A DNA stretch of 64,000 nucleotides from an uncultured Candidatus Saccharibacteria bacterium (GTDB lineage Bacteria; Patescibacteriota; Minisyncoccia; Minisyncoccales; JANBVM01), in contig CAZBMQ010000004.1 of assembly GCA_964493485.1 (NCBI GenBank), forward strand, positions 4,340 through 68,339, written 5' to 3'. The notes beneath the pieces are model-generated. The model worked only from the letters and a program-made list of their open reading frames with translations, was not told where the DNA came from and ran no database searches. Below are positions 1 through 64,000 of the stretch, in pieces. Both the position numbers and the translations under genes were made by a program. How positions within the stretch are numbered: position 1 is the first letter of the stretch; the number at the start of each line of letters is the position of its first letter.

Positions 1-407
1 CTTTCTTTTGCCACATAGGGAGGATTGGCAAAAATAAAATCAAATTTCCTCCTATCTAATTTTTCAAAGAAATTTGATTTATAAATTTTATATCTTTGAT
101 GAGAGATTTTGTTAAGCTTAAGATTAAGTTTTATCTGAGAAATAGCTTTATTATCAATATCAACAAATTCCACAAAGCTGTTTTTAAGATTTTTTAAAAT
201 AGCAATTCCAATACATCCTGAACCAGCAAACATGTCCAAAACCCTTAAACCTCGAACCCCGAACCCCGAATCTCCAACATCCTTTATAGCCTTTCCTACC
301 CAATACTCTGTTTCAATCCTTGGGATAAAAACCTTTTTAGACAAATCAATCTTGCATCCTAAAAACTTTGTATATCCTCTTTTATATTCATTTGGAATAA
401 TGTTCAT
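1..407 (-). CDS. prmC: Release-factor glutamine N5-methyltransferase (PrmC/HemK family), 3' end cut by window edge
   Basis: Not in ORF track because it runs off the edge. Hand translation from ATG at 407: MNIIPNEYKRGYTKFLGCKIDLSKKVFIPRIETEYW...LRVLDMFAGSGCIGIAI...FDFIFANPPYVAKE. It has SAM motif I (DxFxGSG) and the NPPY catalytic motif. Confidence 0.7.
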   Translation of the reverse strand, partial: MNIIPNEYKRGYTKFLGCKIDLSKKVFIPRIETEYWVGKAIKDVGDSGFGVRGLRVLDMFAGSGCIGIAILKNLKNSFVEFVDIDNKAISQIKLNLKLNKISHQRYKIYKSNFFEKLDRRKFDFIFANPPYVAKE

Positions 408-786
408 TTCGTCTCTTTCTTTTTTGTTTTTTAGATTTTTTCTTATTTAAAGACAACAACTTTTCCAACTCCCAAAGAGTGTCTTCAGGAATTGAAGGAG
501 CTTGCCCTTTTGGACTTATCCCAGGATAACGCCAAGCACTGATTATTTTTATCGTTCTTTTCTTCTTAACTATTACCTTCTGATACATCGCCCAAATTTC
601 AGTAGGATGTTTTTTGGTTCCTGTTTTCTGCATTACTGCTATTGTCTGAGGAGCAATGCCAAGCTCTTTTCTGTCTGGATTTCTTAATACTCTTTTCACC
701 CTTTTTTCGGAAAGACTATAATATCTCATTTTTCTTTTTGCATGCCTTGTCCAATACAGTTTTTCATTCTCTTGAATCAACCTCAT
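388..786 (-). CDS. DUF4258-like small protein (toxin-like fold), Lys-rich tail
   Basis: 132-aa ORF. WTRHAKRKMRYYSLSEKRVKRVLRNP resembles the DUF4258 HAxxRMxxRxIs motif. The 3' end overlaps the prmC start by 20 nt. Confidence 0.45.
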   Translation of the reverse strand: MRLIQENEKLYWTRHAKRKMRYYSLSEKRVKRVLRNPDRKELGIAPQTIAVMQKTGTKKHPTEIWAMYQKVIVKKKRTIKIISAWRYPGISPKGQAPSIPEDTLWELEKLLSLNKKKSKKQKRKRRNEHYSK

Positions 787-787
787 T

Positions 788-1306
788 TTAAATCTTTTTC
801 TTGATTAGTTTTTCTAAACTTTTTCTTGAAGTAATATAAGGTGATTCATCAGAAACTCCTACAGGAATTATTGCTATTGGGACTGTTTCAGCCGGCAAAT
901 CCAAAATTTCTCTTAATTCATTCTCCTTAAAAGCTCCAACCCAACAAGAAGAAAGGCCGTATGAAGTAGCGGCTAATTGCAAATAAGAGGCGAAAATTGT
1001 TGCATCTTGAATAGAATATAACTTTCTTCCTTGTTCTCCATATTTAATCTCAGACTCTTTTGTTTCAGCACAAATTACAAACACTACAGGGGCTTGAGCT
1101 ATAAATGTCTGACCCAAAGCGATATCTGAAATCTTTTCTTTTACTGCTCTCTCTTTTACAATAACAACACTCCTTGCCTGTAAATTTCCTGCAGAAGGAG
1201 ACAGATTCGCTAGTTGAAGGATTTTTTGAATTGTTTCTTCGGGTATTTCTTTTTTCTGAAATTTTCTTACAGAGTGCCTTTTTTGTAATACTTGTTCGAA
1301 CTCCAT
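788..1306 (-). CDS. Nitroreductase family protein
   Basis: RHSVRKF...SPSAGNLQ...VFVIC...DATIFASYLQLAATSYGLSSCWVGAF are typical nitroreductase motifs. I prefer the start at MEFEQV (1306), 1 nt after the upstream stop, over the ORF-track start at 1333. Confidence 0.85.
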   Translation of the reverse strand: MEFEQVLQKRHSVRKFQKKEIPEETIQKILQLANLSPSAGNLQARSVVIVKERAVKEKISDIALGQTFIAQAPVVFVICAETKESEIKYGEQGRKLYSIQDATIFASYLQLAATSYGLSSCWVGAFKENELREILDLPAETVPIAIIPVGVSDESPYITSRKSLEKLIKKKI

Positions 1307-1307
1307 A

Positions 1308-2156
1308 TTACTCCAAAAGCATTTCAGCTTCATTAATCAAATCTTCTACCTGGCTTAAAGGAAGTCTGAGTTTTTTAGCAAGATTTTCAGGGGATACATT
1401 CAGAAGGTCTAATGCAAGCATTATTCTCTTTTCAGCAAAAACCTTTTTTAGATATCCTTTAAGCGAAGGTAATATAGTAATAGGATATAATTTAGAGCTT
1501 TCTATTATATTCTCTAGCCCTTGTTTTGGAGGATATTTCCACCCTAAGAGATCCAGACCCATGCACTTGGAATATTTTACAACCTCTGATGTAAATTTGG
1601 TATTGGTTACTATTATAGTTTTGAGATTTAAATTTTTAAAACGAGGCGTTTTTGAAATATCTAAAAACCTGGCATAATTAGCAAGGGCAATTTTTAAATC
1701 CACTCTCTCCCCCGGCATATAATGATATTTACATTCTCCCAAATACACGATATTTTGTTTTTTGGCTAAGAAATCTATCTCATAAGAAGAGGCGCAAAAT
1801 CCAGAAATTATCTGATTCATCTTTACTTCAAATCCATTTCTTGCAAAAATCTCTCCTATGTATTTCTCAAAATCAAAACCAGAAGGACCCAACTTTCTCA
1901 TTGCTTCTTTCAAAGAGGCCCGCATCAAAAGATTTGGAGATGTTTCAGAAAGAAATAGTTTCACCAGTCTAAAAATTTCTGAAGTCTCCATTCCAGGATA
2001 AACCATTTTCTTAATTTTTTCAGCTATCTCTTTTGATAAAGTCTTTGAAGCCCCTGAACGACGACAAGAACGATAGACCTTCTTTAAAGAGAAAGATTCC
2101 TTTTCTCCTCTTGAATTAATTATATATACACGCTTCATTCTTTTATTATAAATCAA
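1308..2156 (-). CDS. ATP-cone domain protein fused to Mrr/PD-(D/E)xK restriction-endonuclease-like domain
   Basis: N-terminus VYIINSRGEKESFSLKKVYRS...EIAEKI is ATP-cone-like. C-terminal YEIDFLAKK...VYLGECKY gives a D...ExK nuclease motif. An alternative start is MKRVY at 2138. Confidence 0.65.
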   Translation of the reverse strand: MIYNKRMKRVYIINSRGEKESFSLKKVYRSCRRSGASKTLSKEIAEKIKKMVYPGMETSEIFRLVKLFLSETSPNLLMRASLKEAMRKLGPSGFDFEKYIGEIFARNGFEVKMNQIISGFCASSYEIDFLAKKQNIVYLGECKYHYMPGERVDLKIALANYARFLDISKTPRFKNLNLKTIIVTNTKFTSEVVKYSKCMGLDLLGWKYPPKQGLENIIESSKLYPITILPSLKGYLKKVFAEKRIMLALDLLNVSPENLAKKLRLPLSQVEDLINEAEMLLE

Positions 2157-2170
2157 AACTAAAAGACTTG

Positions 2171-2202
2171 AAATAAAAAAATAAGGGCAATTATTTTGCC
2201 CT
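2171..2202 (-). terminator. Intrinsic terminator after the 74-aa Zn-ribbon gene
   Basis: Minus strand AGGGCAA-AATAA-TTGCCCT followed by TATTTTTTTATTT. The stem overlaps the stop codon. Confidence 0.6.
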
Positions 2203-2425
2203 ATTCAAAAATTAATATCTCTGTTTTGGGTTTAAAGGATACTCCTATCTTCGGAGAATCCTCTTTTCTAGAATGTGATACCGGAGACCAGGATTTCTCT
2301 CCTGCTCTCTCAGACTCTAAGAGTCTTCCCGCAAGAAAAAATTTCTTGCATTTAGGACAGAAAACCATGCCTCCGGCAAAGGGAATTAAGGTTGACTTAC
2401 ATTCCGGACACTCCATATTTCTCAT
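2201..2425 (-). CDS. Zn-ribbon mini-protein with long tail ending in Glu (...TEILIFE)
   Basis: 74-aa ORF with CPECK...CPKCK (two CxxC). SD GAGGTGA lies upstream; the true start may be the second Met (MECPEC). Confidence 0.5.
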   Translation of the reverse strand: MRNMECPECKSTLIPFAGGMVFCPKCKKFFLAGRLLESERAGEKSWSPVSHSRKEDSPKIGVSFKPKTEILIFE

Positions 2426-2512
2426 TCACCTCTCTTTTTTTAATTTTAAGAACTAAACAATAAATATTAAAAAGGAAAAATATAAAAAGAAAAATTTATT
2501 TAAATTATTTAC

Positions 2513-2671
2513 TCAAAATATACTATTTTCTTCAGAGTATTTCTCGCCACAATTTCTACAAACACAAGAATTGTGTTTATCAAAAATTTCATTTATTTCT
2601 CCACATTCTGGACAGACTGTTATACACCACTCATAATTTCGATCTGCAATATTTAAATTTATAACGTTCAT
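2513..2671 (-). CDS. Zn-ribbon mini-protein (52 aa), below ORF-track cutoff
   Basis: Hand translation: MNVINLNIADRNYEWCITVCPECGEINEIFDKHNSCVCRNCGEKYSEENSIF. It has CPECG...CRNCG, and a strong SD AAAGAGGAG lies 5 nt upstream of the ATG. It is the first gene after attenuator unit 1. Confidence 0.55.
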   Translation of the reverse strand: MNVINLNIADRNYEWCITVCPECGEINEIFDKHNSCVCRNCGEKYSEENSIF

Positions 2672-2754
2672 TTCAACTCCTCTTTTTCTTTTTAAAGAAC
2701 TTTCAGACCTTTTGGCCTGAAAATTATTTATTTTTAAAACAAACAGTTTTCAAG

Positions 2755-2792
2755 CCAAAAAGGAAAACCTCCCAGTCTTGCTGGGAGGTTTG
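2755..2792 (-). terminator. Attenuator terminator, unit 1 (seg3:seg4)
   Basis: Minus strand AAACCUCCCAG-CAAGA-CUGGGAGGUUU followed by UCCUUUUUGG. The stem is a perfect 11 bp. Confidence 0.75.
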
Positions 2793-2827
2793 ATAATTTT
2801 TCTATTTATTAATTTTTTTCTATTTTT

Positions 2828-2965
2828 CTACACTACAAGTATATATTTATATCTCAAACCTCCCAGCCTTTCTAGGACAATAATTAGAATTACAAAAATA
2901 AACTCTACGACTGAGAGGTTTAAATTTAATCTATTATTTAACTTTTTCAAAGTTAAACTTGACAT
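2828..2965 (-). CDS. Putative attenuator leader peptide, Val/Ile-rich (45 aa)
   Basis: Hand translation: MSSLTLKKLNNRLNLNLSVVEFIFVILIIVLERLGGLRYKYILVV*. It contains seg1 (2911-2921) and seg2 (2856-2866) of the repeated pairing element, bracketing 4 Val + 4 Ile codons. Confidence 0.5.
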   Translation of the reverse strand: MSSLTLKKLNNRLNLNLSVVEFIFVILIIVLERLGGLRYKYILVV

Positions 2966-3011
2966 TTTATATTATCCTGCCAAAACCAAGAAGATTTGTC
3001 AATAAAATCTT

Positions 3012-3044
3012 CCCCAAAATAATCTGCGGAGGACGGACCTCCGC
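3012..3044 (-). terminator. Terminator after M20 peptidase gene
   Basis: Minus strand GCGGAGG-UCCGU-CCUCCGC followed by AGAUUAUUUU. This is a GC-rich 7-bp stem in AT-rich context. Confidence 0.6.
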
Positions 3045-3061
3045 AAACTACCAAAGTTGGG

Positions 3062-4147
3062 TTATTTTGACACCCTTGTCACAAATTCTTTTAAGACTAA
3101 ATAAAATCTATCTAAGTCTTTTAAATCAATCCATTCCTTTTCGCTATGCTGACCTCCTCCTTTAGGTTTTATCAACAAAACTGGAATTTTCTTTTTTACA
3201 AAAAAACGCGCATCAGAAGAGCCGTGAGAAATTACAAAAGAAGTTTTAATTTTGAATCTTTTTAAAGCAATTTGCGAAAAGGTCTGAATATAAGGATTAT
3301 CAGGATTTATTTTGAAATTATCTCCAAAAACAATTTCTTTGATTTTGATGTCTTTAAAATTCTTCTTTACTGAATTCAAAAGTTTTTTTAGATGAGATTT
3401 ATTTGTTTTAGAAGTAAACCTAATATCAATCCAGGCAAAGGCAGAATCAGGAATCTTGTTAATAGCTATTCCTCCTTGAATCTTCCCAATATTAAGTGTT
3501 TCATGATAATGATTTTTAATATGACAGGGTTCCCTTGGAAACTCTTTTCTTAATACATTCAAAAAACTTATCAGATTTTCTATAGCATTCTTTCCTAACC
3601 AAGGTCTTGAGCCGTGAGCAGATTTACCTTTACTTTCAATCAATAAGTGCCATACTCCTTTAGCTTCTTTTTCAAACTTCCACTCTCCCCCTCCGTCAGG
3701 CAAAAAACATACTTTAGATTTAAAACCTTTATCCAACAAAAACTTTACTCCATTAAAACCCCCTATTTCTTCATCTGTGGTTATCATTATACCAAAATTA
3801 TATTTTGATAAATCTTTATTTAACTCTTTTAATAACTTCAAATAACAGGCAATAGCAAACTTCATATCATAAGCCCCTCTGCCGTATAAACGGTTTTTAA
3901 CTATCCTTGGCTTAAAAACCTTTTCAGGTCCCTCAACCACATCCAAATGCGCCTGCAACAAAATAATTGGTTTTTTAGTTTTTTGAGTGGTAATCACCAA
4001 AGAAGAGAAGCCGTTTGATTTAAAATCTTTAATATAAACAGGCAAATCCTTAATTTGCGTTTTTATCCACCCCAAAGCTTTTTCATTTTCTTTATGATTT
4101 TTGGTTATTGTTTTAAAAGAAATAAGTTTTTTCAATATCTTTAACAT
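3062..4147 (-). CDS. M20 family metallopeptidase (ArgE/DapE/ACY1/CPG2/LysK-type)
   Basis: LQAHLDVV, GRGAYDMK, TTDEEIGG and GKSAHGSRPWLGKNAI are the metal-ligand and catalytic motifs of M20 deacylases/carboxypeptidases. Confidence 0.85.
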   Translation of the reverse strand: MLKILKKLISFKTITKNHKENEKALGWIKTQIKDLPVYIKDFKSNGFSSLVITTQKTKKPIILLQAHLDVVEGPEKVFKPRIVKNRLYGRGAYDMKFAIACYLKLLKELNKDLSKYNFGIMITTDEEIGGFNGVKFLLDKGFKSKVCFLPDGGGEWKFEKEAKGVWHLLIESKGKSAHGSRPWLGKNAIENLISFLNVLRKEFPREPCHIKNHYHETLNIGKIQGGIAINKIPDSAFAWIDIRFTSKTNKSHLKKLLNSVKKNFKDIKIKEIVFGDNFKINPDNPYIQTFSQIALKRFKIKTSFVISHGSSDARFFVKKKIPVLLIKPKGGGQHSEKEWIDLKDLDRFYLVLKEFVTRVSK

Positions 4148-4160
4148 TATTAGGATTATA
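4148..4160 (-). promoter_or_regulatory. -10-like TATAAT 7 nt upstream of the M20 ATG (leaderless-type start?)
   Basis: Minus strand ...TATATTATAATCCTAATAATG has no SD. The predicted TSS falls at or near the A of the ATG. Confidence 0.35.
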
Positions 4161-4163
4161 ATA

Positions 4164-4190
4164 TAAAAAAAGAGGAGATAAAATATCTCC
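4164..4190 (-). terminator. Terminator after ATP-grasp paralog A
   Basis: Minus strand GGAGAUA-UUU-UAUCUCC followed by UCUUUUUUU. Confidence 0.65.
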
Positions 4191-4204
4191 TTTAATAATT
4201 TAAT

Positions 4205-5329
4205 TTATTCTTCCTCAATCAAAGTTCCAGCAAAACCAGCTCCCTGGGTAACATTAATAACACCTCTATTCCAGTAGGTCTTCCACTTATCAATTCTAGA
4301 AATCGTGTATAAGTACTTCAAATCTCTACCTCGTGCCCAAAAAGCAACATTAATATCTAGTGCATAACTATCGAAAGGAAGTTTTATTTTGGGTAACCAT
4401 TTTGCCTCAAATAATCCATATCCTCCTCTCAGCAAAGCTTTTCTTAAATTATTCTCCCAATCTTTATGGGTCATCAATCTTCCTATGTAGACATCTGCGC
4501 CAGAGCTCCCCAGAAACCTTTTTAAAACCCATTTATCTTTTTCCCTGAGGCCAAAACTAACCTTTTCTTCAGTATCCAAAACTATTACCTTCCCGGCTAA
4601 CTCAATATTAGATAGCAAAGATTTGTCTGAGATAAAACCATTAGAAGGAATAGTATTGAATACCAAATTTCTTGGATAATTCTTAATGTGCTCCATAAAT
4701 TCATAACTGAACTCAGAAGGACCTCTGGTGTTCCTGTAATCTCCATAAAGATATACTGCCTTCTCTTTTCCTATTAAACCTTCTTTAATAAACTTAGTTT
4801 CAGTTACCACTGAAAATTTCAATCCAGATTCACTTAGTTCTCTAAAGAATATTTCTCCCCATTGGGTTTTAACAAACCCATTTCCTTTAACAATTATGAT
4901 TTCTTCATTTCCATATGTTTCTTTTACAGCTTTAACAAATCTTTCAGTGGCTATGGGCTGGAGTTTCTTCAAAATTGGCTTTGCATTGTGAAGCACAGAA
5001 ACCGCTGTATGGCATTCTGGACTTCTGTCATTGATTTCATAAATTCCTGTAATCTCTATGTTACCCAAATCATATCCTTTTTTACCTTCCCATTCTATCT
5101 TCTTGGGAATACTCGAAAAACTAGGAACCAAATCATATCTAATAAGCCCTGTAAAATCAGGACATATATAAATTAGTGTTTTCCATATTTTCTTGCAAAT
5201 CTCTGTTAATTCCCTTCTTTCTTTTTCTGTAATGATTAAAAGCCCATTTATAGCCCCAATTTTTTTCTCACCTAACATAAAAGGAGAGCTGGTATCTAAA
5301 AATGGCTGACCAAACAATACAATTTTCAT
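4205..5329 (-). CDS. ATP-grasp-type ligase-like protein, paralog A (GSP-synthase / circularly-permuted ATP-grasp-like; family tentative)
   Basis: 374 aa. It aligns end to end with the ORFs at 5599.. and 7089... Shared motifs are GLIRxDLVP...IYExNxRSPEC, VLKxFLGSSGxDxYxGR and LDINxxFW...GVINVxxGxGFxGTLI. SD AAAGGTGA lies 6 nt upstream. Confidence 0.7.
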   Translation of the reverse strand: MKIVLFGQPFLDTSSPFMLGEKKIGAINGLLIITEKERRELTEICKKIWKTLIYICPDFTGLIRYDLVPSFSSIPKKIEWEGKKGYDLGNIEITGIYEINDRSPECHTAVSVLHNAKPILKKLQPIATERFVKAVKETYGNEEIIIVKGNGFVKTQWGEIFFRELSESGLKFSVVTETKFIKEGLIGKEKAVYLYGDYRNTRGPSEFSYEFMEHIKNYPRNLVFNTIPSNGFISDKSLLSNIELAGKVIVLDTEEKVSFGLREKDKWVLKRFLGSSGADVYIGRLMTHKDWENNLRKALLRGGYGLFEAKWLPKIKLPFDSYALDINVAFWARGRDLKYLYTISRIDKWKTYWNRGVINVTQGAGFAGTLIEEE

Positions 5330-5360
5330 CCATTTTCACCTTTTAACGTTCTATATAAAT

Positions 5361-5396
5361 GAAAAAGAAAATCTCCCAGCTGTGCTGGGAGATTAA
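5361..5396 (-). terminator. Attenuator terminator, unit 2 (seg3:seg4)
   Basis: Minus strand AAUCUCCCAGC-ACA-GCUGGGAGAUU followed by UUCUUUUUC. The stem is a perfect 11 bp. Confidence 0.8.
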
Positions 5397-5419
5397 TCTT
5401 TTAAATTGTTCCTATTTTA

Positions 5420-5503
5420 TTATTTTTTAAATTCAAAATCTCCCAGCTCTGCAGGGTCAATAATATTTATGACAATAATAGCTAGGAGTTTTAAATTGCT
5501 CAT
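5420..5503 (-). CDS. Putative attenuator leader peptide, Ile-rich (27 aa)
   Basis: Hand translation: MSNLKLLAIIVINIIDPAELGDFEFKK*. There are 5 Ile in 7 codons (ATT ATT GTC ATA AAT ATT ATT) between seg1 (5481-5492, degenerate) and seg2 (5435-5447). Confidence 0.55.
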   Translation of the reverse strand: MSNLKLLAIIVINIIDPAELGDFEFKK

Positions 5504-5516
5504 AATTGATTTATTC

Positions 5517-5545
5517 AAAATAACAAACTAAAAAAGGGGTGTCAA
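5517..5545 (-). promoter_or_regulatory. Sigma70-type promoter of unit 2
   Basis: Minus strand TTGACA-17 nt-TATTTT, with TG one base upstream of the -10 (extended -10). It sits 13 nt upstream of the leader ATG. Confidence 0.55.
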
Positions 5546-5570
5546 GAAATTCTGTGTGGAAAAACAAATT

Positions 5571-5598
5571 AAAAAATGGAGATATATTTTATATCTCC
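5571..5598 (-). terminator. Terminator after ATP-grasp paralog B
   Basis: Minus strand GGAGAUAUA-AAAU-AUAUCUCC followed by AUUUUUU, immediately after the stop codon. Confidence 0.7.
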
Positions 5599-6783
5599 TT
5601 ATAAAAGATTTAATACATTCTTTAGAGCATTATTTAAATAGTCTATCAATGTTCCAATAAAACCTCCTCCTTTTGCGACATTAATAACTCCTTGTTTCCA
5701 ATATCTATTCCACTCGTCAATTCTCGAAATGGTATATAGATACTCCAAGCAATCTCCCTCTGCCCAAAAAGTAGGATTAATGTCAATTGCGTATTCTCCA
5801 AATGGTGGAAGTTTTAATTTTGGAAGCCAGCACGCCTCAAAAAGTCCGTATTTTCCTTCTCCTAAATAGCAATAACTTTCAAGAATCTCTTTCCACTCTT
5901 GAGACGAAAATAATCGTCCCATAAAAATATCTCCCCCAGAACTGCCAAGAAATGGCTTCAAAACAAGATTGTTTTGCTTCTCTAAACCAAATTTTATTGC
6001 TTTTGAATTTAGAACCCGATTGTCTCCCACCAAATTATCCCAGTAAAAAATTCCTTTAGGAAATAATAATCTTTTATCAGAAATATACCCATGTTCATTC
6101 GGTAAACTATTAAAAATCTTTTCTCTTGGATAATTCTTAATGTATTCCATAAATTGTTCAGTGAATTCAGCCGGTCCCTCTTTCCTGTAATCTCCAAACA
6201 AATAAATGGTTTTATTTTTTGAATCAATTATAAACTCCTCTGGAGAAATAACTTCAAGATTTATCCCACATCTTTTTAGGTCTTCAAAGAAGATGTCTCC
6301 CCAGTTGTCCTTCAAAAATCCTTTCCCTCTTATTAAAGTAATATTTTCTCCAAATTTCTTCTTTAATTTTTGTGCAAAACGGCAAGCTGCAGACGGCTGA
6401 AACCCTGCAAGATCTTCTCTGGCAGAATGAAGAGCCGACACTCCAACTCCGCATTCTGGAGACCGGTCGTTAAGTTCATAAATTTTTGCAATATCTAACT
6501 TTCCCAAATCATATATTGTAATTCCTCCTTTTTTAACTATTTTCAATGTACTATTGAATTTTGGAACCAAATCAAATCTAACCAATCCTTTGTAGCTATA
6601 TTTAAATGGGTCATTCCAGAACCTCATTAACATCTTCCAAATATAACGGCTAACATTAATAATTTCCTCTAACTCTCTGTTGTCTAACAGAAATAATGCA
6701 TTGGTCGTTCCAATCTTTAGCTCTCCGAGCTTTAAAAAATTCTGCTCTAAAAAATTATCTTGGTTTAATAATACAATTCTTAT
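5599..6783 (-). CDS. ATP-grasp-type ligase-like protein, paralog B (N-terminus extended to an ATA codon)
   Basis: The ORF-track start (6633, MLMRFW) removes ~50 aa that align with paralogs A and C. The in-frame extension reads IRIVLLNQDNFLEQNFLKLGELKIGTTNALFLLDNRELEEIINVSRYIWK. Codon 6783-6781 is ATA exactly where paralog A has ATG, with the same SD (AAGAGGTGA) 6 nt upstream. In-frame stops lie at 6787-6792. Confidence 0.6.
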   Translation of the reverse strand: MRIVLLNQDNFLEQNFLKLGELKIGTTNALFLLDNRELEEIINVSRYIWKMLMRFWNDPFKYSYKGLVRFDLVPKFNSTLKIVKKGGITIYDLGKLDIAKIYELNDRSPECGVGVSALHSAREDLAGFQPSAACRFAQKLKKKFGENITLIRGKGFLKDNWGDIFFEDLKRCGINLEVISPEEFIIDSKNKTIYLFGDYRKEGPAEFTEQFMEYIKNYPREKIFNSLPNEHGYISDKRLLFPKGIFYWDNLVGDNRVLNSKAIKFGLEKQNNLVLKPFLGSSGGDIFMGRLFSSQEWKEILESYCYLGEGKYGLFEACWLPKLKLPPFGEYAIDINPTFWAEGDCLEYLYTISRIDEWNRYWKQGVINVAKGGGFIGTLIDYLNNALKNVLNLL

Positions 6784-6811
6784 TTCTTATCACCTCTTAA
6801 TTTTAAAAGAA

Positions 6812-6849
6812 CTAATAAACAAAATCTCCCAGCTGTGCTGGGAGATTAA
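6812..6849 (-). terminator. Attenuator terminator, unit 3 (seg3:seg4)
   Basis: Minus strand AAUCUCCCAGC-ACA-GCUGGGAGAUU followed by UUGUUUAUU. The stem is a perfect 11 bp. Confidence 0.8.
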
Positions 6850-6873
6850 TCTTAAATATTTATAAAATGGTTT

Positions 6874-7008
6874 CTAAAATATTCTATTGTGTGTCAACTT
6901 CAAATCTCCCAGCCAAGCAGGGTCTAAAACTAGCAATAGCAATAAATCCAACTTAGTTGGGAGATTATCAAAACAAATATTTAACTCTTTTTCTTCTAAA
7001 AATGACAT
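6874..7008 (-). CDS. Putative attenuator leader peptide, Leu-rich (44 aa)
   Basis: Codon-by-codon hand translation: MSFLEEKELNICFDNLPTKLDLLLLLVLDPAWLGDLKLTHNRIF*. There are 7 Leu in 10 codons between seg1 (6956-6966) and seg2 (6902-6913). Confidence 0.55.
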   Translation of the reverse strand: MSFLEEKELNICFDNLPTKLDLLLLLVLDPAWLGDLKLTHNRIF

Positions 7009-7024
7009 AAAAAGATATTTTTTA

Positions 7025-7053
7025 AAAATAACAAACTGAAAAAATAATGTCAA
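7025..7053 (-). promoter_or_regulatory. Sigma70-type promoter of unit 3
   Basis: Minus strand TTGACA-17 nt-TATTTT with a TG extended -10. It sits 16 nt upstream of the leader ATG. Confidence 0.55.
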
Positions 7054-7059
7054 GCTTTT

Positions 7060-7086
7060 TAAAAAAAAGAGGGAGTAGAACTCCCT
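7060..7086 (-). terminator. Terminator after ATP-grasp paralog C
   Basis: Minus strand AGGGAGU-UCU-ACUCCCU followed by CUUUUUUUU. Confidence 0.7.
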
Positions 7087-7088
7087 TA

Positions 7089-8261
7089 TTATTTTATTTT
7101 TTCATCTACTATTAAATTACCAATTACTCCTCCGCCACTAGCTACATTAATTGTTCCTCTTTTAAAATAGTTTTTATATATATCTGCTCTAGCTATCACA
7201 TATAAATCCTTTACTTCTCCTTTCCCGTTGCACCAAAATGCAGGATTAATATCTAAGGTAATTACTGTATTAAATTTGGGAAGCTTAAGTCTTGGAAGCC
7301 ATTTTGCCTCATAAACTCCATATTCTCTCTTTTTTAAACATTCTTTTAAAATCTTATCCCAATGGTTAGATGATTCTTTGCGTCCAAAATAAATATCTCT
7401 CCCTGAAGAACCCTCCAACCTTTTAACCACAATGAAGTTTTTTTTCTTTTTTGCTTTTGAATAAGCTTTTTTTGAATCCAAGAAAAAGTTATTTCCTACT
7501 AACCTATTCCACCACTCCTTGTTAGGCTGTGGCATAAGCAGCCCTTTATTAGAAAGACTCTTTTTATACAACGTATTGAATATCTTTTTCTCCCCTTGAT
7601 AAGTCTTAAGTATTTCAGAAAACCACTCCGGCAATTCTTGTAAATCTTGCGGCAAAAAATCTCCATAATCAGCCCATATCCAAAAAACTTCATTATCTCT
7701 TTCTTTCTCCATAATTTCTACGGTTTGTTCAAAATTCAATAAATGAACTTCAATCTTTTCTCTCTCAAGACCTCTAACTAAAGATTTTGAAAAATTTCTT
7801 TTCAAAACACTATCCCCTGGAACAATATAAAGTGCTGAATCTCCAAATGTTTTCTTAAAAGCATCTGCAAAATTAGCACAAGTATTTGGTTGAAATTCTT
7901 TTAAGATTTCCATTGATTGATGAAGCGCTTCTCCCACAGCTATACATTCAGGAGAACGAACATTAAATTCGTAAATCCCTATAATCTCTAAAGAACCGAA
8001 GTCATAAGCTTTCATTCTTCGCCATATAGTTCGTTTTGGAATTGCAGTTCTAAAAGCAGGAACCAAATCAGCTCTTATTAATCCTGTAAAATCTGGAGGT
8101 GATATTTCCTGCCACAACTTCTTTGCTGTCAAGACAATCTTACTATATTCTTCCTGGCTTGCTACCAACAATACCTTACATATCCCAATAGGAATATCAT
8201 CTATTTTAAAATCCGGCTTGAAACAAAACAATTTCTCATTATCCAAAGGAACTATCAACAT
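7089..8261 (-). CDS. ATP-grasp-type ligase-like protein, paralog C
   Basis: 390 aa, with the same motif set as A and B: GLIRADLVP...IYEFNVRSPEC, VVKRLEGSSGRDIYFGR, LDINPAFW...GTINVASGGGVIGNLI. Confidence 0.7.
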   Translation of the reverse strand: MLIVPLDNEKLFCFKPDFKIDDIPIGICKVLLVASQEEYSKIVLTAKKLWQEISPPDFTGLIRADLVPAFRTAIPKRTIWRRMKAYDFGSLEIIGIYEFNVRSPECIAVGEALHQSMEILKEFQPNTCANFADAFKKTFGDSALYIVPGDSVLKRNFSKSLVRGLEREKIEVHLLNFEQTVEIMEKERDNEVFWIWADYGDFLPQDLQELPEWFSEILKTYQGEKKIFNTLYKKSLSNKGLLMPQPNKEWWNRLVGNNFFLDSKKAYSKAKKKKNFIVVKRLEGSSGRDIYFGRKESSNHWDKILKECLKKREYGVYEAKWLPRLKLPKFNTVITLDINPAFWCNGKGEVKDLYVIARADIYKNYFKRGTINVASGGGVIGNLIVDEKIK

Positions 8262-8302
8262 TTTCCATATCTACCTCATTCATTATTCATTTCCATATTT
8301 AC

Positions 8303-8340
8303 TTGTAAAAGAAAATCTCCCAGCTTTGCTGGGAGATTAA
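8303..8340 (-). terminator. Attenuator terminator, unit 4 (seg3:seg4)
   Basis: Minus strand AAUCUCCCAGC-AAA-GCUGGGAGAUU followed by UUCUUUUAC. The stem is a perfect 11 bp. Confidence 0.8.
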
Positions 8341-8364
8341 AGTCTATGTTTATTAATTAAAGAG

Positions 8365-8508
8365 TTAAATTTGTATCAAACTATAACCTAAACTTAAATC
8401 TCCCAGCAAGGTCTGGAGAGCAAAAAAGAAAAAAAAGAAAAACTCTACCAACCTAGTTGGGAGATTATATTGCAAAATATTTATTTTTTGGTTTTTGAAT
8501 ATCGACAT
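8365..8508 (-). CDS. Putative attenuator leader peptide with seven consecutive Phe codons (47 aa)
   Basis: Codon-by-codon hand translation: MSIFKNQKINILQYNLPTRLVEFFFFFFFALQTLLGDLSLGYSLIQI*. The Phe run (TTT TTC TTT TTT TTC TTT TTT, 8442-8422) lies between seg1 (8457-8467) and seg2 (8396-8407). Confidence 0.6.
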   Translation of the reverse strand: MSIFKNQKINILQYNLPTRLVEFFFFFFFALQTLLGDLSLGYSLIQI

Positions 8509-8531
8509 CTTAAAATCTGGAATATTTTATT

Positions 8532-8560
8532 AAAATATCAAAGCTAAAAAATCTTGTCAA
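8532..8560 (-). promoter_or_regulatory. Sigma70-type promoter of unit 4
   Basis: Minus strand TTGACA-17 nt-TATTTT, with the same geometry as units 2 and 3. Confidence 0.5.
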
Positions 8561-8577
8561 TAAAAGTCAATAAAAAA

Positions 8578-8865
8578 TTATAATGCCCCTTCTTTTTTAA
8601 GCAAAACAATCTTTTTTTTAGTTCCCAAATAATATCCCCCTGGTGTACCATTCGATTTTATGACTCTATGACAAGGAATTTTGGGGTTTCTATTTTTATT
8701 TAGCACATTCCCCACTGCCCTCCAGGCTTTAGGAAAACCTGCAACTTCTGCTACTTCTTTATAACTCATTGTTTTTCCTTTAGGAATTTTTTTTACAACC
8801 TTATATACTTTCTCTTTAAAACTTTTTTCTTTTCTAAATTTTTTATATCGCTTGTTTTTTCTCAT
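8578..8865 (-). CDS. MGMT-family protein (O6-alkylguanine-DNA alkyltransferase DNA-binding/active-site domain only)
   Basis: KGKTMSYKEVAEVAG...WRAVGNVLNKN...IPCHRVI carries the PCHRV active-site motif. At 95 aa it lacks the N-terminal domain. Confidence 0.8.
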   Translation of the reverse strand: MRKNKRYKKFRKEKSFKEKVYKVVKKIPKGKTMSYKEVAEVAGFPKAWRAVGNVLNKNRNPKIPCHRVIKSNGTPGGYYLGTKKKIVLLKKEGAL

Positions 8866-8989
8866 ACTTTTTTAAATTCATCATATTCTACTATATCTCT
8901 TAAATAATACACCTAACCCTCAATACAAATACAAAATTTTAATCTCTATTTTTTCACGATCGTACAAAATTGGAGATTAATTAGTAGGG

Positions 8990-9064
8990 CACTATTTCTC
9001 TTTTTTTTTCTTTCCTCTCTTTTTTTTCTTTCCTCTCTTTTTTTCTTTTCTTCCCTTTCTCTTC
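8990..9064. repeat. Polypyrimidine (plus) / polypurine (minus) tract with ~18-nt imperfect tandem repeat
   Basis: ctctttttttttctttcct / ctcttttttttctttcct / ctctttttttcttttcttccc. There are almost no purines on the plus strand for ~70 nt. Confidence 0.7.
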
Positions 9065-10270
9065 TTATTTCTTTCTGTATTTTTCCAAAGCTATGCCTAA
9101 AAGTCTTATGGCTTTTTTCAATTTTTCACAGGAAAGCACAAAAGCAATACGAATTTCATCTTTTCCTAATCTTTTTGTAGCATAAAATCCAGAAGCAGGA
9201 GAAACCATAACAGTTTCACCTTTAAATGAAAATTCAGTTAAAAGCCATTCTGTAAAATCATCAGAATCTTTAATAGGAAGTTTTGCTATAAGATAAAAAG
9301 CTCCTTTTGGTTTTAAACATTTTATATCTGGAATTTTAGAAAGTTCTTCAAAAACTGCATCTCTTCTTTTCTTATATTCTAACACAAGGTTCTTTATATA
9401 TTTTCTTTGATTTCTTAAAGCTGGAATTAAAGCTATTTGCTCAACCATAGGCAAGGATAAACGGGCTTGGGCTAATTTTATTGCAGAAATCACAATGTCT
9501 TTGTTTTTTGAAGCCAAACACCCTATCCTTGCCCCACAAGCACTGAATCTTTTAGAAACGCTGTCTAACAAAATAGCTCTATTTTGAGCTTTTTTAAAAT
9601 TCATAATTGAATAATGCTTTAATCCGTCATACACAAATTCACGATATGTCTCATCAGATATAATAAAAAGGTTGTGCCTCTCTGCGATATTCACAACCAT
9701 CTCTAATTCTTTTTTTGTATAAATTGTTCCTGTAGGATTATTTGGATTGCATATTAAAATCGCTTTTGTTTTCTTTGAAATCCTTTTTTCTATTTCTTTT
9801 TCCTTGGGTAAATGAAAGCCTGATTCAAACAATGTCGTTATAGGCACTAGTTTTACATTTGTGATTGCTGCATAGCTGTTGTATGTAGTATAAAAAGGTT
9901 CAAAAACAATCATTTCATCTCCTGGATTACACACCGTAGAAAAAGCAAAAAATATTGCTTCACTTCCTCCTATTGTTGCCAAAATTTCTGATAAATCAAA
10001 ATTAATTCCCAAATCTCTATAATATCTCTGCCAAGCCTCCCTCAATTCCAACATCCCCAAAGAAGAAGTATAAACCAATCTTTTTTCTCTAAACCTTCTG
10101 ATTTGGTCTAAAATTCCTCTGGGAGTCAATAGATCTGGCTGACCAATATGAATTTCATATACTTTTATTCCTCTCTTTTTAACCTTCTCTAAAATAGGAA
10201 CAAATTTTCTTATTGGAGAAAATGGGGTTTTTTGAGCCCTTTTTGAAATTTTTGGTATTTTTCTTGTCAT
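9065..10270 (-). CDS. PLP-dependent class I/II aminotransferase (AspC-like)
   Basis: 401 aa. NPNNPTG and SVSKRFSACGARIG (the PLP-Lys SxSK motif) are present. Confidence 0.85.
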   Translation of the reverse strand: MTRKIPKISKRAQKTPFSPIRKFVPILEKVKKRGIKVYEIHIGQPDLLTPRGILDQIRRFREKRLVYTSSLGMLELREAWQRYYRDLGINFDLSEILATIGGSEAIFFAFSTVCNPGDEMIVFEPFYTTYNSYAAITNVKLVPITTLFESGFHLPKEKEIEKRISKKTKAILICNPNNPTGTIYTKKELEMVVNIAERHNLFIISDETYREFVYDGLKHYSIMNFKKAQNRAILLDSVSKRFSACGARIGCLASKNKDIVISAIKLAQARLSLPMVEQIALIPALRNQRKYIKNLVLEYKKRRDAVFEELSKIPDIKCLKPKGAFYLIAKLPIKDSDDFTEWLLTEFSFKGETVMVSPASGFYATKRLGKDEIRIAFVLSCEKLKKAIRLLGIALEKYRKK

Positions 10271-10272
10271 AT

Positions 10273-10809
10273 TTATTTAATTCGAAAGCATTCTCCGTGA
10301 CCTGGATATACCACCATTCCAGGCTTCAATATGCTTCTTAATCTCTCTAAAGAAGCTAAAAGGTCTTTTTCTGAACCCCCTTTAAGGTCAGTTCTGCCAC
10401 ATCCTTCTTTAAAAAGAGTATCCCCTGTCAAAATAAACCCTTCTCCCAATAGACAGATGCTTCCTTTTGTATGTCCTGGCGTATGTATTACATTTAATAC
10501 ACTGTCTCCTATTTTTATTTTATCCCCCTCTTTTAAAAACTGGTCTGGCTCAAAATCTATAAAGTCTTTCTCCTCTTTATGAATTAAAATCTTAGCTTTG
10601 GTCTTTTTTTGTAATTCTTTTACACCTCCTGTATGATCTAAATGATAATGGGTATTGATGATATATTTTGGCTCTCCTCCTAATTCTTCAATTTCTCTTA
10701 TAATTCTTTGTATTTCTGCTCCAGGATCAACAATCCCTATCTCTTTATTTGAAATCAAAAGATAACAATTTGTCTGTAAAATTCCAACTGAAATTCTTTT
10801 AATTTGCAT
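10273..10809 (-). CDS. MBL-fold metallo-hydrolase
   Basis: NTHYHLDHTGG (HxHxDH), HTPGHTKGS and a C-terminal GHG are present. Confidence 0.85.
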   Translation of the reverse strand: MQIKRISVGILQTNCYLLISNKEIGIVDPGAEIQRIIREIEELGGEPKYIINTHYHLDHTGGVKELQKKTKAKILIHKEEKDFIDFEPDQFLKEGDKIKIGDSVLNVIHTPGHTKGSICLLGEGFILTGDTLFKEGCGRTDLKGGSEKDLLASLERLRSILKPGMVVYPGHGECFRIK

Positions 10810-10879
10810 AATCTATAAAAAAACAAACTAAGATCTATATAGATTCAAAGTTTAAAACCCGAAATTGGATATTCTACTT

Positions 10880-11479
10880 TTATTCCCACTTTACTATATA
10901 TTCATGATATTTATCTCCTCTATAAACACATTTGGTTTCTTCACAACTTACTGGTTTACCCAACACCATTTTTATTATACTTATTAAATAACCTTCCACA
11001 GTCAAGCAATGAAATGGATGGTGTTCAAAGTTTTCAACTCTTACCACTATATATTTTTTCTCTTTATTTATTTCAGTTACCTTCATATCTCCGGTTGTAT
11101 AATATCTTCTCCAAAATTTAGATGCATGCTTTGCAATCACTTCAAGAGAAACAAAATATTTCATAAAAAGTTTTACCACAAGAGACACCTTTGAATTAAA
11201 CTCCCCCATTTTAATAAATTCTTCTCTATCAAAATTGAAAAGCTTCTTGAAAACTAAAAATGTTAAAGCCTCTAACCCTATTGGATAAAGAGCCATTCCA
11301 TTCATCTCTTTGTATTTTATTGGGTAACCAAGCTTTTCTAATTCTTGTTCTACTTTTCTTAATCCTTCCTCTCCTTCTTTATAAAGAATATATTCTAAAT
11401 CTCCCATAATAGAAACACCTCTTGTTTCTCCTTTAATCTCCATTAATTTTTTAGCTGTTTCTTTTGTTAGTTCCTCCAT
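10880..11479 (-). CDS. ~200-aa Cys/His-motif sensor-like protein, family member 1 of 9 (V4R/DUF2378-like, tentative)
   Basis: Shares IKGETRG, EGEEGL, LGYPI, FYP, FMKYF, HPFHC and the C-terminus CEETKCVYRGDKYHEYIVKWE with eight paralogs in the window. Confidence 0.6.
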   Translation of the reverse strand: MEELTKETAKKLMEIKGETRGVSIMGDLEYILYKEGEEGLRKVEQELEKLGYPIKYKEMNGMALYPIGLEALTFLVFKKLFNFDREEFIKMGEFNSKVSLVVKLFMKYFVSLEVIAKHASKFWRRYYTTGDMKVTEINKEKKYIVVRVENFEHHPFHCLTVEGYLISIIKMVLGKPVSCEETKCVYRGDKYHEYIVKWE

Positions 11480-11516
11480 AAATTTTAAAAAGTTTATAAT
11501 TTGTAAATAATAAATA

Positions 11517-12116
11517 TTACCATTTTAATACAAACTCATGATATTCATCACCTCTGTGAACGCATTTTGTCTCTTGACAGGTTGCAGGGGTCCCTACTAT
11601 CATTTGAACTATTCCGGGAAAATATCCTTGAAGATCCAAACATAAAAGTGGATATCCTTGGAAATTCTTGATTTTAATGATTGCATATTTTTTTTCTTCA
11701 TCAAATTCTGGAACCTCCAAATCTCCTACTGTATAATTTTCTTTCCACATTTTAGGAGCTACCTTTATTGCTTGTTTCATTGAAAAAAAATATTTCATAA
11801 AAAGTCGAATAATAAACGAAAGCTTAGATTCAAATCTCCCCATCTCTCTAAATTTCTCATCATCGTAATTAAAGAGTCTTTTTATCGCTACTAATGTAAC
11901 AACTTCTAATCCCAAAGGATAGAAATCCATTGCTTTTATTTCTTTAAATTTTATTGGATAGCCTAATTCTGCTATTGTTTTTTCCAATTTTTTGAGCCCT
12001 TCTTCTCCTTCCTGTTTAAGAATAAAATTCCCTTCTCCTTTAAGAGACATTCCCCTTGTTTCTCCCTTTATCTTCATTAATTCTTCAAACTCCTCTTTTG
12101 AAATAATCTGAGACAT
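11517..12116 (-). CDS. Cys/His-motif sensor-like protein, family member 2 of 9
   Basis: Family motifs present; C-terminus CQETKCVHRGDEYHEFVLKW. Confidence 0.6.
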   Translation of the reverse strand: MSQIISKEEFEELMKIKGETRGMSLKGEGNFILKQEGEEGLKKLEKTIAELGYPIKFKEIKAMDFYPLGLEVVTLVAIKRLFNYDDEKFREMGRFESKLSFIIRLFMKYFFSMKQAIKVAPKMWKENYTVGDLEVPEFDEEKKYAIIKIKNFQGYPLLCLDLQGYFPGIVQMIVGTPATCQETKCVHRGDEYHEFVLKW

Positions 12117-12157
12117 AATTATATATCATTTATGTTCAAAGTTCGAGGTTGGAAATT

Positions 12158-12763
12158 TTACTCCCATTTTATTATGAACTCATGATATTCGTCTCCTCTA
12201 TGGATACACTTAGTTTCTTGGCAAGTTATTTTCCCTTTTATTACCATCCCTACTAAAGCTGGGAAATATCCTTCAAGCCCTATACAATAAACCGGATGTA
12301 AAGCAAAGTTTTCAAGCCTTATAATTATATATTTCTTTTCTTTATTTAATTCAATCACTTTTAATTCCCCTGATGTATAATACTTGTGCCACATCTTAGA
12401 TGCGCTTTTCACAATCAAATCAAGGGAACCTAAATATCTTATAAAAATCCTTATTACAGAGGGGATTTTGGCGCTAAAAGCTCCCAATGCTTTAAAATCA
12501 TCTTTTGTATAATTAAACAATTTCTTGCACGCCAACATAATAACAGGCTCCAACCCAGAAGGATAAAATTTCATTGGTTCTATTTCTTTATATTTTATTG
12601 GATAACCAAGTTTTTCTAACTCTTGTTCCAGCATTTTTACACCGTCTTTGCCTTTCCTCTTTAAAACATAGTCAAAATCATCTTTTATTGCTATCCCTCT
12701 TGTTTCTCCTTTTATTTCCTCAATTATTTTTTTAGCAAGTTCTTTATTGATAATTTCTTCCAT
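12158..12763 (-). CDS. Cys/His-motif sensor-like protein, family member 3 of 9
   Basis: Family motifs present; C-terminus CQETKCIHRGDEYHEFIIKWE. It is third in a tandem triple. Confidence 0.6.
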   Translation of the reverse strand: MEEIINKELAKKIIEEIKGETRGIAIKDDFDYVLKRKGKDGVKMLEQELEKLGYPIKYKEIEPMKFYPSGLEPVIMLACKKLFNYTKDDFKALGAFSAKIPSVIRIFIRYLGSLDLIVKSASKMWHKYYTSGELKVIELNKEKKYIIIRLENFALHPVYCIGLEGYFPALVGMVIKGKITCQETKCIHRGDEYHEFIIKWE

Positions 12764-12778
12764 ATTATTATTTATATT

Positions 12779-13537
12779 TTATATCCAAAGAGAACCTTTA
12801 CCAGGATAATTTGTAATTTTTGAAAGTAAGTGCCTATTTGCAAACTCCCATACCTTTTTTGCATTTAAAAATGTGGTTATATAAATCTGTTTATTTTTTA
12901 CTTCTCTCAATTCAAAAACTCCTTTAGGGTCGCTCCATTCGTGATTACACTTTTTATTGTTTTTTTTGATATCTATCTCTCCGTTTTTGTTTCTTTTTTC
13001 CGCCCCGCATAACATACATTTTTGATATTGATCTACCCTCAAAATCCAATAAGTCTTAGCCTTCTTTGAATTCTTTTCATTGTAAGCCTGGAAATAAGCG
13101 GCAGTTTGGATAAAATAGTCATCCCATATCTCACTGCTTGTCTTTAAATCCAAAATCCCAAGTCTTCCATCAATCTCTGCTAATACATCTAAAGTCCCGC
13201 TATAAAAGTGTTTCTTGCTTAATACTCTTTTTTCAGCTTCAAAAGCTCTCACTTTATGTCTCTGCAACCAATCTAAAAAAGCATCTACGGATGGACGAAT
13301 TTTTGGACTAATTGTGGTATTTTCTCCCAAAAGGATCTTCTCTAGGGTCTCGTGAACTAATATCCCCCACTCAATTATCTTTTTTCTTTTCCTTTCCATA
13401 GCAGAAAAGCTTTTTTGATTTGCCAACCACTTTTCAAGGGCAGGCTTTGCGATAATCCTACAAATAGATGTCACTCTTGGATACCACAGCCCATCAATTT
13501 CATAACCATGTTTTGCTTTAAAATAACTCGGGGTCAT
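12779..13537 (-). CDS. PD-(D/E)xK nuclease superfamily protein
   Basis: GTLDVLAEIDGRLGILDLKTS gives D...DxK. A C-terminal CMLCG...C..H cluster is present. Confidence 0.6.
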   Translation of the reverse strand: MTPSYFKAKHGYEIDGLWYPRVTSICRIIAKPALEKWLANQKSFSAMERKRKKIIEWGILVHETLEKILLGENTTISPKIRPSVDAFLDWLQRHKVRAFEAEKRVLSKKHFYSGTLDVLAEIDGRLGILDLKTSSEIWDDYFIQTAAYFQAYNEKNSKKAKTYWILRVDQYQKCMLCGAEKRNKNGEIDIKKNNKKCNHEWSDPKGVFELREVKNKQIYITTFLNAKKVWEFANRHLLSKITNYPGKGSLWI

Positions 13538-13550
13538 ATTTTATTGTATC

Positions 13551-13582
13551 AAAAAACCGCTTTTATAAAAAGTAAAAGCGGC
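13551..13582 (-). terminator. Intrinsic terminator after tRNA-binding protein gene
   Basis: Minus strand CCGCUUUU-9 nt-AAAAGCGG followed by UUUUUU. Confidence 0.65.
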
Positions 13583-13593
13583 AAAATATCTAT

Positions 13594-13914
13594 TTAAGAT
13601 ATTTTAGAACCTGGTGGAACTTCTTTATCGGGCACTAAAAGCACTGGCTTACCATTAAAATTAGCCGCTAAAAGCATTCCTTGACTTTTTAAACCAAAAA
13701 TAGTTCTTGGTTTTAAATTCGAAACGACTACTATCTCTTTTCCCATCACTTCTTCTGGATTATAAGCTTTAGCGATTCCTGCAATAATTTGTCTTTTTTC
13801 ATCACCTAAATCTATTTCTAACCTAAGAAGTTTCTCAGATTTTTCTACTGATTCGGCTTTAATAATCTTGGCAATTCTTAAATCTATTTTTTGAAATTCT
13901 TCAAAAGAAATCAT
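13594..13914 (-). CDS. tRNA-binding domain protein (CsaA / MetRS C-terminal EMAP-like)
   Basis: FEEFQKIDLRIAKIIKAE...LLRLEIDLGDEKRQIIAGI...VVVSNLKPR...G.SQGMLLAA is the canonical tRNA_bind OB-fold pattern. Confidence 0.85.
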   Translation of the reverse strand: MISFEEFQKIDLRIAKIIKAESVEKSEKLLRLEIDLGDEKRQIIAGIAKAYNPEEVMGKEIVVVSNLKPRTIFGLKSQGMLLAANFNGKPVLLVPDKEVPPGSKIS

Positions 13915-13919
13915 ATTTA

Positions 13920-14609
13920 TTAATCAATCAAATTTTTAACCCTTTCAAACCACTGCCCAAATTTACAATCTTCGCTGTGTTTCAAAGGTCTCTTTCCTCT
14001 AAGCAATAAGACAGCTTCCTTAAAAAGTACAGGTACACGAGAAGAATCTGTCTTAACTTCTCTCAATTCTTCTCTAAAAGGAAGTCTATTTATAAATCCA
14101 TCTTCTTTGTTAACTAAATAAAAAGCGAAATATCCTTTCCCAGGAGTAGAAAAGCCATTTTTCTCTAAAAGATAAGTATAGACATCCATCTGTAATTGAA
14201 AACTATCATAAATATTAACTTCCCTGCTTCCTGTAGATTTAAAATCCAAAGGAGCTAATTCTCCACTTTCAAACTGCAAAACATCATCTACAGCACCAAA
14301 AAGTGTAGCTTTTAGTTCAGTATCGTAATAACGAATTCCTTCGAAATTGTTCCTCCATTTATTCAATAAGGCTTGATTAGGAAAAAGCTTCGCGGGAATA
14401 TTCGAGGCTATAATAAGGGGATGATTTTCGCCTCTAGCCCGATAAGCATCAAATTCCTGCTTTAAAAGTTGGTCTACTGCTGCATTCAAACTATAAGGAT
14501 AAGGAGGCGGTCTTCGAATTCCCATACGTTTTTCTAGCCAAAAACAAAGAGGACATTCCAAAAATAAATTTAAAGAACTAGGCGATAGATTAATTTGGTT
14601 ATTTCTCAT
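13920..14609 (-). CDS. PD-(D/E)xK nuclease, Cas4/RecB-like
   Basis: N-terminus SPSSLNLFLECPLCFWLE, DFK...QLQMDVY, and a C-terminal Cys. There is no CRISPR array in the window. Confidence 0.55.
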   Translation of the reverse strand: MRNNQINLSPSSLNLFLECPLCFWLEKRMGIRRPPPYPYSLNAAVDQLLKQEFDAYRARGENHPLIIASNIPAKLFPNQALLNKWRNNFEGIRYYDTELKATLFGAVDDVLQFESGELAPLDFKSTGSREVNIYDSFQLQMDVYTYLLEKNGFSTPGKGYFAFYLVNKEDGFINRLPFREELREVKTDSSRVPVLFKEAVLLLRGKRPLKHSEDCKFGQWFERVKNLID

Positions 14610-14620
14610 ATATTTATCAT

Positions 14621-15345
14621 ATCACATTTCCCCTATTACTGGTAGAGCAATAAAGAAGGTGGTACCTTTGCCTCTGCCTTTACTTTTAACACGAATTGTG
14701 CCTTTGTGAGCTTTTATGATGTGTTTGACAATAAAGAGACCTAAGCCTGAACCATTGGGATGTAAAGAAGTAGCTTTTTCTCCACGATAGAAAAGCTTAA
14801 AGAGATTCTCTTTATCTTCCTTATCTAATCCTATGCCTGAGTCTTTAATTGTAAATTGAATAAGTTGTTTATCCTTTTGCTTTTTAAGAGAAAGTGAGAT
14901 CTCAATCCTGCCTTTGTCTGAATACAAGATAGCATTATCAATTAGTCTTGAAATAGCTCTTTTTAACATTTCTGAATCTGCTAATGTGGTTGGCAGAGGT
15001 TCTTTTGGCTTTGTGAAGGTTATTCTCAATTTATTTGCTCTAGCTAACGGTTTAAAATACTCTAGAAGTGTATATATGATATCCTCAATTTGGCATGGAG
15101 AAAGATTAAGATGGAATGTTCCTCCTACAAGGGTTTGAGCTAATAAAATATCATCTAATAATGTAGAAAGTCTTTCTGAAGAAAGATATGATTTCTTAAT
15201 GAATTCTTTTAGCTTCTTTCCCTTGACTGAACCCTCTGCCATCATTGAAAGCATCCCTTTTATGATAGAAACAGGAGTTCTTAATTGATGATTCACTACC
15301 TTGAGGAATTCTGTTTTCATTTCAGAAAGGGCTTTGATGTGCTTG
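14621..15345. repeat. 725-bp direct repeat, copy 1 (kinase core of HK1)
   Basis: It matches 17069..17793. I traced both boundaries by eye. The encoded 241 aa and the antisense 74-aa ORFs (14914..15138 and 17362..17586) are identical in the ORF track. Confidence 0.85.
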
Positions 15346-15932
15346 GATGCCTCTTTTAGATCGACATATGCTTTTTTTAGTTCTAAACTTATTTTTTCTT
15401 CATTTAATGTCTTTTCCACCAAACCAGAGCTAACCCATCCTACAATTAAAAAAGACATAATTTGCAAAATTGGTTTAAAAAAATGAACATAAGATGGAGA
15501 AAAATTTATAGTTAAAATGAATTCTATTCCGATTATCAAACTTGCCATTCCTGCAATAAAAAGAGGAAGAAATTCATCAAGAAACAGAATAGAAACTGCT
15601 ATTAAAAGAAAAAACAGAAATACAAAATTTCCACCTATGGAACCATCATAACAAATTGCAAAAGCGCTTATTACTGAAATTAAAACATAACTATGTATTA
15701 TATCTCCTATTCTCTGAGGAAAAATTCTTTTTATTCCTGTAAAATAAAGAGAAAACAAAATTAATGGAACTCCACAATATAAAATGATTTCTGCAAGAAG
15801 TGTTTCTGGAGGCTTCCAAATATTTAGCTTAATAGCAATAAAATGACTGAGAACAAAAACTATACTAGTTATAGATTGAAGCTTAATAAAAAAGTCTCTG
15901 GGATCTTTAATCGGACGAGTGATTTTTCTCAT
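14622..15932 (-). CDS. Membrane sensor histidine kinase (HK1)
   Basis: Multi-TM N-terminus. H-box VNHQLRTPV, N-box DNAILYS, G1 IKDSGIGL and G2 GSGLGLFIV are present. Confidence 0.85.
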   Translation of the reverse strand: MRKITRPIKDPRDFFIKLQSITSIVFVLSHFIAIKLNIWKPPETLLAEIILYCGVPLILFSLYFTGIKRIFPQRIGDIIHSYVLISVISAFAICYDGSIGGNFVFLFFLLIAVSILFLDEFLPLFIAGMASLIIGIEFILTINFSPSYVHFFKPILQIMSFLIVGWVSSGLVEKTLNEEKISLELKKAYVDLKEASKHIKALSEMKTEFLKVVNHQLRTPVSIIKGMLSMMAEGSVKGKKLKEFIKKSYLSSERLSTLLDDILLAQTLVGGTFHLNLSPCQIEDIIYTLLEYFKPLARANKLRITFTKPKEPLPTTLADSEMLKRAISRLIDNAILYSDKGRIEISLSLKKQKDKQLIQFTIKDSGIGLDKEDKENLFKLFYRGEKATSLHPNGSGLGLFIVKHIIKAHKGTIRVKSKGRGKGTTFFIALPVIGEM

Positions 15933-15961
15933 AACATATCTTTTTAAATTATATCATTTTT

Positions 15962-15989
15962 TAAAAAAAATAAGCAGGAACACCTGCTT
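15962..15989 (-). terminator. Intrinsic terminator after nadE
   Basis: Minus strand AAGCAGG-UGUU-CCUGCUU followed by AUUUUUUUU. Confidence 0.75.
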
Positions 15990-16000
15990 TTAATTAATAA

Positions 16001-16945
16001 TTAAATATCTGGAATATATGGTACTTCTCTCATATTTCTGGAAATTTCAACCAATTTATAAATTCTTTCGACAAATTCTTCTGTTATTCCTTGATTCATT
16101 AAACTCTTAGTTGTTTCTTTTACAGAAAAACCTTTTTTCCAAAAAATAAGAATTAGATCTAGCAATGCTTCATTTTTAAACATCTTGCCTTTATTATTAA
16201 ACCCAGGAACAATATCTGGATCAGCAGTCTTTTTTACAATCTCTCTTGGAATTCCAATATAATAAGCTAATTGTCTCACTTGAACCTTAAAAAGAGGTAA
16301 AATAGGCATGAAATCTGCAACTCCATCTATTCCAAATTTTACAAAGACTCCTGTCAAAAATTCAGTTTGGTTAGCTGCTCCCACTGTGGCTAAGTTCTTT
16401 AGATCTGCATAGAAATGCAAAACTGCCATTCTTAGTCTATGTTTTATATTAACATAGGCACTTCCTCCTAAAATAAATTTTTTATCAGTTCCCGATCGAC
16501 TTTCTATTATAGGATCACAATTATTCAGTTTTCCAAATAACTCCTTGCTTTTTTCTGTAATAAATCCCTTAATTTTTCTTGATGGAACTACCTTAAGTAG
16601 ACTCATAGGATATAATCTATATATTCCCATTCTCTCCAGTAAAGATGTTAAATCGAATATTCTTAAATCTATCTTTAACAAATCTGCGATTTTCTTTGCA
16701 TCTTGAAAATGACTCTTTTTACTATCTTTCTCTGGCATATATAAAGCAAAAACCTTATCCGCTCCTAAAGCTCTCACGCAAAGATATGCAACCAATGCAG
16801 AATCTACTCCTCCACTTAAACCAAGAATTACTCCGTTTCGTTTCAATTCTTCTACTTTTTCTTTTATAAATTTCTCTATTTTTTCACACACGACTTTTTC
16901 GTTCTCAATTCTAAGAAAATCAGAAAAAATTTCCATATCTATCAT
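16001..16945 (-). CDS. nadE: NH3-dependent NAD+ synthetase
   Basis: The PP-loop GLSGGVDSALVAYL and overall NadE-like layout are present. Confidence 0.8.
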   Translation of the reverse strand: MIDMEIFSDFLRIENEKVVCEKIEKFIKEKVEELKRNGVILGLSGGVDSALVAYLCVRALGADKVFALYMPEKDSKKSHFQDAKKIADLLKIDLRIFDLTSLLERMGIYRLYPMSLLKVVPSRKIKGFITEKSKELFGKLNNCDPIIESRSGTDKKFILGGSAYVNIKHRLRMAVLHFYADLKNLATVGAANQTEFLTGVFVKFGIDGVADFMPILPLFKVQVRQLAYYIGIPREIVKKTADPDIVPGFNNKGKMFKNEALLDLILIFWKKGFSVKETTKSLMNQGITEEFVERIYKLVEISRNMREVPYIPDI

Positions 16946-17068
16946 CTCTTTCTCCTCCTTTTATTCTTTTTTCCATTCTTTATTTTCTTTTATTACATTT
17001 TTAAATTTTTAAAAAATCTATGTTATTCTTAAACAAGTTTTCTTTTTTGTCAATTGACTATAAAAAGC

Positions 17069-17793
17069 ATCACATTTCCCCTATTACTGGTAGAGCAATA
17101 AAGAAGGTGGTACCTTTGCCTCTGCCTTTACTTTTAACACGAATTGTGCCTTTGTGAGCTTTTATGATGTGTTTGACAATAAAGAGACCTAAGCCTGAAC
17201 CATTGGGATGTAAAGAAGTAGCTTTTTCTCCACGATAGAAAAGCTTAAAGAGATTCTCTTTATCTTCCTTATCTAATCCTATGCCTGAGTCTTTAATTGT
17301 AAATTGAATAAGTTGTTTATCCTTTTGCTTTTTAAGAGAAAGTGAGATCTCAATCCTGCCTTTGTCTGAATACAAGATAGCATTATCAATTAGTCTTGAA
17401 ATAGCTCTTTTTAACATTTCTGAATCTGCTAATGTGGTTGGCAGAGGTTCTTTTGGCTTTGTGAAGGTTATTCTCAATTTATTTGCTCTAGCTAACGGTT
17501 TAAAATACTCTAGAAGTGTATATATGATATCCTCAATTTGGCATGGAGAAAGATTAAGATGGAATGTTCCTCCTACAAGGGTTTGAGCTAATAAAATATC
17601 ATCTAATAATGTAGAAAGTCTTTCTGAAGAAAGATATGATTTCTTAATGAATTCTTTTAGCTTCTTTCCCTTGACTGAACCCTCTGCCATCATTGAAAGC
17701 ATCCCTTTTATGATAGAAACAGGAGTTCTTAATTGATGATTCACTACCTTGAGGAATTCTGTTTTCATTTCAGAAAGGGCTTTGATGTGCTTG
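17069..17793. repeat. 725-bp direct repeat, copy 2 (kinase core of HK2)
   Basis: See 14621..15345; the offset is 2448 bp. Confidence 0.85.
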
Positions 17794-18671
17794 TAGGCTT
17801 TTTTAAGCTTTCTGCTCAATTCCTCCATTTGTTCCCTTCTTTCAATTTCTCTATGGGTAGATTTTATTAAAAGATACCCAAATATACAAAACAAAAAGAA
17901 AATCACGCTTGTTAATATTCTCAAGGAAATAGTCGGCATTATCAATGGAAGCACTGATAAAGAAAAACCAATCACTCCCACTAAAATTTCTGTAAAAATA
18001 ACCTTAATTGCAAAAAGGTGATACTTAATAATGGCAAAAGCAATAACCAAAGGAAAAAGTGGAAGAAAAAAATTGCCATAAGGAAAAAGTTCTATCCCAT
18101 ACCATTGAGGAATATTGAAAAATCCGCCTGTAATAGTACCAATAGCCAGGGCTAAAATAAGATAAGCTGTCTGTTTCTTTTTTTCACCTTCAAGCTCAGG
18201 ATAATTTTTAATCAATAATCCAAAAGTAACTCCTGCAAGAACGAAAGACCATAGAAAAGTTAGATTGGCTCCGGGACCTGCAATTGGCCAATAGGGGTAA
18301 AACCAATAAGCTTTTGTTTTTGAAATATAAAAAGGAGAAAATACTAAAAGCAGAAAGATGAGAGTTATAATATAAAGAAAAAACAACAATCTCTTATTTT
18401 TTTGAATTAAATCCAAAAATACCAACACGAGATGAAGCAGAATTACAGACGAGAATAATGAACTAAACATCAATAGACGGAGAAATAAAAAGCTCTCATT
18501 TTTATTTTCTGCCATCTGCCAAAACCCATAGTTTATCTGCCAAAAAGCCACAGATAAACTTAACAGAAAAAATATTCTGCTTTCTCTTTCTTTTCTTTTC
18601 AAAAGGACAAAAATTCCCAAACAAAGAATAAAAAAGCCATTTACAAAAGCTGAAATGGCAATGAAATTCAT
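17070..18671 (-). CDS. Membrane sensor histidine kinase (HK2) with 7TM-type N-terminal domain
   Basis: 533 aa with ~7 predicted TM helices, followed by DHp/CA identical to HK1. The start ATG overlaps the stop of the upstream methyltransferase (ATGA at 18668-18671). Confidence 0.85.
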   Translation of the reverse strand: MNFIAISAFVNGFFILCLGIFVLLKRKERESRIFFLLSLSVAFWQINYGFWQMAENKNESFLFLRLLMFSSLFSSVILLHLVLVFLDLIQKNKRLLFFLYIITLIFLLLVFSPFYISKTKAYWFYPYWPIAGPGANLTFLWSFVLAGVTFGLLIKNYPELEGEKKKQTAYLILALAIGTITGGFFNIPQWYGIELFPYGNFFLPLFPLVIAFAIIKYHLFAIKVIFTEILVGVIGFSLSVLPLIMPTISLRILTSVIFFLFCIFGYLLIKSTHREIERREQMEELSRKLKKAYKHIKALSEMKTEFLKVVNHQLRTPVSIIKGMLSMMAEGSVKGKKLKEFIKKSYLSSERLSTLLDDILLAQTLVGGTFHLNLSPCQIEDIIYTLLEYFKPLARANKLRITFTKPKEPLPTTLADSEMLKRAISRLIDNAILYSDKGRIEISLSLKKQKDKQLIQFTIKDSGIGLDKEDKENLFKLFYRGEKATSLHPNGSGLGLFIVKHIIKAHKGTIRVKSKGRGKGTTFFIALPVIGEM

Positions 18672-19507
18672 AATAAAAAAGGCTTATTTGCTTTGTTTAC
18701 AAAAAATTGTTCTGCAAAAGTCAATTTAAATTCTGGATTTTCAAAACCAACAGAAAGCAACAGCTTTTCACATTCTTCTTTGGTTATTCGATGATAAATC
18801 CCTTTCTTCAGCTTTTCCCTGAAAGGCTTTGCCCATTTAACCATCTTTATGGCGTACTTAGGTAAAAAATATCTTGCTTTTATCCATTCTATAGGATTTA
18901 AAAGATAACCCATATATTTTAAAGCTCCTTTTACAGGATTTAAATCAACTCTCATAAAGCTCCATATTAATACTCCTCCCGGTTTTAATATTCTATAAAG
19001 TTCTTTAAAAATCTCTACTAAAGCTTCCTTTCCTGTTTTTCCTTGTGAGAAAGGAATGTCTTGAATCACCTTGCTGGCTCCAATTATATCAAAAGAATTA
19101 TCAGAAAATGGTAATTTCTCGCGAAGATCAACTTTTTTCAAGCTTACATCAAAGTATCCCAAAGCCTCAAGTTTTTCTTTTGCTCCATCAAGAAATATGT
19201 CGCTTGCACAAACTTTTGCTTTCATTCCAAATCCAAAATTCTTAGTAATTTCTTTCATTGCTCTTACAATTAAGAAAGCTCTTCCGCATCCTATCTCTAA
19301 TACTTCAACTATATCTTGTTTCTCTGTTAATTTTGAAACGATAGGTTCTAAAAATTCTTTGAAAACCTGAAATTCCTTACGATATGGAGGAGAATTTAGG
19401 AAAATCTTACCCTCCTTTGTATCAAGAAAATCCATATATTCTTTCCAAAACCTGTACTCTTCTACTCTTTGGATCAAAGCTACTTTCTGCTGGTCTTCAA
19501 TTAACAT
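18668..19507 (-). CDS. Class I SAM-dependent methyltransferase with C-terminal extension (HK-associated type)
   Basis: The motif I region VLEIGCGRAF and a post-I acidic residue are present, along with LKPGGVLIW. It is paralogous to 29724.. and 33708... Confidence 0.7.
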   Translation of the reverse strand: MLIEDQQKVALIQRVEEYRFWKEYMDFLDTKEGKIFLNSPPYRKEFQVFKEFLEPIVSKLTEKQDIVEVLEIGCGRAFLIVRAMKEITKNFGFGMKAKVCASDIFLDGAKEKLEALGYFDVSLKKVDLREKLPFSDNSFDIIGASKVIQDIPFSQGKTGKEALVEIFKELYRILKPGGVLIWSFMRVDLNPVKGALKYMGYLLNPIEWIKARYFLPKYAIKMVKWAKPFREKLKKGIYHRITKEECEKLLLSVGFENPEFKLTFAEQFFVNKANKPFLL

Positions 19508-19625
19508 ATATATATCCCCCCTATGGTTCTTTTTTATAAATTAAATTTATTTTATTTTAAATACTGAGAAAGATTCTCAGCTACTCCTTAATAATAGCCT
19601 GCCTTTTTTAATGAGTCAAATTATT

Positions 19626-20228
19626 CTAAGTGAGCTTCACCTTTAATATTGAAACAATCCCTGATTTTATTAAACCCTCCCTTTCTACTCTTAGATTATT
19701 CTTTTTCAACAAATTAGGTAACCCTCCACTTGAAATAAACTCCCTAAAACAATTATAATTCTCTTTGCCTGCTGCGAATTCTACTGTTTTCAATATAAAA
19801 GAAAAAATATTTTTAGGTAACGGAGAACTAAAATCAACAAATATCAAACTCCCCTCTCTTTTTACCACTCTTTTCATTTCAAGAATTGTTTTATCTCTTT
19901 CAGCTTTTTTCATCTCGTGCAGTCCGAAAGAAACAGATACAAAATCAAAAGAATTGTCCTCAAAAGGTAATTTTGTTGCGTTTCCAACATAGAAAGAAAC
20001 ATCATTAAGACTCAATCTTTGTTTTTTTCTTTCAGCAAACTCAATCATTTCTTTTCTCTTATCTATCCCTACAGCTGATATTCCTTTTTCTCTGTAATGA
20101 AATACCTGGTCTCCTGTTCCACAGCAAACATCTAAAACAATATCTCCTGCCTTCATTCCAGCAAACTCAGGAATGTAATCCCTTAAATCTTTTAATAAAG
20201 GGTCTATAATTTTTGAATAAAAACACAT
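19626..20228 (-). CDS. Class I SAM-dependent methyltransferase (UbiE/Methyltransf_11-like)
   Basis: VLDVCCGTGD, FDFVSVSFGLHEM and REGSLIFVDF are present. I prefer the start at MCFYSK (20228), just after the stop of the upstream gene. Confidence 0.75.
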   Translation of the reverse strand: MCFYSKIIDPLLKDLRDYIPEFAGMKAGDIVLDVCCGTGDQVFHYREKGISAVGIDKRKEMIEFAERKKQRLSLNDVSFYVGNATKLPFEDNSFDFVSVSFGLHEMKKAERDKTILEMKRVVKREGSLIFVDFSSPLPKNIFSFILKTVEFAAGKENYNCFREFISSGGLPNLLKKNNLRVEREGLIKSGIVSILKVKLT

Positions 20229-20229
20229 A

Positions 20230-20850
20230 TTATTGTCTTTTCTGCTCTTCAATAACAATTAATGCATGGAGGTCTTGATATAATCTATAGTTTTTGGGCA
20301 GATTTCCCTGGAATAGTTTTTGCAAAGAATCATATGAAAAATTCTCTGATAATCTATATCTCTTTGCTAAACGCCTAGTGTATTCATCGATAACAAAAAT
20401 AGGTTTATCAAGCGCATAAAGCAAAATACTATCTGTTGTCTCTTTGCCTAACCCTTTAAGAGAAAGTAATTCTTTTCTTAATTTCTCCAGCTTCTGTTTT
20501 TTCATTTCTTTAATATCTCCGTATGTTTCAACAATAAATTTTGCCAAACCAAAAAGGTATCCTGCTTTTTGTTTATAAAAACCAGAAGACCTTATTAAAT
20601 CAGCAAATTTTTCTTTTCTTTTTCGAGCATTTTCAAAAACTCCATATATAGAACAAATTCCTGCTTCTTTTAAGCAGGAAATCGCCCTTTCAACATTATT
20701 CCAGTTTGTTCGCTGGGTTAAAACAGCCCCGATTATTATCTCTTCTCTTTCTTTATAAGTTTTTGGTCTTTTGCACCATATTTTCCATTGACCACTCGGG
20801 TGCCCATATTTCTTATAAAGTTTTTGATACAGGTTTTGAAATTTATTCAT
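20230..20850 (-). CDS. Endonuclease III-like HhH-GPD DNA glycosylase family protein
   Basis: GAVLTQRTNW and the helix-hairpin-helix LLSLKGLGKETTDSILLYA are present. Confidence 0.75.
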   Translation of the reverse strand: MNKFQNLYQKLYKKYGHPSGQWKIWCKRPKTYKEREEIIIGAVLTQRTNWNNVERAISCLKEAGICSIYGVFENARKRKEKFADLIRSSGFYKQKAGYLFGLAKFIVETYGDIKEMKKQKLEKLRKELLSLKGLGKETTDSILLYALDKPIFVIDEYTRRLAKRYRLSENFSYDSLQKLFQGNLPKNYRLYQDLHALIVIEEQKRQ

Positions 20851-20859
20851 TCCTCACAT

Positions 20860-21237
20860 TTATGGTTCTCTTAACCATCTTAAAGCCTCATCTTTTGTCT
20901 TAAATACCTTCATATTCTTTACTCCACTTGCTGTTATCACAAAAGAAGCTACTGTTCTTGGAAGCACGCCACCAAAAATCGCAAGTTTCTTAAATCCAGG
21001 ATCTATAGCTAACTTTTTTATCTCTTCTGCAATATCTCTTCTAAACCGAGAAGAAATAGCTATAAGACCACTGCTTATGTCCACTAATATCAGCGCTTTT
21101 TCTGTAAGATTTTTTGCTATTTCTTTCCCTTCCTTTATCAGTTCCTCCATATCTTTTTCGCTAAGATTTTTTACCATTATTTTGATGTTTACTATTCCGT
21201 TTTCATCTATCCAAATTTTACTTTTTTCTTCTTCCAT
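20860..21237 (-). CDS. STAS/SpoIIAA-like domain protein (copy 1 of tandem pair)
   Basis: 125 aa. ...LVDIS...AIFGG...ASFVITASGVKNMKVFKTKDEALRWL has a STAS_2-like ending. Confidence 0.5.
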   Translation of the reverse strand: MEEEKSKIWIDENGIVNIKIMVKNLSEKDMEELIKEGKEIAKNLTEKALILVDISSGLIAISSRFRRDIAEEIKKLAIDPGFKKLAIFGGVLPRTVASFVITASGVKNMKVFKTKDEALRWLREP

Positions 21238-21254
21238 AATTTTTTATCTGAATT

Positions 21255-21659
21255 TTATTTAGTATTCTCTTCTCTTAACCATTTTAAGGCTTTTTCTTTA
21301 TTTTCAAAAACTTTTAGATTCTTTAATCCACTTGCCATAACTATAAAAGACACAATAGTTCTTGTAATCAGTTTTTGACCAAAAAAAGCTGCCTTCTCCA
21401 CCCCGCGAGATTCAACAGTATCCCTTAACCTCTTTGCAAGTTTATTTCTGAAGCTTGAAGACCTAATCACTGCCACTGTCCCCACATCAACCAAAACCTT
21501 TGCCTTACCCGGAACACTTTTTAGAATTTCCTCGATCTTGTCTATTAAATCCATTACCTCCTCTTCAGAAACCGTCTTTCCTACTACAACATAAACTATT
21601 CCGTCTTCTCTCAACCACACTTTACTTTTTTCATCTCGATTGTTCTCTTTATCAATCAT
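21255..21659 (-). CDS. STAS/SpoIIAA-like domain protein (copy 2 of tandem pair)
   Basis: It is paralogous to 20860..21237 (...VSFIVMASGLKNLKVFENKEKALKWL). Confidence 0.5.
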   Translation of the reverse strand: MIDKENNRDEKSKVWLREDGIVYVVVGKTVSEEEVMDLIDKIEEILKSVPGKAKVLVDVGTVAVIRSSSFRNKLAKRLRDTVESRGVEKAAFFGQKLITRTIVSFIVMASGLKNLKVFENKEKALKWLREENTK

Positions 21660-21681
21660 ATTTTGGTATCCAAAACATTAA

Positions 21682-23688
21682 TTATAACTCTAATTCTTTT
21701 GTTCTTTTCCAATCTATTTCATTTAAAACAACAATTTTATTATCCCCTATTATATACATATAATCATTGATGTAAATGGCTCTTCTCGCCCTTATATCGC
21801 TTACTGCTTTTACTAATTTTAGTTGGCTGTTTTCAAAAGAAAAAATATATCCCCCCTTGCTCCCAGGCAAGAAAAATACATCATGCTTTTCATCCAATAA
21901 AAATGCATGATGGGTATTTAATATGTCTGACCAATATTCATTTAAAGTATATTTATCTTCTTCGACAGGCTCTTCAGGATTTTCTACATTAAAGAGGGAA
22001 ATCTTTACTTTTGCCCCTTCTTTTCCAATTCCTAAAATTCTATTTTTATCTATTGGATGCAGATAAGAAGAGTAACCGGGAATTTTAAGCTCACCTTTCA
22101 CCTGTGGATTTTTAGGGTCAGATAAATCCAAAACAAAGAATGGATCAATTTGTCTGAATGTAACAAGATAACCTTTATCTTGAATAAATCTCACAGAATA
22201 GATTCTTTCTTCTAACCCTAAATCCTTTAAGGCGCCTACTTGCTTTAGTTCTTTGTCTAATATATAAACATCATTTGCTGTTTTTCTGGGCCAGCCTATT
22301 CCAATTCCCCACCAGATTCTTCCCTCTCCTATCGTAACAGCTATTCTTAAATAATTATTATATTCATCTAATGAAAACTGATTCAAAGGCTTTCCTGGAA
22401 CATTCCCACTGGCTGTTATTGAAAAATCATTTAATCCTACCTTTACAACACCTGTTTTTTCTACATCTCTTTTGTGTTCTTTATAATAATCTTCCATTCT
22501 ATTTTCTAATTCATTCTCCATCTTTAACCTTTCATCTCGGTCTAAAGAATTATAATATCTTTCAAAGATGATTCTAAATTCTGTGAGTTTTGCTGCTTCG
22601 CTTATATCATAAGTCTGAAGCTTTTCTAACTTTTCAATAATCCAATTTGGAATAATATCGCTACATTTTTCTTTATAAAATTTGGAGAAAAATTTTAAAA
22701 TGCTCTCATAATAAGAATAAGTAATATAAATTCCATTTTCTGACATATAAATCACAGAAGAGTCAGAGGTGCCCACAAAAGACATTTTGTTTTCAACCTT
22801 TCCAGAAACAGGGTTTATTATCATTGCATTATATGTAACATCCACAGGCACACTTATCATAGGATGATAAATATCTATACACTTTATTTCTAAAGGCTCA
22901 TCATTTATTTTAAGAGGCTCAATAGGACAAGGGTGATATACATTAATATTTGTCCTTGTAATTAAATATACTTTGTCTTTATAAAGTCTTGCTCCAATCA
23001 AATAGTTTTTATCTTTTAGCTCTATACTCCATTTCTTTTCAGGATTTTTTGTATTTGAGACATCATAACCATAAATCTTGCTTCCTGAGAAAATCACTAA
23101 GATGTTTTTATATAAAAGCAAATCTCCTCTTTTGTCTATCTTAGTTTCGATATCTAAATCTTCTGGTGGAAAGGCCTTAATAATCTTTGTCTCGCCCTTT
23201 ATTTCAGGCGGTATATATTCAATCCATCTTCTCCAATAATAACTCCTCCCGGGTGAAAAATAGATTTCTTTTCCATCTGTCTTTACAATATCAGGCTCAT
23301 CAATCCCTGCTACCTGAACATTTGTCTCTGAAACCCTTTCTGGTACACCCTGCTCCTCCATTCCTTTTGCAGGTGCTTCAAGAGCAAATCCTTCCTCAAT
23401 CATAGGCATTCTCCCTCCTCCAAATCCCAACTCCTCTGTATAATATTCAACACTGGATTCTTCTAAGTAAGCCTTGAATTCTTCTTCTGAAGCAAATTTT
23501 TTAATATTCTCTATTTTTGAAGGTTTGCTTGGCGGAAATATTGAAGGAAAAGAAGGAAGAGAAATATTAGGAATAGAAACAGAAGGAATGGAAAAATAAT
23601 TAGACATAAAATTAATCAAAAAAGCACAACCTATAACTATCCCTATTAAAATGCCAATACTTAACTTAGTATCAATCTCTTTTCTCAT
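21682..23688 (-). CDS. Secreted/anchored beta-propeller domain protein (COG4880-like)
   Basis: N-terminal TM segment. FASEEEFKAYLEES...ETNVQVAGIDEPDIVKTDGKEIYF is typical of this family. Confidence 0.55.
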   Translation of the reverse strand: MRKEIDTKLSIGILIGIVIGCAFLINFMSNYFSIPSVSIPNISLPSFPSIFPPSKPSKIENIKKFASEEEFKAYLEESSVEYYTEELGFGGGRMPMIEEGFALEAPAKGMEEQGVPERVSETNVQVAGIDEPDIVKTDGKEIYFSPGRSYYWRRWIEYIPPEIKGETKIIKAFPPEDLDIETKIDKRGDLLLYKNILVIFSGSKIYGYDVSNTKNPEKKWSIELKDKNYLIGARLYKDKVYLITRTNINVYHPCPIEPLKINDEPLEIKCIDIYHPMISVPVDVTYNAMIINPVSGKVENKMSFVGTSDSSVIYMSENGIYITYSYYESILKFFSKFYKEKCSDIIPNWIIEKLEKLQTYDISEAAKLTEFRIIFERYYNSLDRDERLKMENELENRMEDYYKEHKRDVEKTGVVKVGLNDFSITASGNVPGKPLNQFSLDEYNNYLRIAVTIGEGRIWWGIGIGWPRKTANDVYILDKELKQVGALKDLGLEERIYSVRFIQDKGYLVTFRQIDPFFVLDLSDPKNPQVKGELKIPGYSSYLHPIDKNRILGIGKEGAKVKISLFNVENPEEPVEEDKYTLNEYWSDILNTHHAFLLDEKHDVFFLPGSKGGYIFSFENSQLKLVKAVSDIRARRAIYINDYMYIIGDNKIVVLNEIDWKRTKELEL

Positions 23689-23771
23689 ATTGTTTATAGA
23701 ATAATCTGTTTACTCTCTTATTATATCAAATATTTATATAAAACAAAAACGAGCATAAACTCGGCACTAAA

Positions 23772-23813
23772 AAGAACGAAAAATCCAAACTCAATATGTT
23801 TTGTCTGGATTTT
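23772..23813 (-). terminator. Intrinsic terminator after guaB
   Basis: Minus strand AAAUCCAGAC-12 nt-GUUUGGAUUU (one G-U pair) followed by UUCGUUCUUUUU. Confidence 0.55.
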
Positions 23814-23828
23814 TAATATTAACTAAAA

Positions 23829-25319
23829 TTACCTTGCTATTGGACGAATATCTGCGAATTCTTGAAGTTCTTTAATATTTCTGAATCCTTGTTTTTGTAA
23901 GCTTTGTTTTATCCCCATTATCAGCTTTGGTAAAAATTTTCGTCCGGATCCCCTATAAGGAACCTTTGTCACTACTCCTTCTGCAATTCTGATTTTCCTT
24001 TTATCAACAGCATATCTTACTGCTGACCTTTTCTCCATTGCTTCTAATGATCCCATTCCTCTATATTTCTTTACCATTCTTTTTTCTTCATAGTCATACT
24101 CTGCTTCACCTGGAGATTCATCAAGACCTGCCAATAAAGAACCCATCATACAGGTTTGAGCTCCCAAAGCCAGTGCTTTTGTTATATCGCCAGGCTTTGA
24201 AGCGTCTTGCACACATCCATCAGCAATCTTAATACCTCCATCTGCAATAAGAGGCATCAAACCATATTTTTTTTCTAATCTTTTTGCTTCTTGAGCACAT
24301 TCCCAAACCGCTGAAGCCTGAGCCCTTCCCGTGCCTAACTCCTGCTGAGTAATACATGCAGCCCCTGGCCCTATTCCTACTCTTAAAGCGTCGCAATACT
24401 CATTCCCTTCTTCAATTATTTTTCTCACCATTTCAGCAGAATCTACATTTCCTAACACCACCTCAAGTTTAGGAAAATTCTCTTTTGTCCATTTGGCAAT
24501 CTTTACCTGTTCCTTAAACACTATGCTTGCGTCAATAACAATTCCATCTACTCCAGCCTCAAAACCCTTTGTGATTCTTGGCTTTGCTAATTCCATGCGA
24601 GACTCCACAGCAATAAACACCCTTAACTGTTTATTCTCTGTTTTTGTAGCTAATGGGTATTTTTCATTTTTTCTAAGATCGCTGTATGTAACTAAAGCTA
24701 CTACTCTATCATTCTCATCAACAATTGGTAAAGTATCGAGATTATTTTCTCTTATTATTCTGTTTGCTCTATCCAAGTCATTCTTGTCCACTGTGTCTTT
24801 TTTGAAAGCTACAACCATTCTTTCTCTTGGAGTCATCACATCCTTCAATTTAGTATTCATATCTGTTCTATATCTCACATCTCTATGCGTAACAATGCCC
24901 AAAAGCCTTGAGTTCAAAGTACCATCTTCTGTGATAGGAGTACTAAAAAATCCATATCTTTCTCTGATTTTATAACTATCTCTAATAGTATTGTCAGGAG
25001 AGAGAACCACTGGATTAAATACAAACCCTGCCTCAAATCTCTTCACCTTTTCCACTTCTTTCATCTGCTCTTCAATAGTTGAGAAATTATAATGAATCAC
25101 TCCTATTCCTCCGTGTAGAGCCATCAAGATTGCCATATCAGCTTCTGTTACTGTATCCATTGGAGAAGAAACAAGAGGCGCTTTAAGAGTTATTCTTTTG
25201 GTAAAATGAGTCGTCAAATCAACCTCCTCTCTCTCAAAATCAGGAAGCCTGTTGGGAATAAGAGTAATGTCTTTATACCAAAACTCTTTATTTATTAAAT
25301 CCTCGTGAAGCTTTGCCAT
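23829..25319 (-). CDS. guaB: IMP dehydrogenase with CBS pair
   Basis: LVSSPMDTVTE, an inserted CBS region, the catalytic loop VGIGPGAACITQ, and GGI...GD..KAL.LGA are present. Confidence 0.85.
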   Translation of the reverse strand: MAKLHEDLINKEFWYKDITLIPNRLPDFEREEVDLTTHFTKRITLKAPLVSSPMDTVTEADMAILMALHGGIGVIHYNFSTIEEQMKEVEKVKRFEAGFVFNPVVLSPDNTIRDSYKIRERYGFFSTPITEDGTLNSRLLGIVTHRDVRYRTDMNTKLKDVMTPRERMVVAFKKDTVDKNDLDRANRIIRENNLDTLPIVDENDRVVALVTYSDLRKNEKYPLATKTENKQLRVFIAVESRMELAKPRITKGFEAGVDGIVIDASIVFKEQVKIAKWTKENFPKLEVVLGNVDSAEMVRKIIEEGNEYCDALRVGIGPGAACITQQELGTGRAQASAVWECAQEAKRLEKKYGLMPLIADGGIKIADGCVQDASKPGDITKALALGAQTCMMGSLLAGLDESPGEAEYDYEEKRMVKKYRGMGSLEAMEKRSAVRYAVDKRKIRIAEGVVTKVPYRGSGRKFLPKLIMGIKQSLQKQGFRNIKELQEFADIRPIAR

Positions 25320-25320
25320 A

Positions 25321-25470
25321 TTATTTACGGGCTTTTTTCTTGCGGAGTTCTTTTTCTCTTAAGCGCATCATAGCCCTCCTTGCTTCATTAGCAGTAGGAT
25401 ATGTTTTCATTTTGGTCCACTTCCCTCTCACTTTCTTGAATAATGTTTTTCTAAATCTTCTATATGGCAT
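25321..25470 (-). CDS. Small basic protein (49 aa), translationally adjacent to guaB
   Basis: Hand translation: MPYRRFRKTLFKKVRGKWTKMKTYPTANEARRAMMRLREKELRKKKARK*. Its stop is 1 nt before the guaB ATG. It is below the ORF-track cutoff. Confidence 0.35.
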   Translation of the reverse strand: MPYRRFRKTLFKKVRGKWTKMKTYPTANEARRAMMRLREKELRKKKARK

Positions 25471-25486
25471 ATTTTTATAGATTAAA

Positions 25487-26086
25487 TTACCATCTTAAAA
25501 TAAATTCATGATGCTCATCGCCTTTGAAAACACACTTTGTCTCTTCAGCTGTTACATCTTTCTTTACCATTAATTTTAAAAGGCTTGAAAAATAACCTTT
25601 AAGTACTTGGCAGTTAAAAGGACTCAATTTCCAGTTTTCCAACCTTAAAACAATGTATCTATCTTTCTTATTAAACTCTGCAACCTTTAAATCTCCTACA
25701 GAAAAAGCATTCCTCCACATTTTAGCTGCCATTTTAAGGCTTCTTTCTGGTGAAAAGATATAAGAGATGAAAAGTCGGATGAGAGGAGATACTTTTCCTT
25801 CTTTAGCCCCCATTTCTTGAAACTCCTTGTCTCCATAATTAAAAATTCTATGAATAAGCAACAAAATCAATGCTTGATACCATAAAGGATAGAAATCCAT
25901 CTTCTTTATCTCATTAAACCTTAAAGGATGCCCTGTTTCAGCTAATGCATTTTCTAATTTTTTTACACCATTCTCTCCTTCTTTTCTCAAAATAAATTCT
26001 CCATCTTCCCAAAGAGAAAAACCCCTCACCTCTCCTTTTATTTTCATTAACTCCTCTAACTCTTTTTTTGAGACTATTTGTTCCAT
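25487..26086 (-). CDS. Cys/His-motif sensor-like protein, family member 4 of 9 (divergent)
   Basis: Family motifs present; the C-terminus is AEETKCVFKGDEHHEFILRW, so the first Cys of CxETKC is replaced. Confidence 0.55.
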   Translation of the reverse strand: MEQIVSKKELEELMKIKGEVRGFSLWEDGEFILRKEGENGVKKLENALAETGHPLRFNEIKKMDFYPLWYQALILLLIHRIFNYGDKEFQEMGAKEGKVSPLIRLFISYIFSPERSLKMAAKMWRNAFSVGDLKVAEFNKKDRYIVLRLENWKLSPFNCQVLKGYFSSLLKLMVKKDVTAEETKCVFKGDEHHEFILRW

Positions 26087-26161
26087 AGATACAAGATATT
26101 GTTTGCCTTCTGTATAATAATCATTTATCTTAACTAAAAAAGAAAATTTTGTAAAACAAAA

Positions 26162-26761
26162 TTACCACTTTAGTAAATATTCATGATGTTCATGCCCCCA
26201 ATGAGGACACTTTACTTCTCTGCATACTACATCTGTATTCGTAATCATTGCTACTATGCTTCCGATAAATCCTTCCAAGGTTCTGCAATAACAGGGATGA
26301 TGATTAAAGTCCTTCACCACCAAAACACCCTGCTTTTTCTCTTCATCCAACTCTTTAACTGTCAAACTACCAAAATCATAATACTTCTCCCATATTTTTG
26401 AAGCCTCTTTTGCCATTGATTTTATTGAATAAAAATATCTTAAGAACATCCTCAAAATAAAAGAAATCTTGGATTCAAAAATCCCGGCTTTCCTAAAATC
26501 ATCATCTGAAAAATTAAAAACCTCTTTAAGAATTAATGTAGTCAAACCTTCATATTTTACAGGATAAAAGCTCATAGCCTTCATTTTTCTGTAGTCTACA
26601 GGACAACCAAGCTTTGCCATTTCTTCCTCTAGCCTCTTTAAACCCTCTTCTCCTTTTTCATGAAGAATAAACTCTGCCTCTCCTTTAATCGCCATTCCTC
26701 TCGCTTTCCCTTTAAGATTCATCATTTTCTCTATCTCTTCTTTTGGTATAGTGTTTTCCAT
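26162..26761 (-). CDS. Cys/His-motif sensor-like protein, family member 5 of 9 (divergent)
   Basis: C-terminus CREVKCPHWGHEHHEYLLKW; also HHPCYC. Confidence 0.55.
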   Translation of the reverse strand: MENTIPKEEIEKMMNLKGKARGMAIKGEAEFILHEKGEEGLKRLEEEMAKLGCPVDYRKMKAMSFYPVKYEGLTTLILKEVFNFSDDDFRKAGIFESKISFILRMFLRYFYSIKSMAKEASKIWEKYYDFGSLTVKELDEEKKQGVLVVKDFNHHPCYCRTLEGFIGSIVAMITNTDVVCREVKCPHWGHEHHEYLLKW

Positions 26762-26793
26762 ATTTCCATCTTATCTAAATAAAAAAGTTAATC

Positions 26794-27387
26794 TTATTGT
26801 CTCTGATAAAGCCCTATTAATTCAGCTGTATCGAGAATATGTCCTTTCATTGCTCGTTGCACATCTTTCTTTCTAGAAGAATCATCAAGCTCAAGCTGAG
26901 TATCCAAAGCATATAATTTGAAAAAATATCGATGTGTCCCCGAAGGAGGACAAGGTCCCCCATATGAATGTTTTCTAAAATCATTTAACCCTTCAACAGC
27001 TCCTTCCGGCACACTGTCTTCCTCAATTTTTCCAGTATCAGGATCAATATTCCATACAATCCAATGATCCCATGTTCCCATTGGAGCATCAGGATCATCT
27101 ACTATAAGAACAAGGCTTTTGGCTCCTTCCGGCACTTCACTTATTTGAAGAGGAGGATTTATATCTTCTCCATCACAGGCATATTTTGAAGGAATTAACT
27201 GATTATTTTCAAAAACCGGACTAGTTAGCTTCATATTTTGAATATCTTCTTTTTCCTCCCCAACCGATTCTTTTTCGGGAGGTATAGATGATTCTTGTAA
27301 GGTAGGTTGCGACGACCTTTTTAAAAAATAAAAAATAATACATATTAAAATGATAAATATTATTATGACTTTAGACGTGCTCCCCAT
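26794..27387 (-). CDS. YbhB/YbcL (PEBP/RKIP) family protein with N-terminal membrane anchor
   Basis: LIVDDPDAP...WDHW and GGPCPPSGTHRYFFKLYALD are present. Confidence 0.85.
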   Translation of the reverse strand: MGSTSKVIIIFIILICIIFYFLKRSSQPTLQESSIPPEKESVGEEKEDIQNMKLTSPVFENNQLIPSKYACDGEDINPPLQISEVPEGAKSLVLIVDDPDAPMGTWDHWIVWNIDPDTGKIEEDSVPEGAVEGLNDFRKHSYGGPCPPSGTHRYFFKLYALDTQLELDDSSRKKDVQRAMKGHILDTAELIGLYQRQ

Positions 27388-27423
27388 ATTTTTATTTTAC
27401 CTTAACAAGTTTATTTGTGCATC

Positions 27424-27466
27424 TCCATACTCCTTAATTCAGCCATGGCAAATTATGGAGTATGGA
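27424..27466. repeat. 10-bp perfect inverted repeat with central GCCATGGC palindrome
   Basis: tccatactcc (27424-27433) and ggagtatgga (27457-27466) lie between HK3 and the PEBP gene. No U-tract follows. Confidence 0.6.
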
Positions 27467-27476
27467 AAATAATTAG

Positions 27477-28816
27477 TTTTAAATCCGGCTTGTAACCGGC
27501 ACCCTCACCACAAACCTAGTTCCCTTGCCTCTTCCTTTGCTCTCAACCTGTATTTCTCCTTTGTGGGCTTCAATCAGGTTTTTGACAATAAAGAGACCTA
27601 AGCCTGAACCATTAGGATGGAGATACACTGCTTGCTGGCCTCTGTAGAATAGTCTGAACAGGTTTTCTTTGTCTTTCTTGTCTAATCCTATGCCTGAGTC
27701 TTTGATTGTGATTTGAAGGAATTGTTTGTGTTTTTCTTTTGTAAGACCAAATGAGATGGTAATATGGCCTTTCTCTGTATAGAGTATGGCATTGTCAAGG
27801 AGACGGGCTACAGTTCTCTGGATTATCTCTGAGTCAGCAAACACAATATCTAATGGCTTTTTTGGTGTTTTCAGTATAATCTTTAAACCTTTGCTTTTAG
27901 CTAATGGTTTGAATCTTCTTATCACATTCTCAATGATTTCCTTGACATTGCAGGAAGAGAGATAGATTCTGGGAGGACTGCCAATTAAGCTTTGGGCTAC
28001 CAAGATGTCATCTAGTATGACACTGAGTCTCTCTGAAGCAAGATAGAGCTTCTTGATAAAATCCTTTTTCTTTTCTTCAGACAGGGTTCCTTCTGTTAGC
28101 ATTGAGGACATACCTTTAATGATTGAAACAGGGGTTCTCAGTTGGTGGTTGACTATCTTTAGAAATTCAGTCTTCATCTCAGATAGAGCCCTTATCTGTT
28201 TGACTTGTTCTTCAACCCTTTTCTCTAGGTTCTTGGACAGGTTTTGGATTTCTTTGTAGAATCTTGCATTCTGAAAAGCAATAGCTGACTGACTTGAGAG
28301 GTTGATTAAGAGTTCAATATCCTGAACTGAGTAAGGTTCACCTGATATCTTGTTGCCCAAGACAATCATTCCAATAATCTTGCCTTTTGAGAAAAGAGGA
28401 AGACATACAGAAGCTTCTATTCTTTTCATGTTTGCTTGGAGTATTTCAAGCCTTTCCTTTTCTCTTTGGTCAATGGCATCTTGAATAATTAAAGAAAGTT
28501 CTTCAAAGACTAAGGGTCTTTGGGTTTTTTCAAGCCAGAATGTTAGAAAGTTGTCCTTTACAAGAGATATACCGTTTTCTTCTCTGAATCCTATGTTCTT
28601 TTGTATCTTGTATTCTCCTTTGTCAGGGTCTCTGAGAAGGACAACTACTCGGTCCAGCTTCATTGTGTTTTTCAAGGTGTTGACAACCAGGGAAGAGAGA
28701 CGGTCAAGGTCTAAGATCTCTGTTAGTCTCTTGCTTAAGTCAGTCAAAACTGCCTGATAGCTGTAGAGAGTGTAATAAAAATATTTTGAGGCAAGTTTTT
28801 CAAAAACACGAAAGAT
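27477..28816. repeat. 1340-bp direct repeat, copy 1 (GAF + kinase core of HK3)
   Basis: It matches 31469..32808 (offset 3992). I traced both boundaries by eye. The proteins are identical from IFRVFEKLASKYF to the end, and the antisense ORF pairs 28053/32045 and 28551/32543 are identical. Confidence 0.85.
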
Positions 28817-29665
28817 GGGCCGAAAGAGAAAAATACCTATGGTTAGAATAAATGGGAAAACAATATTAAAAGAAATACCTGTAATAAATTTGTTGCTTAA
28901 AAAAAATAGCAAATAAGTAAAGAGAACGATAGTAAAAAAAGAAAGAACATAGATGGTTCCCCTGCCCAAAATAAATCTAATATCCATCAATCTGTATCGT
29001 GTAATAGCGTATGTGGTAGAAGCCACAAAGAAAAGAGAAAAAACTGGACTAAGCCAGAAATATTGAGAAGTGCCTTTTGTTAAAGGTAAAATAACATCTA
29101 CAAATATCGTTGGAATACCAAATAGAAAAATTCCAAGAAAAATAAATCTTAATTGACTTTTAACAATGCCTCTCGAAAGAAAATAATTTTTGGTTAAGTT
29201 ATAAAAAGCAAAAATTACCAAAAAAACTACAAAGATAAAATATATTATATATATCTCTCCCGTGATGGTTTGAGGATCCCCAGAGAAAATAATTACTTCT
29301 TTCACCCACAAATCTGTAAAAAACAAAAACCAAGTCAAACATCCAGAAATAGCTATATAAATTATAAAAGGTAGAACAAAAGATTCTAACCTCCTTATTG
29401 GAAAAATTAAAAGAAAATAAAGAGCAGGCGGAATTATTAAAAAAGAAACAAAATAGACTAATTTTATCCAAATTAAATGAGAAAATATCACTGGATAAAA
29501 ATAAAAATAAAAAAAGAGAGACCAAATACCCAGAAAAAAAGCAAATAAACCAAAGCTTATATTAATTTTATTTTTTCGGCCTCTTATAAGAACTATCAAG
29601 CTTAAAATTAAATTAATCAAGGCAGAAATTGGAATCAATATTTTAACATCAAACTCAAAAACCAT
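27479..29665 (-). CDS. 7TM-GAF sensor histidine kinase (HK3)
   Basis: 728 aa with a multi-TM N-terminus and a GAF-like middle region. H-box VNHQLRTPV, DNAILYT, IKDSGIGL and GSGLGLFIV are present. Confidence 0.85.
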   Translation of the reverse strand: MVFEFDVKILIPISALINLILSLIVLIRGRKNKINISFGLFAFFLGIWSLFFYFYFYPVIFSHLIWIKLVYFVSFLIIPPALYFLLIFPIRRLESFVLPFIIYIAISGCLTWFLFFTDLWVKEVIIFSGDPQTITGEIYIIYFIFVVFLVIFAFYNLTKNYFLSRGIVKSQLRFIFLGIFLFGIPTIFVDVILPLTKGTSQYFWLSPVFSLFFVASTTYAITRYRLMDIRFILGRGTIYVLSFFTIVLFTYLLFFLSNKFITGISFNIVFPFILTIGIFLFRPIFRVFEKLASKYFYYTLYSYQAVLTDLSKRLTEILDLDRLSSLVVNTLKNTMKLDRVVVLLRDPDKGEYKIQKNIGFREENGISLVKDNFLTFWLEKTQRPLVFEELSLIIQDAIDQREKERLEILQANMKRIEASVCLPLFSKGKIIGMIVLGNKISGEPYSVQDIELLINLSSQSAIAFQNARFYKEIQNLSKNLEKRVEEQVKQIRALSEMKTEFLKIVNHQLRTPVSIIKGMSSMLTEGTLSEEKKKDFIKKLYLASERLSVILDDILVAQSLIGSPPRIYLSSCNVKEIIENVIRRFKPLAKSKGLKIILKTPKKPLDIVFADSEIIQRTVARLLDNAILYTEKGHITISFGLTKEKHKQFLQITIKDSGIGLDKKDKENLFRLFYRGQQAVYLHPNGSGLGLFIVKNLIEAHKGEIQVESKGRGKGTRFVVRVPVTSRI

Positions 29666-29700
29666 TGTGTTTATAAATTAGCGTTATAATATTCTAACTT

Positions 29701-29733
29701 AAAAAAAATGCCCTTTCAATATATCAAAAGGGC
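29701..29733 (-). terminator. Terminator-like hairpin between methyltransferase and HK3
   Basis: Minus strand GCCCUUU-10 nt-AAAGGGC followed by AUUUUUUUU. The stem overlaps the methyltransferase stop codon. Confidence 0.6.
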
Positions 29734-30566
29734 TTTAATCTTGCTCTAAAAGTCATCCCTAAACCCCAATAAGTCTCAGTGGTTTCTATTTCAGTAAACC
29801 CTAATTCTTTAAGATATTTAATTAATTCTTCTTTAACTGGAGCTTTAGCTTCTAACTCTTGACTTCTTTTAGAAATCTTTGAAATTTTTTTTCTAAATTT
29901 CAATCCTCTGAAAGATTCTATTGGTTGCCGAATAAACTCTGGTAAAGCATGTCTTAATGCTTTTTTGTAGAACTTTCCATCGATAAGTGGACCTCCATAA
30001 ATTATACCTCCTGGCTTCAATATTCTTGCCTCTTGTTGAATTATTGGTTCCCATCCTCCTGCAACATAATTAAGGAACATATTAGAAATTACTCCATCAA
30101 AATAATCGTCCTGCCATAATACATGCCAAGTTTCTGACTTTGAAAGGTCTCCATCATAGATGAAGAACTTAGTTCTATAGATTTTTTCCAGCTTTTTCGC
30201 TTCTTTCTCCGCACCCCTTCTCATTTCTAATGAATAATCTATTGCATGCAATTCTTTTGGCTGAATTATTTTAGCTATTGGTTCGAAAAGAACCCCGGGC
30301 CCACATCCTATTTCTAAATATCTTCCTTCTTTATCAAGGATAAATTTCTCTATTAAAGAGTCTCTGTGTTCTTTAGCACATCTAATTGCGTAAACATATT
30401 TTGCATACTGACATCTCTGATAATCATCCCAAAGCCTCTTAAGCTCTTCTTCTGGGGCTAGAGATCTTATAATCCTTTCTAATAAATTTAACTCCTCACT
30501 TTCAATTATTTTTAATCTATCCATATTTTTCAATTTATTTTTTTTAAATGAGACCCAAAGTCTCAC
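29724..30566 (-). CDS. Class I SAM-dependent methyltransferase, HK-associated type
   Basis: YLEIGCGPGVL, GVISNMFLNY and LKPGGIIY are present. An alternative start is MDRLK at 30524. Confidence 0.7.
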   Translation of the reverse strand: MRLWVSFKKNKLKNMDRLKIIESEELNLLERIIRSLAPEEELKRLWDDYQRCQYAKYVYAIRCAKEHRDSLIEKFILDKEGRYLEIGCGPGVLFEPIAKIIQPKELHAIDYSLEMRRGAEKEAKKLEKIYRTKFFIYDGDLSKSETWHVLWQDDYFDGVISNMFLNYVAGGWEPIIQQEARILKPGGIIYGGPLIDGKFYKKALRHALPEFIRQPIESFRGLKFRKKISKISKRSQELEAKAPVKEELIKYLKELGFTEIETTETYWGLGMTFRARLKPF

Positions 30567-30615
30567 TATTCCATAATACTTTTTTCTAGGAAAAGGTCAA
30601 TAAAAAAGCGAAATC

Positions 30616-31212
30616 TCACCATTTTATCAAAAATTCATGCCATTCGCCTCCTTTATGTACGCATCTTGTCTCTTCACATGAAACAGAAGTTTTTACTATC
30701 ATTTTTACTATGCTTACATAATAACCCTTAAGAACCTCGCATAAAATAGGATGAAGTTTAAAATTTTCAATCCTTATGATTATATATCTTTTTTCTTTGT
30801 TTAATTCTGCAACCTTGAGATTTCCTATAGTATAATATTTTCTCCACATTTTAGGAGCTTCTTTGGCTACCCTATCAAGCGAAACAAAATATTTCATAAA
30901 AAGCCGGATTATAAGAGAGGCTTTTGCTTCAAATTCACCCATCTGTTGAAATTTCTTGTCATCGTAATTAAAAAGCCTTTTAATAGCTAAAAGGGCCACA
31001 CCAAGCAATCCTAAAGGATAAAATTCCATTGGGCTTATTTTTTCATATGGATAGCCGAAATCTGACATTACTTCTTTAAGTCTTTTCAAACCTTCTTCTC
31101 CCTCTTCTTTCAAAACAAATTTTGCTTCAGTTTTAAAACCTAATCCCCTAGTCTCTCCTTCCAATGCCATTAACTTATCAAACTCTTCTTTTGAAATTAT
31201 TTCTTTTTCCAT
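30616..31212 (-). CDS. Cys/His-motif sensor-like protein, family member 6 of 9
   Basis: C-terminus CEETRCVHKGGEWHEFLIKW. It lies immediately upstream of the methyltransferase-HK3 pair. Confidence 0.6.
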   Translation of the reverse strand: MEKEIISKEEFDKLMALEGETRGLGFKTEAKFVLKEEGEEGLKRLKEVMSDFGYPYEKISPMEFYPLGLLGVALLAIKRLFNYDDKKFQQMGEFEAKASLIIRLFMKYFVSLDRVAKEAPKMWRKYYTIGNLKVAELNKEKRYIIIRIENFKLHPILCEVLKGYYVSIVKMIVKTSVSCEETRCVHKGGEWHEFLIKW

Positions 31213-31229
31213 TCTTTAATTTTAACAAA

Positions 31230-31255
31230 AAATAAAAAAAGGCTTAATGCCTTTT
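31230..31255 (-). terminator. Intrinsic terminator after the 65-aa ORF
   Basis: Minus strand AAAAGGC-AUUAA-GCCUUUU followed by UUUAUUUUUU. Confidence 0.6.
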
Positions 31256-31267
31256 ACTTAAGTATCA

Positions 31268-31465
31268 TCAAATATCCTCAGAAAATAATTCGTATATTCT
31301 TTCCTCATCATCTGTAAAGAAATCCTCGCTTCTTTTTTGCAACTCTTCTTCATCATCTTTCTCTTTTTTCCTATTATTTCTCTCCTTCAATCCTTTCACC
31401 TTATATAATATATTTTTTAATCTTTCTCTTTTAAAGTATCTCGCCAAAATATATTTGTCAAACAT
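31268..31465 (-). CDS. Hypothetical small charged protein
   Basis: 65-aa ORF directly after HK4. It is Lys/Glu/Asp-rich and I recognise no motif. Confidence 0.35.
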   Translation of the reverse strand: MFDKYILARYFKRERLKNILYKVKGLKERNNRKKEKDDEEELQKRSEDFFTDDEERIYELFSEDI

Positions 31466-31468
31466 ATC

Positions 31469-32808
31469 TTTTAAATCCGGCTTGTAACCGGCACCCTCAC
31501 CACAAACCTAGTTCCCTTGCCTCTTCCTTTGCTCTCAACCTGTATTTCTCCTTTGTGGGCTTCAATCAGGTTTTTGACAATAAAGAGACCTAAGCCTGAA
31601 CCATTAGGATGGAGATACACTGCTTGCTGGCCTCTGTAGAATAGTCTGAACAGGTTTTCTTTGTCTTTCTTGTCTAATCCTATGCCTGAGTCTTTGATTG
31701 TGATTTGAAGGAATTGTTTGTGTTTTTCTTTTGTAAGACCAAATGAGATGGTAATATGGCCTTTCTCTGTATAGAGTATGGCATTGTCAAGGAGACGGGC
31801 TACAGTTCTCTGGATTATCTCTGAGTCAGCAAACACAATATCTAATGGCTTTTTTGGTGTTTTCAGTATAATCTTTAAACCTTTGCTTTTAGCTAATGGT
31901 TTGAATCTTCTTATCACATTCTCAATGATTTCCTTGACATTGCAGGAAGAGAGATAGATTCTGGGAGGACTGCCAATTAAGCTTTGGGCTACCAAGATGT
32001 CATCTAGTATGACACTGAGTCTCTCTGAAGCAAGATAGAGCTTCTTGATAAAATCCTTTTTCTTTTCTTCAGACAGGGTTCCTTCTGTTAGCATTGAGGA
32101 CATACCTTTAATGATTGAAACAGGGGTTCTCAGTTGGTGGTTGACTATCTTTAGAAATTCAGTCTTCATCTCAGATAGAGCCCTTATCTGTTTGACTTGT
32201 TCTTCAACCCTTTTCTCTAGGTTCTTGGACAGGTTTTGGATTTCTTTGTAGAATCTTGCATTCTGAAAAGCAATAGCTGACTGACTTGAGAGGTTGATTA
32301 AGAGTTCAATATCCTGAACTGAGTAAGGTTCACCTGATATCTTGTTGCCCAAGACAATCATTCCAATAATCTTGCCTTTTGAGAAAAGAGGAAGACATAC
32401 AGAAGCTTCTATTCTTTTCATGTTTGCTTGGAGTATTTCAAGCCTTTCCTTTTCTCTTTGGTCAATGGCATCTTGAATAATTAAAGAAAGTTCTTCAAAG
32501 ACTAAGGGTCTTTGGGTTTTTTCAAGCCAGAATGTTAGAAAGTTGTCCTTTACAAGAGATATACCGTTTTCTTCTCTGAATCCTATGTTCTTTTGTATCT
32601 TGTATTCTCCTTTGTCAGGGTCTCTGAGAAGGACAACTACTCGGTCCAGCTTCATTGTGTTTTTCAAGGTGTTGACAACCAGGGAAGAGAGACGGTCAAG
32701 GTCTAAGATCTCTGTTAGTCTCTTGCTTAAGTCAGTCAAAACTGCCTGATAGCTGTAGAGAGTGTAATAAAAATATTTTGAGGCAAGTTTTTCAAAAACA
32801 CGAAAGAT
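31469..32808. repeat. 1340-bp direct repeat, copy 2 (GAF + kinase core of HK4)
   Basis: See 27477..28816. Confidence 0.85.
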
Positions 32809-33633
32809 AATAGGAAAAAGAAGGATGCTTACAACCAAAATGAATGACCAAGTAATATTGAAAGGAATATCGCTTAAATATTTATTGCTCAAAAATACTA
32901 AGCTAAAAGCTAAAGCAAATACACTAACAAAAGAAAAAATATATATTGCTCCCCTGCCTAATACAAATCGAATATCCATCAAGCGGTAACGGGTGATGGC
33001 GTAGGCAAGGATAAGAGGATAAAGGAACACAAGAAAAGTTCCATAAGGAGGGAAAGGAATACCAAACCATAAAGGGAGATTAGTAAAAGCTCCACCTACC
33101 CCTAAAGCTGTACCAATTATTGTATATTTTATCTGTTCTCGTTTATACCCCCTTTCTGTAGTATATGCTTTAAATAAAAGATAAAAACTATATCCAATTA
33201 ATACCAAGTAGTTAAGAAAAAAATATAGAATAAAAACAAATCCTGCCTTTGGCCACCAAAGAAAATCAAACTGAGGTTCTATTGTTTTCACAAAAAAAGA
33301 AAAAGGCAAAGATAGTAAACATAGCAAACTTATAAAGTATCCAAAATATAAAGTTTTTTTTCTCTTTATATTTAACAATACTAACACCCAATGATGAAAA
33401 AAAGGAGCCATAAGAATGACTCCTATACTAAGAATTTTTACCCAGAACAAGGCTATTTCTCTATCTGTTGAAACCTGCCACATTCCATAACTAATACCCC
33501 ACAATCCAACAGAAAAACTCATTAAGCCAAAAATTTGGTTTATTTTTCTTTTCGGGTTTTTAAAAAAAACTAATCCTCCTAGAACTAATCCAGCAATACC
33601 ATTAATAAATCCTGAAATAGCAAGAGAAAGCAT
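31471..33633 (-). CDS. 7TM-GAF sensor histidine kinase (HK4)
   Basis: 720 aa. The N-terminal 7TM region differs from HK3, but the C-terminal ~445 aa are identical to HK3. Confidence 0.85.
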   Translation of the reverse strand: MLSLAISGFINGIAGLVLGGLVFFKNPKRKINQIFGLMSFSVGLWGISYGMWQVSTDREIALFWVKILSIGVILMAPFFHHWVLVLLNIKRKKTLYFGYFISLLCLLSLPFSFFVKTIEPQFDFLWWPKAGFVFILYFFLNYLVLIGYSFYLLFKAYTTERGYKREQIKYTIIGTALGVGGAFTNLPLWFGIPFPPYGTFLVFLYPLILAYAITRYRLMDIRFVLGRGAIYIFSFVSVFALAFSLVFLSNKYLSDIPFNITWSFILVVSILLFPIIFRVFEKLASKYFYYTLYSYQAVLTDLSKRLTEILDLDRLSSLVVNTLKNTMKLDRVVVLLRDPDKGEYKIQKNIGFREENGISLVKDNFLTFWLEKTQRPLVFEELSLIIQDAIDQREKERLEILQANMKRIEASVCLPLFSKGKIIGMIVLGNKISGEPYSVQDIELLINLSSQSAIAFQNARFYKEIQNLSKNLEKRVEEQVKQIRALSEMKTEFLKIVNHQLRTPVSIIKGMSSMLTEGTLSEEKKKDFIKKLYLASERLSVILDDILVAQSLIGSPPRIYLSSCNVKEIIENVIRRFKPLAKSKGLKIILKTPKKPLDIVFADSEIIQRTVARLLDNAILYTEKGHITISFGLTKEKHKQFLQITIKDSGIGLDKKDKENLFRLFYRGQQAVYLHPNGSGLGLFIVKNLIEAHKGEIQVESKGRGKGTRFVVRVPVTSRI

Positions 33634-33707
33634 AAATATTAAAAAACCCCTTTTTTGAATTATTAGTAAATTTTAACATTTTCAAAGGGGTCTAACAATT
33701 TTTAAAA

Positions 33708-34538
33708 CTATGAAAGAAAAGATTTATTTACTAATGCTTGATGAGAAAATACTCGCCTCCAGCTATCAACCACGAATCCCGTTTCATTCAAAAGCTCACT
33801 CCATTCTTCTATAGAAAGATAAGTATATAATCCTTCCTTTCCTTTTTTCTTTAATGTTCCTACATATTTCAAAAATTTATTTGCGATAAGAATCAAACCA
33901 GGATGTCTTATCATATCTTGAATAGAAGTAAAGACACATACATATAGATGCATATTCCTTTTTGGGGTCGACCATACTAGCTGTCCACCCGGTTTTAATA
34001 TCCGAGCAATCTCCTTAAATAACCTTTTTATCCCTTCTTTCCCTGGAATTCCTTCGTATTCTATTGTGTAAGGAATAGCAATATTACTAATCACCCCGTC
34101 AAATGTTTTATCTGGAAAATCTAAATGTTCACCCATATTACCATATTTTAATTCGAGAACTGGAATTTCTTTTTCCATCTTTCTCGCTGGCTCTAAAACT
34201 AAATCAAGCCCTACAATTTTCTTAAGAGTTCTTCCAGATTTTTCCCAGATTACTTTACTCATCGGTGCAGGTCCACATCCTAAATCTAACCAAACTTCTC
34301 CTGAATGAGGATCTACTAACTCTTCCATTGCTCTAACTAATCTCCTATGAGGAAGTCCCATCGCTGCATATTTGTATATCTCAGCGCTTTCTTCCCAAAA
34401 TTCTATTTCCTTCTTCCATCTATCAAGCCTTTCAAGGGTCTGCGAGTCTAATAATTTAGAGTTTTTGCTAATAAATAAATCTATCTCTCCTGAAGTGATT
34501 TCTTTCTTTTTAATTAATTCATACAACCCTACACTCAT
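33708..34538 (-). CDS. Class I SAM-dependent methyltransferase, HK-associated type
   Basis: WLDLGCGPAP, GVISNIAIPY and LKPGGQLVW are present. Confidence 0.7.
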   Translation of the reverse strand: MSVGLYELIKKKEITSGEIDLFISKNSKLLDSQTLERLDRWKKEIEFWEESAEIYKYAAMGLPHRRLVRAMEELVDPHSGEVWLDLGCGPAPMSKVIWEKSGRTLKKIVGLDLVLEPARKMEKEIPVLELKYGNMGEHLDFPDKTFDGVISNIAIPYTIEYEGIPGKEGIKRLFKEIARILKPGGQLVWSTPKRNMHLYVCVFTSIQDMIRHPGLILIANKFLKYVGTLKKKGKEGLYTYLSIEEWSELLNETGFVVDSWRRVFSHQALVNKSFLS

Positions 34539-34661
34539 TTTTTTCCTTTTTTATTTTTAATATTAAATTTTTAATTTATATCCAAGGTGTTAACCTCGTT
34601 CTGTCTTAATAATACGGATCAATTAAAGATATGTCAAATTTAATCCAACTTTAGTTCCATA

Positions 34662-35264
34662 TTACCATTTTACTAAAAACTCGTGACACTCATCTCCTTT
34701 GTATATACATTTAGTCTCTTCACATATTCCCTCATTACCAATTATCATCTTCAAAGCGCTAGGCAAGTATCCAATAAGAATCTGGCAATGAAGCGGATGA
34801 CAATGATAATTCTCCAGCCTTAAAATTATATACTTTTTTTCTTTGTTATACTCAGCTACTTTTAAATCTCCTACTGTCAAATGCTTCCTCCACATTTTTG
34901 GAAGTTCCTTCAATACTCTTTCAATTGAGAAAAAATATCTTACAAAAAGCTTTATAAGTAAAGAGGCTTTAGTATGAAATCTTCCCATTTCTCGAAACTT
35001 TCTATCATCGTAATTAAAAAGCCTCTTGATAGCCACTAACATTGCAACAAGTATCCCTAAAGGATAAAAATCCATTGCTCTTATCTCTTTGAATTTTATT
35101 GAATAACCCAACTCAGCCAAAACATTTTCCAATTTTTTCAAACCTTCTTCTCCTTCTTCTTTAAGAATGAAATCTGCATAGCTTTTCATTCCTACAGCTC
35201 TTACCTTTCCTTTTATTCTCATTAGTTCAGTAAACTCTTGTTTTGAGATTATATATTCTTTCAT
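34662..35264 (-). CDS. Cys/His-motif sensor-like protein, family member 7 of 9
   Basis: C-terminus CEETKCIYKGDECHEFLVKW. It lies upstream of the methyltransferase-HK4 pair. Confidence 0.6.
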   Translation of the reverse strand: MKEYIISKQEFTELMRIKGKVRAVGMKSYADFILKEEGEEGLKKLENVLAELGYSIKFKEIRAMDFYPLGILVAMLVAIKRLFNYDDRKFREMGRFHTKASLLIKLFVRYFFSIERVLKELPKMWRKHLTVGDLKVAEYNKEKKYIILRLENYHCHPLHCQILIGYLPSALKMIIGNEGICEETKCIYKGDECHEFLVKW

Positions 35265-35288
35265 ATAAAGCCAAAAAAATTGATGGGT

Positions 35289-35660
35289 TTATTGTTCTGC
35301 TTTTTCAATTTTTATTTTAGCCTGATTTAGCTCTTTAAGGGAGTCAAGCTCTCCTTTAATTCTTCCAATAATTGTAACCGGACTGGCTGGTTTAGGAACA
35401 TCATCTGTGCTGTCTGGGGTTCTGCCATAAAAAATACAAAAACCATTTCCTTCAGGCCAATAGCCTAAATCCCCTATTTTTAGATCCTCTGTAGGATTTT
35501 CGTTTTCCATTTCCAAAGGTATTGAAAAATAGATTTCTTCGCCCCAAAAATTCCCATCGGCTTCTATGGGCAAAAGTTGATAAATTCTTTCTGCCGCTTC
35601 TGTCTCATTTAATTCTCCTTCAAATATCTTATCATTTATGAAAATATTTATTTTCTTCAT
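35289..35660 (-). CDS. Cyclophilin-like (TM1367-type) family protein
   Basis: MKKINIFINDKIFEGELNETEAA...GDLGYWPEGNGFCIFYG. I prefer the start at 35660, 1 nt after the upstream stop. Confidence 0.6.
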   Translation of the reverse strand: MKKINIFINDKIFEGELNETEAAERIYQLLPIEADGNFWGEEIYFSIPLEMENENPTEDLKIGDLGYWPEGNGFCIFYGRTPDSTDDVPKPASPVTIIGRIKGELDSLKELNQAKIKIEKAEQ

Positions 35661-35661
35661 A

Positions 35662-36138
35662 TCATTCCTCAGTGGTAGTAAACTTATCTGCAAAAAGATG
35701 GAACAAGCGCCTGCCTTCTTTTTTCAAATCAGACTTCAATATTGTAGCAACAAAAAGAATGTGATCGCCTACCTCAATCTCTTTTTCCACTTTGCATTCT
35801 AAATAACCTAATGCTTGTTTAATTCTTGGACAATTAATGGTTTCTGATTCTTCTTTCTCCAAACCTGTTTCTTTAAATTTATCTACATCCCTGCCAGAAT
35901 GACGACCACAATATAGAATCTCTTTTTCAAATTCCTTTGGCATAAAGTTCACCACAAAAACTCCTGATTTTCTTATTAACTCTAAAGAGTATCTTATCTT
36001 AGCGACAGAAACAGCATACATCATTGGATCAAAACTTAAAGGAGTGTGCCAATCAAGGGTAATTATATTGTCCTTCCCCTCAAGCCGGCAGGTTAATAAA
36101 ATTGTCTGTCTTGGGTTTGAAAGTGTTGTGATTCTCAT
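35662..36138 (-). CDS. Flavin reductase-like (FMN-binding split barrel) protein
   Basis: ILLTC...NIITLDWHTPLSFDPMMYAVSV...SLELIRKSGVFVVNF are present. Confidence 0.7.
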   Translation of the reverse strand: MRITTLSNPRQTILLTCRLEGKDNIITLDWHTPLSFDPMMYAVSVAKIRYSLELIRKSGVFVVNFMPKEFEKEILYCGRHSGRDVDKFKETGLEKEESETINCPRIKQALGYLECKVEKEIEVGDHILFVATILKSDLKKEGRRLFHLFADKFTTTEE

Positions 36139-36169
36139 AATTTTATTGATTTATTTTAAACCTTAAAAC

Positions 36170-37399
36170 TTATTTCCTTTGAAAATGCTCTAAACAATCT
36201 TGTTCTGTAAATAATTCTAAAGCCTCCCCTATCTTGCATAATTCCTCTTTAGTCATTCTTTCTGTCGCAACACTTAACACACACAAACCCCTTAATTCAT
36301 TATCTTCAATCTCATTACATACTGTAAGATCCCTTTTTTCAACAGCTACAATGATATAACAACCTTCTTTACCTTCTATAATATTCTCACAGATTTCTAT
36401 ATCTTTTTCCAGTCCAGCTATTAATAAATAACAACCAACCTTTGATTTAAAGCTTGGGGCTTTATCGCAGATTTTTGGATTCTCTTCCAGTTGGGCAAAA
36501 ACTCCGTAACAAGTAGCAAGCGAGATAGTAGATGCTCCTTCAGAAGGAATCTCTACAAACTGATTGCAAAAATCAACACTGCTTGTAGCTTGGGCAAATC
36601 CCCCATAACAACTGCCCAATCCTACAATATCACCTGCTTGATTACATAATTCTAAATTAACAAATTGATTTCCCAATTCTTTATAACATCTAGTAATAGA
36701 AAATACATCAGAAGACTCTAAATCTTTGCATTCTTTTAGATTATCTTTCTCATCTGAACTAAATATTAAAGTCTCGTTTTCTTTTTCAGGCTCTTGCGTC
36801 TCTTCTTCTTTTTGCTCTTGTTCTCCCTCATCTCCTTTCAGCTCTAAAAGGGCAGAATTTATTTCTTCTTGTTTTTGCTCCAAATCTTCCTTTATATTTT
36901 GAGGAAGAATCTCAATGGTTTTTTCAAATTGTTCTTTAGAAAAACTGATTATCTGTTCAATCTTATCTCTATTTTCTTTTGAAGCTCCTTCCCAGATTCC
37001 TAATAAAACATCTTCATGTTCTATTATTCGGTCTGCCACAGAGCCTGCCTGAGTTTCCTGGTCTTCTTTATATTCTAAATTTTGAATTTCTGTATTTGCT
37101 AAAATCAAATACTCTTTATAATTAGCGCTTGCCTTTTCTGCAAAACCAGTTTTTCCTTCATCAATCATTTTATTTATCTCAGCTAATTTTTCCTCTGCAT
37201 ATCTCAAAGCCTTTACAATCTTTTGTTCTGAGCTAAAAGTAAAAAATAAAACAACCTTCTCTGCAAAAACATCTAAAGGATAATATATACTGTCTGGTGT
37301 AATTCCAGGAAGAGGAAGCTCTATCTTCGAAAAACTCAAAACAGGAAAAAGAACCAGTGCCAAAACAATAGGAAGTAAAAAAGATTTTCTCATAAACAT
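36170..37399 (-). CDS. Secreted protein, DUF5667-like N-terminus and Cys-rich C-terminal repeats
   Basis: A signal peptide is present. PGITPDSIYYPLDVFAEKV is followed by an acidic coiled coil, then repeated C...CY motifs. Confidence 0.5.
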   Translation of the reverse strand: MFMRKSFLLPIVLALVLFPVLSFSKIELPLPGITPDSIYYPLDVFAEKVVLFFTFSSEQKIVKALRYAEEKLAEINKMIDEGKTGFAEKASANYKEYLILANTEIQNLEYKEDQETQAGSVADRIIEHEDVLLGIWEGASKENRDKIEQIISFSKEQFEKTIEILPQNIKEDLEQKQEEINSALLELKGDEGEQEQKEEETQEPEKENETLIFSSDEKDNLKECKDLESSDVFSITRCYKELGNQFVNLELCNQAGDIVGLGSCYGGFAQATSSVDFCNQFVEIPSEGASTISLATCYGVFAQLEENPKICDKAPSFKSKVGCYLLIAGLEKDIEICENIIEGKEGCYIIVAVEKRDLTVCNEIEDNELRGLCVLSVATERMTKEELCKIGEALELFTEQDCLEHFQRK

Positions 37400-37408
37400 A
37401 AATATATT

Positions 37409-37876
37409 CTAATGTTGCTTCTTTTCTTTGATAAATGTGATTAATGTTCCAACAACTCCTATTAGAAATCCTGCAGGAAAAACCAAGATAGCTAAAAGAA
37501 AAAACAAAGGTTCGTCTGACAAACCAATTATGTCCCAAAAATCTCTACCAAATAAAATAATAAACAAACCATAAATAAGGTTGTGCAGTATTACGCTCAC
37601 AGAAAATCCTGCAGCACAAACCCCTGTCAAAATTAAAAAATTCTTTAGCAGTCCTTTGATTTTTTTCCTTAAAGTCAAAAGTACTAAAACTACCCCTAAT
37701 AAAGAAAAAATAATGCCAGCAGCATTCAAAAAAATAAAATTGATATATTTTCTAAAAGCAGGAACTGCAATAAGACCGGCAATAATACTGAAAAGCAGTA
37801 TTAATATAAAAAAAACAGAACCTAACACAAAACAAGACTGATTATTCTTTTCTTTAAGATATTTAAAAACATTCAT
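37409..37876 (-). CDS. Integral membrane protein (4 TM), unknown function
   Basis: 155 aa and strongly hydrophobic. Confidence 0.5.
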   Translation of the reverse strand: MNVFKYLKEKNNQSCFVLGSVFFILILLFSIIAGLIAVPAFRKYINFIFLNAAGIIFSLLGVVLVLLTLRKKIKGLLKNFLILTGVCAAGFSVSVILHNLIYGLFIILFGRDFWDIIGLSDEPLFFLLAILVFPAGFLIGVVGTLITFIKEKKQH

Positions 37877-37933
37877 AGAATTTAGCTTATGACCTCTTTT
37901 TTATTTTATCAAAAAACCGCCTTTTAGGCGATT

Positions 37934-38299
37934 TTATTTTTCTTGAAAATCCTCCGGCCCAAATTCTTTCTTTAATGCTTCTAATATTTTTTTCTTTTCT
38001 GAATCCGAGGCTTTACCCATCTCAGATAATCCTTCATCTTCCTTCAGTTGTTCTTTTATTTTTTCTTTTAACTTCTCTACAAGCTCTTCTTGCCTTTTTA
38101 TCTCTTCTTCAGTTTTTTTAATTTCTTCTTCTTTTCTTATTCTTTCCTCTTCCCCTTTGCTCTTTTTTAATTCTTTCTTTTGCTTCTCTAATTTCTCTTT
38201 TAACTTTTCCAATTTTATCTCTTCTTCTTCGAAAACAACAAATATATTCCTATATTCCGGCTCTCTACCAGTTCTTGATTCTATAGATTTTTTAGCCAT
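37934..38299 (-). CDS. Lys/Glu-rich coiled-coil protein
   Basis: 121-aa ORF with low-complexity KE repeats. Confidence 0.4.
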   Translation of the reverse strand: MAKKSIESRTGREPEYRNIFVVFEEEEIKLEKLKEKLEKQKKELKKSKGEEERIRKEEEIKKTEEEIKRQEELVEKLKEKIKEQLKEDEGLSEMGKASDSEKKKILEALKKEFGPEDFQEK

Positions 38300-38305
38300 A
38301 ATTCT

Positions 38306-38914
38306 TTATTCCCATTTTAATAAAAATTCATGACATTCATCTCCTTTATAAACACATTTTGTCTCTTCACAACTCACCTGATTACTTCCAGTAATTATCT
38401 TTAAAAGGGTATAAAAAAGTCCTTGAATATGAAGACAATAAAGAGGGTGAACATCAAAATCTTTTAATGCAACTATTAATTTTCTGTTCCTTTCATCAAA
38501 CATTACATTTTCAAGCCTACCCAATGTAGAAAACTTCTTCCAAAGCATAGGAATCTTCCTGAAAAACACATCTTTTCTCTGTAAAAAATGCTTCATAAAA
38601 AATCTGATGAGAGCCGGTACTTTTGCAGATTCCATTCCCATTTCTCTTATATCTTTCTCTGAAAAATTAAGTGCTTGTTTTATTACTAAAAGATTAAGGG
38701 TTCTTAAGCCTATAGGATAAAATCCCATTGCTCGAATCTCATCATATTTTAAGGGATATCCTAACCTCTCCATTTCTTTTTCTACCTTTTCTAACGATTC
38801 TTTTCCTTTTCTTCTTTCAATAAATTGAGCGTCTGCCTTAATGACAATCCCTCTTATTTCTCCACTTATCTTCATCAACTCATCAGCTTTTTCTTTTGAA
38901 ACTATTTCTTCCAT
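38306..38914 (-). CDS. Cys/His-motif sensor-like protein, family member 8 of 9
   Basis: C-terminus CEETKCVYKGDECHEFLLKWE. Confidence 0.6.
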   Translation of the reverse strand: MEEIVSKEKADELMKISGEIRGIVIKADAQFIERRKGKESLEKVEKEMERLGYPLKYDEIRAMGFYPIGLRTLNLLVIKQALNFSEKDIREMGMESAKVPALIRFFMKHFLQRKDVFFRKIPMLWKKFSTLGRLENVMFDERNRKLIVALKDFDVHPLYCLHIQGLFYTLLKIITGSNQVSCEETKCVYKGDECHEFLLKWE

Positions 38915-38990
38915 ATTTTTAGCTTATTGTTTTATTGTATCCTATTAAAAAAATAATTTCAAATAAAAAAGGAGAAAATATTTTTCTCCT

Positions 38991-39227
38991 CTAAAAAGAG
39001 TTTACCATCCTTCCTATTTCTTCCTTCACCATTTCTCTAAATCTCTCTTTTAACTCAATAATCTTTTTGTAAATCTCCTCAATAAACTTTCTTTTTTTAT
39101 CCGGGGGCACAGAATTATAAAGTACATTAAGAAATTCTCCAGCCAGTACTTTATCTAAAACATTCAGTTGAGAAAGAATAAAGTCTCTTTTTTTTATCAA
39201 CTCACTTTCTTTTTCTTTACTGCTCAT
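38991..39227 (-). CDS. Hypothetical small protein
   Basis: 78-aa ORF; I recognise no motif. Confidence 0.35.
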   Translation of the reverse strand: MSSKEKESELIKKRDFILSQLNVLDKVLAGEFLNVLYNSVPPDKKRKFIEEIYKKIIELKERFREMVKEEIGRMVNSF

Positions 39228-39312
39228 ACTCTTTACCCATTCCTGTTTTTTTTAATGAATAAAGTATGTTATAGAAACTAAATTATAAAGTCAATAATAT
39301 CAAAAACCATTT

Positions 39313-39627
39313 TTATTCAGATTTTTTAGGCTTTGCCTTATTCTTTTCGTATTTCTTTAAAAAACAATCTTCCAAATCTATATCTAAATAAGAAGCTAAT
39401 TTCAAGGTCTGCCAGAAAATATCTGCAACCTCATCTTTTAAATCTGATGGTTTTGTAGAAAAAGAAAGGGAATTTCTCTTTGTCTCTTTATGTAAAATCG
39501 CTCTTGCAGTCTCTCCTACTTCTTCCATTAAATGCAAAAAAGCATGTGTTGGCGTAGTTTCAATCTTTGTATAACCTATTTTTTCCAAATGTTCTTTCAC
39601 TAATTTTTGAGCTTCTTTTATTTCCAT
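39313..39627 (-). CDS. MazG-like nucleotide pyrophosphohydrolase domain protein
   Basis: LMEEVGETARAIL...LKDEVADIFWQTLKLASYLDIDLE contains the EExxE...E/D pairs. Confidence 0.7.
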   Translation of the reverse strand: MEIKEAQKLVKEHLEKIGYTKIETTPTHAFLHLMEEVGETARAILHKETKRNSLSFSTKPSDLKDEVADIFWQTLKLASYLDIDLEDCFLKKYEKNKAKPKKSE

Positions 39628-39698
39628 ATTTTTATTCCTTAAAAAAGCGAAGCTTTGAAGATAAAGCTTCTATTAATCTTAATCATCTCGGTATGTGT

Positions 39699-39968
39699 TT
39701 ATTCTTCTTTTACCTCCTTTGCCTTACCCATAATTTCTTGAAACTTCTTTACCTCTTCTTCTGCTTCTTTTAAAATCTCTTCTCTCTCTTCGGGGGTTGT
39801 CGCTTCTCTAAGTCTTTTATTTAACTCTGCAATCTTTTGAATATAATCCTCTATTGCCTTTTTCCATTCTGTTTTTTCCAATTTCTCCTGTTTTTCTTCT
39901 TCTTCTGGTTTTTCGGGCTGACTCTCTGGTGAAAAAGATTCACTATATTCTGGCATATTTAAACTCAA
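39699..39968 (-). CDS. Glu-rich small protein
   Basis: 89-aa ORF, acidic and low-complexity. Confidence 0.35.
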   Translation of the reverse strand: MSLNMPEYSESFSPESQPEKPEEEEKQEKLEKTEWKKAIEDYIQKIAELNKRLREATTPEEREEILKEAEEEVKKFQEIMGKAKEVKEE

Positions 39969-40064
39969 TGATTACAATTTACTTATTATTAAAAATCGAC
40001 TTTTTTTCTCCTTCTTTACTCTACTATTATTTTAATATTTTTTCAACTATCCAAAAACAAGAAA

Positions 40065-40493
40065 TTATTTAATCTTACTTAAATCTCCATTAATAATAAT
40101 GGGTTGGATAGCTTTTATTTCTTCTAACAAATAATCAAATTTAGGCAACTCATTTAAAAGATAAATTTTTTTATTTAAAATATGGGCAAAACCCATCTCT
40201 AAAAATGTATTAGCCCCAATATAATTTTTTATTCCATTCTTTTCATAATTAAGCACTAAAATAGCATCACTTTTTTTGATTCTCTCCCAATGCTTCTTGA
40301 TTAAATTGTATTCTTTCTTTCTCTCTGCTCTTTCTTCCTTGTTTAGACTTCCTAGTTCCCAAGATAATTTGCCATTAATAAATTCCTTAACAAATTCTGG
40401 AAGAAATACTGTATGACCCAAAACCTCCAACTCTTTGGCTGTTTTATCCATTTCTCTTGCAAAATTCATACTTCCGCAAATTGTAATTTTCAT
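40065..40493 (-). CDS. Nucleoside 2-deoxyribosyltransferase-like Rossmann protein (tentative)
   Basis: MKITICGSM...LGHTVFLP...SDAILVLN...YIGANTFLEMGFA...KKIYLL are present. Confidence 0.4.
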   Translation of the reverse strand: MKITICGSMNFAREMDKTAKELEVLGHTVFLPEFVKEFINGKLSWELGSLNKEERAERKKEYNLIKKHWERIKKSDAILVLNYEKNGIKNYIGANTFLEMGFAHILNKKIYLLNELPKFDYLLEEIKAIQPIIINGDLSKIK

Positions 40494-40522
40494 AAATTTA
40501 TAAAGATCTTTCTATTATAGTT

Positions 40523-41122
40523 TTACCACTTCATTAAAAACTCGTGATATTCATCTCCCCTATGGATGCATTTTGTCTCTTCACAAGATACTGGCTTTTT
40601 CACAATTATTTGAAGAATGCTTGGAAAATATCCTTTTTGAGCCTCACAACTAAGAGGGTGGTGATGGAAATTTTCAATTCTAAAAACTACATATCTTTTT
40701 TGTTCATCAAATTCTACTACTTTCAAATCTCCTACTGTGAAATATTTTTTCCAAAGTCTTGGTGCTTCTTTTACGGCTTTTTTCAGTGAAACAAAATATT
40801 GGATAAAAATTCTCATAATCAAAGAAATCTTAGACTCAAATCTTCCCATTTCTTGAAATTTTTTATTATTGAAGTCAAAAAGTCTCTTAATAACCAGTAG
40901 CTTAAGAGCATCTGCCCAAAGAGGATAAAAATCCATTGGTTTTATTTCTTGATATTTTATAGGATAACCCAGCATTGCCATAGCTTCTTCAAATTTCTTC
41001 AATCCATCTTTTCCTTTTTCTTTAAGGATAAACTCTTCTGTTGTCTTAAATGACATCCCCCTTACCTTTCCTTTAAGTTTTTTCAACTTATCTAATTCTT
41101 CTTTTGAAACTATTTGATTCAT
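40523..41122 (-). CDS. Cys/His-motif sensor-like protein, family member 9 of 9
   Basis: I prefer the start at MNQIVSKEEL (41122) by alignment to the paralogs. C-terminus CEETKCIHRGDEYHEFLMKW. Confidence 0.6.
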   Translation of the reverse strand: MNQIVSKEELDKLKKLKGKVRGMSFKTTEEFILKEKGKDGLKKFEEAMAMLGYPIKYQEIKPMDFYPLWADALKLLVIKRLFDFNNKKFQEMGRFESKISLIMRIFIQYFVSLKKAVKEAPRLWKKYFTVGDLKVVEFDEQKRYVVFRIENFHHHPLSCEAQKGYFPSILQIIVKKPVSCEETKCIHRGDEYHEFLMKW

Positions 41123-41203
41123 ATTATTATTTTTTAATTTTATCAGAAAAAAAGTTTTATCAAAATAAAAAAAGTGCATAACGCACTATTAGCATGGAGA
41201 TAT

Positions 41204-41866
41204 CTATCTAACTACATTAAAAGAAACAGTAGAAATTTTGTGTTTTGAAATCCAACCTTTTGGTTTGGTTTCTAAGATGGACCATCTATTATTATAGAAA
41301 ATTCTAAAATTTCCAAAAAATTCTCCAGACACTTTCTTGAGGTCAATCTTAAATTTGGATATTGCTTCATCTAAAAACTCTGTTCTATATATTAATATTT
41401 TACTGCCTGGACTCTCTGTTTCTTTTAAGGACCAGCGCACCTGAAACCCAAATACATAAAAACCTAACGGAACCCTCATCTCTGGAGGTTTTTTTCTTGT
41501 CAAATTCCCTTCCAAAAGATGAATTATCTTTTTTATCTCTTTACAATTAAATTTCTTTACAAGCTTAACAATAGGAACTGAATTTTCTTTTGATATAACT
41601 CCTTTATAGAATTTTCCCTTTTCTAGGATTCGAAAAAGAGGGTCTTCTATTTCTTTATAAAATAAACCAGCTCCTTCTAGTTCACCAATATAATATGCCA
41701 AGAAATAACCAAAAGGAGATATTTCTATCACATACAGATCTAAATATTTCCTATGAATATCAGCAAGCTCTATAAGTGCTTTCTGTTTATATTCTTGAAA
41801 AGAAACACATTCCTTTTTCTCTTTGAGTTCTGCGAATATCTTCGTATACAGGTCAATAAGCTTCAT
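41204..41866 (-). CDS. Hypothetical protein
   Basis: 220-aa ORF; I recognise no motif. Confidence 0.4.
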   Translation of the reverse strand: MKLIDLYTKIFAELKEKKECVSFQEYKQKALIELADIHRKYLDLYVIEISPFGYFLAYYIGELEGAGLFYKEIEDPLFRILEKGKFYKGVISKENSVPIVKLVKKFNCKEIKKIIHLLEGNLTRKKPPEMRVPLGFYVFGFQVRWSLKETESPGSKILIYRTEFLDEAISKFKIDLKKVSGEFFGNFRIFYNNRWSILETKPKGWISKHKISTVSFNVVR

Positions 41867-41940
41867 TTTTTTATCTCTATCCTTATTTAATTTTTAATGC
41901 TTAATTTAGGGTACAAGATCTGAAAACAAAAATCAATTTC

Positions 41941-41965
41941 AAATAAAAAGCCTCAAAAAGAGGCT
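41941..41965 (-). terminator. Intrinsic terminator
   Basis: Minus strand AGCCUC-UUUUU-GAGGCU followed by UUUUAUUU. Confidence 0.7.
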
Positions 41966-42072
41966 GATAAATTTGGTTAGAAACTAAAATATCCTCTCTA
42001 AAAATTAGAAAATGCACCAATATTAGCTAGAAAGTCTCTTACTGGTTTCTCAAAAATTTGCAATCCAAAAGC

Positions 42073-42321
42073 CTACATCATTAAATCAAGAAATGATTCT
42101 GGAGGCATTTCTTCTGGAGAAACTTCTTCTGGAAGAATCGGCATTTCTGAAGAAGGAATTGTTTCAGAAGGCGGCATCATTCCTTCTGGAGGCGTAGTTT
42201 CTTCAGGAGGGAACATTTCTTCTGGCGGCATCATCTCTCCTGAAGGAGGCTGCATCATTTGCTGTATCTGCTTCATTTGCTCCATCTGTTCTAAAATTTG
42301 AGCTGCCTCTTCTTCTGACAT
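42073..42321 (-). CDS. Pro/Glu/Met-rich repeat protein (possibly the 3' part of a disrupted gene)
   Basis: 82-aa ORF with MMPPEE-type repeats. The upstream sequence encodes a signal-peptide-like segment in another frame (see findings). Confidence 0.35.
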   Translation of the reverse strand: MSEEEAAQILEQMEQMKQIQQMMQPPSGEMMPPEEMFPPEETTPPEGMMPPSETIPSSEMPILPEEVSPEEMPPESFLDLMM

Positions 42322-42549
42322 AAATCCTTATTCAACAGAAAACTCAATGCATTTTCTGGAATATCACAGAACACTTTACAGGCTTCTTTGTTTTCACAAT
42401 TTCCCAATTCTTCAATTGGATATTCTAATTGAGAAAAAGGATCATCTGGCTGAGCAAAAACTAAATACCCAACGAATAATAAATAGATATTCCGAAAATT
42501 ATTCAGATAATAAATCTTGTATTATTTCAAAAAATCTAACCAGTCCTAA

Positions 42550-43332
42550 TTAAATAATTCCTACAGATAAAGGAACCGGTCCTTCACAACCGGGATCTTC
42601 CATATCAATAAGACCGTCGCAATCATTGTCTAATTGATCAACACAATGCTCTGGGACCTCTGAACTTTCTACTTCTGCTTCTTTATTCTGTATACATTCT
42701 CCCCAAACTCCTTCTGAACTGCATGTTTTAGTACCTAAAGCACAAATTCCTAATAACCCTGTATCACACTCCTCTTTTTGTCCAGGCTCACATTCTTTTG
42801 CTGGCCAATCACAGTCTGTGTCCTCAAAAGTTATAAGTTGATATTCAAAAAGATACTCCATCGGATTCCATGCTGTCATCCTATGATTTTGACAATCTAC
42901 ATCACTGCTTAAAACCAACCAAATTTTAGCTCCATTGTTATAATTTTCGTCATACGGTGCTGGCAAATCACAAGTATCAACACTTTCATTTATATGAACA
43001 TTCCCTCCTTTATTCGACTCCGCAGAACCCAAACAAATTAAACCCTTTCCGGGCCATGGATCCGGATAATAAATTAAAGTATAGTCCTTTCCTTTCTGTA
43101 AATTATGCCCGTTAAAAACAAAATCAAAAGAAGAACCTAAAAGATTATATTTCATTTTTCCCCATGCACCATGTTTAACAATGTTCCAATCAGCGTCCTT
43201 TTCGTATAAATAAAGGTGGGCTATATGTGAATTACCTGCCTTGCCGCTATTAATTTTTGCCTGCGCTGAAATAGCTATTATAAACGCAACAACAAGACTT
43301 AAAATACTAATTGATTTTAATAATTTTTTCAT
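42550..43332 (-). CDS. Secreted protein with C-terminal Cys-rich DxDxDG-like motif
   Basis: A signal peptide (MKKLLKSISILSLVVAFIIAISAQA) is present. The C-terminus reads CVDQLDNDCDGLIDMEDPGC. Confidence 0.5.
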   Translation of the reverse strand: MKKLLKSISILSLVVAFIIAISAQAKINSGKAGNSHIAHLYLYEKDADWNIVKHGAWGKMKYNLLGSSFDFVFNGHNLQKGKDYTLIYYPDPWPGKGLICLGSAESNKGGNVHINESVDTCDLPAPYDENYNNGAKIWLVLSSDVDCQNHRMTAWNPMEYLFEYQLITFEDTDCDWPAKECEPGQKEECDTGLLGICALGTKTCSSEGVWGECIQNKEAEVESSEVPEHCVDQLDNDCDGLIDMEDPGCEGPVPLSVGII

Positions 43333-43455
43333 AAATCCATATTTTATTTAATAGTGTTCTCGACCTTTCCACTATTCCTCCCTATTTTAGAATAACATTA
43401 TTTAACTTAAAGCCCAAGATAATAAAATAAATTTTACAGCAAACCTCTTATTTTC

Positions 43456-43905
43456 TTAAAGACTGAAATCTTCTTTACTAAACTTACCTGTTTTTATTAG
43501 ATGGTCAACAATAAACTTAAGTGTTTCTTGAGGAGTATATCTTCCTAAACATAAATAATCTTCAGCTCCTGCTTTTAAGCCTTCTGCAATATTTTCTTCA
43601 TAACAGAGATCACTTAATACTATTACTGGAATATGTTTTGTTAAGTTGTTTTTCTTTAATAATTTTATAGCATCAAAACCGTTCATTTTAGCTATTTCTT
43701 CACGCGTCTTATCCAATAAAACATCGCATAGTAAAATATCCGGCTTTTCCCTATCTACAATTTCTATCACATTATGATATGAATAAAATACTTCAACCTT
43801 AAATCCGGCTTGAGAAAATTTATTCTTAAGAACCAATCCCAATAAACTATCAATAAGAAACATTAAAATCTTTGGCTTTTTTGATTTACCTTTCTGTTTA
43901 TCCAT
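43456..43905 (-). CDS. Stand-alone response-regulator receiver-like domain (possibly degenerate)
   Basis: KILMFLIDS...PDILLCDVLL...IPVIVLSD...EDYLCLG has receiver topology, and a phospho-Asp candidate is present. There is no output domain. Confidence 0.55.
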   Translation of the reverse strand: MDKQKGKSKKPKILMFLIDSLLGLVLKNKFSQAGFKVEVFYSYHNVIEIVDREKPDILLCDVLLDKTREEIAKMNGFDAIKLLKKNNLTKHIPVIVLSDLCYEENIAEGLKAGAEDYLCLGRYTPQETLKFIVDHLIKTGKFSKEDFSL

Positions 43906-43954
43906 TAATTGTTTCTTATAAGATAATTATGTTTCTTTAAAGACATACTAATCT

Positions 43955-44578
43955 TTATTTAATTTCAAATATTTGTTTTTCTTTATTCCATAAAAGAAAG
44001 TCTTTATTCTCCTCCCACCATTTCTGCCACTCTTTGATGGTTTTACCTTTGTAGTTAGTATAATATTGCAAATAAACAAGTGCTCTATCTTTTACAAATT
44101 CTAGAGACTGCCCAAAGTTTGTTGGCCTTTCTGAATCAAGACATGAAATTAAAACCTTTAATCCTTCTTTTTCGCCCAAAGAGACTAGTTGAGCACCTAC
44201 AAGCATTCTCAAAGAATCATTTTCCTCTCCTATTCTCTTTTTTAAAGCAGGAATCACAATTTCATTTGTTGCTTTTTTATTTTCTCTTAACACAATCGGC
44301 AATAACACAACAGCCGCCCATCGTTCTGATACAGATTTACTCTCAATCAATTCTTGTAATATAGAAATATGTTTCTCTCCTAATTTCTCTATTTCAGGAA
44401 TAGAGTAAAAATTTTTAGGGTCTTTTAAATCAATGGTAGAAATAATTGAAAAAATTTCATCTTTTATTGGCTCTTCTTGCGGTATTTTATATTTATTTGG
44501 TTCACAATAAATAAAAATAATCAACAAAAGCACCAAAAACCACACCGCCTCTCTAATTATCTCTTTAAAGTCAGTCAT
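43955..44578 (-). CDS. Membrane-anchored HEAT-repeat-like protein
   Basis: An N-terminal TM segment is followed by helical repeats (ERWAAVVLL...ALKKRIGEEND..LR.L.GAQL). Confidence 0.35.
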   Translation of the reverse strand: MTDFKEIIREAVWFLVLLLIIFIYCEPNKYKIPQEEPIKDEIFSIISTIDLKDPKNFYSIPEIEKLGEKHISILQELIESKSVSERWAAVVLLPIVLRENKKATNEIVIPALKKRIGEENDSLRMLVGAQLVSLGEKEGLKVLISCLDSERPTNFGQSLEFVKDRALVYLQYYTNYKGKTIKEWQKWWEENKDFLLWNKEKQIFEIK

Positions 44579-44602
44579 AAAATATTGCTTTAAGCAAGTA
44601 AT

Positions 44603-44905
44603 TTAGTCTCTAGAGAAAATGTTTATTAGTTTTAAGAATACATAAGTAAAAATAACATATCCTACCATTGCAGAGAGAGTGGTTGTATCAATCACTCTTG
44701 TACCCCGGTATATATCAGGAAAGATAAACTCAAAAGGGCTGATAAAGATATCTGTGAATCTATAAATAAGATTCACCACAAAAGCCATTGGGTTTGCATT
44801 AAGATATCTAAGCACTAATCTTAAAAATAAAAAAAGCTCAAGCAAGCTGAGCAATCTTTTAACCAACGTCTCTATTATGAAATATACTCTTCTTATAAAT
44901 CTCAT
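44603..44905 (-). CDS. YggT family membrane protein
   Basis: 100 aa. The pattern LRYL...NP....V..IYRFTDIFISPF is YGGT-like. Confidence 0.6.
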   Translation of the reverse strand: MRFIRRVYFIIETLVKRLLSLLELFLFLRLVLRYLNANPMAFVVNLIYRFTDIFISPFEFIFPDIYRGTRVIDTTTLSAMVGYVIFTYVFLKLINIFSRD

Positions 44906-44911
44906 ATTTTA

Positions 44912-45415
44912 TTAAGAAATATAATTTAAAATTCCTTTAATTCCATAATAACCAGCAAAAGCCACTCCCAAATGGAAAATAATCTTTCCTATTAATACAG
45001 CCACAAAAAATTTTTTAATCTCGTACTTTAGTACTCCACTCACTATACCAACCACATCATCTGGAAGTGGTGTAGCTGCAAATATTACTAATGTCAAAAA
45101 ACCTCCTTTTTCAATTATACCATTAAAATTCCTATATTTCTCAAATCTCTGTTTTGTTTTCTTTAATTGTTCTTTAAAATGCTTTTCTCCAAGTTTTCTG
45201 CCGCTAAAACCTAATACATATCCTATCAGTTCTCCTATAGCAGCTCCAGTTCCTGCTAATGTTCCTAAAATTAATGGGTTCATTATAGCTCCTGCTCCAA
45301 AAACAAATACTGCTGCGGGCAACGGAAAGATTATTGTAGAAGACCCAATCAAGCTTATCAAAAAAATTCCTATATATCCCAAAGTTGAAAGCTGAAGGAA
45401 AAAATCAGTAATCAT
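44912..45415 (-). CDS. DedA/YqaA (VTT-domain) membrane protein
   Basis: GYIGIFLISLIGSSTIIFPLPAAVF is present. I prefer the start at MITDFF (45415) because it avoids overlap with metK. Confidence 0.6.
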   Translation of the reverse strand: MITDFFLQLSTLGYIGIFLISLIGSSTIIFPLPAAVFVFGAGAIMNPLILGTLAGTGAAIGELIGYVLGFSGRKLGEKHFKEQLKKTKQRFEKYRNFNGIIEKGGFLTLVIFAATPLPDDVVGIVSGVLKYEIKKFFVAVLIGKIIFHLGVAFAGYYGIKGILNYIS

Positions 45416-45417
45416 TA

Positions 45418-46569
45418 TTATCTTATCAACCTCAAAAGCTTTTTTGCTTGATCTTTCTTTTCCCAAGTAAATCCAGGTTCTTCTCTGCCAAAATGCCCAT
45501 AAGCTGCTGTTTGGCGATAAATAGGTCTTAAAAGCTTCAATTGCCTAATCATACCACCTGGAGTTAATTCAAACACCTTAGGCACAACCTTCACTAATTT
45601 CTCTTCCGACACCTTACCTGTACCAAATGTGTCTATTTTTAAAGATAAAGGCTCTATCCCTCCTATTACATATCCAATCTCTACCTCGCATTTCTTAGCC
45701 AACCCTGCAGCTACTATATTCTTTGCAATATATCGAGCCATATAAGCTCCTGACCTATCAACCTTTGTAGGGTCTTTTCCCGAGAATGAACCACCACCTA
45801 TAGGAACAATACCACCATAAGAATCTACAACTGTTTTCCTCCCTGTGGCTCCTGTGTCCGCCACAGGTCCTCCTATCACAAATCTACCAGTATTGTTGAT
45901 ATAATATTTTGTTTTTTTATCTAAGAGACCTTTGCAGATGGGCTTAATTACATATTTAATAATGTCTGCCTTGAGTTTTCTCAAAGACACATCTGGATCA
46001 TGCTGAGCAGCAATAACTACATTATTTAATCTCTTTGCTTTGTTATTCTCATACTCAATAGTCACCTGGCTTTTCCCATCCGGTCTTAAATAAGGAAGGA
46101 TTTTCTTTTTTCTTACATAAGCTAGTCTCCTGGCTAGTTTATGAGCCAGCATTATTGGAAGCGGCATCAATTCCGGTGTTTCGTCACAGGCGTATCCAAC
46201 CACAAATCCTTGATCTCCAGCTCCTTGTTTCTTGCTTCCGGCTTTTCTCACTCCTCTTGCAATATCAGGAGACTGAGTATGAATTGTATTAAATACTGCC
46301 AATGTATGAGAGTCTACTCCATATTCCGGCTTTGTATATCCTATCTCTCCCACCACATCTCTTGCAATCTGACACACATCCACCCATGCCTTTGTGGTTA
46401 TTTCTCCTCCAACTATTACATAACCCATTCCAGACATTACTTCACAAGCAACACGCGAATATTTATCTTTTTTAATAAGAGTATCTAAAATAGAGTCTGC
46501 TATCTGATCACACACCTTATCAGGGTGCCCTTCTGTAACAGACTCTGAAGTCAAAAGAAACTTTTTCAT
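45418..46569 (-). CDS. metK: S-adenosylmethionine synthetase
   Basis: [29 protein letters not shown] and [19 protein letters not shown] are present. I prefer the start at MKKFLLTSE (46569). Confidence 0.9.
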
Positions 46570-46573
46570 ATTT

Positions 46574-46852
46574 TTAATATCTAATTTCAAATTCTTTAAA
46601 TTCATCTGTGGGTTCTTCAAAATCAATCTTCATATCTTCTACTTTTGAAAAACCAGGGCCCTTTTTGATAAAATCTATTATTTGTTCTATTTTTTCTTTT
46701 TCTCCCTCTACTACAATCTCTACTGCCTCATCGGGCAGATTCTTAACCCAACCTAAAAGCCCGAGTCTTTCAGCCTCTTTTCTTGTATTCTCTCTAAAAA
46801 AAACACCCTGAACATGACCCCACACAATAATGTGGGCTTTCGTCTTTTCCAT
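46574..46852 (-). CDS. acyP: Acylphosphatase
   Basis: [39 protein letters not shown] are present. Confidence 0.85.
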
Positions 46853-46867
46853 ATTTAAATTTCTCCC

Positions 46868-46999
46868 CTAAAAACCCAACAAACCCTTAATTATTGCAGT
46901 AAACAATCCCACCAACAATGAACCTATTACAAAGATTAAAGCTGCTCCTAATACTAATTTTTCAAGCAGATCCGCAATTAATAACGACGACGAACCCAT
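46868..46999 (-). CDS. Possible 43-aa membrane peptide
   Basis: Hand translation: MGSSSLLIADLLEKLVLGAALIFVIGSLLVGLFTAIIKGLLGF*. It is below the ORF-track cutoff and has no other support. Confidence 0.25.
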   Translation of the reverse strand: MGSSSLLIADLLEKLVLGAALIFVIGSLLVGLFTAIIKGLLGF

Positions 47000-47041
47000 T
47001 TTTGATTAAGAATACACTTAATTAATTATTTCAGCGACCTT

Positions 47042-47374
47042 TTACAAAAGTTTTTTTTGTCTAAAAAGATTTGCAACCTCTAAAGCTCTCTTTCTTCCTT
47101 TCTTTGTCAAAGAAAACATGCTTTTGGGATTTCCAGTAATTAAATTTTGGTCTCTCAAACTTCTAAGAGGTCTATCCAACTTGCGTGTGTCGGGCCACTT
47201 GGAATATCCAGAAAGACAAAAAACTTTGGGAAACAACTCAAAGCATTTATGAACCAAGGTAGCAAATCTACATTCTCTATTAGCGCTAGTGATTGAATGA
47301 ATTCCAAAAAGAATTAAATCACTGATAGCTATCTTTTTATAAAGTTCTTCTTCTATTAAAACTTTCTTTTTCAT
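47042..47374 (-). CDS. Hypothetical protein
   Basis: 110-aa ORF; I recognise no motif. Confidence 0.35.
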   Translation of the reverse strand: MKKKVLIEEELYKKIAISDLILFGIHSITSANRECRFATLVHKCFELFPKVFCLSGYSKWPDTRKLDRPLRSLRDQNLITGNPKSMFSLTKKGRKRALEVANLFRQKKLL

Positions 47375-47493
47375 CTTCTCTATATTTTAATATATTTTCA
47401 TTTTTAAGAAAATTTGTAAACCCTGTAAATAAAACTTAAAAAATTATTATTAAAATAAAAGATTAATAAAAAGAGTTAAGCTTAAATTGATTT

Positions 47494-50400
47494 TTATTGA
47501 ATCCCAATATGTTCCTCATCTATATTTACAGGTTCTGTAAGTATCGGCTCTATTATCTTTTCTCTCGCTCCTTCCGGCTCTTCTCCATTGTTTATTCTTT
47601 TTTTGATTTCTTCTAAATCTGTAGTGCCCCAATAATTTCTAGAAAGATCTATTGGGCCCTGACCTATACAATAGTTGTCAGTTACCTCTCCATAGATATT
47701 ATTATATTTCACAACTGGGGTGCTGCAACCAAGATGAAGAGTAGATCCCTTTTCGAACTTATTATATTGAATATTACCTGAAACTGAACCATAAGTATCG
47801 AAAAACATAAGTGTTGTATTGCTTTTAAAAATATTGTGAGTTATATCTGCTCCTTCTGCACTTTCAAGCATAATTGCATTTGTCTGAGGAAATGCTGGTC
47901 CGAATATATTGTAGTGCAAATTTGAACCTTCGTAATGATGATCCACCATCTCTCCACCTGTATATTCAATATGATTATGCTCTATACGAACATTTGAAGC
48001 ATCGAGGTTCATACATATAGGACAATTTTTTGTCATAGTAAAATATGAATTCTTAATATAAGAGTTTCCGGTAAACAAGCCAGTAGCTATATAGTTGCTG
48101 GCATTCACATATTCAAATTCTACATGCGCATCATTAAGATTCATACCAAGCCAATCACCTGACCATGGTTCATCAGCATCAGAATGAATATTTATCCAAT
48201 TCTCTTTTGTGCCTTTTGCTATCAAATTTCCTGAAAATTTCATTGTGATATGATCTGGCTCACATGTAGATTTTTGTCCTTGTTTATAAAGATTCAAACA
48301 ATCGGGAGGACACTCTACAGGTTCTGTATTGCATGTATCTCCAAATAAATTGTTATCATCACTATGAGCTGCAACCCATATATTTGTTCCGGGAAGTATG
48401 GTTATTGTCGTACCTTCCAAAGCAAAAATATCTCCGGTTATATAAATATCTCCACTCCATATTTCATCACAGTAGATATATCCACTTGTAGTTATATGTC
48501 CCTCTTTGCAACAGTCCTCTGGGCAAATCATTCCATTTTCTTCTTCAGAACATTCTCCGTCACCACATACTACTTTACCGGTAGGCATAGACTTATTTAC
48601 TTGGCATTCTCCACAATCCTCAGGACAAAGTTGACAATTTTCCTCTTCTGTACATTTCCCATCTCCGCAATAGTCTTCATTTTTTTCTTTTGTTTCGTTC
48701 TGATACCTCCCTTCATTTTGAAACCCTTCCTTCTCAGAAGATCCACCACAATCCTCTGGACAATTCTCTGCTGTTTCGGGTCCATCACAAACCCCGTCAC
48801 CACAATACCTTTGGCTTTTCTGCTGAGTTTCATCCATCTCCGGCTCTACCGGCTCTACCTGTTTCTCAACTTTAGATTCCTTTGTGTGATAAAAAATTTT
48901 CTTGATATTCTTTTTCGTCTGCCCACCCATTAGAATAATTCCAAGAATAATCAAAATAAACACTGCCAACAATAAATATTTATTAGACCAATAAAACTTT
49001 CTTTTTAAAATGAATTTTTTGAAAACGATTACCAAAAATATAACCCCTATAGCTATAAGTATGTAATGGATAACCGATAAATTCTCTGTCCCTAAAAATT
49101 TAAAAAACTGAACAATTTTTCCTTTTTTTTCAAGAGATGGACCTGTTAATTGGCTATAATTATTCTCTCCTTTTTTAACTTCCCCTTCATAAAAAACAAT
49201 ATCTCCATTTCCCATCCCAAGAATTAAAAGAGAAGCATCTTCACTCATCCAAACAACATTGGCAGCCTCTCCTGTTTCTCCAATACCTGTCATCTCTATT
49301 TCTTTATCTTTTTCCCTCTGCCAAAGAACATTCCCGGAATTATCAAAAAGTGTTGGATTTGGACCGCCGAATAAAGAATACTGGGCATTTTTTGTAAGAT
49401 AAGCGCCATTATGACCAAGCCCACCAAAAAATCTAGCCCAAACAAATTCTCCCTCCGAATCCAATTGATAAATCATTCCAGCTACAGTCCCTCCTAAAAC
49501 AGTGCCGTCATCGGCAATATCGCCTGCGGTAACTGTTTGATCCACAGCTGTTTTCCACAATCTTTTTCCGTCTTTTAAATCAAAAGCAACAAAAGCCCTT
49601 CCTTTACCTGCAGTGACTGCCATATTTTTCTCTTCCGATATCCCAAGGATAAAAGGAACATAATAATCACCTGATGCCATCCAGTTTAATCTTCCAGTTT
49701 GAGTATCTATCGAATGCAAAAGCCCATTACTCGAGGCAAGATACACAGTCTTACCGTCCCGTGAAAACCTTCCTTCCCGAAGAAAACTACCAGTCCCAAA
49801 TTCCCAAATAATTCTACCTGTCTTCGTTTCAAAAAGAGCGGATTTTTCTGCTATACCTCTAACAGGACCAGTAAGAAGATATTCTCTATCTGGCGAGAAT
49901 TTAATCCAACGCGATTCATGATTTTCATTTTGATGCTTCCAAACTAACTCTCCTTCCTTGTCCCATAAATATACTGCTCCTCCCACACAGCCTGCTGATA
50001 CATATTCACCCGAAGGAGAGATATCCAGCCCCCAGCATTCTTCTTTGGTTTCTCTTTCCCAAATCACATTTCCTTTTCTATCTGTCAATATAATTTTCTT
50101 TGGAATATCTAAAGAAAAACTATCTGGTGCACAATGGCATCCGTGAGAAAAAGCAAAATATTGCCCATCATCAGAAGACTTTATCCACCATATAGAATAA
50201 TTAGATTTTATTCTTCCAATTTCTTTATATTCTCCAACCTTGTCTAACGGCTCAAGCGAAACAATTCTAACTTCTTCTTCTGGTAAAAAATCAGATTCAA
50301 AATAACTTTTATATCCTTTGGCTGAAACTTGAAGGAAGTAGCCTTTGTTTTTCTGATTCACTTCATATTTCTTGTAAATTTCTTGAACAAACTTCTTAGA

Positions 50401-51018
50401 AGGAAGTGATAATATATATTCCTCTCCTTTTTTCTGGGCCCTGTATTGTAATATAGCTGACGGAAGCGTAGCTAAAATATTTGCTTGAGAAATTGGTTCT
50501 TGTGTATTCTTATCAATCACCAAAAACCTACTTTGAACTAAATTTTCATTCATCTCTTTATCAGAAATCCATTTGCTTTTGATGGTAAGCGTGATTTTTT
50601 TAATACCTAAATTACCTAAGTCAAAAAAAACAGGAAGAACGAAACTATCTTCTTCTTCTAAAGGAGGATCTATTCTCGTTTCGAAAACAATAATAAAATT
50701 TGCTTGTTGTCCAGGCTCTATTCTATAATATCCATCAGGAACTAATGCATGCCACTCTTCTGGAATATCCTTTGATTTAATCGAACCCTTTACCTTTATT
50801 GTCTCATCTCCTTTGTTTTTTATGGTGGCTACAAAAAGAAAGCTCCTCTCAAAGGGCAGAACCACAGTATGCTCAACTGCATTTGTAACAATCTCAACAG
50901 AAGAACTATCTTTTATTTTTTGGGCTTCTGTTATATTGAAAAACAAAAGCGATGATAAAATTACTGCAATCAAAAGAAAACAATTTAAATTATTCATATG
51001 TTTCTGAATCCTCCACAT
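47494..51018 (-). CDS. Large surface protein: beta-propeller (PQQ/WD-like) repeats, TM segments, CGDGxC-CPEDC Cys modules, right-handed beta-helix
   Basis: 1174 aa. Repeated G.v.W motifs are followed by two TM helices near aa 640-700. There are three YCGDGVCDGPETAENCPEDCG-type modules and NosD/pectate-lyase-like repeats (N.I..N). An alternative start is MNNLNCF (50997). Confidence 0.6.
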   Translation of the reverse strand: MWRIQKHMNNLNCFLLIAVILSSLLFFNITEAQKIKDSSSVEIVTNAVEHTVVLPFERSFLFVATIKNKGDETIKVKGSIKSKDIPEEWHALVPDGYYRIEPGQQANFIIVFETRIDPPLEEEDSFVLPVFFDLGNLGIKKITLTIKSKWISDKEMNENLVQSRFLVIDKNTQEPISQANILATLPSAILQYRAQKKGEEYILSLPSKKFVQEIYKKYEVNQKNKGYFLQVSAKGYKSYFESDFLPEEEVRIVSLEPLDKVGEYKEIGRIKSNYSIWWIKSSDDGQYFAFSHGCHCAPDSFSLDIPKKIILTDRKGNVIWERETKEECWGLDISPSGEYVSAGCVGGAVYLWDKEGELVWKHQNENHESRWIKFSPDREYLLTGPVRGIAEKSALFETKTGRIIWEFGTGSFLREGRFSRDGKTVYLASSNGLLHSIDTQTGRLNWMASGDYYVPFILGISEEKNMAVTAGKGRAFVAFDLKDGKRLWKTAVDQTVTAGDIADDGTVLGGTVAGMIYQLDSEGEFVWARFFGGLGHNGAYLTKNAQYSLFGGPNPTLFDNSGNVLWQREKDKEIEMTGIGETGEAANVVWMSEDASLLILGMGNGDIVFYEGEVKKGENNYSQLTGPSLEKKGKIVQFFKFLGTENLSVIHYILIAIGVIFLVIVFKKFILKRKFYWSNKYLLLAVFILIILGIILMGGQTKKNIKKIFYHTKESKVEKQVEPVEPEMDETQQKSQRYCGDGVCDGPETAENCPEDCGGSSEKEGFQNEGRYQNETKEKNEDYCGDGKCTEEENCQLCPEDCGECQVNKSMPTGKVVCGDGECSEEENGMICPEDCCKEGHITTSGYIYCDEIWSGDIYITGDIFALEGTTITILPGTNIWVAAHSDDNNLFGDTCNTEPVECPPDCLNLYKQGQKSTCEPDHITMKFSGNLIAKGTKENWINIHSDADEPWSGDWLGMNLNDAHVEFEYVNASNYIATGLFTGNSYIKNSYFTMTKNCPICMNLDASNVRIEHNHIEYTGGEMVDHHYEGSNLHYNIFGPAFPQTNAIMLESAEGADITHNIFKSNTTLMFFDTYGSVSGNIQYNKFEKGSTLHLGCSTPVVKYNNIYGEVTDNYCIGQGPIDLSRNYWGTTDLEEIKKRINNGEEPEGAREKIIEPILTEPVNIDEEHIGIQ

Positions 51019-51027
51019 GTTTTATAG

Positions 51028-52443
51028 TTATTCTATTTCAATAAAAACAGGGAGGTTGCTTAATCTTATATTTGAATCTTTAACTATTTTTTCCCTCCCT
51101 AAAATATCTGTGACCTTTATTCTACCTTTTATTTCCTTTGGCAGGTTTCCTCCCCAAACTACATAAACAGGTTTTCCGTTAACAAGGAATTTATATTGCC
51201 CTTCCCCTAATCTTTCAACCGATGAAAATTTGTCTACCTTACCCACCATTGTTTTTAAGGCATAATAAGAAGGGGTAATTCTACATTTTTCTGGATTAAA
51301 TAGCTTTAGGGAGAACGTATCTAATAAAAACCACCCCAATCTCCATCCAAGTTTACCTTTTATAATATAGGCGTCTTCACATTGGACTAATGAATTTTTT
51401 CCTAACCCATAGAAAAATCTTTTTGTTCCTGCATTTAAAGCCTGAACAATCATCTTGACCATATATGCTGCTTCTTCTTCCATCCTGATATTTTTGTCTT
51501 TAGCTTCGTCTATTTCCTTTCCAAAAGTATTTCTTTGATGCTCATCTTCTTCTCTGATCACAAGTTCAGTTATCCATATAGGCAAATCTATATTATGTTG
51601 AACCATGAATTCTTCAGTGCTCTTTAAGTGTAAATCCTTTGGATTCATGTTTGTATGAATATTAAGAATATCTGTATACTCTTTCCCTCCAATATCCATA
51701 AATTCACCCCATACTATTTCTCCCTCACCTAAGAATTCTCCAGCAATCCCCCCAACAAGAACCTTTGCCTCAGGGTCAGCTTTTTTAATTGTAATATAAC
51801 TTGTTTTTAAAACCTCAAGATAGTCCATATCTGTCTCAGACACATAAAAAGCCGGATGTTCTCTGGCTTTTGACTTCTCTGGAGACAAATTAACCTCATT
51901 AATAATTTCCCAATATTTTATAGGATATTTCAAATTCGGCATATCATCTACTCCGTCTCCATCGTAACGCTCCACTAATTTTTGCAGAAACTCTTTGTAT
52001 TCTTCCATATCGCACGGTTTTCCTCTATATCTTCCAAGCATCGGAAAGTTAAACTCTACAAAATATGAAGGATCCATTCGTTTATGACAATTCTTCTGAT
52101 CCCAATCAGCGTATGGCCAAATAGTTACTAATAATGCCACATTGTGCTTTTGCATTTTTTTAACAAAACTATCAACATTCCACCAGTAATAAAAATTATT
52201 TATCCTTTCAATATCTCCCCATATAAAAGGTCCGGGGTGTGGTCTTGCCCAATGAATACCAATATCTTCCATAAAATATAAGTCTTCAGTTGGAGAAAGA
52301 AACCCAAAATAACTTTTATCGAATTCCTTAAAATTCTCAAGATCAAGTTTTTGTCTATTACCATAAAAATTCCCAAATAAAAAAATCCCTACAAAAATAA
52401 TCCCAATAATCATTAAAATTAATAATTTATATGTTTTCATCAT
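51028..52443 (-). CDS. Membrane-anchored TIM-barrel glycoside-hydrolase-like protein (tentative)
   Basis: An N-terminal TM segment is present. YWEIINEVN resembles the acid/base NE motif of clan GH-A, and WITEL is a candidate nucleophile. Confidence 0.45.
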   Translation of the reverse strand: MMKTYKLLILMIIGIIFVGIFLFGNFYGNRQKLDLENFKEFDKSYFGFLSPTEDLYFMEDIGIHWARPHPGPFIWGDIERINNFYYWWNVDSFVKKMQKHNVALLVTIWPYADWDQKNCHKRMDPSYFVEFNFPMLGRYRGKPCDMEEYKEFLQKLVERYDGDGVDDMPNLKYPIKYWEIINEVNLSPEKSKAREHPAFYVSETDMDYLEVLKTSYITIKKADPEAKVLVGGIAGEFLGEGEIVWGEFMDIGGKEYTDILNIHTNMNPKDLHLKSTEEFMVQHNIDLPIWITELVIREEDEHQRNTFGKEIDEAKDKNIRMEEEAAYMVKMIVQALNAGTKRFFYGLGKNSLVQCEDAYIIKGKLGWRLGWFLLDTFSLKLFNPEKCRITPSYYALKTMVGKVDKFSSVERLGEGQYKFLVNGKPVYVVWGGNLPKEIKGRIKVTDILGREKIVKDSNIRLSNLPVFIEIE

Positions 52444-52596
52444 ATAAAATTTATTAATCTGTTATAGTTTTGTAGGGAGATTTAATCCAAAAGTTTTCAA
52501 TAAATAATATAAATACACTCCATTTTTCATTATAACAAAATAATAAAATACTAACCTTTCGGTTGCCGCTTTCCTGTTTCTTAAATAATAGTGGAG

Positions 52597-52646
52597 TATA
52601 CAACCAAGCTCAAACTTATTTTATCAAAAATTCTTGAGAAAAAGGT
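52597..52646. repeat. 50-bp inverted repeat, left copy
   Basis: tatacaaccaagctcaaacttattttatcaaaaattcttgagaaaaaggt. Its reverse complement matches 55175..55224 at 49 of 50 positions, checked base by base. Confidence 0.9.
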
Positions 52647-52667
52647 TAAAAATTATTTATATCATCT

Positions 52668-53450
52668 TTAACTTTTCTTATTAAACGCATATACAGCAGC
52701 GGCGACCATTACTGTGGAAAAAACAACGAGAAACAAAGCGTTGATATGGATTGGGTATAAAACAATGTTTTGTATAACTTCAGGGGCAATTTGGGTATTC
52801 AGAATAATTTGCCTTAAAGCGTCTACACCATAGGTAAGCGGATTAATATTGGAAAGCACAGACATCCATCTTGGCACCGCAGTAAGCGGAAAAAATGCTC
52901 CTGAAAGAAAAAACATAGGGAAAATAAACACTTGCATAAGAAGTCCGAAACTTTCGGTTGTCTTCATAAGAGAGGCGATAAGGAGTCCTATGGCAGAAAT
53001 AGTAAAAGACAAAAGAAGTATAAAAATGAAAAGCTCTGGAATGATGGCGAGATGAATATTAATACCAATAAAGGGAGCAAGAATTAACAATATCAGAGCC
53101 TGAAGCGCAGCAATGGTGGTGGCTCCTAAAGTTTTGCCTATAGCTATAGCAGTGCGCGAAACCGGCGCGACAAGAATCTCCTTCAAAAAACCGAATTCTC
53201 TATCCCAAACAGTTGAGATACTGGAGAAAAAAGCGACCCCCATGACGCTCATCGCGATTATACCAGGATACATAAATTGGGTAAAATCGATTCCAAAGTT
53301 GCCTTGGGCAAGCGTTTGCTTAAGTCCCGTGCCAAAAATAGCCAAAAACATCAAAGGCTGAAGCAGAGTTGAAATAATCCGTGTTTTATTCCTTATGTAG
53401 CGGATTATTTCTCTTTGCCAAATTATATAGATTGTTTGAATAAAATTCAT
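52668..53450 (-). CDS. ABC-2 type transporter permease
   Basis: 260 aa with 6 TM helices and the typical ABC-2 N-terminus (IWQREIIRYIRNK). Confidence 0.8.
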   Translation of the reverse strand: MNFIQTIYIIWQREIIRYIRNKTRIISTLLQPLMFLAIFGTGLKQTLAQGNFGIDFTQFMYPGIIAMSVMGVAFFSSISTVWDREFGFLKEILVAPVSRTAIAIGKTLGATTIAALQALILLILAPFIGINIHLAIIPELFIFILLLSFTISAIGLLIASLMKTTESFGLLMQVFIFPMFFLSGAFFPLTAVPRWMSVLSNINPLTYGVDALRQIILNTQIAPEVIQNIVLYPIHINALFLVVFSTVMVAAAVYAFNKKS

Positions 53451-53458
53451 AATTTTAT

Positions 53459-54433
53459 TTATCTACCACCCCGCATGCGCATTTGTTCACGCATACGATC
53501 TTTTGAGGACGCTTCTTTCTCTCTAATAGTGCAACCTGTTAATAAAAGAAACACATCATCAAGCGTGGGCTTTCGCAATTCTATAGAATCAATCTTAGTA
53601 TCAAGTTCATTAAAGAGACGGGACAAAAACTTTTCTCCGTCTTCAACTTCTATCTGCAGTGTTTCGTCTTCTTCTTTGATTTTTCTTTCATATCGTCTTT
53701 CAAGTTCCTTTTTAAGTTTTTGTTTATCGTTTGATTTGATACGAATAACATCTCCGCCTACCTGTTTTTTAAGATTCGCGGGAGTATCCATTGCTACTAT
53801 TTTTCCATAATCAATAATTCCAATTCTATCGCAATATTCTGCTTCGTTCATATAATGAGTGGTCATAAAAATTGTTATATTGCGCTCACGTTTGAGTTTC
53901 AGGATATATTCCCAGATGTGTACGCGAGTTTGTGGATCAAGCCCCAAAGTCGGCTCGTCCAAAAAAAGTATTTGCGGATAATGAATAAGACCCCGCGCAA
54001 TTTCAAGTCGTCGTTTCATTCCCCCGGAAAATGTTTTGATGATGTCTTCTCTTCGATCCCACAAATCAACAAGCCGCAAAACCTCCTCCATCCGCTTTTT
54101 GTATTCGGTTTTGGGTACACCATAAAGTTTTGCGTGGAAGCGAAGATTTTCTTCCGCTGTTAAGCGGTCGTCAAGAGAGGGATCTTGAAAGACAAGCCCG
54201 ATTGATTTTCGTACATTGTCCCTTTCGGTTAACACATCAAAATTATTTATTGTGGCAGTACCTTCTGTGGGAATTAAGAGCGTTGAAAGCATATTAATGG
54301 TCGTGGATTTTCCGGCACCGTTAGGTCCGAGAAAACCAAAAATTTCTCCCCTTTTTACTTCAAAGGAGATATGATCAACAGCGGTAAGACCGTTGAATTT
54401 TTTGGTTAGGTTTTTTGCCGCTATAATATTCAT
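53459..54433 (-). CDS. ABC transporter ATP-binding protein (DrrA-like)
   Basis: Walker A GPNGAGKST, signature SGGMKRRLEIA and Walker B ILFLDEPT are present. Confidence 0.9.
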   Translation of the reverse strand: MNIIAAKNLTKKFNGLTAVDHISFEVKRGEIFGFLGPNGAGKSTTINMLSTLLIPTEGTATINNFDVLTERDNVRKSIGLVFQDPSLDDRLTAEENLRFHAKLYGVPKTEYKKRMEEVLRLVDLWDRREDIIKTFSGGMKRRLEIARGLIHYPQILFLDEPTLGLDPQTRVHIWEYILKLKRERNITIFMTTHYMNEAEYCDRIGIIDYGKIVAMDTPANLKKQVGGDVIRIKSNDKQKLKKELERRYERKIKEEDETLQIEVEDGEKFLSRLFNELDTKIDSIELRKPTLDDVFLLLTGCTIREKEASSKDRMREQMRMRGGR

Positions 54434-54691
54434 ATGAAGCTATAAACCCCACTAGAAAAGGTAGGATTCTCTAATAGTGTAAGTGAAGAGCATCTTATAA
54501 TCACAGAGGTCAAAAAGTTACACTTTAACACCTTCCAGATTTTAACTTTCTCAAAAATCCATTAGCCTAGTTTTTCACTGAAACAGACTTATCGGGTATT
54601 GCCAATTATAACTTTAATTTTAATTGGATTAATTGATGTGGTTATATTTTTATTACTTACTTTTTTTAATGATTTCGCGAATCGTATCCAA

Positions 54692-54898
54692 TCAACCGGC
54701 AAAATGCGAGGCAAATTGTTCAACCTTTGACAATTTAGAAAATACGAGCATATCGTATCCCATACCAAACGCAAGGAGTTTATCTCCCTTTTTAATACCC
54801 ATTGATTTATGAGCTTCTGTGGGAATAACCACTTGGCCTTTTCCGTCAAGTGTGGTTGTGCCGTAGAATTGCTCGCCATTTTTTTCCTTTTTTGTCAT
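54692..54898 (-). CDS. AbrB/MazE/SpoVT-family DNA-binding protein
   Basis: MTKKEKNGEQFYGTTTLDGKGQVVIPTEAHKSMGIKKGDKLL has the looped-hinge-helix pattern. I prefer the start at 54898 rather than the ORF-track start at 55015. Confidence 0.65.
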   Translation of the reverse strand: MTKKEKNGEQFYGTTTLDGKGQVVIPTEAHKSMGIKKGDKLLAFGMGYDMLVFSKLSKVEQFASHFAG

Positions 54899-55174
54899 AG
54901 CGCTAGTATATATTATTTTAATTAAACATACAAGTAGGAAAAGTACAACTATTAGTCTCATTGTATATTTATATTTTATTAATATCAAATCTTCCTTATT
55001 GCTGAAAAAAAGCACCGTCCGTCCAGCATGCGGGCAAAAAATTATTCCTTTATTGAAGAAATTTTTCTAACCTCCCAAAAAGAAAATAGAAATTTTTGCA
55101 GGTTTTGCTTGGCTTGCGAAAGCTAAGCTGAACCGCTGGATGGGTTAAGCCGCGCCGAAGGAACGGTAAACCTT

Positions 55175-55224
55175 ACCTTTTTCTCAAGAATTTTTGATAA
55201 AATAAATTTGAGCTTGGTTGTATA
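55175..55224. repeat. 50-bp inverted repeat, right copy
   Basis: acctttttctcaagaatttttgataaaataaatttgagcttggttgtata. Confidence 0.9.
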
Positions 55225-55278
55225 AAACCACACCAGAATCTGATTTTATGGCTTTTTCCAAGCCCAGAAGTCAGGTTT

Positions 55279-55354
55279 TGGTGGGCGAAACAGGATTCGA
55301 ACCTGTGACCCCTGCAATGTGAATGCAGTGCTCTAACCACTGAGCTATTCGCCC
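55279..55354 (-). tRNA. tRNA-Val (anticodon CAC), CCA encoded
   Basis: Minus strand GGGCGAAUAGCUCAGUGGUUAGAGCACUGCAUUCACAUUGCAGGGGUCACAGGUUCGAAUCCUGUUUCGCCCACCA. A full cloverleaf can be drawn, with a 7-bp acceptor stem, a GUUCGAAUC T-loop and the anticodon loop UUCACAU. Confidence 0.95.
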
Positions 55355-55433
55355 AACAGTATCTTGTATTTTCTTAACTTATCAAATTTTCTTTTATTAG
55401 TAAATAAAAAAGGCAGTTGCTCTAAACTGCCTC

Positions 55434-55892
55434 TCAAAAAACTAATTGATTCTCTATCTCCTTACAAAACTCAAAAGGAGACTTCACTGGAAAACCTTTT
55501 CTATTAAACCGGCGTATTACTTTTTCATTGTTCTCAACATACAGAATATCAAAATTTTTATTTAGAAGCTTCTCAAGAAACTCCTCCTTTCTTTTAGTAG
55601 ATCTTAAAAACCTTCCTACACAATAACACCCGCAATCTATTCCTTCTCTATTCAACCACCTTTTTAACTTTTTCTCTAAGAAATAAGGGCGAGATGAAAG
55701 AACAATTAACTTATATCTGTCTTCAATCTTTCGAATAATACTTAGCATTTTCTTGTTCGGGATTGGTTTTAATAAAGATATTAAAACTTTTACTAAATAA
55801 GGAAGTATTAAAATTTTTAATAGATTATCCCTCCCTCCTTCAAGTTTCGTAAAAACACCATCAAAATCAAAAACAATAACAATCTTCTTCAT
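55434..55892 (-). CDS. HAD-superfamily-like hydrolase (tentative)
   Basis: The N-terminus MKKIVIVFDFDGVF carries the DxDG motif I. Confidence 0.45.
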   Translation of the reverse strand: MKKIVIVFDFDGVFTKLEGGRDNLLKILILPYLVKVLISLLKPIPNKKMLSIIRKIEDRYKLIVLSSRPYFLEKKLKRWLNREGIDCGCYCVGRFLRSTKRKEEFLEKLLNKNFDILYVENNEKVIRRFNRKGFPVKSPFEFCKEIENQLVF

Positions 55893-55982
55893 CGTCCCAT
55901 CTCTTTTTTGTTTTAAGTTCTGGCTTATTTTACAATAACTTAAATAAAAAGTAAAATACTTTAAGAGATATTAATCTTTTCT

Positions 55983-58067
55983 ATGAGAGTTTTTGAATTC
56001 CATTTCAATCCAAAATTAGAGATAGATGTGGTTTTTGATAGTTTCTGCTATGAACCAGAAAACATTTACGAAAGAAAAATGGGAAGTCTTTATATGGTTG
56101 GACTTTTAAAAAATGTGCTACCCAAAAATGTCAAGCTTGTAGAAAGGTTAGCAAAGACAATTAAAGACAAGTTTTACCGCTCCACCCTTTTTACCTCAGA
56201 AAAAGCATTAAAAGAAAGTTTAAAGCTAGCGAATGAATTCTTAGAAGACCTCAGTCAAAGAGGAGATGTAAGCTGGCTTGGAAATTTAAACTTCACTGTG
56301 CTTTCTCTTAAGGATTTCAAACTTCATTTTGCAAAAGTGGGAGATATAAAAATATTAGTAATAAGAGAAGGCAAAATAATAGACATTGACCAAAAAGTAA
56401 AACTTCCAGAAATAGAACCGTATCCTTTAAAAGTATTCAGTAATACAGTCTCTGGAAAATTAGCAGAAAATGATTTGATACTAGTAATGACCAAGGAAAT
56501 ATTTGAGCTATTTCAAAAAGAAAACTTACTTGAAGAAATTGCTCAATTGTCTCCTTTCAATGAAAAAGGATTCAAAGAAATTCTAAATGAAAAACAAAAG
56601 TTATTCTCTAATATATCTGGAGTTTTATTGGCTATCCTTCTTATCAAAGAAACCTTTTCCGGAAAAAAAGAAACTATAGAACCGAAAACCTTAAAAGAGT
56701 TCTCTCTTAAAGAAGCACTAAGTCCTGTTTTGCATTTTTTCAAAAAATCTAAAACCTCTTTTACTGATAAGTTTTCTTTTCTTATTAAGTTTAAATTAAA
56801 AAAGCCTTCTATCTCAAAACCTAAAGTTTCTCCTGCAAAACCTGAAATAAAAACTAAACTTAAATTCCCGCAACTAAAGATTCCAAAGATTAAATTCATC
56901 GAGAATATATTAAGTTTTTATAAAAAGAAAAAAGAAGCTTTTTTATTCAATAAAAAATTGGGGCTGGTTCTTGGATTAATAATTGTACTCTTGATTGGAT
57001 TTTTCTTTTCTCAACTTGAAGAAAAGGAAAAAATAAAAATCTATGACAAAGATTTAAAAGAAATAAAAGAAAAATTAACTAAAGCTGAAGGAGTGCTGGT
57101 ATTAAAAGAAACGAACCCTGAAGTGCTTCAGCAGGCAAACCAACTACTGCAAGAAAGCTGGAAAAAGATATCCTTATTATCAAAAGAAACAACAGGATTA
57201 CCAAGAAATTTTACTAGTCAAGTAGTTTCTTTGAAAAATGAAATCTCAGAAAAATTATATAATCTCAATAAACTACAAAAGATAGAAAATCCTGAGGTAT
57301 TCTTTGAGTTTAATAGAAAAATATTTATCCCGCACAAACTTTTAGTTTCAAAAGAGGGCATTTACTTTTTCAGCCCTTATACAAACAATATTTTCTTTTT
57401 GAAAAACGACGGAGAAAGCAAAATAATTAAAACAGAAGAAAAAATCCAATCAGCTCTCTCTTTAGAAAACTATATCTTATTTTTCTCAAAACCCAACAAA
57501 CTGCTTATTATTCCAACAAAATCTGTATTAGAAAATGAAACTGAGAAAAACTTTCTTAAGCTTTCTCTTGAAAAACCATATCCTGACTTTTATTTTGCAG
57601 ATGTGTCCTCTTACAAAAAAAATCTTTATTTTCTCGACAACAAAACGGGCCAAATAATAAAATATCCTTTCTTGGGCGAGTCAAACTGGGGTTCTCCAGT
57701 TTTATGGCTAACTCCAAAAACAACAAAAGCAATTGGAGTCAAATCAATTGCTATTGATGGATCTATCTGGATACTGAATGAAAACACAATCTATGAATAC
57801 TATTCAGGAAGTCTTAAAAGAACTCTTGATTTTACCCTCTTCCCTGCTCCAAAAGATTTCTCTAAAATCTTTGCATACTTCAATCTTCCATATCTTTATG
57901 TCTTAGAACCTGGACAGCACAGAATTGTGGTTTTGGACAAATCAGGACAAATTATAAAACAATTCCAAAGCGAAAAGTTTGATAATCTCTTAGATTTTGG
58001 TGTATCCTCAGACGGCAAAACAATCTATCTTTTGAATGGACTAAAAGTCTATAGAATTGAACTATAA
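55983..58067 (+). CDS. Membrane protein with cytoplasmic N-domain and C-terminal beta-propeller-like repeats; only long plus-strand gene
   Basis: 694-aa ORF with a TM helix near aa 330-350 (LGLVLGLIIVLLIGFFF). The C-terminal repeats carry Y..D...G.I motifs. Confidence 0.55.
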   Translation: MRVFEFHFNPKLEIDVVFDSFCYEPENIYERKMGSLYMVGLLKNVLPKNVKLVERLAKTIKDKFYRSTLFTSEKALKESLKLANEFLEDLSQRGDVSWLGNLNFTVLSLKDFKLHFAKVGDIKILVIREGKIIDIDQKVKLPEIEPYPLKVFSNTVSGKLAENDLILVMTKEIFELFQKENLLEEIAQLSPFNEKGFKEILNEKQKLFSNISGVLLAILLIKETFSGKKETIEPKTLKEFSLKEALSPVLHFFKKSKTSFTDKFSFLIKFKLKKPSISKPKVSPAKPEIKTKLKFPQLKIPKIKFIENILSFYKKKKEAFLFNKKLGLVLGLIIVLLIGFFFSQLEEKEKIKIYDKDLKEIKEKLTKAEGVLVLKETNPEVLQQANQLLQESWKKISLLSKETTGLPRNFTSQVVSLKNEISEKLYNLNKLQKIENPEVFFEFNRKIFIPHKLLVSKEGIYFFSPYTNNIFFLKNDGESKIIKTEEKIQSALSLENYILFFSKPNKLLIIPTKSVLENETEKNFLKLSLEKPYPDFYFADVSSYKKNLYFLDNKTGQIIKYPFLGESNWGSPVLWLTPKTTKAIGVKSIAIDGSIWILNENTIYEYYSGSLKRTLDFTLFPAPKDFSKIFAYFNLPYLYVLEPGQHRIVVLDKSGQIIKQFQSEKFDNLLDFGVSSDGKTIYLLNGLKVYRIEL

Positions 58068-58376
58068 TCAGTTTTTCTTCTCTCTTTTTAGCTTCCTTTT
58101 TTCTGCTCTCCTTTCTCTTTTTTGTTTTTTTATTTCTCTTCTTCTCTATTCCCCTCTTCCCTATCTCATACGCATTAATTTCGGATATCGAAAGTTAACG
58201 CGTATGAAGAAAATCTTAGGTTATATAATTAAATGTCATATAACTAAAGATTGTATAACCATACCCCTTCATCTCAATAAGTTGACAGAAATAAAAATTT
58301 ATTATATAATTTGATATCAAGCACTTTAAAAAGGGGGTGATAAAATATAATAATAAATTTAAATACCCCAAAAATA

Positions 58377-58826
58377 TTGGTGAAGTTTTACTTCACCAAC
58401 GAAAAATTAATTCCAGGGGGAATAAAGTTAGTCCCGCGAGCTGAAAAACTAATAGAGCTAAAACACATCCGGCAAGGGGGGGTGGAAGCTATGGAAAAAT
58501 TTCGGAAAGGCCGTGTGGACACGGCCAGCAAGTGCGAGAAATTCAGAAACATTGATTTAAAAAATATTTGGGAGAATCTCTCCCAAAACTTCAAAATCAG
58601 TGATATTCACATTTTTTTTCAACAGAGAAGTAATGGAATGAAAAAAAATGTGATCGTTGTCACCTTTCAAAAAACTGACAACAGAAGAAGGGTTAAGAAA
58701 TCATTAATAGACGAAATTCAAAAAAATTTCGTCTATCATGGAACTTGGGGGCTAATATATTATTGGGAGAACCCCAATGGCGTAAATACTTTAAATTGCC
58801 TGAAAAGGCAGCCAAGAACTAACTAA
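58377..58826 (+). CDS. Hypothetical protein (start uncertain: TTG 58377 or ATG 58491)
   Basis: 149-aa ORF. A strong SD-like GGGGGGTGG lies 6 nt before the internal ATG at 58491. The 5' 180 nt are unusually GC-rich and hairpin-rich. Confidence 0.4.
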   Translation: MVKFYFTNEKLIPGGIKLVPRAEKLIELKHIRQGGVEAMEKFRKGRVDTASKCEKFRNIDLKNIWENLSQNFKISDIHIFFQQRSNGMKKNVIVVTFQKTDNRRRVKKSLIDEIQKNFVYHGTWGLIYYWENPNGVNTLNCLKRQPRTN

Positions 58827-58871
58827 TTCCCCTCTTTTTTTCTTTTTGTAGAGACTTAAATCTCGATTTTT

Positions 58872-60269
58872 TTATTTTGGAAGCTTGAAAATTTCCTCGC
58901 CTAAGATTTTTTTAACTTCTTCTACAGAGCCAATGCCGAGCTCTTTTTTGATATCGTATTTTTTTAAATCAACCCATTCTGGCAGAGGCAACCCTGTTTT
59001 AATCTCAAAAAGATTCATCAAGAAGGTGGTAGCATAACTGCCTTTTTCTAAAATAAAACTTAAAATTATTCCTTCTGGCAAAATTTTATATTGAATTTTT
59101 TGTGGGAAAACCCTGCTTTTAATAAATCTTTTTTTAAAAACAATAAAACGGAAGGGTTTTATATTTTCTGGAAAATTTTCTATTTTATCTTTTTCTATCC
59201 AAAACCTATAAACCTCTCTATCCTTCAAATCATTACTCAAAAGAAGAGGAATCTTTTTGGGTAATCCCATCTTTTCATCTAAAGAAAGTAAAAGATTAGC
59301 TAAATAACTTGTGTAAGCATAAATCCATAAAGCAGTCTGGTCTTTAATAAAAATTAAGGCTCCCGTAAAATCACCTGGATGCTTCTTTAAATAAGAAACC
59401 AACCGTAATTCATTTCTAAAAGTGTAAGGAAACTCTTTAAAAATGCGTTCTACTTCTCTCCAATTTCGTGAAGATTCTGCTTCTTTCCGTAATTCAGTTA
59501 TTAAAGGAATCCCCTTTACTCCTTTATCAAATAAAAAAGAAAAAACAGCTTCCTCATATTTTCCTTGAAAAATTAATTTTCCAAGAATATGACTTAAAAG
59601 ACGTGGGGTCCCAAATCTTTGAAAATGATAAAAATTCAAAAAACCTTCCTTTTCTATTCTCTTCAGATTCTGAAGAACTATGTTCTTGTTGGCTTTCCCT
59701 CTGGTTCTAATAAAAATAGTAAACCTGTTACCATACATTTGACCAGGCTGTATCGAACCTTTCCCAAAAGAAAAATTAGTCAAGAAAAAATTAGGAAAAG
59801 ATAAACCTTTTATCCTCTTAAAGGTCTCTAAATCAATATTGGGAAAAACTATTCTTTGAGAAGTTAAAGCCTTAACATCTTTAAGGCCAGCATAACCAAT
59901 TTTTTCAGATCCTATGTTCAATTTTTCTGATAAACTAAAAATAGCATCTGAAGTAGAAATTCCAACTTTAATTAAATTAGTATAAAGACTGAAACGAGAC
60001 AATGGCGGTGCTAAAATTTTTTTATCCTCCTTTGGCTCTATTTCTGATAGTTCTTTATCAAGAGACAGCTCTTCCACAATAAAATCATAAAAATAAAGTC
60101 GAATGTATCCTTCTAAACGCTGTTTGAAAGGAATATTAACTCCAATATGAGAAAGAAGTTCTTTCTCTGGAATTTCTGGAGAAATAAATAATTCAGGATT
60201 TGTTTCTTTATAACTCTCGAAAACTTCTCTTTCTTTTTCGAATAATTTACGCAAAGAGATTTTTTTCAT
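58872..60269 (-). CDS. truD: tRNA pseudouridine(13) synthase TruD
   Basis: IGYAGLKDVKALTSQRIV (the catalytic GxKD motif) and NYFG/FQRFG-like YHFQRFG are present. Confidence 0.8.
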   Translation of the reverse strand: MKKISLRKLFEKEREVFESYKETNPELFISPEIPEKELLSHIGVNIPFKQRLEGYIRLYFYDFIVEELSLDKELSEIEPKEDKKILAPPLSRFSLYTNLIKVGISTSDAIFSLSEKLNIGSEKIGYAGLKDVKALTSQRIVFPNIDLETFKRIKGLSFPNFFLTNFSFGKGSIQPGQMYGNRFTIFIRTRGKANKNIVLQNLKRIEKEGFLNFYHFQRFGTPRLLSHILGKLIFQGKYEEAVFSFLFDKGVKGIPLITELRKEAESSRNWREVERIFKEFPYTFRNELRLVSYLKKHPGDFTGALIFIKDQTALWIYAYTSYLANLLLSLDEKMGLPKKIPLLLSNDLKDREVYRFWIEKDKIENFPENIKPFRFIVFKKRFIKSRVFPQKIQYKILPEGIILSFILEKGSYATTFLMNLFEIKTGLPLPEWVDLKKYDIKKELGIGSVEEVKKILGEEIFKLPK

Positions 60270-60292
60270 TATTTTAATTTATCACATCCAGG

Positions 60293-60328
60293 CAAAAAAA
60301 GAACTCTTTTGTGTAACAAGAGTTCTTT
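60293..60328 (-). terminator. Intrinsic terminator after rplL
   Basis: Minus strand AAGAACUCUU-GUUACACA-AAGAGUUCUU followed by UUUUUGCC. Confidence 0.8.
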
Positions 60329-60349
60329 TTTATTAAAATATACTTATTT

Positions 60350-60853
60350 TTACTTCAGTTCAACCTTGGCGCCTGCTGCTTCAAATTTCTTTTTTATCTC
60401 CTCAGCCTCTTCTTTCTTAACATTCTCTTTAACAACCTGAGGACCGGAAGCTACGGCATCCACCAAATCTTTTGAATCTTTCAAGCCCTTTTGAGTGGCA
60501 TCTCTTACAGCTTTAATCACTTCTATCTTTTTTGGACCTACATCAGTCAAAACAATATTAAAGACACTCTTTTCTTCTGCTGGTGCGCCTCCGCCGGCCC
60601 CTCCACCTGCTGGAGCAGCTGCTGCTACTACCTGAGGAGCGGCTGAAACACCAAATTTCTTTTCTAAAATCTTTACCAGCTCTGCTAAATCCAAAACACT
60701 CATTTTTTCAATTTCTTCAACTATCTTCTTAAATTTCTCAGGAACCTCAATCTTCTCTTCTTCTGCTGGTGTTTGTTCTTTTGTTTCTTCTTTTTTTGCT
60801 TCTTCTTTTTTTGCTTCCTCATCAGCTTGAGGATTTTTAGTTTCTTCTGCCAT
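60350..60853 (-). CDS. rplL: 50S ribosomal protein L7/L12 with ~38-aa acidic/Lys-rich N-terminal extension
   Basis: [33 protein letters not shown]...GAAPAEEK...[23 protein letters not shown]...[18 protein letters not shown]. Confidence 0.9.
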
Positions 60854-60864
60854 AATTTTTATTA

Positions 60865-61380
60865 TTATGTGTTTTTAATTCTGCTTAAAACATACAAAAG
60901 ACCTTTTAAGTTATATTGCAAAGCTCTTACAAAATTTGACATTGGAGAAGAAATACTTCCAACAAGTTTTGCCAAGAGCTCTTCTCTTGAAGGAATTTGA
61001 GCTAAAGCTATAAAATCTTCAGCCGGCCTGAATTTGTTTTCAAAAAATCCTCCCAAGATTTTCAAGTTAGGATTTTCTTTTGAAAAATTATAGACTATCT
61101 TTGCTGGAGAAACCTCATCTTTAAAACCAAACACCAATGCTATTTCTCCTTTTATCTTTTCTAAATCAGCCTCAAGCCCTGTATCTTTTAATGCTAAACC
61201 AATCAGTGTTTTCTTAACCACCTTAAATAATCCCTCTGTCTTCTTTAAATTCTGTCTAAGCTGAAACATATCTTTTACCTTTACTCCAGTAAAATCAACA
61301 AAAATCAGGGTTTTTTGTTTTTGGAGATTTTCTTTTAACTCTTCAAGTATTTTCTTTTTTTGTTCTTTTGTTTTAGCCAT
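60865..61380 (-). CDS. rplJ: 50S ribosomal protein L10
   Basis: [19 protein letters not shown]...[22 protein letters not shown], directly upstream of rplL. Confidence 0.9.
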
Positions 61381-61411
61381 TTTCTCAAAAAAGATTAAAT
61401 ATAAAATAAAA

Positions 61412-61532
61412 ATCTGTGTTTTACCACAGACCAGAACTAAGAATATACAAAATTCTTGTTTTTAATATATTCCTAGGTAGGATTTACTTTCTTTAAAAGC
61501 CGAAGCTCTTAAAGAAAACCTACTGTCTGTGG
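61412..61532 (-). promoter_or_regulatory. rplJ (L10) leader-type structured 5' UTR with terminator-like hairpin
   Basis: On the minus strand, a long-range helix CCACAGAC...GUCUGUGG encloses a UUCG-capped hairpin (GAGCUUCGGCUUUU). The 3' arm can alternatively form CUGUGG-UAAAA-CACAG followed by AUUUUUAUUUU. The position matches known L10 leaders. Confidence 0.5.
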
Positions 61533-61551
61533 AATACTAAAGTATATATTT

Positions 61552-62097
61552 TTACTCAGCTCCTGTCAAGGCCTTCACTGTAGCTTGTCCAAACTCTCTG
61601 GCAGCCCCTGGACCATTTGCAGTAATAACACTTCCATCAACAACCACAGGAGCATCTTGATATAAAGCTCCTTTTTCTTCTAAAATCTTTATTGGTTTTT
61701 TATCTAAAGCAGAACTCCACACTGTAGCTTTTTTCCCTTCCAAAGCTCCTGCTTTTGCTAAAATAAGAGGAGAAATGCAGATTGAAGCTAATATTTTATT
61801 CTCTGTGATTGCTTTCTTTATCACTTTATATGAATCTTCATTGTCTAAACTCGAAAGACAACCAGGACCTCCAACAAAAACCACAGCATCAAAGTCAGCG
61901 ACATCTATTTCTGAAACTAATAAATCTACATCAGCCTCTCCTCCCTCAGCTCCAATAGCTATCCCTTTTTGGTTTGAGGCAGTTTTTATCTCAACTCCAG
62001 CTCTTTCCAAAATATCTCTGGGAATAAAATACTCAGGATCTCTGAAGTCCCTGAAAGCAATAATAATTACTGCTTTTTTATTTTTTATCTCTTCCAT
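61552..62097 (-). CDS. DJ-1/PfpI family protein
   Basis: FDAVVFVGGPG and the nucleophile elbow ASICISPLILA are present. Confidence 0.8.
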   Translation of the reverse strand: MEEIKNKKAVIIIAFRDFRDPEYFIPRDILERAGVEIKTASNQKGIAIGAEGGEADVDLLVSEIDVADFDAVVFVGGPGCLSSLDNEDSYKVIKKAITENKILASICISPLILAKAGALEGKKATVWSSALDKKPIKILEEKGALYQDAPVVVDGSVITANGPGAAREFGQATVKALTGAE

Positions 62098-62135
62098 AAA
62101 TTTTCTCTCTTAATACTAATAACAATTAATAGACA

Positions 62136-63203
62136 CTATTTCAAGTGTTGAGCTTTTGCAATATTATGTTCCTCTAATGTTTTACTAAAAATGGTTTCTC
62201 CTTCTGGGGTGGAAAGATAATACCAATACTCGCTATCTTCAGGATATACGGCAGCTAAAATACTTTCAAGACCAGGATTACAGATTGGGCCTAAGGGCAA
62301 CCCTTTATATTTATAGGTATTAAAAGGTGAATTTATTTGTGTTTCTTCTTTTGATACCTTTGTACTTCTTTTGCCGGTAATATATGTTATGGTCGCATCA
62401 ACCTGCAAAGGAATGTCATTTTTTAATCTTTTCCATAAAATGCCAGAAACAAGTTTTTTATCTTGCAGTGTTCTAACCTCCTTTTCCAACAAAGAAGCTA
62501 TTGTTACTATTTCAAAAATTGTTTTTTCCTGCCTTTTTATTTCCTGCCTTAATTCTTTAGTTAATTTCTTGTCAAAATTATCCAACATTTTTTTTATAAT
62601 CTCCTCAATCTTCTGTTTATTGCTTAAGGCGTTCTGTTTCTTAATATAATATGTGTCTGGAAAAAGATATCCTTCGAGACCTATATTCTTTGGTTTGTCT
62701 CTTAAAAAGTCATACTTGAAACTGAAATCTACTGGTTTTGGAAGATCACTAGAAATAGAATAGTCAGCTGCAGGAAAACCAGCAACCTCAAAAAATTCCT
62801 CTGCCTGAAACATTCCTTTATTTTCAAAATACCATCCAATATCTCTTAAATTCCAACCCTCTAAGATTCTTATAGTATGCACCACTATATCTCCAGATAC
62901 TATCTTTTCTTCAATTCCTGCAATATTCATTGAAGGACTCAAAAGATATTCCCCTGCCTGCAACTTAGTTTGAGCGCCTTTTAAAAAAACAAAGAGATTA
63001 AAAAGATATTTATTTCTTATCAATCCTTCCTTTTGCAAATTTTCTGAAATCTCAAAAAGACCTTCCCCCTTTTCAATCACAAATAATCTTTTTTCAGTAT
63101 CAGAAGGTTGCAATGGTAAATATATCTCTACCCAACAAAAGAATACAAAAACAATAAAAATAAAAAATAAAAACAAAATTAGCTTTTTTAATATGTGGTT
63201 CAT
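62136..63203 (-). CDS. mltG: Endolytic murein transglycosylase MltG (YceG-like)
   Basis: An N-terminal TM segment is present, along with ASLLEKEV, LQVDATITY, SPFNTYKYKGLPLGPICNPG and the catalytic-Glu context. Confidence 0.85.
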   Translation of the reverse strand: MNHILKKLILFLFFIFIVFVFFCWVEIYLPLQPSDTEKRLFVIEKGEGLFEISENLQKEGLIRNKYLFNLFVFLKGAQTKLQAGEYLLSPSMNIAGIEEKIVSGDIVVHTIRILEGWNLRDIGWYFENKGMFQAEEFFEVAGFPAADYSISSDLPKPVDFSFKYDFLRDKPKNIGLEGYLFPDTYYIKKQNALSNKQKIEEIIKKMLDNFDKKLTKELRQEIKRQEKTIFEIVTIASLLEKEVRTLQDKKLVSGILWKRLKNDIPLQVDATITYITGKRSTKVSKEETQINSPFNTYKYKGLPLGPICNPGLESILAAVYPEDSEYWYYLSTPEGETIFSKTLEEHNIAKAQHLK

Positions 63204-63206
63204 ATT

Positions 63207-63896
63207 CTATGTTATCAATGGAACAAAAGCAAAGCCATAATGCTCTTGTTCTTCAAAATCTCCTTCTCCTTTTTTAGTCAAAACAAAAATCGAGGATTTA
63301 ACCGGAGTCACAATTCTACCTCCTATCTTTAATTGATCCTTCCATGCCTGCGGAATCTCTTGTGCTGAAGCTGAAGCTAAAATATTATCAAAAGGAGCTT
63401 CTTTTTCATATCCCTTTGAACCGTCTCCACAGATAAATTCTGCTATTCCTTTCTCAACAAAATTATATTTTGCTACATTTCTTTCTCCAAACTCCTTAAG
63501 TTCTGGAATAAGCTCTATTGCAATTACTTTTCCTCTTTCACTTTGCGGTTTAACATTTCCATTTTGACTTACTATATGAGCCAAAAGGGCTGTTGTCCAT
63601 CCTGAACCTGAACCCACATCCAATATTTTATCACCCTGTTTTGGGTTTAATTGTTCTAACATAAAAGCCACCACTAATGGCTGAGAGATTGTCTGACCAT
63701 AACCAATTGGCAAAGCTTCATTCAATTCAGCCAAACTCTCAATATCTTCTCTTTTAAATACTGAAGCTGACAAAAAATCAGCCCTTTTAATTTCTTTAAA
63801 GGCCTTTATTATTCGTGGGGTTTTTAACCACCCATTTTTAATCAAATCATCAATTAAAGCCATTATTAAATCAGCGGAAATTCTCCTTTTCCGCAA
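63207..63896 (-). CDS. pcm: Protein-L-isoaspartate O-methyltransferase
   Basis: GQTISQPLVVAFMLEQL...ILDVGSGSGWTTALLA are present. An alternative start is MALIDD at 63863. Confidence 0.85.
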   Translation of the reverse strand: MRKRRISADLIMALIDDLIKNGWLKTPRIIKAFKEIKRADFLSASVFKREDIESLAELNEALPIGYGQTISQPLVVAFMLEQLNPKQGDKILDVGSGSGWTTALLAHIVSQNGNVKPQSERGKVIAIELIPELKEFGERNVAKYNFVEKGIAEFICGDGSKGYEKEAPFDNILASASAQEIPQAWKDQLKIGGRIVTPVKSSIFVLTKKGEGDFEEQEHYGFAFVPLIT

Positions 63897-63898
63897 AG

Positions 63899-64000
63899 TT
63901 ATTTCTCTTCTTTTGTAGGATAAAGAGAGGATTTCTTAATAATGATTTTATAGATGTTTTCGATAAAATCACCTCCTGCGTAACCCACAATAAAACCTAA
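63899..64000 (-). CDS. 3' end of an unidentified gene (5' part outside window)
   Basis: Hand translation: ...LGFIVGYAGGDFIENIYKIIIKKSSLYPTKEEK*. The reading frame is open to the window edge. Confidence 0.4.
   Translation of the reverse strand, partial: LGFIVGYAGGDFIENIYKIIIKKSSLYPTKEEK

Follow-up and report, generated by a model that had tools for sequence, protein, structure and literature searches.

Four leader regions on the minus strand of a 64 000-nucleotide stretch of DNA (the window) from an uncultivated CPR bacterium combine a short open reading frame (sORF), a run of hydrophobic codons and four ~11-nt segments in alternating orientation. Judged on sequence, each unit is most likely a ribosome-mediated leader-peptide transcription attenuator that senses the charged-tRNA supply for whichever amino acid(s) its run encodes. 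Folding, homologous leaders, covariation and run specificity support this reading, which was first proposed in a first-pass annotation of the window.

Anatomy of the four leaders

All four annotated units (W1–W4) were present in place on the minus strand, in the order promoter, sORF, segments (seg1 to seg4) and perfect terminator with U-tract. Each contained a short MS... ORF with a hydrophobic codon run, a stop codon between seg2 and seg3, and a perfect 11-bp seg3:seg4 stem followed by a U-tract. The promoter TTGACA-17-TATTTT, annotated in three units, was recovered in units 1–3 together with an upstream TG, whereas unit 4 had no good -10. The segment layout held in every unit except unit 3, where seg1 was degenerate.

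In unit 1 (Phe run), the promoter (8532–8560; TTGACA, 17 nt, (TG)TATTTT) precedes a 47-aa sORF (8365–8508, MSIF..FFFFFFF.., MSIFKNQKINILQYNLPTRLVEFFFFFFFALQTLLGDLSLGYSLIQI), whose frame is open through seg2 with a shuffle probability of 0.046. Seg1 (8456–8466, AAUCUCCCAAC) continues to 8449, forming a small hairpin (CCAACUAGGUUGG), seven consecutive Phe codons (UUU/UUC) occupy 8422–8442, and seg2 (8397–8407, GCUGGGAGAUU; E23 = -23.9 kcal/mol, 0/200 shuffles), within the sORF, has the same sequence as seg4. The terminator (8305–8338) consists of seg3 (8338–8328), an AAA loop, seg4 (8324–8314) and a U-tract (8313–8305). Ligase paralog 1 (7089–8261, 390 aa), a member of the Phe-leader clade and of a circularly permuted ATP-grasp family, follows.

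Unit 2 (Leu run) has the same promoter elements (7025–7053; TTGACA, 17 nt, (TG)TATTTT), a 44-aa sORF (6874–7008, MSFL..LDLLLLLVL.., MSFLEEKELNICFDNLPTKLDLLLLLVLDPAWLGDLKLTHNRIF), seg1 (6956–6966, AAUCUCCCAAC), the control codons L-D-L-L-L-L-L-V-L (6925–6951; Leu in 7/9 codons, as UUG, UUA, and CUA) and seg2 (6903–6913, GCUGGGAGAUU; E23 = -20.4 kcal/mol, 0/200 shuffles). Its terminator (6814–6847) comprises seg3 (6847–6837), a loop, seg4 (6833–6823) and a U-tract (6822–6814). The downstream ligase paralog 2 (5599–6783, 394 aa, Leu-leader clade) starts, by homology, at a non-canonical ATA (6783–6781), with the first ATG at 6633.

Unit 3 (Ile run) comprises the promoter (5517–5545; TTGACA, 17 nt, (TG)TATTTT), a 27-aa sORF (5420–5503, MSNL..LLAIIVINII.., MSNLKLLAIIVINIIDPAELGDFEFKK), the degenerate seg1 (5481–5491, AAACUCCUAGC (AAACTCCTAGC); E12 = -21.4 kcal/mol, 0/200 shuffles), which overlaps the first run codons, the control codons LLAIIVINII (5459–5488; Ile in 5/7 codons) and seg2 (5437–5447, GCUGGGAGAUU; E23 = -22.4 kcal/mol, 0/200 shuffles). 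The terminator (5361–5394; seg3 5394–5384, loop, seg4 5380–5370, U-tract 5369–5361) is followed by ligase paralog 3 (4205–5329, 374 aa, Ile-leader clade) and by an M20 (ArgE/DapE-type) amidohydrolase gene (3062–4147), a conserved partner of the ligases.

Unit 4 carries a mixed run within a 45-aa sORF (2828–2965, MSSL..VVEFIFVILIIVL.., MSSLTLKKLNNRLNLNLSVVEFIFVILIIVLERLGGLRYKYILVV). TTGACA lies at 3002–2997, with no good -10 at 17 nt and a GATAAT at 20 nt; since this -10 is not canonical, the sORF may be nearly leaderless. Seg1 (2911–2921, AAACCUCUCAG) is paired with seg2 at 11/11 positions, and the control codons VVEFIFVILIIVL (2873–2911) specify four Val, four Ile, two Phe, and two Leu. Relative to units 1–3, seg2 (2856–2866, CUGGGAGGUUU; E23 = -26.7 kcal/mol, z = -11) has an A-to-G change with compensating changes in seg1, seg3, and seg4. 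The terminator (2755–2791; seg3 2791–2781, loop, seg4 2775–2765, U-tract 2764–2755) is followed on the 3' side (2672–2764) by a second conserved hairpin (UUUUGGCUUGA...UCAGGCCAAAA), found within the window in unit 4 only, then by a small alternative hairpin and by GUUCUUUAAAAA directly before a Shine–Dalgarno sequence. Downstream lie a 52-aa gene with two CxxC pairs (2513–2671), which would be regulated by unit 4, and a second Zn-ribbon ORF of 74 aa (2201–2425). The CxxC pairs agree with the earlier Zn-ribbon label of the first gene, although Pfam matches stayed below threshold.

Across the window, CTGGGAGRTTT with at most one mismatch matched 16 times against 3.2 expected, and 13 of the 16 matches fell inside the four leaders. 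Among 22 terminator-like hairpins, only those of the four units had a strong upstream complement: the best complement of the 5' arm within the sORF region reached -20 to -27 kcal/mol, compared with -7 to -9 kcal/mol in dinucleotide shuffles (0/200 as good) and -14.8 at best for the remaining 18 hairpins. The sORFs lack a Shine–Dalgarno sequence and have very short, A/U-rich 5' UTRs, so their efficient translation is an assumption.

Putatively regulated ligases and their neighbors

The ligases had no Pfam or NCBIfam match. Nevertheless, their earlier ATP-grasp label was borne out by the AlphaFold model of paralog 3 (pLDDT 91), which matched glutathione synthetase, GspS, and YgiC (Foldseek E 4e-12). 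On this model, the ligases are circularly permuted ATP-grasp carboxylate-amine ligases of the glutathione-synthetase/GspS/YgiC type. An amidohydrolase (M20, FGase, or C26) nearly always adjoins the ligase gene, and one leader of the same kind (L026) precedes an FGase gene. A second, unrelated ATP-grasp family shows the same leader logic with aromatic F/Y/W runs. We propose that the ligases work together with the amidohydrolase and have diversified into amino-acid-specific paralogs; the attenuators would give a first functional handle on these enzymes. The regulated genes are not recognizable amino-acid supply genes, which counts against the attenuator reading, as does the puzzle of why a ligase would be induced just when the amino acid presumed to be its substrate is in short supply.

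Alternative folds and conservation of the pairings

The stalled state was modelled by placing a ribosome on the run and barring all nucleotides 5' of its front edge from pairing. Its minimum-energy fold contained 2:3 in three of four units (-41.7, -31.9, and -36.2 kcal/mol in units 1, 2, and 4). In the Ile leader of unit 3, 3:4 persisted at equilibrium; 2:3 formed in all four leaders prior to seg4 transcription, and in unit 3 only then. The antiterminator expected on stalling was accordingly found in three units, and in unit 3 only as a pre-seg4 structure. When seg2 was masked, the fold contained 3:4 (-20 to -23 kcal/mol). The full-length equilibrium fold of units 1 and 4 was a nested 1:4 + 2:3 rather than 1:2 + 3:4, because seg1 resembles seg3 and seg2 resembles seg4. 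Default termination would therefore depend on co-transcriptional kinetics.

Upstream of homologous genes of the ligase family, we found 27 leaders from Nealsonbacteria, Paceibacterota, Moraniibacteriota, Saccharibacteria, and other MAGs, with proteins 33–50% identical. As the annotation anticipated for a genuine attenuator, the layout was kept throughout: in all 27 leaders, an ATG-sORF with a hydrophobic codon run includes seg2 and stops ahead of seg3, and a terminator is present. The sORF was open through seg2 in 24/24 distinct leaders, with individual shuffle probabilities of 0.005–0.28 (mean 0.13). Segment sequences varied by lineage, with at least seven seg2/seg3/seg4 types (CUGGGAGAUUU, ..GAGGUUU, GGGGGGAUUG, GGGAGGG, CAGUCGGUUUGUUUUUG, CCGGCUGAGGUG, and CGGGAGGUUUUC), and complementarity was retained in all of them. 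Cognate duplexes averaged -19.7 kcal/mol versus -13.0 for non-cognate duplexes (p = 1.6e-10), and in anchored registers 87–90% of positions were paired versus 58–60% with partners swapped between leaders, so complementarity survives sequence divergence. The 1:2 complement was no better than shuffles in about one third of the homologous leaders (L001A, L005, L006, L010, L012, L013a, and L013b).

These patterns bear on whether the sORFs could instead encode functional hydrophobic proteins (membrane micro-proteins or type I toxin-like), with the repeats as non-switching remnants of duplicated terminators. The peptides do have a hydrophobic centre, and the likeness of seg1 to seg3 and of seg2 to seg4 could reflect duplication. 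Yet a membrane helix would need more than the stretches of 7–13 hydrophobic residues seen here, the peptide outside the run is unconserved save where RNA-constrained, and without exception the sORF sits in the 5' leader of the same enzyme families and points in their direction. Complementarity is also kept despite complete sequence turnover between lineages, which requires selection on pairing, and we consider this explanation extremely improbable.

RiPP loci often have a small peptide gene followed by a strong hairpin upstream of an enzyme, and graspetides are made by ATP-grasp enzymes. The annotation had accordingly offered the alternative that the sORFs are precursor peptides modified by the adjacent ligases, the hairpin only setting the precursor:enzyme ratio. 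Here, a separate small peptide gene indeed immediately precedes each ligase, and peptide character tracks the enzyme paralog. However, close orthologs read seg2 in different frames (ELGDF in unit 3 versus GAGNF in L001C; RLGVL in L001B versus KAGGF in L002B), and the peptide C-termini are unconserved, so that the RNA rather than the peptide is conserved from seg2 onward. The peptides have no conserved Thr/Ser/Lys-Asp/Glu core, and an NCBIfam search returned no precursor family. A stoichiometry hairpin needs neither a 2:3 nor a 1:2 complement, yet both covary; the same leader precedes the Zn-ribbon gene without a ligase, as well as the FGase gene of L026; and the enzyme fold is not of the RimK/MdnC type. 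Precursor function is thus very unlikely.

Run specificity, proposed switching, and known attenuators

In a neighbor-joining tree, the Phe-run, Leu-run, and Ile-run enzymes formed three orthologous clades. In a separate radiation, an aromatic copy (LFFIFF, FFEFFFF, NYFAFYGGF) adjoins a branched-chain copy (LILILLI, FLIIVLLII, IVLVVLIII). In the tandem leaders L011a and L011b of one genome, seg2, the C-terminal tail and the terminator are identical, and the main difference is the run (LFFIFF versus LILILLI). A Phe-rich leader (RFFLAFSFFTFFP) lies directly after pheS-pheT. Run type following enzyme orthology supports the amino-acid-specific switching suggested earlier.

The attenuators could also report overall translation speed or transcription–translation coupling, similar to pyrBI or pyrE, with the hydrophobic runs incidental or acting via the nascent chain. 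The architecture needs only a ribosome lagging the polymerase, any slowdown would free seg2, and several leaders, those of single-copy genomes, have mixed runs. We regard such a general sensor as unlikely, given that runs are homopolymeric and paralog-specific and are kept across orthologs with ~49% protein identity. Leu runs use several Leu codons, so amino-acid identity is retained rather than nucleotide sequence; the L011a/L011b pair and the pheST-linked leader argue in the same direction.

For amino-acid-specific attenuation, we infer the following sequence of events. Transcription would start ~0–20 nt upstream of the sORF. If the run is translated without delay, the ribosome would trail the polymerase through seg2 and stop between seg2 and seg3; seg2 would then be ribosome-covered or re-paired with seg1, leaving seg3 to pair with seg4, and the 11-bp hairpin with its U-tract would end transcription before the gene. 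If cognate aminoacyl-tRNA is scarce, the ribosome would stall on the run, whose end lies ~4–12 nt upstream of seg2. Lodged in the 1:2 hairpin loop, it would block 1:2, and the naked seg2 would pair with emerging seg3; no terminator would form and the polymerase would enter the gene. Ligases 1, 2, and 3 would thereby be induced by shortage of Phe-, Leu-, and Ile-tRNA, respectively, and the Zn-ribbon gene by shortage of any of Val, Ile, Phe, and Leu.

We found no Rfam family and no published description of such a system. Its mechanism is classical, whereas its targets, lineage, and geometry are new. In trp, the run lies inside seg1; here, it occupies the loop that separates seg1 from seg2. With the run placed downstream of seg1, the geometry departs from that of trp, pheA, and his, and a stalled ribosome would leave seg1 uncovered, so that, on steric grounds, it would have to block 1:2 from within the hairpin loop.

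Common layout of the four window leaders

Four transcription units on the minus strand of 2500–8800 share a common layout. This four-unit arrangement had been proposed by the first-pass annotation, and it held for positions, short open reading frames (sORFs), segments, terminators and chance tests. Units 1, 2 and 3 start with promoters of the form TTGACA-17-(TG)TATTTT (8560–8532, 7053–7025 and 5545–5517, minus strand), and unit 4 with TTGACA at 3002–2997 (minus strand) lacking a good −10 hexamer at 17 nt. An ATG-initiated sORF without an upstream Shine-Dalgarno sequence begins ~0–20 nt after each promoter and contains a run of hydrophobic control codons: FFFFFFF in unit 1 (8508–8365, MSIFKNQKINILQYNLPTRLVEFFFFFFFALQTLLGDLSLGYSLIQI), LDLLLLLVL in unit 2 (7008–6874, MSFLEEKELNICFDNLPTKLDLLLLLVLDPAWLGDLKLTHNRIF), IIVINII in unit 3 (5503–5420, MSNLKLLAIIVINIIDPAELGDFEFKK) and VVEFIFVILIIVL in unit 4 (2965–2828, MSSLTLKKLNNRLNLNLSVVEFIFVILIIVLERLGGLRYKYILVV), all on the minus strand. 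The run is bracketed by two segments of ~11 nt, seg1 and seg2, both within the sORF, and ends 4–12 nt before seg2. The bracketing claimed earlier is sound overall; in unit 3, seg1 is degenerate and overlaps the run's first codons. In all four units the sORF stop lies between seg2 and seg3, and the claimed perfect 11-bp hairpin of seg3 and seg4, followed by a U-tract, is present (4/4). Seg1 and seg2 pair over 10–11 of 11 bp in all four leaders. Compared with units 1–3, seg2 of unit 4 has G in place of an A; seg4 shows the same substitution, and seg1 and seg3 carry the compensating U-to-C.

The motif CTGGGAGRTTT (≤1 mismatch) occurs 16 times in the window against 3.2 expected, and 13 of these occurrences fall in the four leaders. 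In a whole-window scan for terminator-like hairpins, a complement of the 5′ arm was sought in the 170 nt upstream; complements of −20 to −27 kcal/mol were found only for the four units, while the other 18 hairpins reached −14.8 kcal/mol at best, and the scan found no further attenuators of the same kind in the window. The seg2:seg3 (2:3) complement was equalled by 0/200 dinucleotide shuffles of the sORF region in each of the four units.

In both unit 1 and unit 2 the seg1 3′ end folds into its own small hairpin (CCAACUAGGUUGG; 8448–8460 and 6948–6960, minus strand) directly before the run, and in unit 1 the U-rich Phe codons come after it; this hairpin is possibly a polymerase pause site synchronising ribosome and polymerase. 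Seg2 and seg4 have a Shine-Dalgarno-like sequence (GGGAGG/GGGAGA) in the window leaders and in most homologs, and seg1 and seg3 resemble the 16S rRNA 3′ end (CCUCCC). The exception is the clade of homologous locus L009; seg2 of locus L010 still has Shine-Dalgarno-like GAGGUG. This likeness could be incidental, given that an AT-rich genome needs G/C-rich arms, or could add ribosome–RNA interactions.

Competing pairings across homologous leaders

We examined 27 leaders (24 upstream of ligase genes and 3 upstream of Zn-ribbon genes), a small and partly related set, from the window and homologous loci elsewhere (all loci cited here are named L001–L028, with an appended letter for a single leader). 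The layout is kept in all 27: an ATG-initiated sORF of 24–52 codons, a hydrophobic run, seg2 within the ORF, a stop before seg3, and a terminator, which in the homologous leaders lies 12–37 nt downstream of the sORF stop. The frame is open through seg2 in 24/24 distinct leaders, against an expectation of 0.5–28% of shuffles each (mean 13%) in AT-rich DNA. The run ends 0–15 nt (typically 7–12) upstream of seg2 in 25/27 leaders, so that seg2 would be free at most stall positions.

Segment sequences vary between lineages, and complementarity is kept in all of them. CUGGGAG(A/G/U/C)UU is the form in the window and its relatives, L003 uses GGGGGGAUUG / CGGGAGGAUUU, L006 GGGAGGG, L009 and its clade CAGUCGGUUUGUUUUUG, L010 CCGGCUGAGGUG, and L011, L013 and L014 CGGGAGGUUUUC. 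The 2:3 complement was better than all 200 shuffles in 17/27 leaders, with z-scores of −2 to −11 in nearly all. Terminator arms paired better with their own sORF region (−19.7 kcal/mol) than with those of unrelated leaders (−13.0 kcal/mol; Mann-Whitney p = 1.6e-10). Pair counts, along with controls by partner swap and by sliding, were obtained with Python on hand-anchored segments. In 11-nt anchored registers, 87% (1:2), 90% (2:3) and 90% (3:4) of positions were paired, percentages that are inflated by picking the seg1 and seg2 registers for best pairing; the shuffle test, which includes that selection, is the fairer measure. Swapping partners between leaders lowered pairing to 57.5–60% (0/500 swaps as good), and double changes occurred at 10–11 of 11 positions in the anchored registers. 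Covariation of the proposed pairings was thereby borne out in part: 2:3 and 3:4 complementarity is kept across lineages, whereas 1:2 falls to shuffle level in about a third of leaders (L001A, L005, L006, L010, L012, L013a and L013b). Strong in ~2/3 of homologs, 1:2 is a clearly weaker family trait than 2:3 or 3:4.

Leader transcripts were folded under several constraints, the ribosome being mimicked by an unpairable 5′ side up to its front edge, mid-run. The 2:3 antiterminator expected with a ribosome on the run formed in most leaders (W1 −41.7, W2 −31.9 and W4 −36.2 kcal/mol, W1–W4 being the leaders of units 1–4), but not in W3. When seg2 was masked too, the fold had 3:4 (−20 to −23 kcal/mol), and a transcript cut before seg4 had 2:3 in all four window leaders. 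Folded unconstrained at full length, W2, W3 and roughly half the homologs adopted 1:2 plus 3:4, and W1, W4 and others a nested 1:4 plus 2:3, a state allowed by the likeness of seg1 to seg3 and of seg2 to seg4. Given this nested equilibrium fold, default termination would rest on co-transcriptional order, with 1:2 the first to form or a ribosome over seg2, and not on equilibrium.

Seg3 has two mutually exclusive predicted pairings, and the ORF is conserved through seg2. We infer translation of the sORF and stalling on its run from this leader anatomy. A ribosome abreast of the polymerase would occupy seg2, or leave it to be re-paired by seg1, and 3:4 would end transcription; a ribosome stalled on the run would leave seg2 free, and 2:3 would block termination. 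The stalled ribosome would also hinder 1:2 from within that hairpin's loop; as the run lies downstream of seg1, this blocking would be steric, unlike in trp. We rejected the reversed logic, in which stalling leads to termination: with seg2 following the run within one ORF, only a lagging ribosome frees it, which makes this logic untenable.

The translated seg2 reads ELGDF in W3 and GAGNF in the orthologous leader L001C, and RLGVL in L001B and KAGGF in the closely related L002B. The nucleotides of seg2 are kept while the frame is altered, a pattern that points to selection acting on RNA pairing and speaks against a peptide core being conserved. This bears on the alternative that the sORFs are precursors of graspetide (microviridin-type) RiPPs, a class that likewise has a small peptide gene adjoining an ATP-grasp gene. 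Graspetide precursors possess a conserved leader and core (Thr/Ser/Lys plus Asp/Glu), whereas the leader peptides here have no conserved core; the C-termini of the leader peptides vary among homologs, and the peptides matched no RiPP precursor family in NCBIfam. Graspetide ligases are moreover of the RimK/MdnC ATP-grasp type, in contrast to the GshB/GspS-type fold of the window ligases. We therefore consider graspetide membership very unlikely and retain the attenuator reading. A cmscan of 2400–8700 with an E-value threshold, covering the leader models of Rfam (Phe, Leu, Thr, His, Trp etc.) and T-box, gave sub-threshold chance matches only.

Many leaders carry a second long hairpin after the terminator, starting in the U-tract (UUUUGGCYUGA...UYAGGYCAAAA). 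It is found at 2672–2764 (minus strand) in the window, at L001:4912–5013, 6436–6525, 7910–8000 and 10530–10618, and in L002, L003, L004, L005, L010, L013 and L014, and is absent in window units 1 and 3. Eight sequences contain 6 compensatory pairs; the 3′ arm has an alternative small hairpin with the next few bases (AAAA loop), and a conserved GUUCUUU(U)AAAA follows, whose potential pairing partner is the ligase gene's Shine-Dalgarno region. These elements may be an additional regulatory layer. Directly upstream of the L010 leader promoter, at L010:3600–3705, a terminator follows a small ORF that has a good Shine-Dalgarno sequence (MVWCYIAGILLIIISLKLLKG); this ORF may encode a small membrane protein or another leader.

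Ligase families, partner genes and run identity

The ligase paralogs downstream of units 1–3 (7089–8261, 5599–6783 and 4205–5329, minus strand) had no match in Pfam or NCBIfam, so structure prediction was needed to confirm an ATP-grasp fold. An AlphaFold model built from 12 family members reached a pLDDT of 91, and its top 32 PDB matches in Foldseek were all GSH/hGSH synthetases, GspS, YgiC/YjfC or 3n6x. The best were human, yeast and plant glutathione/homoglutathione synthetases and E. coli glutathionylspermidine synthetase (E 4e-12 to 1e-7, probability 1.0, TM ~0.5). Remote profile matches bear Pfam CP_ATPgrasp_1/2 and GSP_synth; the paralogs themselves have no direct match to CP_ATPgrasp_1/2, GSP_synth or GSH_synth_ATP, and the link runs only via those remote matches. 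The label 'ATP-grasp', given to these genes in the first-pass annotation, is right at the level of the fold, specifically the three-domain circularly permuted branch. In the family alignment D325-x-N327 is invariant, along with several Lys, Arg, Asp and Glu residues of the kind typical for ATP/Mg sites; as judged from the alignment, these residues are compatible with a predicted active ligase. Direct searches of 5.8 billion proteins returned only 9 and 3 relatives, and searching 1.84 billion cluster representatives with a profile gave 58 clusters (50% identity) with E < 1e-30. All members with a named source are CPR, and the family (family 1) is itself small and undescribed. Enzymes of this fold couple a carboxylate with an amine via an acyl-phosphate.

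Where its orthologs start (6781–6783, minus strand), ligase paralog 2 lacks an ATG, GTG or TTG codon. The aligned start is ATA, 7–8 nt after a Shine-Dalgarno GAGGTG; public gene calls begin at an internal ATG (6633), losing ~50 conserved residues including the invariant W49-equivalent.

In a neighbour-joining tree of the enzymes, the three window paralogs each cluster with their L001 and L002 orthologs (~49% identity), and the runs follow the clades: FFFFFFF / GFFFFFT (Phe), LDLLLLLVL / NLLLLS / LNLLLI (Leu) and IIVINII / VIINIVEII (Ile). Leu runs mix UUG, UUA and CUA, indicating conservation of the amino acid rather than of the nucleotides. Three genomes of a separate radiation have two tandem copies, with an aromatic run followed by a branched-chain run: LFFIFF then LILILLI in L011, FFEFFFF then FLIIVLLII in L013, and NYFAFYGGF then IVLVVLIII in L014. 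The L011 pair has seg2, C-terminal tail and terminator in common and differs mainly in the run. Single-copy genomes contain mixed runs (L003, L004, L005, L009, L010 and L023), and the single-copy gene with the leader RFFLAFSFFTFFP (L006) lies directly downstream of pheS-pheT. This pattern of runs and orthologs is what an amino-acid-specific attenuator would predict and would be hard to explain otherwise.

Synteny around the leaders includes further genes of amino-acid metabolism. The pheS-pheT pair upstream of a Phe-leader gene (L006:1165–4061) is also found in L007, L008, L021 and L022. Neighbours related to amino acids or tRNA charging occur at L009:6142–7910, L025:2408–3199 and L027:1726–3189 and 7380–8248, comprising branched-chain aminotransferase with prephenate dehydratase, a TyrA-like dehydrogenase and class I aminoacyl-tRNA synthetases. 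In the window (10883–12763, minus strand) a further gene group is located just upstream in the same orientation, and L001 (863–2714) shows it in the same order: three paralogous V4R-domain proteins (199–201 aa), a metallo-beta-lactamase-fold protein, a class I/II aminotransferase and an MGMT-like DNA-binding protein.

At nearly all loci an amidohydrolase, of one of three unrelated kinds, adjoins the ligase. In the window it is an ArgE/DapE-type M20 enzyme (3062–4147, minus strand) next to ligase 3; M20 partners also occur in L001, L002, L003, L005, L010, L011, L013 and L014, FGase partners in L009, L012 and L023, and a C26 glutamine-amidotransferase-like partner in L004. These hydrolase families strip N-acyl, N-formyl or gamma-glutamyl groups from amino acids. 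Some single-copy family-1 ligase genes lie near prephenate dehydratase and branched-chain aminotransferase.

Downstream of unit 4 come a 52-aa protein containing two CxxC pairs and then a second zinc-ribbon ORF of 74 aa (2201–2425, minus strand); L001:10619–10969 likewise encodes tandem zinc-ribbon proteins (67 and 55 aa), and unit 4 appears to control both small proteins. The combination of ATP-grasp, M20 and Zn-ribbon genes recalls LysX/LysK/LysW, on which reading the Zn-ribbon would be a LysW-like amino-group carrier. Its C-terminal tail is neither acidic nor conserved (..EKYSEENSIF vs ..GETLY), and the Zn-ribbon genes are confined to genomes of the window, L001 and L002 type; we rejected this reading as unsupported.

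A second ligase family carries leaders of the same type. In L012 (5128–5270) and L020 (1747–1890), such a leader with the aromatic run LYFFFGFYFW follows the family-1 ligase and precedes a ~430-aa protein. A distant relationship to family 1 was considered for the 431-aa protein that follows the L012 ligase, but hhalign gave no relation; homologs of the 430-aa protein bear Pfam ATP-grasp_3 or RimK, making family 2 a classical ATP-grasp family. Four further family-2 loci (L025:3298–3450, L026:2406–2560, L027:3239–3425 and L028:3290–3450) all have aromatic-run leaders (IWYLFLFIIELFF, IFYFWFLFSFYF, ILWVFFYFFF and AFYFYWFF), significant 2:3 complements and, again, FGase, C26 or M20 partners. Family-2 runs are always aromatic (F/Y/W), IWYLFLF among them. 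The L026 leader lies upstream of FGase and ligase; a 359-aa protein in L025 is not a family member and has no Pfam match. A common downstream context, a C26 GATase-like hydrolase followed by a TatD DNase, accompanies family 1 at L004:1773–3327 and family 2 at L027:4833–6277, so the two ligase families look interchangeable, and the swap suggests non-orthologous replacement.

Relation to known systems

Taken together, the leaders may belong to an undescribed CPR-wide regulon, a tentative synthesis that we consider possible but somewhat less likely than not. In it, Phe, Leu, Ile/Val and Phe/Tyr/Trp leaders would gate two unrelated ATP-grasp families (one circularly permuted, one classical), each with an interchangeable N-acyl-amino-acid-type amidohydrolase (M20/FGase/C26), as an amino-acid-specific, ATP-dependent ligate-then-hydrolyse pathway raising aromatic and branched-chain supply in presumed non-makers. 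For the ligases themselves, our best guess, held with low confidence, is such an ATP-dependent route raising the cognate amino-acid pool rather than a secondary-metabolite pathway. The CPR accounts for a large part of bacterial diversity, and almost all of its members are uncultivated, with most genes lacking an assigned function. Since the codon run names the responding amino acid, the element serves as a built-in annotation; Phe, Leu, Ile and aromatic specificities are thereby putatively assigned to two hypothetical ATP-grasp ligase families and tied to a hydrolase partner, and ligases of 'function unknown' become a short list of biochemical assays.

Known circularly permuted ligases (eukaryotic-type GSH/hGSH synthetase, GspS, the YgiC/YjfC peptide-spermidine ligases and fungal Cp1B) have the fold predicted for the window ligases, which are shorter (350–400 aa) and 11–13% identical to them. 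Cp1B matches family 1 weakly at the profile level (E 0.09); its reaction condenses L-Leu, L-Ile and related amino acids with a dicarboxylic acid (PMC12568646).

Leader-peptide attenuators outside Proteobacteria have been described in Actinobacteria (PMC1262725) and for the Listeria ilv leader (PMC5864092); they were discovered by the same comparative logic, and their targets are amino-acid biosynthesis operons. As attenuators of biosynthetic operons are thus known outside enterics, the regulatory principle is classical. A full-text literature search for leader peptides or attenuation with CPR, Patescibacteria or ATP-grasp found no relevant report. The novelty lies in the lineage, the enzyme families under control, the specificity of each paralog and the geometry of the segments, which would extend ribosome-mediated attenuation to a new lineage and target-gene class. 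T-box riboswitches likewise couple the charging of a specific tRNA to the choice between terminator and antiterminator; however, they bind tRNA directly through a conserved T-box and specifier loop and need no ORF, whereas the window leaders have a conserved ORF.

The closest parallels are the enterobacterial attenuators (trpL, pheL/pheA, pheM/pheST, leuL, ilvL/ivbL, hisL and thrL), which have the same run-bearing leader ORF and the same 3:4, 2:3 and 1:2 pairings. The FFFFFFF, L-rich and I/V-rich runs of the window parallel the compositions of pheL, leuL and ilvL, and the L006 leader is closely similar to E. coli pheL. The trp, pheA and his leaders have their control codons within seg1 and their stop upstream of seg2. 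In the window leaders, by contrast, the control codons are located in the seg1–seg2 loop, the ORF extends across seg2 to a stop ahead of seg3, and the element consists of two copies of one inverted repeat; loop-sited codons, an ORF through seg2 and a single repeated module should be useful to prediction tools built on enterobacterial geometry. The window leaders differ further in that the sORF lacks a Shine-Dalgarno sequence, the host belongs to the CPR/Patescibacteria, and the targets are uncharacterised ligases instead of biosynthetic operons or aminoacyl-tRNA synthetases.

Follow-up and report, generated by a model that had tools for sequence, protein, structure and literature searches.

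The window, by which we mean the whole stretch of 64,000 nt analysed here, comes from a 100,436-bp metagenome-assembled contig at NCBI and carries two genes for sensor histidine kinases, HK3 (27479..29665, 728 aa) and HK4 (31471..33633, 720 aa), each the last member of a three-gene cassette of about 4 kb that further encodes a V4R/H-NOX-fold protein and a class I SAM methyltransferase. Both kinase genes lie on the reverse strand, as do the other features of the two cassettes, which share the same gene order and stand head to tail. Cassette 3 begins with U30616 (198 aa, 30616..31212), followed by the Pfam Methyltransf_11/25/23 protein MT3 (29724..30566, for which gene callers place the start at 30524, giving 266 aa) and HK3; cassette 4 begins with U34662 (200 aa, 34662..35264), followed by the methyltransferase MT4 (33708..34538, assigned by Pfam) and HK4. 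Directly downstream of HK3, a PBP/YbhB-family gene (26794..27387, also Pfam and reverse strand) provides unique flanking sequence. The pairing of methyltransferase and kinase genes occurs three times in the window (MT2–HK2, MT3–HK3, and MT4–HK4) and again in two other genomes (contigs L001 and L031). The only response-regulator receiver found in the window, by tblastn with CheY and PhoB and by Pfam Response_reg, is a stand-alone protein of 149 aa (43456..43905, reverse strand), which is 33% identical to the response regulator that follows an HK3-type kinase on L031 and is a candidate common partner of the window's kinases. The window holds no transposase, integrase, or phage gene, and its only RNA-family match is a single tRNA.

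Both kinases combine an N-terminal seven-transmembrane (7TM) sensor with a GAF domain (Pfam E = 8e-11), HisKA (E = 6e-11), and HATPase_c (E = 9e-22), the HisKA_7TM match being clear in HK4 (1.6e-11) and weak in HK3 (9e-4, below the cut-off). Their translations contain the motifs VNHQLRTP, DNAILYT, DSGIGL, LFYRG, and GSGLGL, so that a HisKA DHp domain with its H-box histidine and the N, G1, F, and G2 boxes of HATPase_c can all be recognized, as expected of putative class I (HisKA-type) transmembrane sensor histidine kinases. The HK4 protein is present at NCBI (P0121) and differs from a JGI protein (P0001) by a single substitution, H626Q.

Pfam V4R matches the C-terminal 40 aa in all nine of the ~200-aa paralogs, to which the small proteins that open the cassettes belong, with E values from 2e-7 to 0.14, the gathering score being reached by only one; the match in U30616 is sub-threshold, and U34662 was assigned by Pfam V4R and alignment. 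The AF2 model of U30616 (pLDDT 90) retrieves H-NOX domains as its top Foldseek matches, with TM scores up to 0.68 when normalised to the query (0.71 to the target), and further the MopR/DmpR sensor domains and MJ1460. The V4R sequence signature and the modelled fold together place the family in the H-NOX/V4R class. The Y-x-S-x-R motif of haem-binding H-NOX proteins is not evident in the alignment of the V4R-like paralogs, whose invariant residues are C158, E181, C184, and H192, a set that we take to resemble the Cys/Glu/Cys/Cys zinc site of MopR/DmpR.

The two kinase genes share a direct repeat, R, whose two copies occupy 27477..28816 in HK3 and 31469..32808 in HK4. A first-pass annotation had judged these segments apparently identical from their ends and their translations, and self-comparison of the window bears this out to the letter: at an offset of 3,992, the maximal exact run is precisely these 1,340 bp, with 0 mismatches, a length for which chance origin is not an issue. 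Each copy comprises 2 nt past the TAA stop and the last 445 codons, from IFRVFEKLASKYF to ...VTSRI*, with the GAF, HisKA, and HATPase_c domains, so that identity does run to the C-terminus over the ~445 aa originally estimated. R starts at the cassette boundary and has two abrupt limits, one at the stop codon, 2 nt past which the DNA is unrelated, the other where the last transmembrane helix finishes. The flanks at the same offset fall to ~25–33%, the random level, except that beyond 28816 some 200 bp remain at 68–70%; in 100-bp bins, the identity past R declines from 76% to 67% and 51%. This transition zone in HK3 (28817..29020, 67–76% nt and 54% aa identity to 32809–33012) covers TM8–9 and the YAITRYRLMDIRF...LLF segment and is a probable homology anchor for recombination. 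A change-point analysis places the switch in identity at HK3 residue 284, and the N-terminal HisKA_7TM parts differ, as had been noted, sharing only 24% of residues over positions 1–215 and 54% over 216–283.

How can two genes be identical over one half and so different over the other? A recent tandem duplication of the whole cassette, followed by fast divergence outside R, would explain the shared gene order, the head-to-tail arrangement, and the position of R at the cassette boundary, yet the sensors, methyltransferases, and V4R-like proteins of the two cassettes are only 24–58% identical (29% for MT3 and MT4; 58% for U34662 and U30616, which are no closer to each other than to other paralogs), and other genomes hold closer counterparts of both the sensors and MT3. 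Purifying selection alone fares no better, in that all synonymous sites of R are identical and the kinase cores of a second pair in the window, under the same kind of protein constraint, show only ~70% nt identity to those of HK3 and HK4. We consider both readings hardly credible and have rejected them. The proposal of the first-pass annotation, pairwise homogenisation rather than family conservation, holds up well against the same data: synonymous identity is complete within R and stops abruptly, the adjoining 200 bp drop to 67–76%, and the rest of the two cassettes lies at 40–70% nt.

That second pair, HK1 and HK2, shows the same pattern with a tract of its own. Repeat A spans 725 bp (14621..15345 and 17069..17793, both on the reverse strand and an exact match) and comprises the last 241 codons of each kinase, with HisKA and HATPase_c (Pfam) and without GAF; HK2 (17070–18671) is preceded by MT2 (18668–19507), with which it overlaps in an ATGA. 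Like R, repeat A stops at the stop codon, both tracts ending within 1–2 nt of it. The A and B pairs had been described as only moderately similar to each other, and indeed their cores are 62% identical in protein and share no exact DNA word longer than 33 bp; no exchange of sequence has taken place between the two pairs.

Comparison with other genomes places the divergence of the sensors far back. The HK3 sensor is 56–65% identical to its counterparts elsewhere (P0002–P0011), the nearest being P0007, P0009, P0004, and P0002 with 60–65% in the 7TM part, and MT3 shares 39% of its residues with the methyltransferase that precedes the HK3-type kinase on L031; the HK4 sensor is closest to P0114, P0105, and P0099 (55–58%), with its nearest six, which include P0073, P0072, and P0083, at 52–58%. 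The sensors and methyltransferases of the two cassettes are ancient paralogs. Over R, the identity to any of 120 homologs reaches at most 74% in the GAF domain and 63% in the core. Given the old divergence of the sensors and MT3 and the lack of any homolog close to R, the two paralogs are far more alike than either is to any ortholog within the tract, and only there, the reverse being true outside. The kinase family has a mosaic make-up in which junctions recur at a pair of conserved motifs, YAITRYRLMDIR and LLFQPIFRFFEKxASKYFYYTFYSYQ. The nearest relatives of both sensors carry a Y-type kinase core, 33–39% identical to the X-type core of R, so that at least one earlier, non-homologous module replacement must be assumed, which weighs against conversion as the account of R.

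Because a perfect repeat in a metagenomic contig invites suspicion, the record of independent assemblies matters. Five further contigs from the same organism, namely L023, L024, and L027 (MEGAHIT, k = 141) together with L025 and L026 (k = 31), match the window at 99.9–100%; between them they run into R across each of its four borders, and every one breaks off k nt inside the common sequence. The four junctions, namely PBP to R (in L023 and L022), R to the HK3 sensor, U30616 to R, and R to the HK4 sensor, are all found in ENA, Logan, or JGI contigs at 99.9–100% identity to the window; this speaks against a false duplication by misassembly, raised at the outset as a possible refutation. In a subtler form of artefact, the junctions are real and the copies, ~98–99.5% identical in the cell, were collapsed by a de Bruijn-graph assembler or a polisher. 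The window comes, after all, from a contig of a metagenome-assembled genome, the ENA k141 and Logan k31 short-read assemblies break at R, the JGI contig L022 crosses it by skipping the loop, and contigs of other assemblies end in pieces of HK1, HK2, and HK3 (the ENA contig L023 halts exactly 141 nt into the second copy of repeat A). L022 also has 4 interior SNPs relative to the window and none in 1.7 kb of flanks, and copy-specific differences occur in another sample. Against this, edge sites are no more than one read or k-mer away from unique flank, which protects them from collapse, and both the window and L022 carry HK4-like alleles beside the PBP flank (27516–27521), so that homogenisation at the edge is real in both populations. 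Such a collapse would itself need near-identity and would barely alter the biological conclusion. We hold it to be possible, short of probable. R, its four junctions, and the near-identity of its copies are independently supported; the base-perfect interior, more than ~150 nt from either boundary, may be the product of an assembler. An assembler looping through a direct repeat writes the same edge twice and may erase real differences between copies, a point that counts against conversion, as do the interior SNPs of L022.

The sample with copy-specific differences, ERZ27248458, offers a view of strain variation, in this case through assembled contigs rather than reads. Its HK3 copy departs from the window at no fewer than seven sites near the tract edges, 27516, 27518, 27521, 28724, 28772, 28790, and 28795, and its HK4 copy is window-like at the 3′ end; both contigs end exactly 141 nt past the last differing site. 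These 7 differences fall within 510 bp of R, whereas the 12,476 bp of unique flank hold none (Fisher p = 1.4e-10), so that the reach of homogenisation varies between near-identical strains. Synonymous changes account for five of the seven and, over all samples, for 8 of 11 variants. One of the seven, 28724 T>C, which is equivalent to 32716 T>C, occurs in the HK3 copy of one sample and the HK4 copy of another and is a polymorphism common to both paralogs. Taken with the paralog-over-ortholog similarity and the synonymous identity described above, the strain-variable tract and its shared variant lead us to consider recent interparalog gene conversion between HK3 and HK4 the likely explanation of R, and the process is probably still ongoing. 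The like pattern of repeat A points the same way, and the gene content of the window, free of transposase, integrase, and phage genes, suggests no other mechanism.

Direct repeats some 4 kb apart are also substrates for deletion, and the first-pass annotation had advised looking for variants that lack 28817–32808. The predicted junction does exist, since the 3,058-bp contig L022 runs from MT4′ through the HK4 sensor and R into the downstream PBP gene; a collapsed direct repeat gives the same path, however, so that the contig is no proof of a deletion. A second contig, L012, traces a cyclic path from the HK1 sensor through repeat A and NadE back to the HK1 sensor, with a unit of 2,448. One could read L022 as the product, and L012 as the amplification or circle junction of pair A, of a population-level sensory switch, in which RecA-dependent deletion or amplification of cassette 3 (the HK3 sensor, MT3, and U30616) is put to use and the identity of the repeats is kept for that purpose; RecA-dependent duplication between direct repeats is described as bet-hedging in Burkholderia thailandensis (PMC12124856). 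We find this quite improbable, as an assembler that fails to resolve a direct repeat produces just these two contigs, one that skips the loop and one that consists of it, and as any direct repeat of 1.3 kb will inevitably give rise to deletions and amplifications, with no need for selection. In practice, repeats of this kind fragment or distort CPR genomes assembled from short reads, and a collapsed path can pass for a deletion variant.

The composition of R complicates matters. Its GC3 is 0.402, above every 445-codon window of the 56 other ORFs (mean 0.258, sd 0.029, max 0.384), and changes abruptly at the R boundary, the 5′ portions of HK3 and HK4 having 0.22. Simple conversion between resident genes does not predict this value, which would need either GC-biased conversion or a foreign origin of the module. 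The GC3 of repeat A is 0.27, leaving a GC-biased signal in R without a counterpart there. It is conceivable that a foreign GAF–kinase module was recently imported, took the place of the native C-terminal part of one kinase, and later reached the other by copying or by a second insertion, as the GC3, the X-type core of R joined to sensors whose relatives have Y-type cores, and the similar GC3 of an R-like related gene (P0060/L028) might suggest; the copies would then be identical because the module arrived lately, and not through concerted evolution over a long time. A search of 5.8 billion proteins gives no close donor, with 60–64% for the top match over R; its core is closest to that of the resident pair A (62%) and to a Nealsonbacteria HK2 ortholog (63%), alongside P0026 and P0060 (60% each); and conversion between HK3 and HK4 would still have to follow. 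We regard an import as rather unlikely.

HK3 and HK4 are ancient paralogous kinases, each in its own three-gene cassette, and under gene conversion their cytoplasmic halves (GAF, DHp, and catalytic domain, 445 aa) would have been made identical by recent, non-reciprocal homologous recombination, presumably of the RecA type and most likely by copying the HK4 version onto HK3. One end of the tract would lie at the stop codon because homology gives out there, with unrelated DNA downstream, the other at the conserved end of the last transmembrane helix because the sensors upstream are too diverged to recombine. The extension of R, as of repeat A, to the last bases of homology needs resolution within an identical end segment of 21–39 bp, which is short and speaks against conversion. 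As every residue of partner specificity and dimerisation is common to both kinases, the two sensors would be expected to drive the same response regulator and could heterodimerise. The locus offers an unusually clean snapshot of the rewiring of two-component sensors, with two old inputs, one identical transmitter, mapped breakpoints, and strain differences, and it predicts many-to-one wiring, possibly with heterodimers, in an organism with a minimal regulatory repertoire.

A bolder idea, which we float as speculation and deem unlikely as it stands, is that the 7TM sensor and its partner methyltransferase form an exchangeable input cassette on a transmitter kept common within the genome, with recurrent recombination at the two conserved junction motifs, so that, in a very small genome poor in response regulators, a single output would be driven by several sensors, perhaps as heterodimers. 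If true, this would be a bacterial counterpart of receptor clusters with a variable ectodomain and a constant cytoplasmic domain. In Ralstonia, the methyltransferase PhcB is described as making a methyl-ester signal and PhcS as a membrane sensor kinase (PMC9102662). The likeness to our locus is one of analogy, known here from gene order, in that a SAM-dependent methyltransferase gene adjoins a membrane histidine-kinase gene; should each methyltransferase make a methylated signal sensed by its 7TM partner, the result could be multi-channel self-signalling that converges on one regulator.

Among known systems, mosaic outer-membrane and adhesin paralogs such as babA and babB of Helicobacter pylori are partly homogenised by gene conversion. 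They resemble HK3 and HK4 in joining near-identical segments to a divergent ligand-binding segment, in forming chimeras by conversion, and in tract ends that lie in conserved sequence; in those systems, however, it is a surface ligand-binding region that is varied, for host adaptation or immune evasion, whereas here the constant part is a signalling transmitter, and we found no evidence linking the HK3/HK4 exchange to surface-antigen variation. Concerted evolution by interparalog conversion is also described in prokaryotes for tufA/tufB and the mtrA duplicates and in a survey of 26 genes, which include no histidine kinases (PMC6053082). As in those cases, an identical or nearly identical block lies in different contexts with a sharp end and unrelated flanks, would depend on homologous recombination, and is more alike between paralogs than between orthologs. 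Unlike in such systems, only the cytoplasmic half is homogenised, the other half being as diverged as in unrelated family members, and it is recency rather than long duration that is seen; gene conversion here would be a clean event and not a fundamentally new kind. A further parallel lies within the histidine kinases themselves, for which Alm, Huang & Arkin (2006; PMC1630713) inferred lineage-specific expansion with domain shuffling from protein-level architectures and remarked that cells must have some means of moving single domains around; the term gene conversion does not occur in that paper. In those expansions, too, the kinase domains are closest paralogs, the upstream sensory parts differ, and the kinases are “orphans” with no adjacent response regulator. 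What HK3 and HK4 add is 100% nt identity, with breakpoints that can be mapped and variants between populations, in an uncultivated organism of the Parcubacteria type that has a small genome, and with them a concrete candidate mechanism for such domain shuffling, namely homologous exchange at conserved junction motifs.

Direct self-comparison of the window shows that the segments at 27477-28816 and 31469-32808 are the same 1,340 bp without a single mismatch, as the first-pass annotation had claimed, and that the exact run cannot be extended by even one base on either side. This repeat, R, comprises 2 nt past the TAA stop and the last 445 codons of two minus-strand histidine kinase genes, HK3 (27479-29665, 728 aa) and HK4 (31471-33633, 720 aa). 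Both kinases carry Pfam HisKA_7TM, GAF, HisKA and HATPase_c domains, the last three inside R, and the H, N, G1, F and G2 boxes are all legible in the kinase translation. At the repeat offset of 3,992 the flanks of R are ~25-33% identical, the random level, except for ~200 bp beyond 28816 that are 68-70% identical. HK3 and HK4 belong to two head-to-tail cassettes with the same gene order, in which a gene for a ~200-aa protein is followed by one for a class I SAM methyltransferase and then by the kinase. In a global alignment of the cassettes, R is 100% identical, the next three 100-bp bins fall to 76, 67 and 51%, and identity elsewhere is 37-72%. At the protein level, the 7TM parts of the two kinases are only 24% (residues 1-215) and 54% (residues 216-283) identical, bearing out the earlier observation that these regions differ; their methyltransferases, MT3 and MT4, are 29% identical, and the ~200-aa proteins, at 58%, are no nearer to each other than to seven more paralogs across the window.

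Protein-level purifying selection is excluded as the cause of this identity because every synonymous site is identical, and the cassettes cannot have been duplicated whole in recent time, since everything else in them has diverged. With both set aside, the 3′ 1.34 kb was most likely copied recently and non-reciprocally from one kinase gene onto the other. Since similarity drops fast upstream of residue 284 and the loci are unrelated past the stop codon, recombination would resolve only inside the block. Homologs reach at most 74% identity to R over the GAF domain and 63% over the core (HisKA plus HATPase_c), so that pairwise homogenization rather than mere family conservation, as first proposed, describes the pattern. 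An origin by mobile elements is ruled out: no transposase, integrase or phage domain was found among the 60 window ORFs scanned, and the sole Rfam match in the window is a tRNA-Val.

A second pair of kinases, HK1 (14622-15932) and HK2 (17070-18671), has its own exact repeat of 725 bp (repeat A, 14621-15345 and 17069-17793), which flanks NadE and, as in R, sets in directly past the stop codon. The cores of the two pairs are 62% identical in amino acids, in keeping with the moderate similarity noted at first, and are about as close to the kinase on the related contig L001 (65% for HK1/HK2, 63% for HK3/HK4). At the DNA level they share no exact word longer than 33 bp, which rules out conversion between the pairs.

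R also stands out in composition. Its GC content at third codon positions (GC3) is 0.402 (179 of 445 codons; 27482-28816 and 31474-32808), versus 0.224 in the 5′ sensor halves of HK3 and HK4 (p = 1.6e-9) and 0.258 in 56 other ORFs, and the shift is sharp at the R boundary. No 445-codon window elsewhere matches it (maximum 0.384, sd 0.029), and repeat A is normal at 0.274. Either long-acting GC-biased conversion or a fairly recent foreign module is a possible source of the anomaly.

The window proteins tested all have database entries on a single NCBI contig of 100,436 bp, evidently the window's origin. If this contig was assembled from short reads, R would have been walked as a loop, with one graph edge written twice and interior differences between the copies collapsed; such collapse would spare sites closer than one read length to the flanks and could affect the R interior. 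Searching by exact protein match gave contigs from two ENA assemblies, one Logan assembly and two JGI samples whose DNA matches the window at 99.9-100%. Between them, these independent contigs reach R from each of its four unique flanks and break off once they have covered k nt of shared sequence: L027, coming from the HK4-sensor side, ends 141 nt inside R, and L026 and L025 (k=31) end 30 nt in, just as L023 ends 141 nt inside repeat A. Natural populations therefore genuinely carry the direct repeat, which is no peculiarity of one assembly. At 28893, 77 nt before the R boundary, lies an end of the Logan contig L025 (SRR7051285); none of the 31-mers there is repeated within the window, and strain polymorphism or low coverage is a possible reason for the break.

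The ENA assembly ERZ27248458 further contains copies of R that differ from each other. The HK3 copy (L023, anchored by the flank carrying PBP, the gene directly downstream of HK3) has T, T and A at 27516, 27518 and 27521, and the HK4 copy (L024, anchored by the flank carrying the gene at 30616) has C, A and T as in the window; each contig ends exactly 141 nt past the last of these sites. At the opposite edge of R, L024 adds four HK3-copy differences (28724, 28772, 28790 and 28795), which brings the count to 7 over 510 bp of R, versus 0 over 12,476 unique bp (Fisher p = 1.4e-10). Five of the seven are synonymous, as are 8 of 11 variants across all samples. The end point of L024 points to one further copy difference near 28634, in which case the identical tract in this strain would be at most ~1.1 kb. 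That its HK3 keeps its own edge alleles and its HK4 copy equals the window suggests that conversion ran from HK4 to HK3 in the window's lineage. One sample has T>C at 28724 in its HK3 copy, and another (L027) has it at the matching HK4-copy position, 32716, which makes it a polymorphism common to both paralogs. A JGI contig, L022, has the window alleles at the HK3 3′ edge beside the PBP flank, and full-length homogenization at this edge is therefore real in some populations.

The same L022 (3,058 bp) bears on the proposal that the direct repeats could give rise to deletions or amplification. It reads from MT4 through the HK4 sensor and R into PBP, the very junction expected if 28817-32808 were deleted, with 4 SNPs inside R and 0 in 1.7 kb of flanks. 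Similarly, a JGI contig of 2,616 bp (L012) follows a cyclic path from the HK1 sensor through repeat A and NadE back to the HK1 sensor, with a unit length of 2,448. Both are also what an assembler puts out for an unresolved direct repeat, by skipping the loop or writing it as its own contig, so that the predicted junction is found and structural variants are neither proven nor excluded by it. Another JGI contig, L013, passes cleanly through the HK2 copy of repeat A. It differs from the window by eight SNPs within 150 bp (19809-19959, in the methyltransferase ORF 19626-20258), is otherwise identical over 4.8 kb, and the cluster looks like a short recombination tract or a hypervariable patch.

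Relatives of these kinases place R in a wider setting. Among species-representative genomes, the nearest is that of a Candidatus Nealsonbacteria MAG, at 59% over the core, and the named homologs come from Nealsonbacteria, Paceibacterota or "bacterium" MAGs, which marks the organism as a CPR bacterium of Parcubacteria type. The 7TM part of HK3 is 56-65% identical to the homologs P0002-P0011, and that of HK4 has its six nearest relatives (P0114, P0105, P0099, P0073, P0072 and P0083) at 52-58%; MT3 is 39% identical to the methyltransferase preceding an HK3-type kinase on contig L031. No internal repeats were found in the related loci L001 and L006-L011, and no tandem partner of the HK3-type P0011 on its contig. 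An X-type core (EMKTEFLKxVNHQLRTPVSIIKGM) is found in R, in HK1/HK2 and in the Nealsonbacteria HK2 ortholog, and a Y-type core (KAKSEFISIASHQLRTPLTAxKGY) in 75 of 121 aligned sequences (119 homologs, HK3 and HK4). The nearest relatives of both the HK3 and the HK4 sensor have Y cores, versus the X-type of R, and GAF domains ~70% identical to R's, implying an earlier replacement of the kinase module in this lineage.

Several pairs in the 119-homolog alignment join unrelated sensors to near-identical C-termini. Identities over the 7TM sensor, GAF and core are 16, 98 and 100% for P0039/P0059; 26, 96 and 98% for P0010/P0019; 19, 95 and 96% for P0015/P0073; 23, 92 and 92% for P0011/P0105; and 24, 90 and 91% for P0033/P0097. 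Maximum-likelihood change-points in 11 mosaic pairs fall in two places only, at HK3 residues 278-296 (LLFQPIFRFFEKxASKYFYYTFYSYQ), which is where R starts, and at residues 216-224 (YAITRYRLMDIR). P0019 and P0010 lie on contigs from separate sequencing runs whose DNA agrees at 98%, starting near kinase residue 270 and running on through a downstream PD-(D/E)XK gene (L029 1436-3526 versus L030 1348-3438); upstream of that residue the 7TM sensor and the preceding gene are unrelated. The two read as a sensor-swap "allele" whose junction matches that of R. We hypothesize family-wide concerted evolution, in which the mosaic pairs may be same-genome paralogs or different-strain alleles. A JGI contig of 1,423 bp (L028, Ga0180403_145810) is nearly coextensive with the R-equivalent of the kinase P0060 (443 aa, 62% identical to R, with a GC3 of ~0.42, high like R's), and possibly represents a collapsed repeat of like architecture in another organism.

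A conserved gene pair, in which a class I SAM methyltransferase directly precedes a HisKA_7TM kinase, is present three times in the window, as MT2-HK2 (18668-19507 and 17070-18671, the methyltransferase overlapping the HK2 start codon), MT3-HK3 (29724-30566 and 27479-29665) and MT4-HK4 (33708-34538 and 31471-33633), and on two other Parcubacteria-type contigs (L001 8268-10804, L031 9095-11941). MetK (45418-46626) and another methyltransferase (19626-20258) lie near such pairs. The ~200-aa proteins number nine (10880-11479, 11517-12116, 12158-12763, 25487-26086, 26162-26761, 30616-31212, 34662-35264, 38306-38914 and 40523-41179), are 35-59% identical and are packed into 30 kb of a very small genome; two of them stand first in kinase cassettes. 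An AF2 model (pLDDT 90) has an H-NOX/V4R fold, which Foldseek matches to H-NOX domains (TM up to 0.68 query-normalized, 0.71 target-normalized), MopR/DmpR sensor domains and MJ1460, and a Pfam V4R match spans the last 40 aa. The invariant C158, E181, C184 and H192 look like a zinc site.

The genes around the cassettes are housekeeping genes (IMPDH, NadE, MetK, TruD, an ABC transporter), and a promoter/terminator scan gave nothing above shuffled expectation. PD-(D/E)XK nuclease-family genes lie at 12779-13537 and 13920-14609, one of them directly after HK1, and likewise directly after the P0019 and P0010 kinases (L029 2823-3533, L030 2735-3451); those following the kinases are 25% identical to one another, and the association could be coincidental. 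Three tandem ORFs of 344-390 aa (4205-5329, 5599-6633 and 7089-8261) lack any Pfam match; they share DNA patches of 70-74% identity (repeats D7/D8 at 4647-4723/6101-6177 and 6948-7008/8448-8508), and are therefore another local paralog family. Two adjacent SpoIIAA-like (STAS, DUF7793) proteins (20860-21237 and 21255-21659) lie in the same signaling-rich region, and the scanned ORFs yielded no anti-sigma kinase or phosphatase to go with them.

Considering that HK3 and HK4 have their DHp, catalytic and GAF region in common, they would be expected to share response-regulator specificity and dimerization surface, such that two membrane inputs may converge on one output and heterodimers could form. 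The one response regulator found in the window, the receiver protein at 43456-43905, stands alone and is a candidate partner of the kinases. For the V4R/H-NOX-fold proteins, a role as small-molecule sensors that act on the kinases is plausible. The methyltransferase-kinase pairing recalls the signal-synthase/sensor pair PhcB/PhcS of Ralstonia, a likeness of gene arrangement. Our limited literature search found no report of a kinase transmitter homogenized between paralogs: a prokaryote-wide survey of gene conversion lists 26 genes and no kinase (PMC6053082), and the work describing lineage-specific expansion of histidine kinases with domain shuffling does not discuss gene conversion (PMC1630713). 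The event at R belongs to that latter class as well as to interparalog gene conversion, or concerted evolution, and modular exchange in CPR kinases is possibly general. R, with its GC3 anomaly, is a well-resolved, population-supported example of interparalog conversion, of which tufA/tufB is the classic case.

Follow-up and report, generated by a model that had tools for sequence, protein, structure and literature searches.

The window analysed here (a stretch of DNA of 64,000 nt) contains a short operon that lies between the arms of a near-perfect inverted repeat, next to a tRNA-Val gene (table 1). The operon starts with the gene for a small putative DNA-binding protein of the AbrB/SpoVT type, followed by genes for an ABC ATPase and an ABC-2 type permease. 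The score of the permease for PF01061 is above the cut-off and its TIGR01247 score is just below the cut-off of 223 bits. The ATPase combines an ABC_tran domain with the DrrA C-terminal domain (127 bits) and its TIGR01188 score (drrA, 363 bits) exceeds the cut-off of 312 bits. The match of the first gene product to AbrB/MazE-like proteins is weak, with PF04014 and TIGR01439 scores that both fall just under the cut-off, and orthologues of this gene are located directly upstream of the ATPase gene in related loci (L004-L006, L008, L010, L012, L014, L016, and L017). The product of the operon is most likely an exporter of the drug-exporter type, formed by a DrrA-type ATPase and a DrrB-type permease. 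Like the DrrAB-type ABC-2 exporters (daunorubicin-resistance, NodIJ, and YadGH-like), it combines an ATPase that passes the NCBIfam drrA cut-off and carries the DrrA C-terminal domain with an ABC-2 permease whose best match is drrB, and the two genes are adjacent. The operon of the Candidate Phyla Radiation (CPR) differs from these systems in that it begins with an AbrB-type regulator, includes an FMN-reductase-like gene in some genomes, and is unusually conserved (68-91% identity). A role as a defence system was rejected since PADLOC returned generic ATPase matches only, and carriage by a phage was rejected after a search of IMG/VR found no relative of the permease.

Table 1. Positions of the features at the tRNA-Val locus within the window.
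Feature	Position	Strand	Remarks
Lineage-specific segment (islet), 7.86 kb	47421..55280	-	Missing in the syntenic relative L094
Beta-propeller protein, 1174 aa	47494-51018		Islet gene
Glycosidase-like protein, 471 aa	51028-52443		Islet gene
Left arm	52597..52646		21 nt 3' of the permease stop; minus-strand reading is module A' ACCTTTTTCTCAAGAATTTTTGATAAAATAAGTTTGAGCTTGGTTGTATA
ABC-2 type permease, DrrB-like, 260 aa	52668..53450	-	PF01061 134 bits; TIGR01247 drrB 206 bits
ABC ATPase, DrrA subfamily, 324 aa	53459..54433	-	PF00005, PF13732 (DrrA1-3 C-terminal domain), TIGR01188
Spacer of 258 nt with remnant of an FMN-reductase/flavodoxin_2-type gene	54434..54691	-	Intact counterpart in relatives
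AbrB/SpoVT-type small putative DNA-binding protein, 68 aa	54692..54898	-	First operon gene; PF04014 21 bits, TIGR01439 27 bits
5'-UTR motif TGTACTTTTCCTACTTGTATG	~54948-54928	-	Inside region 54925..54988; conserved in relatives
Promoter-like site TTGATA-17-TACAAT	54988-54960	-	Promoter scan 10/12
GC-rich (44%) structured non-coding region, modules B and C	55012..55174	-	Between right arm and operon promoter
Right arm	55175..55224		Between tRNA-Val trailer and GC-rich non-coding region
tRNA 3' trailer	55225..55278	-	First part plus the encoded CCA forms the 34-nt match 55248-55281 CCAAAACCTGACTTCTGGGCTTGGAAAAAGCCAT
tRNA-Val(CAC)	55279..55354	-	ARAGORN; Rfam tRNA 75 bits

The spacer between the ATPase gene and the AbrB-type gene holds the first ~15 codons of an FMN-reductase-type gene (SINPIKIKVIIGNTR compared with SINPIKIKVILGSTR in L005), which is intact in L005, L014, and L025. 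The stretch that contains the spacer is 78% identical at the DNA level to positions 3716-4275 of L005. The motif in the 5'-UTR is also found ahead of the AbrB gene in L005, L006, L008, and L016. Between the operon promoter and the right arm, the GC-rich region displays a fold z-score of -3.3. Related long hairpins of high GC content are located on the flanks of the operon in L005, L006, and L008. The consensus structure of these elements has a negligible energy (-1.2 kcal/mol) despite the conservation of their primary sequence. An Rfam screening of the window and of the same three loci, at gathering and at permissive thresholds, left the arms and the GC-rich spacer unmatched; the tRNA was the only match and the remaining ones fell under the gathering thresholds of their families.

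The two arms are complementary at 49 of 50 positions and are separated by 2528 nt, with a C/T difference at position 52615 as the sole mismatch. They are AT-rich (24-26% GC), and a search for the 50-mer with up to three mismatches identified only two sites in the 64 kb, the arms themselves (chance expectation 0.00, based on 100 dinucleotide shuffles). On the outer side of each arm the tetranucleotide GTGG is followed by two to three non-matching bases and then the arm, so that the repeat fades out and does not stop abruptly. No target-site duplication was found, as the outer flanks (...TAGTGGAG and AAACCACA...) share no direct repeat. The initial annotation had located the repeat at exactly these positions, with the same three genes between the arms (which the profile matches support, weakly for AbrB at 21 bits) and with tRNA-Val at 55 nt (54 nt in our analysis). 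Its statement that transposase, integrase, and an obvious target-site duplication are absent agrees with our search of the outer flanks and of the window ORFs that were checked.

Inverted chimeras can arise in metagenome assemblies, and one related locus (L008) carries a repeat that abuts a scaffold gap. Nevertheless, it is highly improbable that the inverted repeat in the window is a chance or assembly product: no chance match is expected and one base distinguishes the two arms. Identical arms in identical orientation are present in a second assembly (ENA k141_33086), which differs from the window by 19 SNPs that are all located outside the cassette. Both inner junctions are confirmed by short contigs from three other samples, and the Logan contig L002 breaks exactly 30 nt into the left arm, the position at which a repeat should interrupt an assembly with k = 31. 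A contig from another sample (L090) begins 12 nt inside the right arm, and short contigs from other samples end within the arms.

The exact 26-mer core of the arms has no match in 596 Gb of species-representative genomes or in the JGI metagenomes, nor was the arm motif found in IMG/VR. The MITE-like family that the initial annotation had envisaged therefore did not materialize, neither in the window nor in these collections. A single-copy homologue of the arm sequence is located downstream of the permease gene in L008 (z = 10-11, with 11 for the left arm) and L006 (z = 4-6, with 4 for the left arm), and the alignment of the right arm and its outer flank (55225-55245) with L006 reaches further than that of the left arm. 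DNA homology to the closest relatives ends between 16 nt before the left arm and 21 nt inside it. No significant homologue of the arm is present in L004; the proposed homologues in L004 and L005 were rejected after unbiased tests, the earlier nhmmer E-values being circular because both sequences had been used to train the model. A flanking repeat is absent from ~85 related loci except L008, where the same operon is bracketed by a perfect 53-nt inverted repeat of unrelated sequence. This repeat abuts a run of Ns at the scaffold gap and matches one side of a perfect hairpin, indicating that it may be a fold-back assembly artefact, and it was dropped as an independent confirmation of the arms.

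The GC content of the cassette is 36.9% compared with 32.6% for the window, which ranks it among the highest 1.1% of segments of this length (z about 2.4). Of 65 ORFs, the genes for the ATPase and the permease are second and third in GC and fourth and second in GC3, and they are among the strongest outliers in codon usage (ranks 1 and 3 of 41 genes by codon-usage distance). The shift is real but modest and mainly reflects the GC3 and codon usage of these two ABC genes; its direction had been recognized in the initial annotation, and the size given there (43% vs 17%) is an artefact of 60-nt samples. A generally foreign GC content of the operon was rejected, as operon GC follows host GC over 33 relatives (r = 0.92); the operon in the window shows an excess of about +3 points over this trend. 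The permease has >7500 homologues, and the best 120 of these show 68-91% identity and belong nearly all to the Patescibacteria. Horizontal transfer as an explanation for this high identity was also rejected because MetK reaches 86% with an equal decay (91-68% for the permease vs 86-71% for MetK), so that the identity of the permease merely reflects its strong conservation. Homologues of the flanking 471-aa gene stay at or below 48%, compared with up to 91% for the permease.

The boundaries of the variable DNA were mapped against one syntenic relative (L094, ~70% DNA identity), on which the empty-site comparison is based. Two collinear blocks were identified (L094 536-9072 with window 63999-55281, and L094 9103-11142 with window 47420-45428), and between these flanks of more than 8.9 kb and 2 kb L094 contains 30 nt where the window holds 7.86 kb. 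Collinearity breaks at position 55281, exactly at the 3' end of tRNA-Val. The 7.86-kb islet consists of the trailer, the cassette bounded by the inverted repeat, the 471-aa gene, and the 1174-aa gene, and none of its proteins has a homologue anywhere in 21 kb of L094. The absence of the whole segment from L094 indicates that the repeat-bounded cassette belongs to a larger variable islet, of which it forms the tRNA-proximal portion. The island proposed in the initial annotation is supported as DNA that is missing from L094 from the tRNA-Val 3' end onwards, with the correction that the variable unit measures 7.86 kb and not 2.6 kb. Loss of the segment by deletion in the L094 lineage could account for the same comparison as an alternative to a gain of the islet. 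Further large insertions besides the islet distinguish the window from L094. A proposed similarity of the 30 nt after tRNA-Val in L094 to the tail of the arms was dropped, as its alignment scores equal those of shuffled sequences.

No integrase, recombinase, or transposase domain was detected in the islet genes or in the other window ORFs that were checked, and no invertase or recombinase gene is present within 10 kb on either side or in the ORFs scanned elsewhere in the window. A search for a displaced tRNA 3' fragment, with the terminal 45 nt of the tRNA as query and a range of 8 kb in the window and in 11 other tRNA-adjacent loci, returned chance-level matches only, and the ends of the islet share no significant repeat.

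The operon is widespread in the CPR and its neighborhoods are unrelated between relatives. Among ~41 high-identity loci, 12 have a tRNA 3' end that faces the operon within 600 nt, and the tRNA genes that have the operon on their 3' side represent at least eight species (Val, Lys, Glu, Ile, Arg, Gln, Pro, and Leu). In two loci (L003 and L004) the same operon adjoins a tRNA-Lys whose flank is 94% identical to the 34-nt trailer of tRNA-Val in the window. Apart from these two loci, the trailer does not occur across 0.98 Mb of loci; the other tRNAs of L003/L004 lack it, and it does not follow the orthologous tRNA-Val of L094. The latter indicates that the trailer arrived with the inserted DNA. As operon and trailer are present beside varied tRNA species, any targeting does not depend on the sequence of one particular tRNA.

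The orientation of the operon relative to the shared trailer differs between these genomes. In L003/L004, where the adjacent tRNA is tRNA-Lys and not tRNA-Val, the operon points with its permease end towards the trailer and tRNA, and in the window with its AbrB end. An alignment to L004 scored 24.5 for a flipped arrangement of the window and 6.0 for the actual one (shuffle maximum 18.5), with most of the score of the flipped arrangement contributed by the trailer. As L004 has no significant arm homologue, the equation of the flipped with the ancestral arrangement draws on the trailer and the permease end. Contigs that cross an arm in the alternative orientation were not found, and a single orientation is seen in the two full assemblies. 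An invertible segment, a further suggestion of the initial annotation, is supported by the comparison between genomes and not by alternative-orientation contigs. The comparison of presence and orientation among relatives, which it had also proposed, yielded both an empty site (L094) and an operon that faces the opposite way (L003/L004).

We favor a tentative explanation, to which we assign a probability of roughly 0.45, in which the operon bracketed by the inverted repeat is part of an integrase-less islet at a tRNA flank and the arms are the scar or substrate of an operon flip and not transposon ends. The islet would have been placed immediately 3' of tRNA-Val(CAC), with the operon at its tRNA-proximal end. 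The arms would be two copies of a non-coding module of ~50-60 nt (A') that is found as a single copy downstream of the permease in other CPR genomes, and the 2.5-kb operon segment would have been inverted in the past, or may still be invertible, by recombination between them. Recombination or gene conversion would also hold the arms at 98% identity. We infer the occurrence of the inversion, its direction, and the route by which the islet arrived. A bolder version appears improbable at present: an integrase-less mobile cassette, passed around among CPR bacteria, would carry the AbrB-DrrAB operon, use the 3' end of practically any tRNA gene, bring its own CCA-plus-trailer, and flip the operon between 50-bp repeats, thereby coupling its expression to read-through from the tRNA promoter or uncoupling it.

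Each of three other explanations for the arms was considered. A non-autonomous cassette of the MITE-like or composite type might have the arms as its terminal inverted repeats and be mobilized in trans by a transposase encoded elsewhere. The repeats sit just beyond the conserved operon core, the operons of relatives occupy unrelated neighborhoods, the ABC genes deviate in composition, and the operon in L008 has its perfect 53-nt repeat and adjoins an IS200/IS605 transposase (119 bits). MITEs and composite transposons similarly have terminal inverted repeats without a transposase between them, and the GC-rich long hairpins that flank the operon in several CPR genomes resemble REP/REPIN and IS200/IS605-derived PATE elements, with the transposase of L008 adjacent in one of these genomes. 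We nevertheless regard this origin as unlikely: target-site duplication, a multi-copy family (in the 64 kb and, for the 26-mer core, in the genome and metagenome collections), and a transposase among the window ORFs checked are all absent. Furthermore, the arm homologue is single-copy in L006 and L008, L008 is the only one of ~85 loci with a flanking repeat (unrelated in sequence and possibly an artefact), and the unit missing from L094 is the 7.86-kb segment and not the 2.6 kb bounded by the repeat. About equally doubtful is a function of the arms as duplicated regulatory DNA, either promoter-like modules or AbrB-type operators, that controls genes locally without any role in rearrangement, for example by looping between two operators or by driving the next gene as its promoter. 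TTGATA and TATA-like hexamers are present in the module, its counterpart in L006 has the sequence TTGAAA-16-TACAAT, and the equivalent position in L087 is occupied by TTGATA-17-TATACT and a TG extension, although the L087 match is marginal (8/500 shuffles). The left arm provides a -35-like TTGAGC 17 nt before TATTAT that faces the 471-aa gene, and the operon itself encodes a putative AbrB-type DNA-binding protein. However, the hexamers in the window arms are spaced by 18-21 nt, the promoter scan returned 14 sites where 13.9 are expected from shuffled sequence, a promoter in the right arm would fire antisense into the tRNA, and the conserved 5'-UTR motif is the better operator candidate.

The least probable of the three is that the arms pair within a transcript that runs from tRNA-Val through the operon, forming a 50-bp duplex that would act as a processing or stabilizing stem for RNase III, comparable to those around 16S and 23S rRNA. 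In the sense transcript all 50 positions pair (-72.3 kcal/mol), since the single difference becomes a G.U wobble, and the antisense transcript has an A.C mismatch instead; a single transition, however, has a one-in-two chance of giving a wobble on one strand. The tRNA and the operon are encoded in the same direction, no U-run follows the trailer hairpin, and in relatives the operon often starts 2-75 nt after the tRNA, which makes co-transcription likely. As with the stems of rRNA operons, long complementary arms bracket a 2.5-kb unit downstream of a tRNA, but arm pairing is not conserved in the ~85 related loci except L008 and the promoter-like site of the operon itself is located downstream of the upstream arm.

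The islet with a flipped operon shares features with two known kinds of element. Genomic islands at tRNA genes (tDNA islands) are catalogued in the Islander database (PMC4383910). Like these, the islet is lineage-specific DNA that starts at the exact tRNA 3' end and is missing in a syntenic relative, and it contains accessory cargo (a transporter and secreted/glycosidase-like proteins) with partly deviant codon usage. Unlike these, it lacks a tyrosine or serine integrase, a displaced tRNA 3' fragment, and terminal direct repeats, and the same operon with its trailer is found beside a different tRNA species. Invertible segments (Hin/Gin/Fim-type or based on homologous recombination) likewise have a near-perfect inverted repeat exactly at their borders and an orientation relative to conserved flanks that differs among related genomes. 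The segment in the window differs from them in that no invertase gene is nearby, it comprises a whole self-promoted operon instead of a promoter or variable gene ends, and its two assemblies show only one orientation. Overall, the locus is most likely a small integrase-less genomic islet with a flipped operon and not a new kind of element.

To our knowledge, mobile DNA and genome plasticity are poorly documented in the CPR/Patescibacteria, where few integrases or transposases are recognizable. The locus provides a concrete case with mapped boundaries, in which a variable islet without a recombinase starts at the exact 3' end of a tRNA gene and holds one of the most conserved transporter operons of the CPR inside a near-perfect inverted repeat, and the same operon recurs at the 3' side of varied tRNAs in other lineages. 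Should the tRNA association and the flip hold true, they would point either to a mechanism, recombinase-independent or acting in trans, by which operons are moved and re-oriented in minimal genomes or to a routine co-transcription of tRNA and exporter mRNA.

The segment between the arms of the inverted repeat (the cassette) carries all of its genes on the minus strand. The initial annotation had described an ABC-2 permease, its ATPase and an AbrB-type regulator between the arms of a 50-nt repeat with one mismatch, next to a tRNA-Val; each of these features was recovered, the repeat at the same coordinates, and the mismatch is C/T at 52615. The variable unit is larger. The syntenic relative L094 (GCA_030665965.1, MetK 85% identical) is collinear with the window on both sides, in one block that contains PCMT, YceG, DJ-1, L10, L12, TruD, two unknown genes, a LNS2-like gene and the tRNA-Val, whose 3' end is the exact end of the block, and in a second that contains a 110-aa gene, an acylphosphatase and MetK. 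The DNA between the two blocks is 30 nt in L094 versus 7.86 kb in the window (47421-55280), which makes the variable unit an islet adjoining the 3' end of the tRNA. It consists of the tRNA trailer (the sequence 3' of tRNA-Val), the cassette, a 471-aa glycosidase-like gene and the gene of a 1174-aa beta-propeller protein; the 21 kb of L094 contain no homologue of any of these. The proposed presence/absence comparison thus finds the cassette missing from L094, but only as the tRNA-proximal third of the missing unit. With one relative at ~70% DNA identity, the difference may represent a loss in the L094 lineage, and other large insertions separate the two genomes as well. Unlike a classical tDNA island (PMC4383910), the islet contains no detectable integrase, displaced tRNA fragment or terminal repeats; among the ORFs checked in the rest of the window, none encodes a recombinase or transposase.

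Approximately 20 kb between MetK and IMPDH in the window is also absent from L094. The window also contains at least 10 dispersed paralogous ORFs of ~199-220 aa, a few of them with a weak V4R domain and most of them beside genes for histidine kinases and SAM methyltransferases, compared with a single copy in L094.

Coordinates of features in the window and in loci of other genomes (L numbers)
Feature	Locus	Position	Strand	Remarks
Left arm of inverted repeat	window	52597-52646		50 nt
ABC-2 permease	window	52668-53450	-	
DrrA-subfamily ATPase	window	53459-54433	-	
FMN-reductase remnant spacer	window	54434-54691		258 nt, between AbrB-like gene and ATPase
AbrB/SpoVT-like protein	window	54692-54898	-	68 aa
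5'-UTR motif	window	54928-54948	-	
5'-UTR motif	L005; L008; L006; L016	~3815-3835; ~940-960; ~4708-4728; ~4625-4645		
GC-rich non-coding stretch	window	55012-55174	-	163 nt, 44% GC in 33% genome
Right arm of inverted repeat	window	55175-55224		50 nt
tRNA-Val(CAC)	window	55279-55354	-	54 nt outside right arm
Collinear block 1	L094	536-9072		window 63999-55281, 68% DNA identity
Collinear block 2	L094	9103-11142		window 47420-45428, 71% DNA identity
Paralogous ORFs of ~199-220 aa	window	10880-12763, 25487-26761, 30616-31212, 34662-35264, 38306-38914, 40523-41866		
GC-rich elements	L006; L008; L005; L017	4380-4670 and 6790-7050; 3008-3265; 3360-3715; 2350-2410		
IS200/IS605-family transposase	L008	163-579		119 bits; directly upstream of operon (Buchananbacteria scaffold)
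N gap	L008	580-847		268 N; after transposase, before 53-nt repeat
tRNA-adjacent examples	L022; L041; L016; L025	3074-3150; 4933-5013; 4505-4647; 4223-4335		

Apart from the single mismatch, the arms are reverse-complementary to each other. The suggested search for further copies, run in the 64-kb window, returned the two arms only (up to three mismatches; shuffled sequence gives none). The outer flank of each arm reads GTGG and, between this and the arm, two to three unmatched bases, and these flanks contain no direct target-site duplication, as had been noted. An independent ENA contig carries these arms, oriented as in the window, and shows 19 differences from it, none of them in the cassette. 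The inner junctions are identical in contigs of three other samples, and a Logan contig (k=31) ends exactly 30 nt inside the left arm, where the repeat is expected to break it. The arm structure is not an assembly artefact.

The 19 differences fall into four tight clusters that look like short recombination tracts, two just beyond the islet edge (46633-46660 and 47189-47284, acylphosphatase and 110-aa genes) and two inside the islet (48716-48778 and 51352-51367, 1174-aa and 471-aa genes); in this contig of the same species the cassette and all sequence beyond the tRNA are identical. The same metagenome contains the ATPase-permease pair in another version as well (L086, ENA ERZ27248458 k141_506441, 90% DNA identity) on a 1.7-kb contig that stops 2 nt into the left-arm position.

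The compositional anomaly of the cassette is real but modest. Its GC content is 36.9% compared with 32.6% for the window (top 1.1% among equal-sized windows), which upholds the direction of the earlier claim but not its size (43% vs 17%, from tiny samples). The ATPase and permease rank second and third among 65 ORFs in GC, fourth and second in GC3 (0.335 and 0.375, mean 0.262) and, by codon-usage distance, first and third among 41 genes. The arms are AT-rich. In a comparison of 33 relatives, ABC-pair GC tracks that of the host (r=0.92, mean difference +0.007); the pair in the window lies ~3 points above this trend and is similar to its closest homologues, which are found in genomes of 40-43% GC.

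Permease homologues number in the thousands, and the best 120 are 68-91% identical and nearly all from Patescibacteria (CPR). Since the MetK of the window has the same profile (86, 86, 85 ... 71%), high permease identity alone is no evidence of transfer. The gene order AbrB-type, sometimes FMN-reductase-like, ATPase, permease recurs in many loci; L005, L014 and L025 have an intact FMN-reductase/flavodoxin_2-type gene, of which the window keeps a remnant with the ~15 first codons. The operon matched no defence-system family and no phage carrier was found. A conserved motif, (T)ACTTTTC(C/T)(T/A)ACTTGTA, follows the promoter and precedes the start codon of the AbrB-type gene; it is a candidate operator for autoregulation. 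Close permease homologues also occur in MAGs labelled Gammaproteobacteria, Planctomycetota and Aminicenantes (63-75% identity) and in Aenigmatarchaeota (44-45% in fetched loci, one 75% match in the homologue search); these other-phylum loci (L012, L014, L023, L027, L028, L034, L037, L038, L069, L072 and L074) could reflect cross-phylum transfer or mis-binning. In a groundwater study (PMC8672522), ABC-2 ATPase and permease genes are listed among the ORFs that Patescibacteria share with unrelated MAGs at 95% identity or more, which is likewise compatible with gene transfer or mis-binning.

Among ~41 loci (from the set L003-L044) with a permease at least 60% identical, a tRNA 3' end faces the operon within 600 nt in 12, and a tRNA 5' end in only one. 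Eight tRNA species are represented in the 12 loci, co-directional upstream of the operon (Val, Glu, Ile twice, Arg, Gln, Pro and Leu) or convergent downstream (Lys and Leu), and the ATPase start codon of L022 and L041 is ~10 nt or less from the 3' end of the tRNA. This pattern suggests that tRNA and mRNA are transcribed together and then processed, or else that the 3' ends of tRNAs are targeted. The trailer of tRNA-Val (34 nt, CCA plus AAACCTGACTTCTGGGCTTGGAAAAAGCCAT) is 94% identical to the flank of a tRNA-Lys in L003/L004 that adjoins the same operon (permease 87-88% identical). The 0.98 Mb of fetched loci contain no other copy of the trailer; it is absent after the other tRNAs of L003/L004 and after the orthologous tRNA-Val of L094, and therefore travels with the operon and not with the tRNA.

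The trailer and tRNA are faced by the permease end of the operon in L003/L004 and by the AbrB end in the window. An in silico flip between the arms yields the order permease stop, 21 nt, arm, trailer, tRNA, which scores 24.5 against the 146-nt spacer of L004 (shuffle mean 9.3, maximum 18.5), compared with 6.0 for the actual arrangement. Most of this score is supplied by the trailer, and no significant homologue of the arm itself is present in L004. The comparison shows opposite orientation, not its route of origin. Two CPR genomes have a significant homologue of the arm (module A', read in the operon direction), in single copy and downstream of the permease: L008 (Buchananbacteria; BLAST 35/44 bases identical, z=10-11 against shuffles) and L006 (Berkelbacteria; z=4-6). 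These two are 86% identical across the cassette and count as one lineage. The left arm occupies the position of these homologues and the right arm is an extra inverted copy. The alignment of the right arm and its outer flank with L006 nevertheless reaches ~20 nt beyond that of the left arm; the flank of the extra copy looks more like the ancestral continuation, a pattern that weakly hints at an inversion with end points in the two copies.

Long GC-rich hairpins lie beside the operon in L005, L006 and L008; one with a G-rich loop (GGAGGGG..GGGGAGG) occurs in L006, L008 and L017, and the second L006 copy retains the loop with a changed stem. Together with the GC-rich stretch 55012-55174 of the window they make up a set of structured non-coding elements next to the AbrB-ABC operon in several CPR genomes. 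The set matches no Rfam family; REP/PATE-like repeats are one possible identity, an RNA or DNA element not yet described another. In L008 a perfect 53-nt inverted repeat surrounds the same three genes, with an arm sequence that also follows directly after the permease; flanking inverted repeats are absent from all other related loci. One arm of this repeat adjoins the scaffold gap and is identical to half of the G-rich-loop hairpin, so the repeat may be a fold-back artefact, or the gap may hide a full-length inverted element.

The reading tentatively preferred here, at a probability of roughly 0.45, is an integrase-less islet at a tRNA flank that carries an operon segment inverted, or invertible, via two copies of a conserved non-coding module. 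Recombination between the copies, past or ongoing, would invert the segment and would also keep the arms near-identical. Island and inversion, offered separately in the initial annotation, are thus favored jointly, but its non-autonomous mobile cassette is ranked lower: arms that are terminal repeats of such an element are unlikely given the lack of a duplication and of further copies, and the unit absent from L094 is 7.86 kb. Duplicated promoter or operator DNA is similarly doubtful; the arm module contains promoter-like hexamers with good spacing in L006 and L087, but their spacing is poor in the window. A stem bracketing the operon in a tRNA-operon co-transcript would agree with the pairing of the sense strand (50/50 with one G.U, -72.3 kcal/mol; antisense 49), but the stem is not conserved, making this explanation rather improbable. 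An artefactual origin of the arms, opposed by the ENA contig, the three-sample contigs and the Logan contig end, is highly improbable.

Islands at tRNA flanks and repeat-bounded inversions are well known, and the literature searched contains no description of the present arrangement. Unusual here are the lack of a recombinase and the portable trailer, together with the repeated occurrence of one highly conserved operon 3' of many different tRNAs in CPR genomes.
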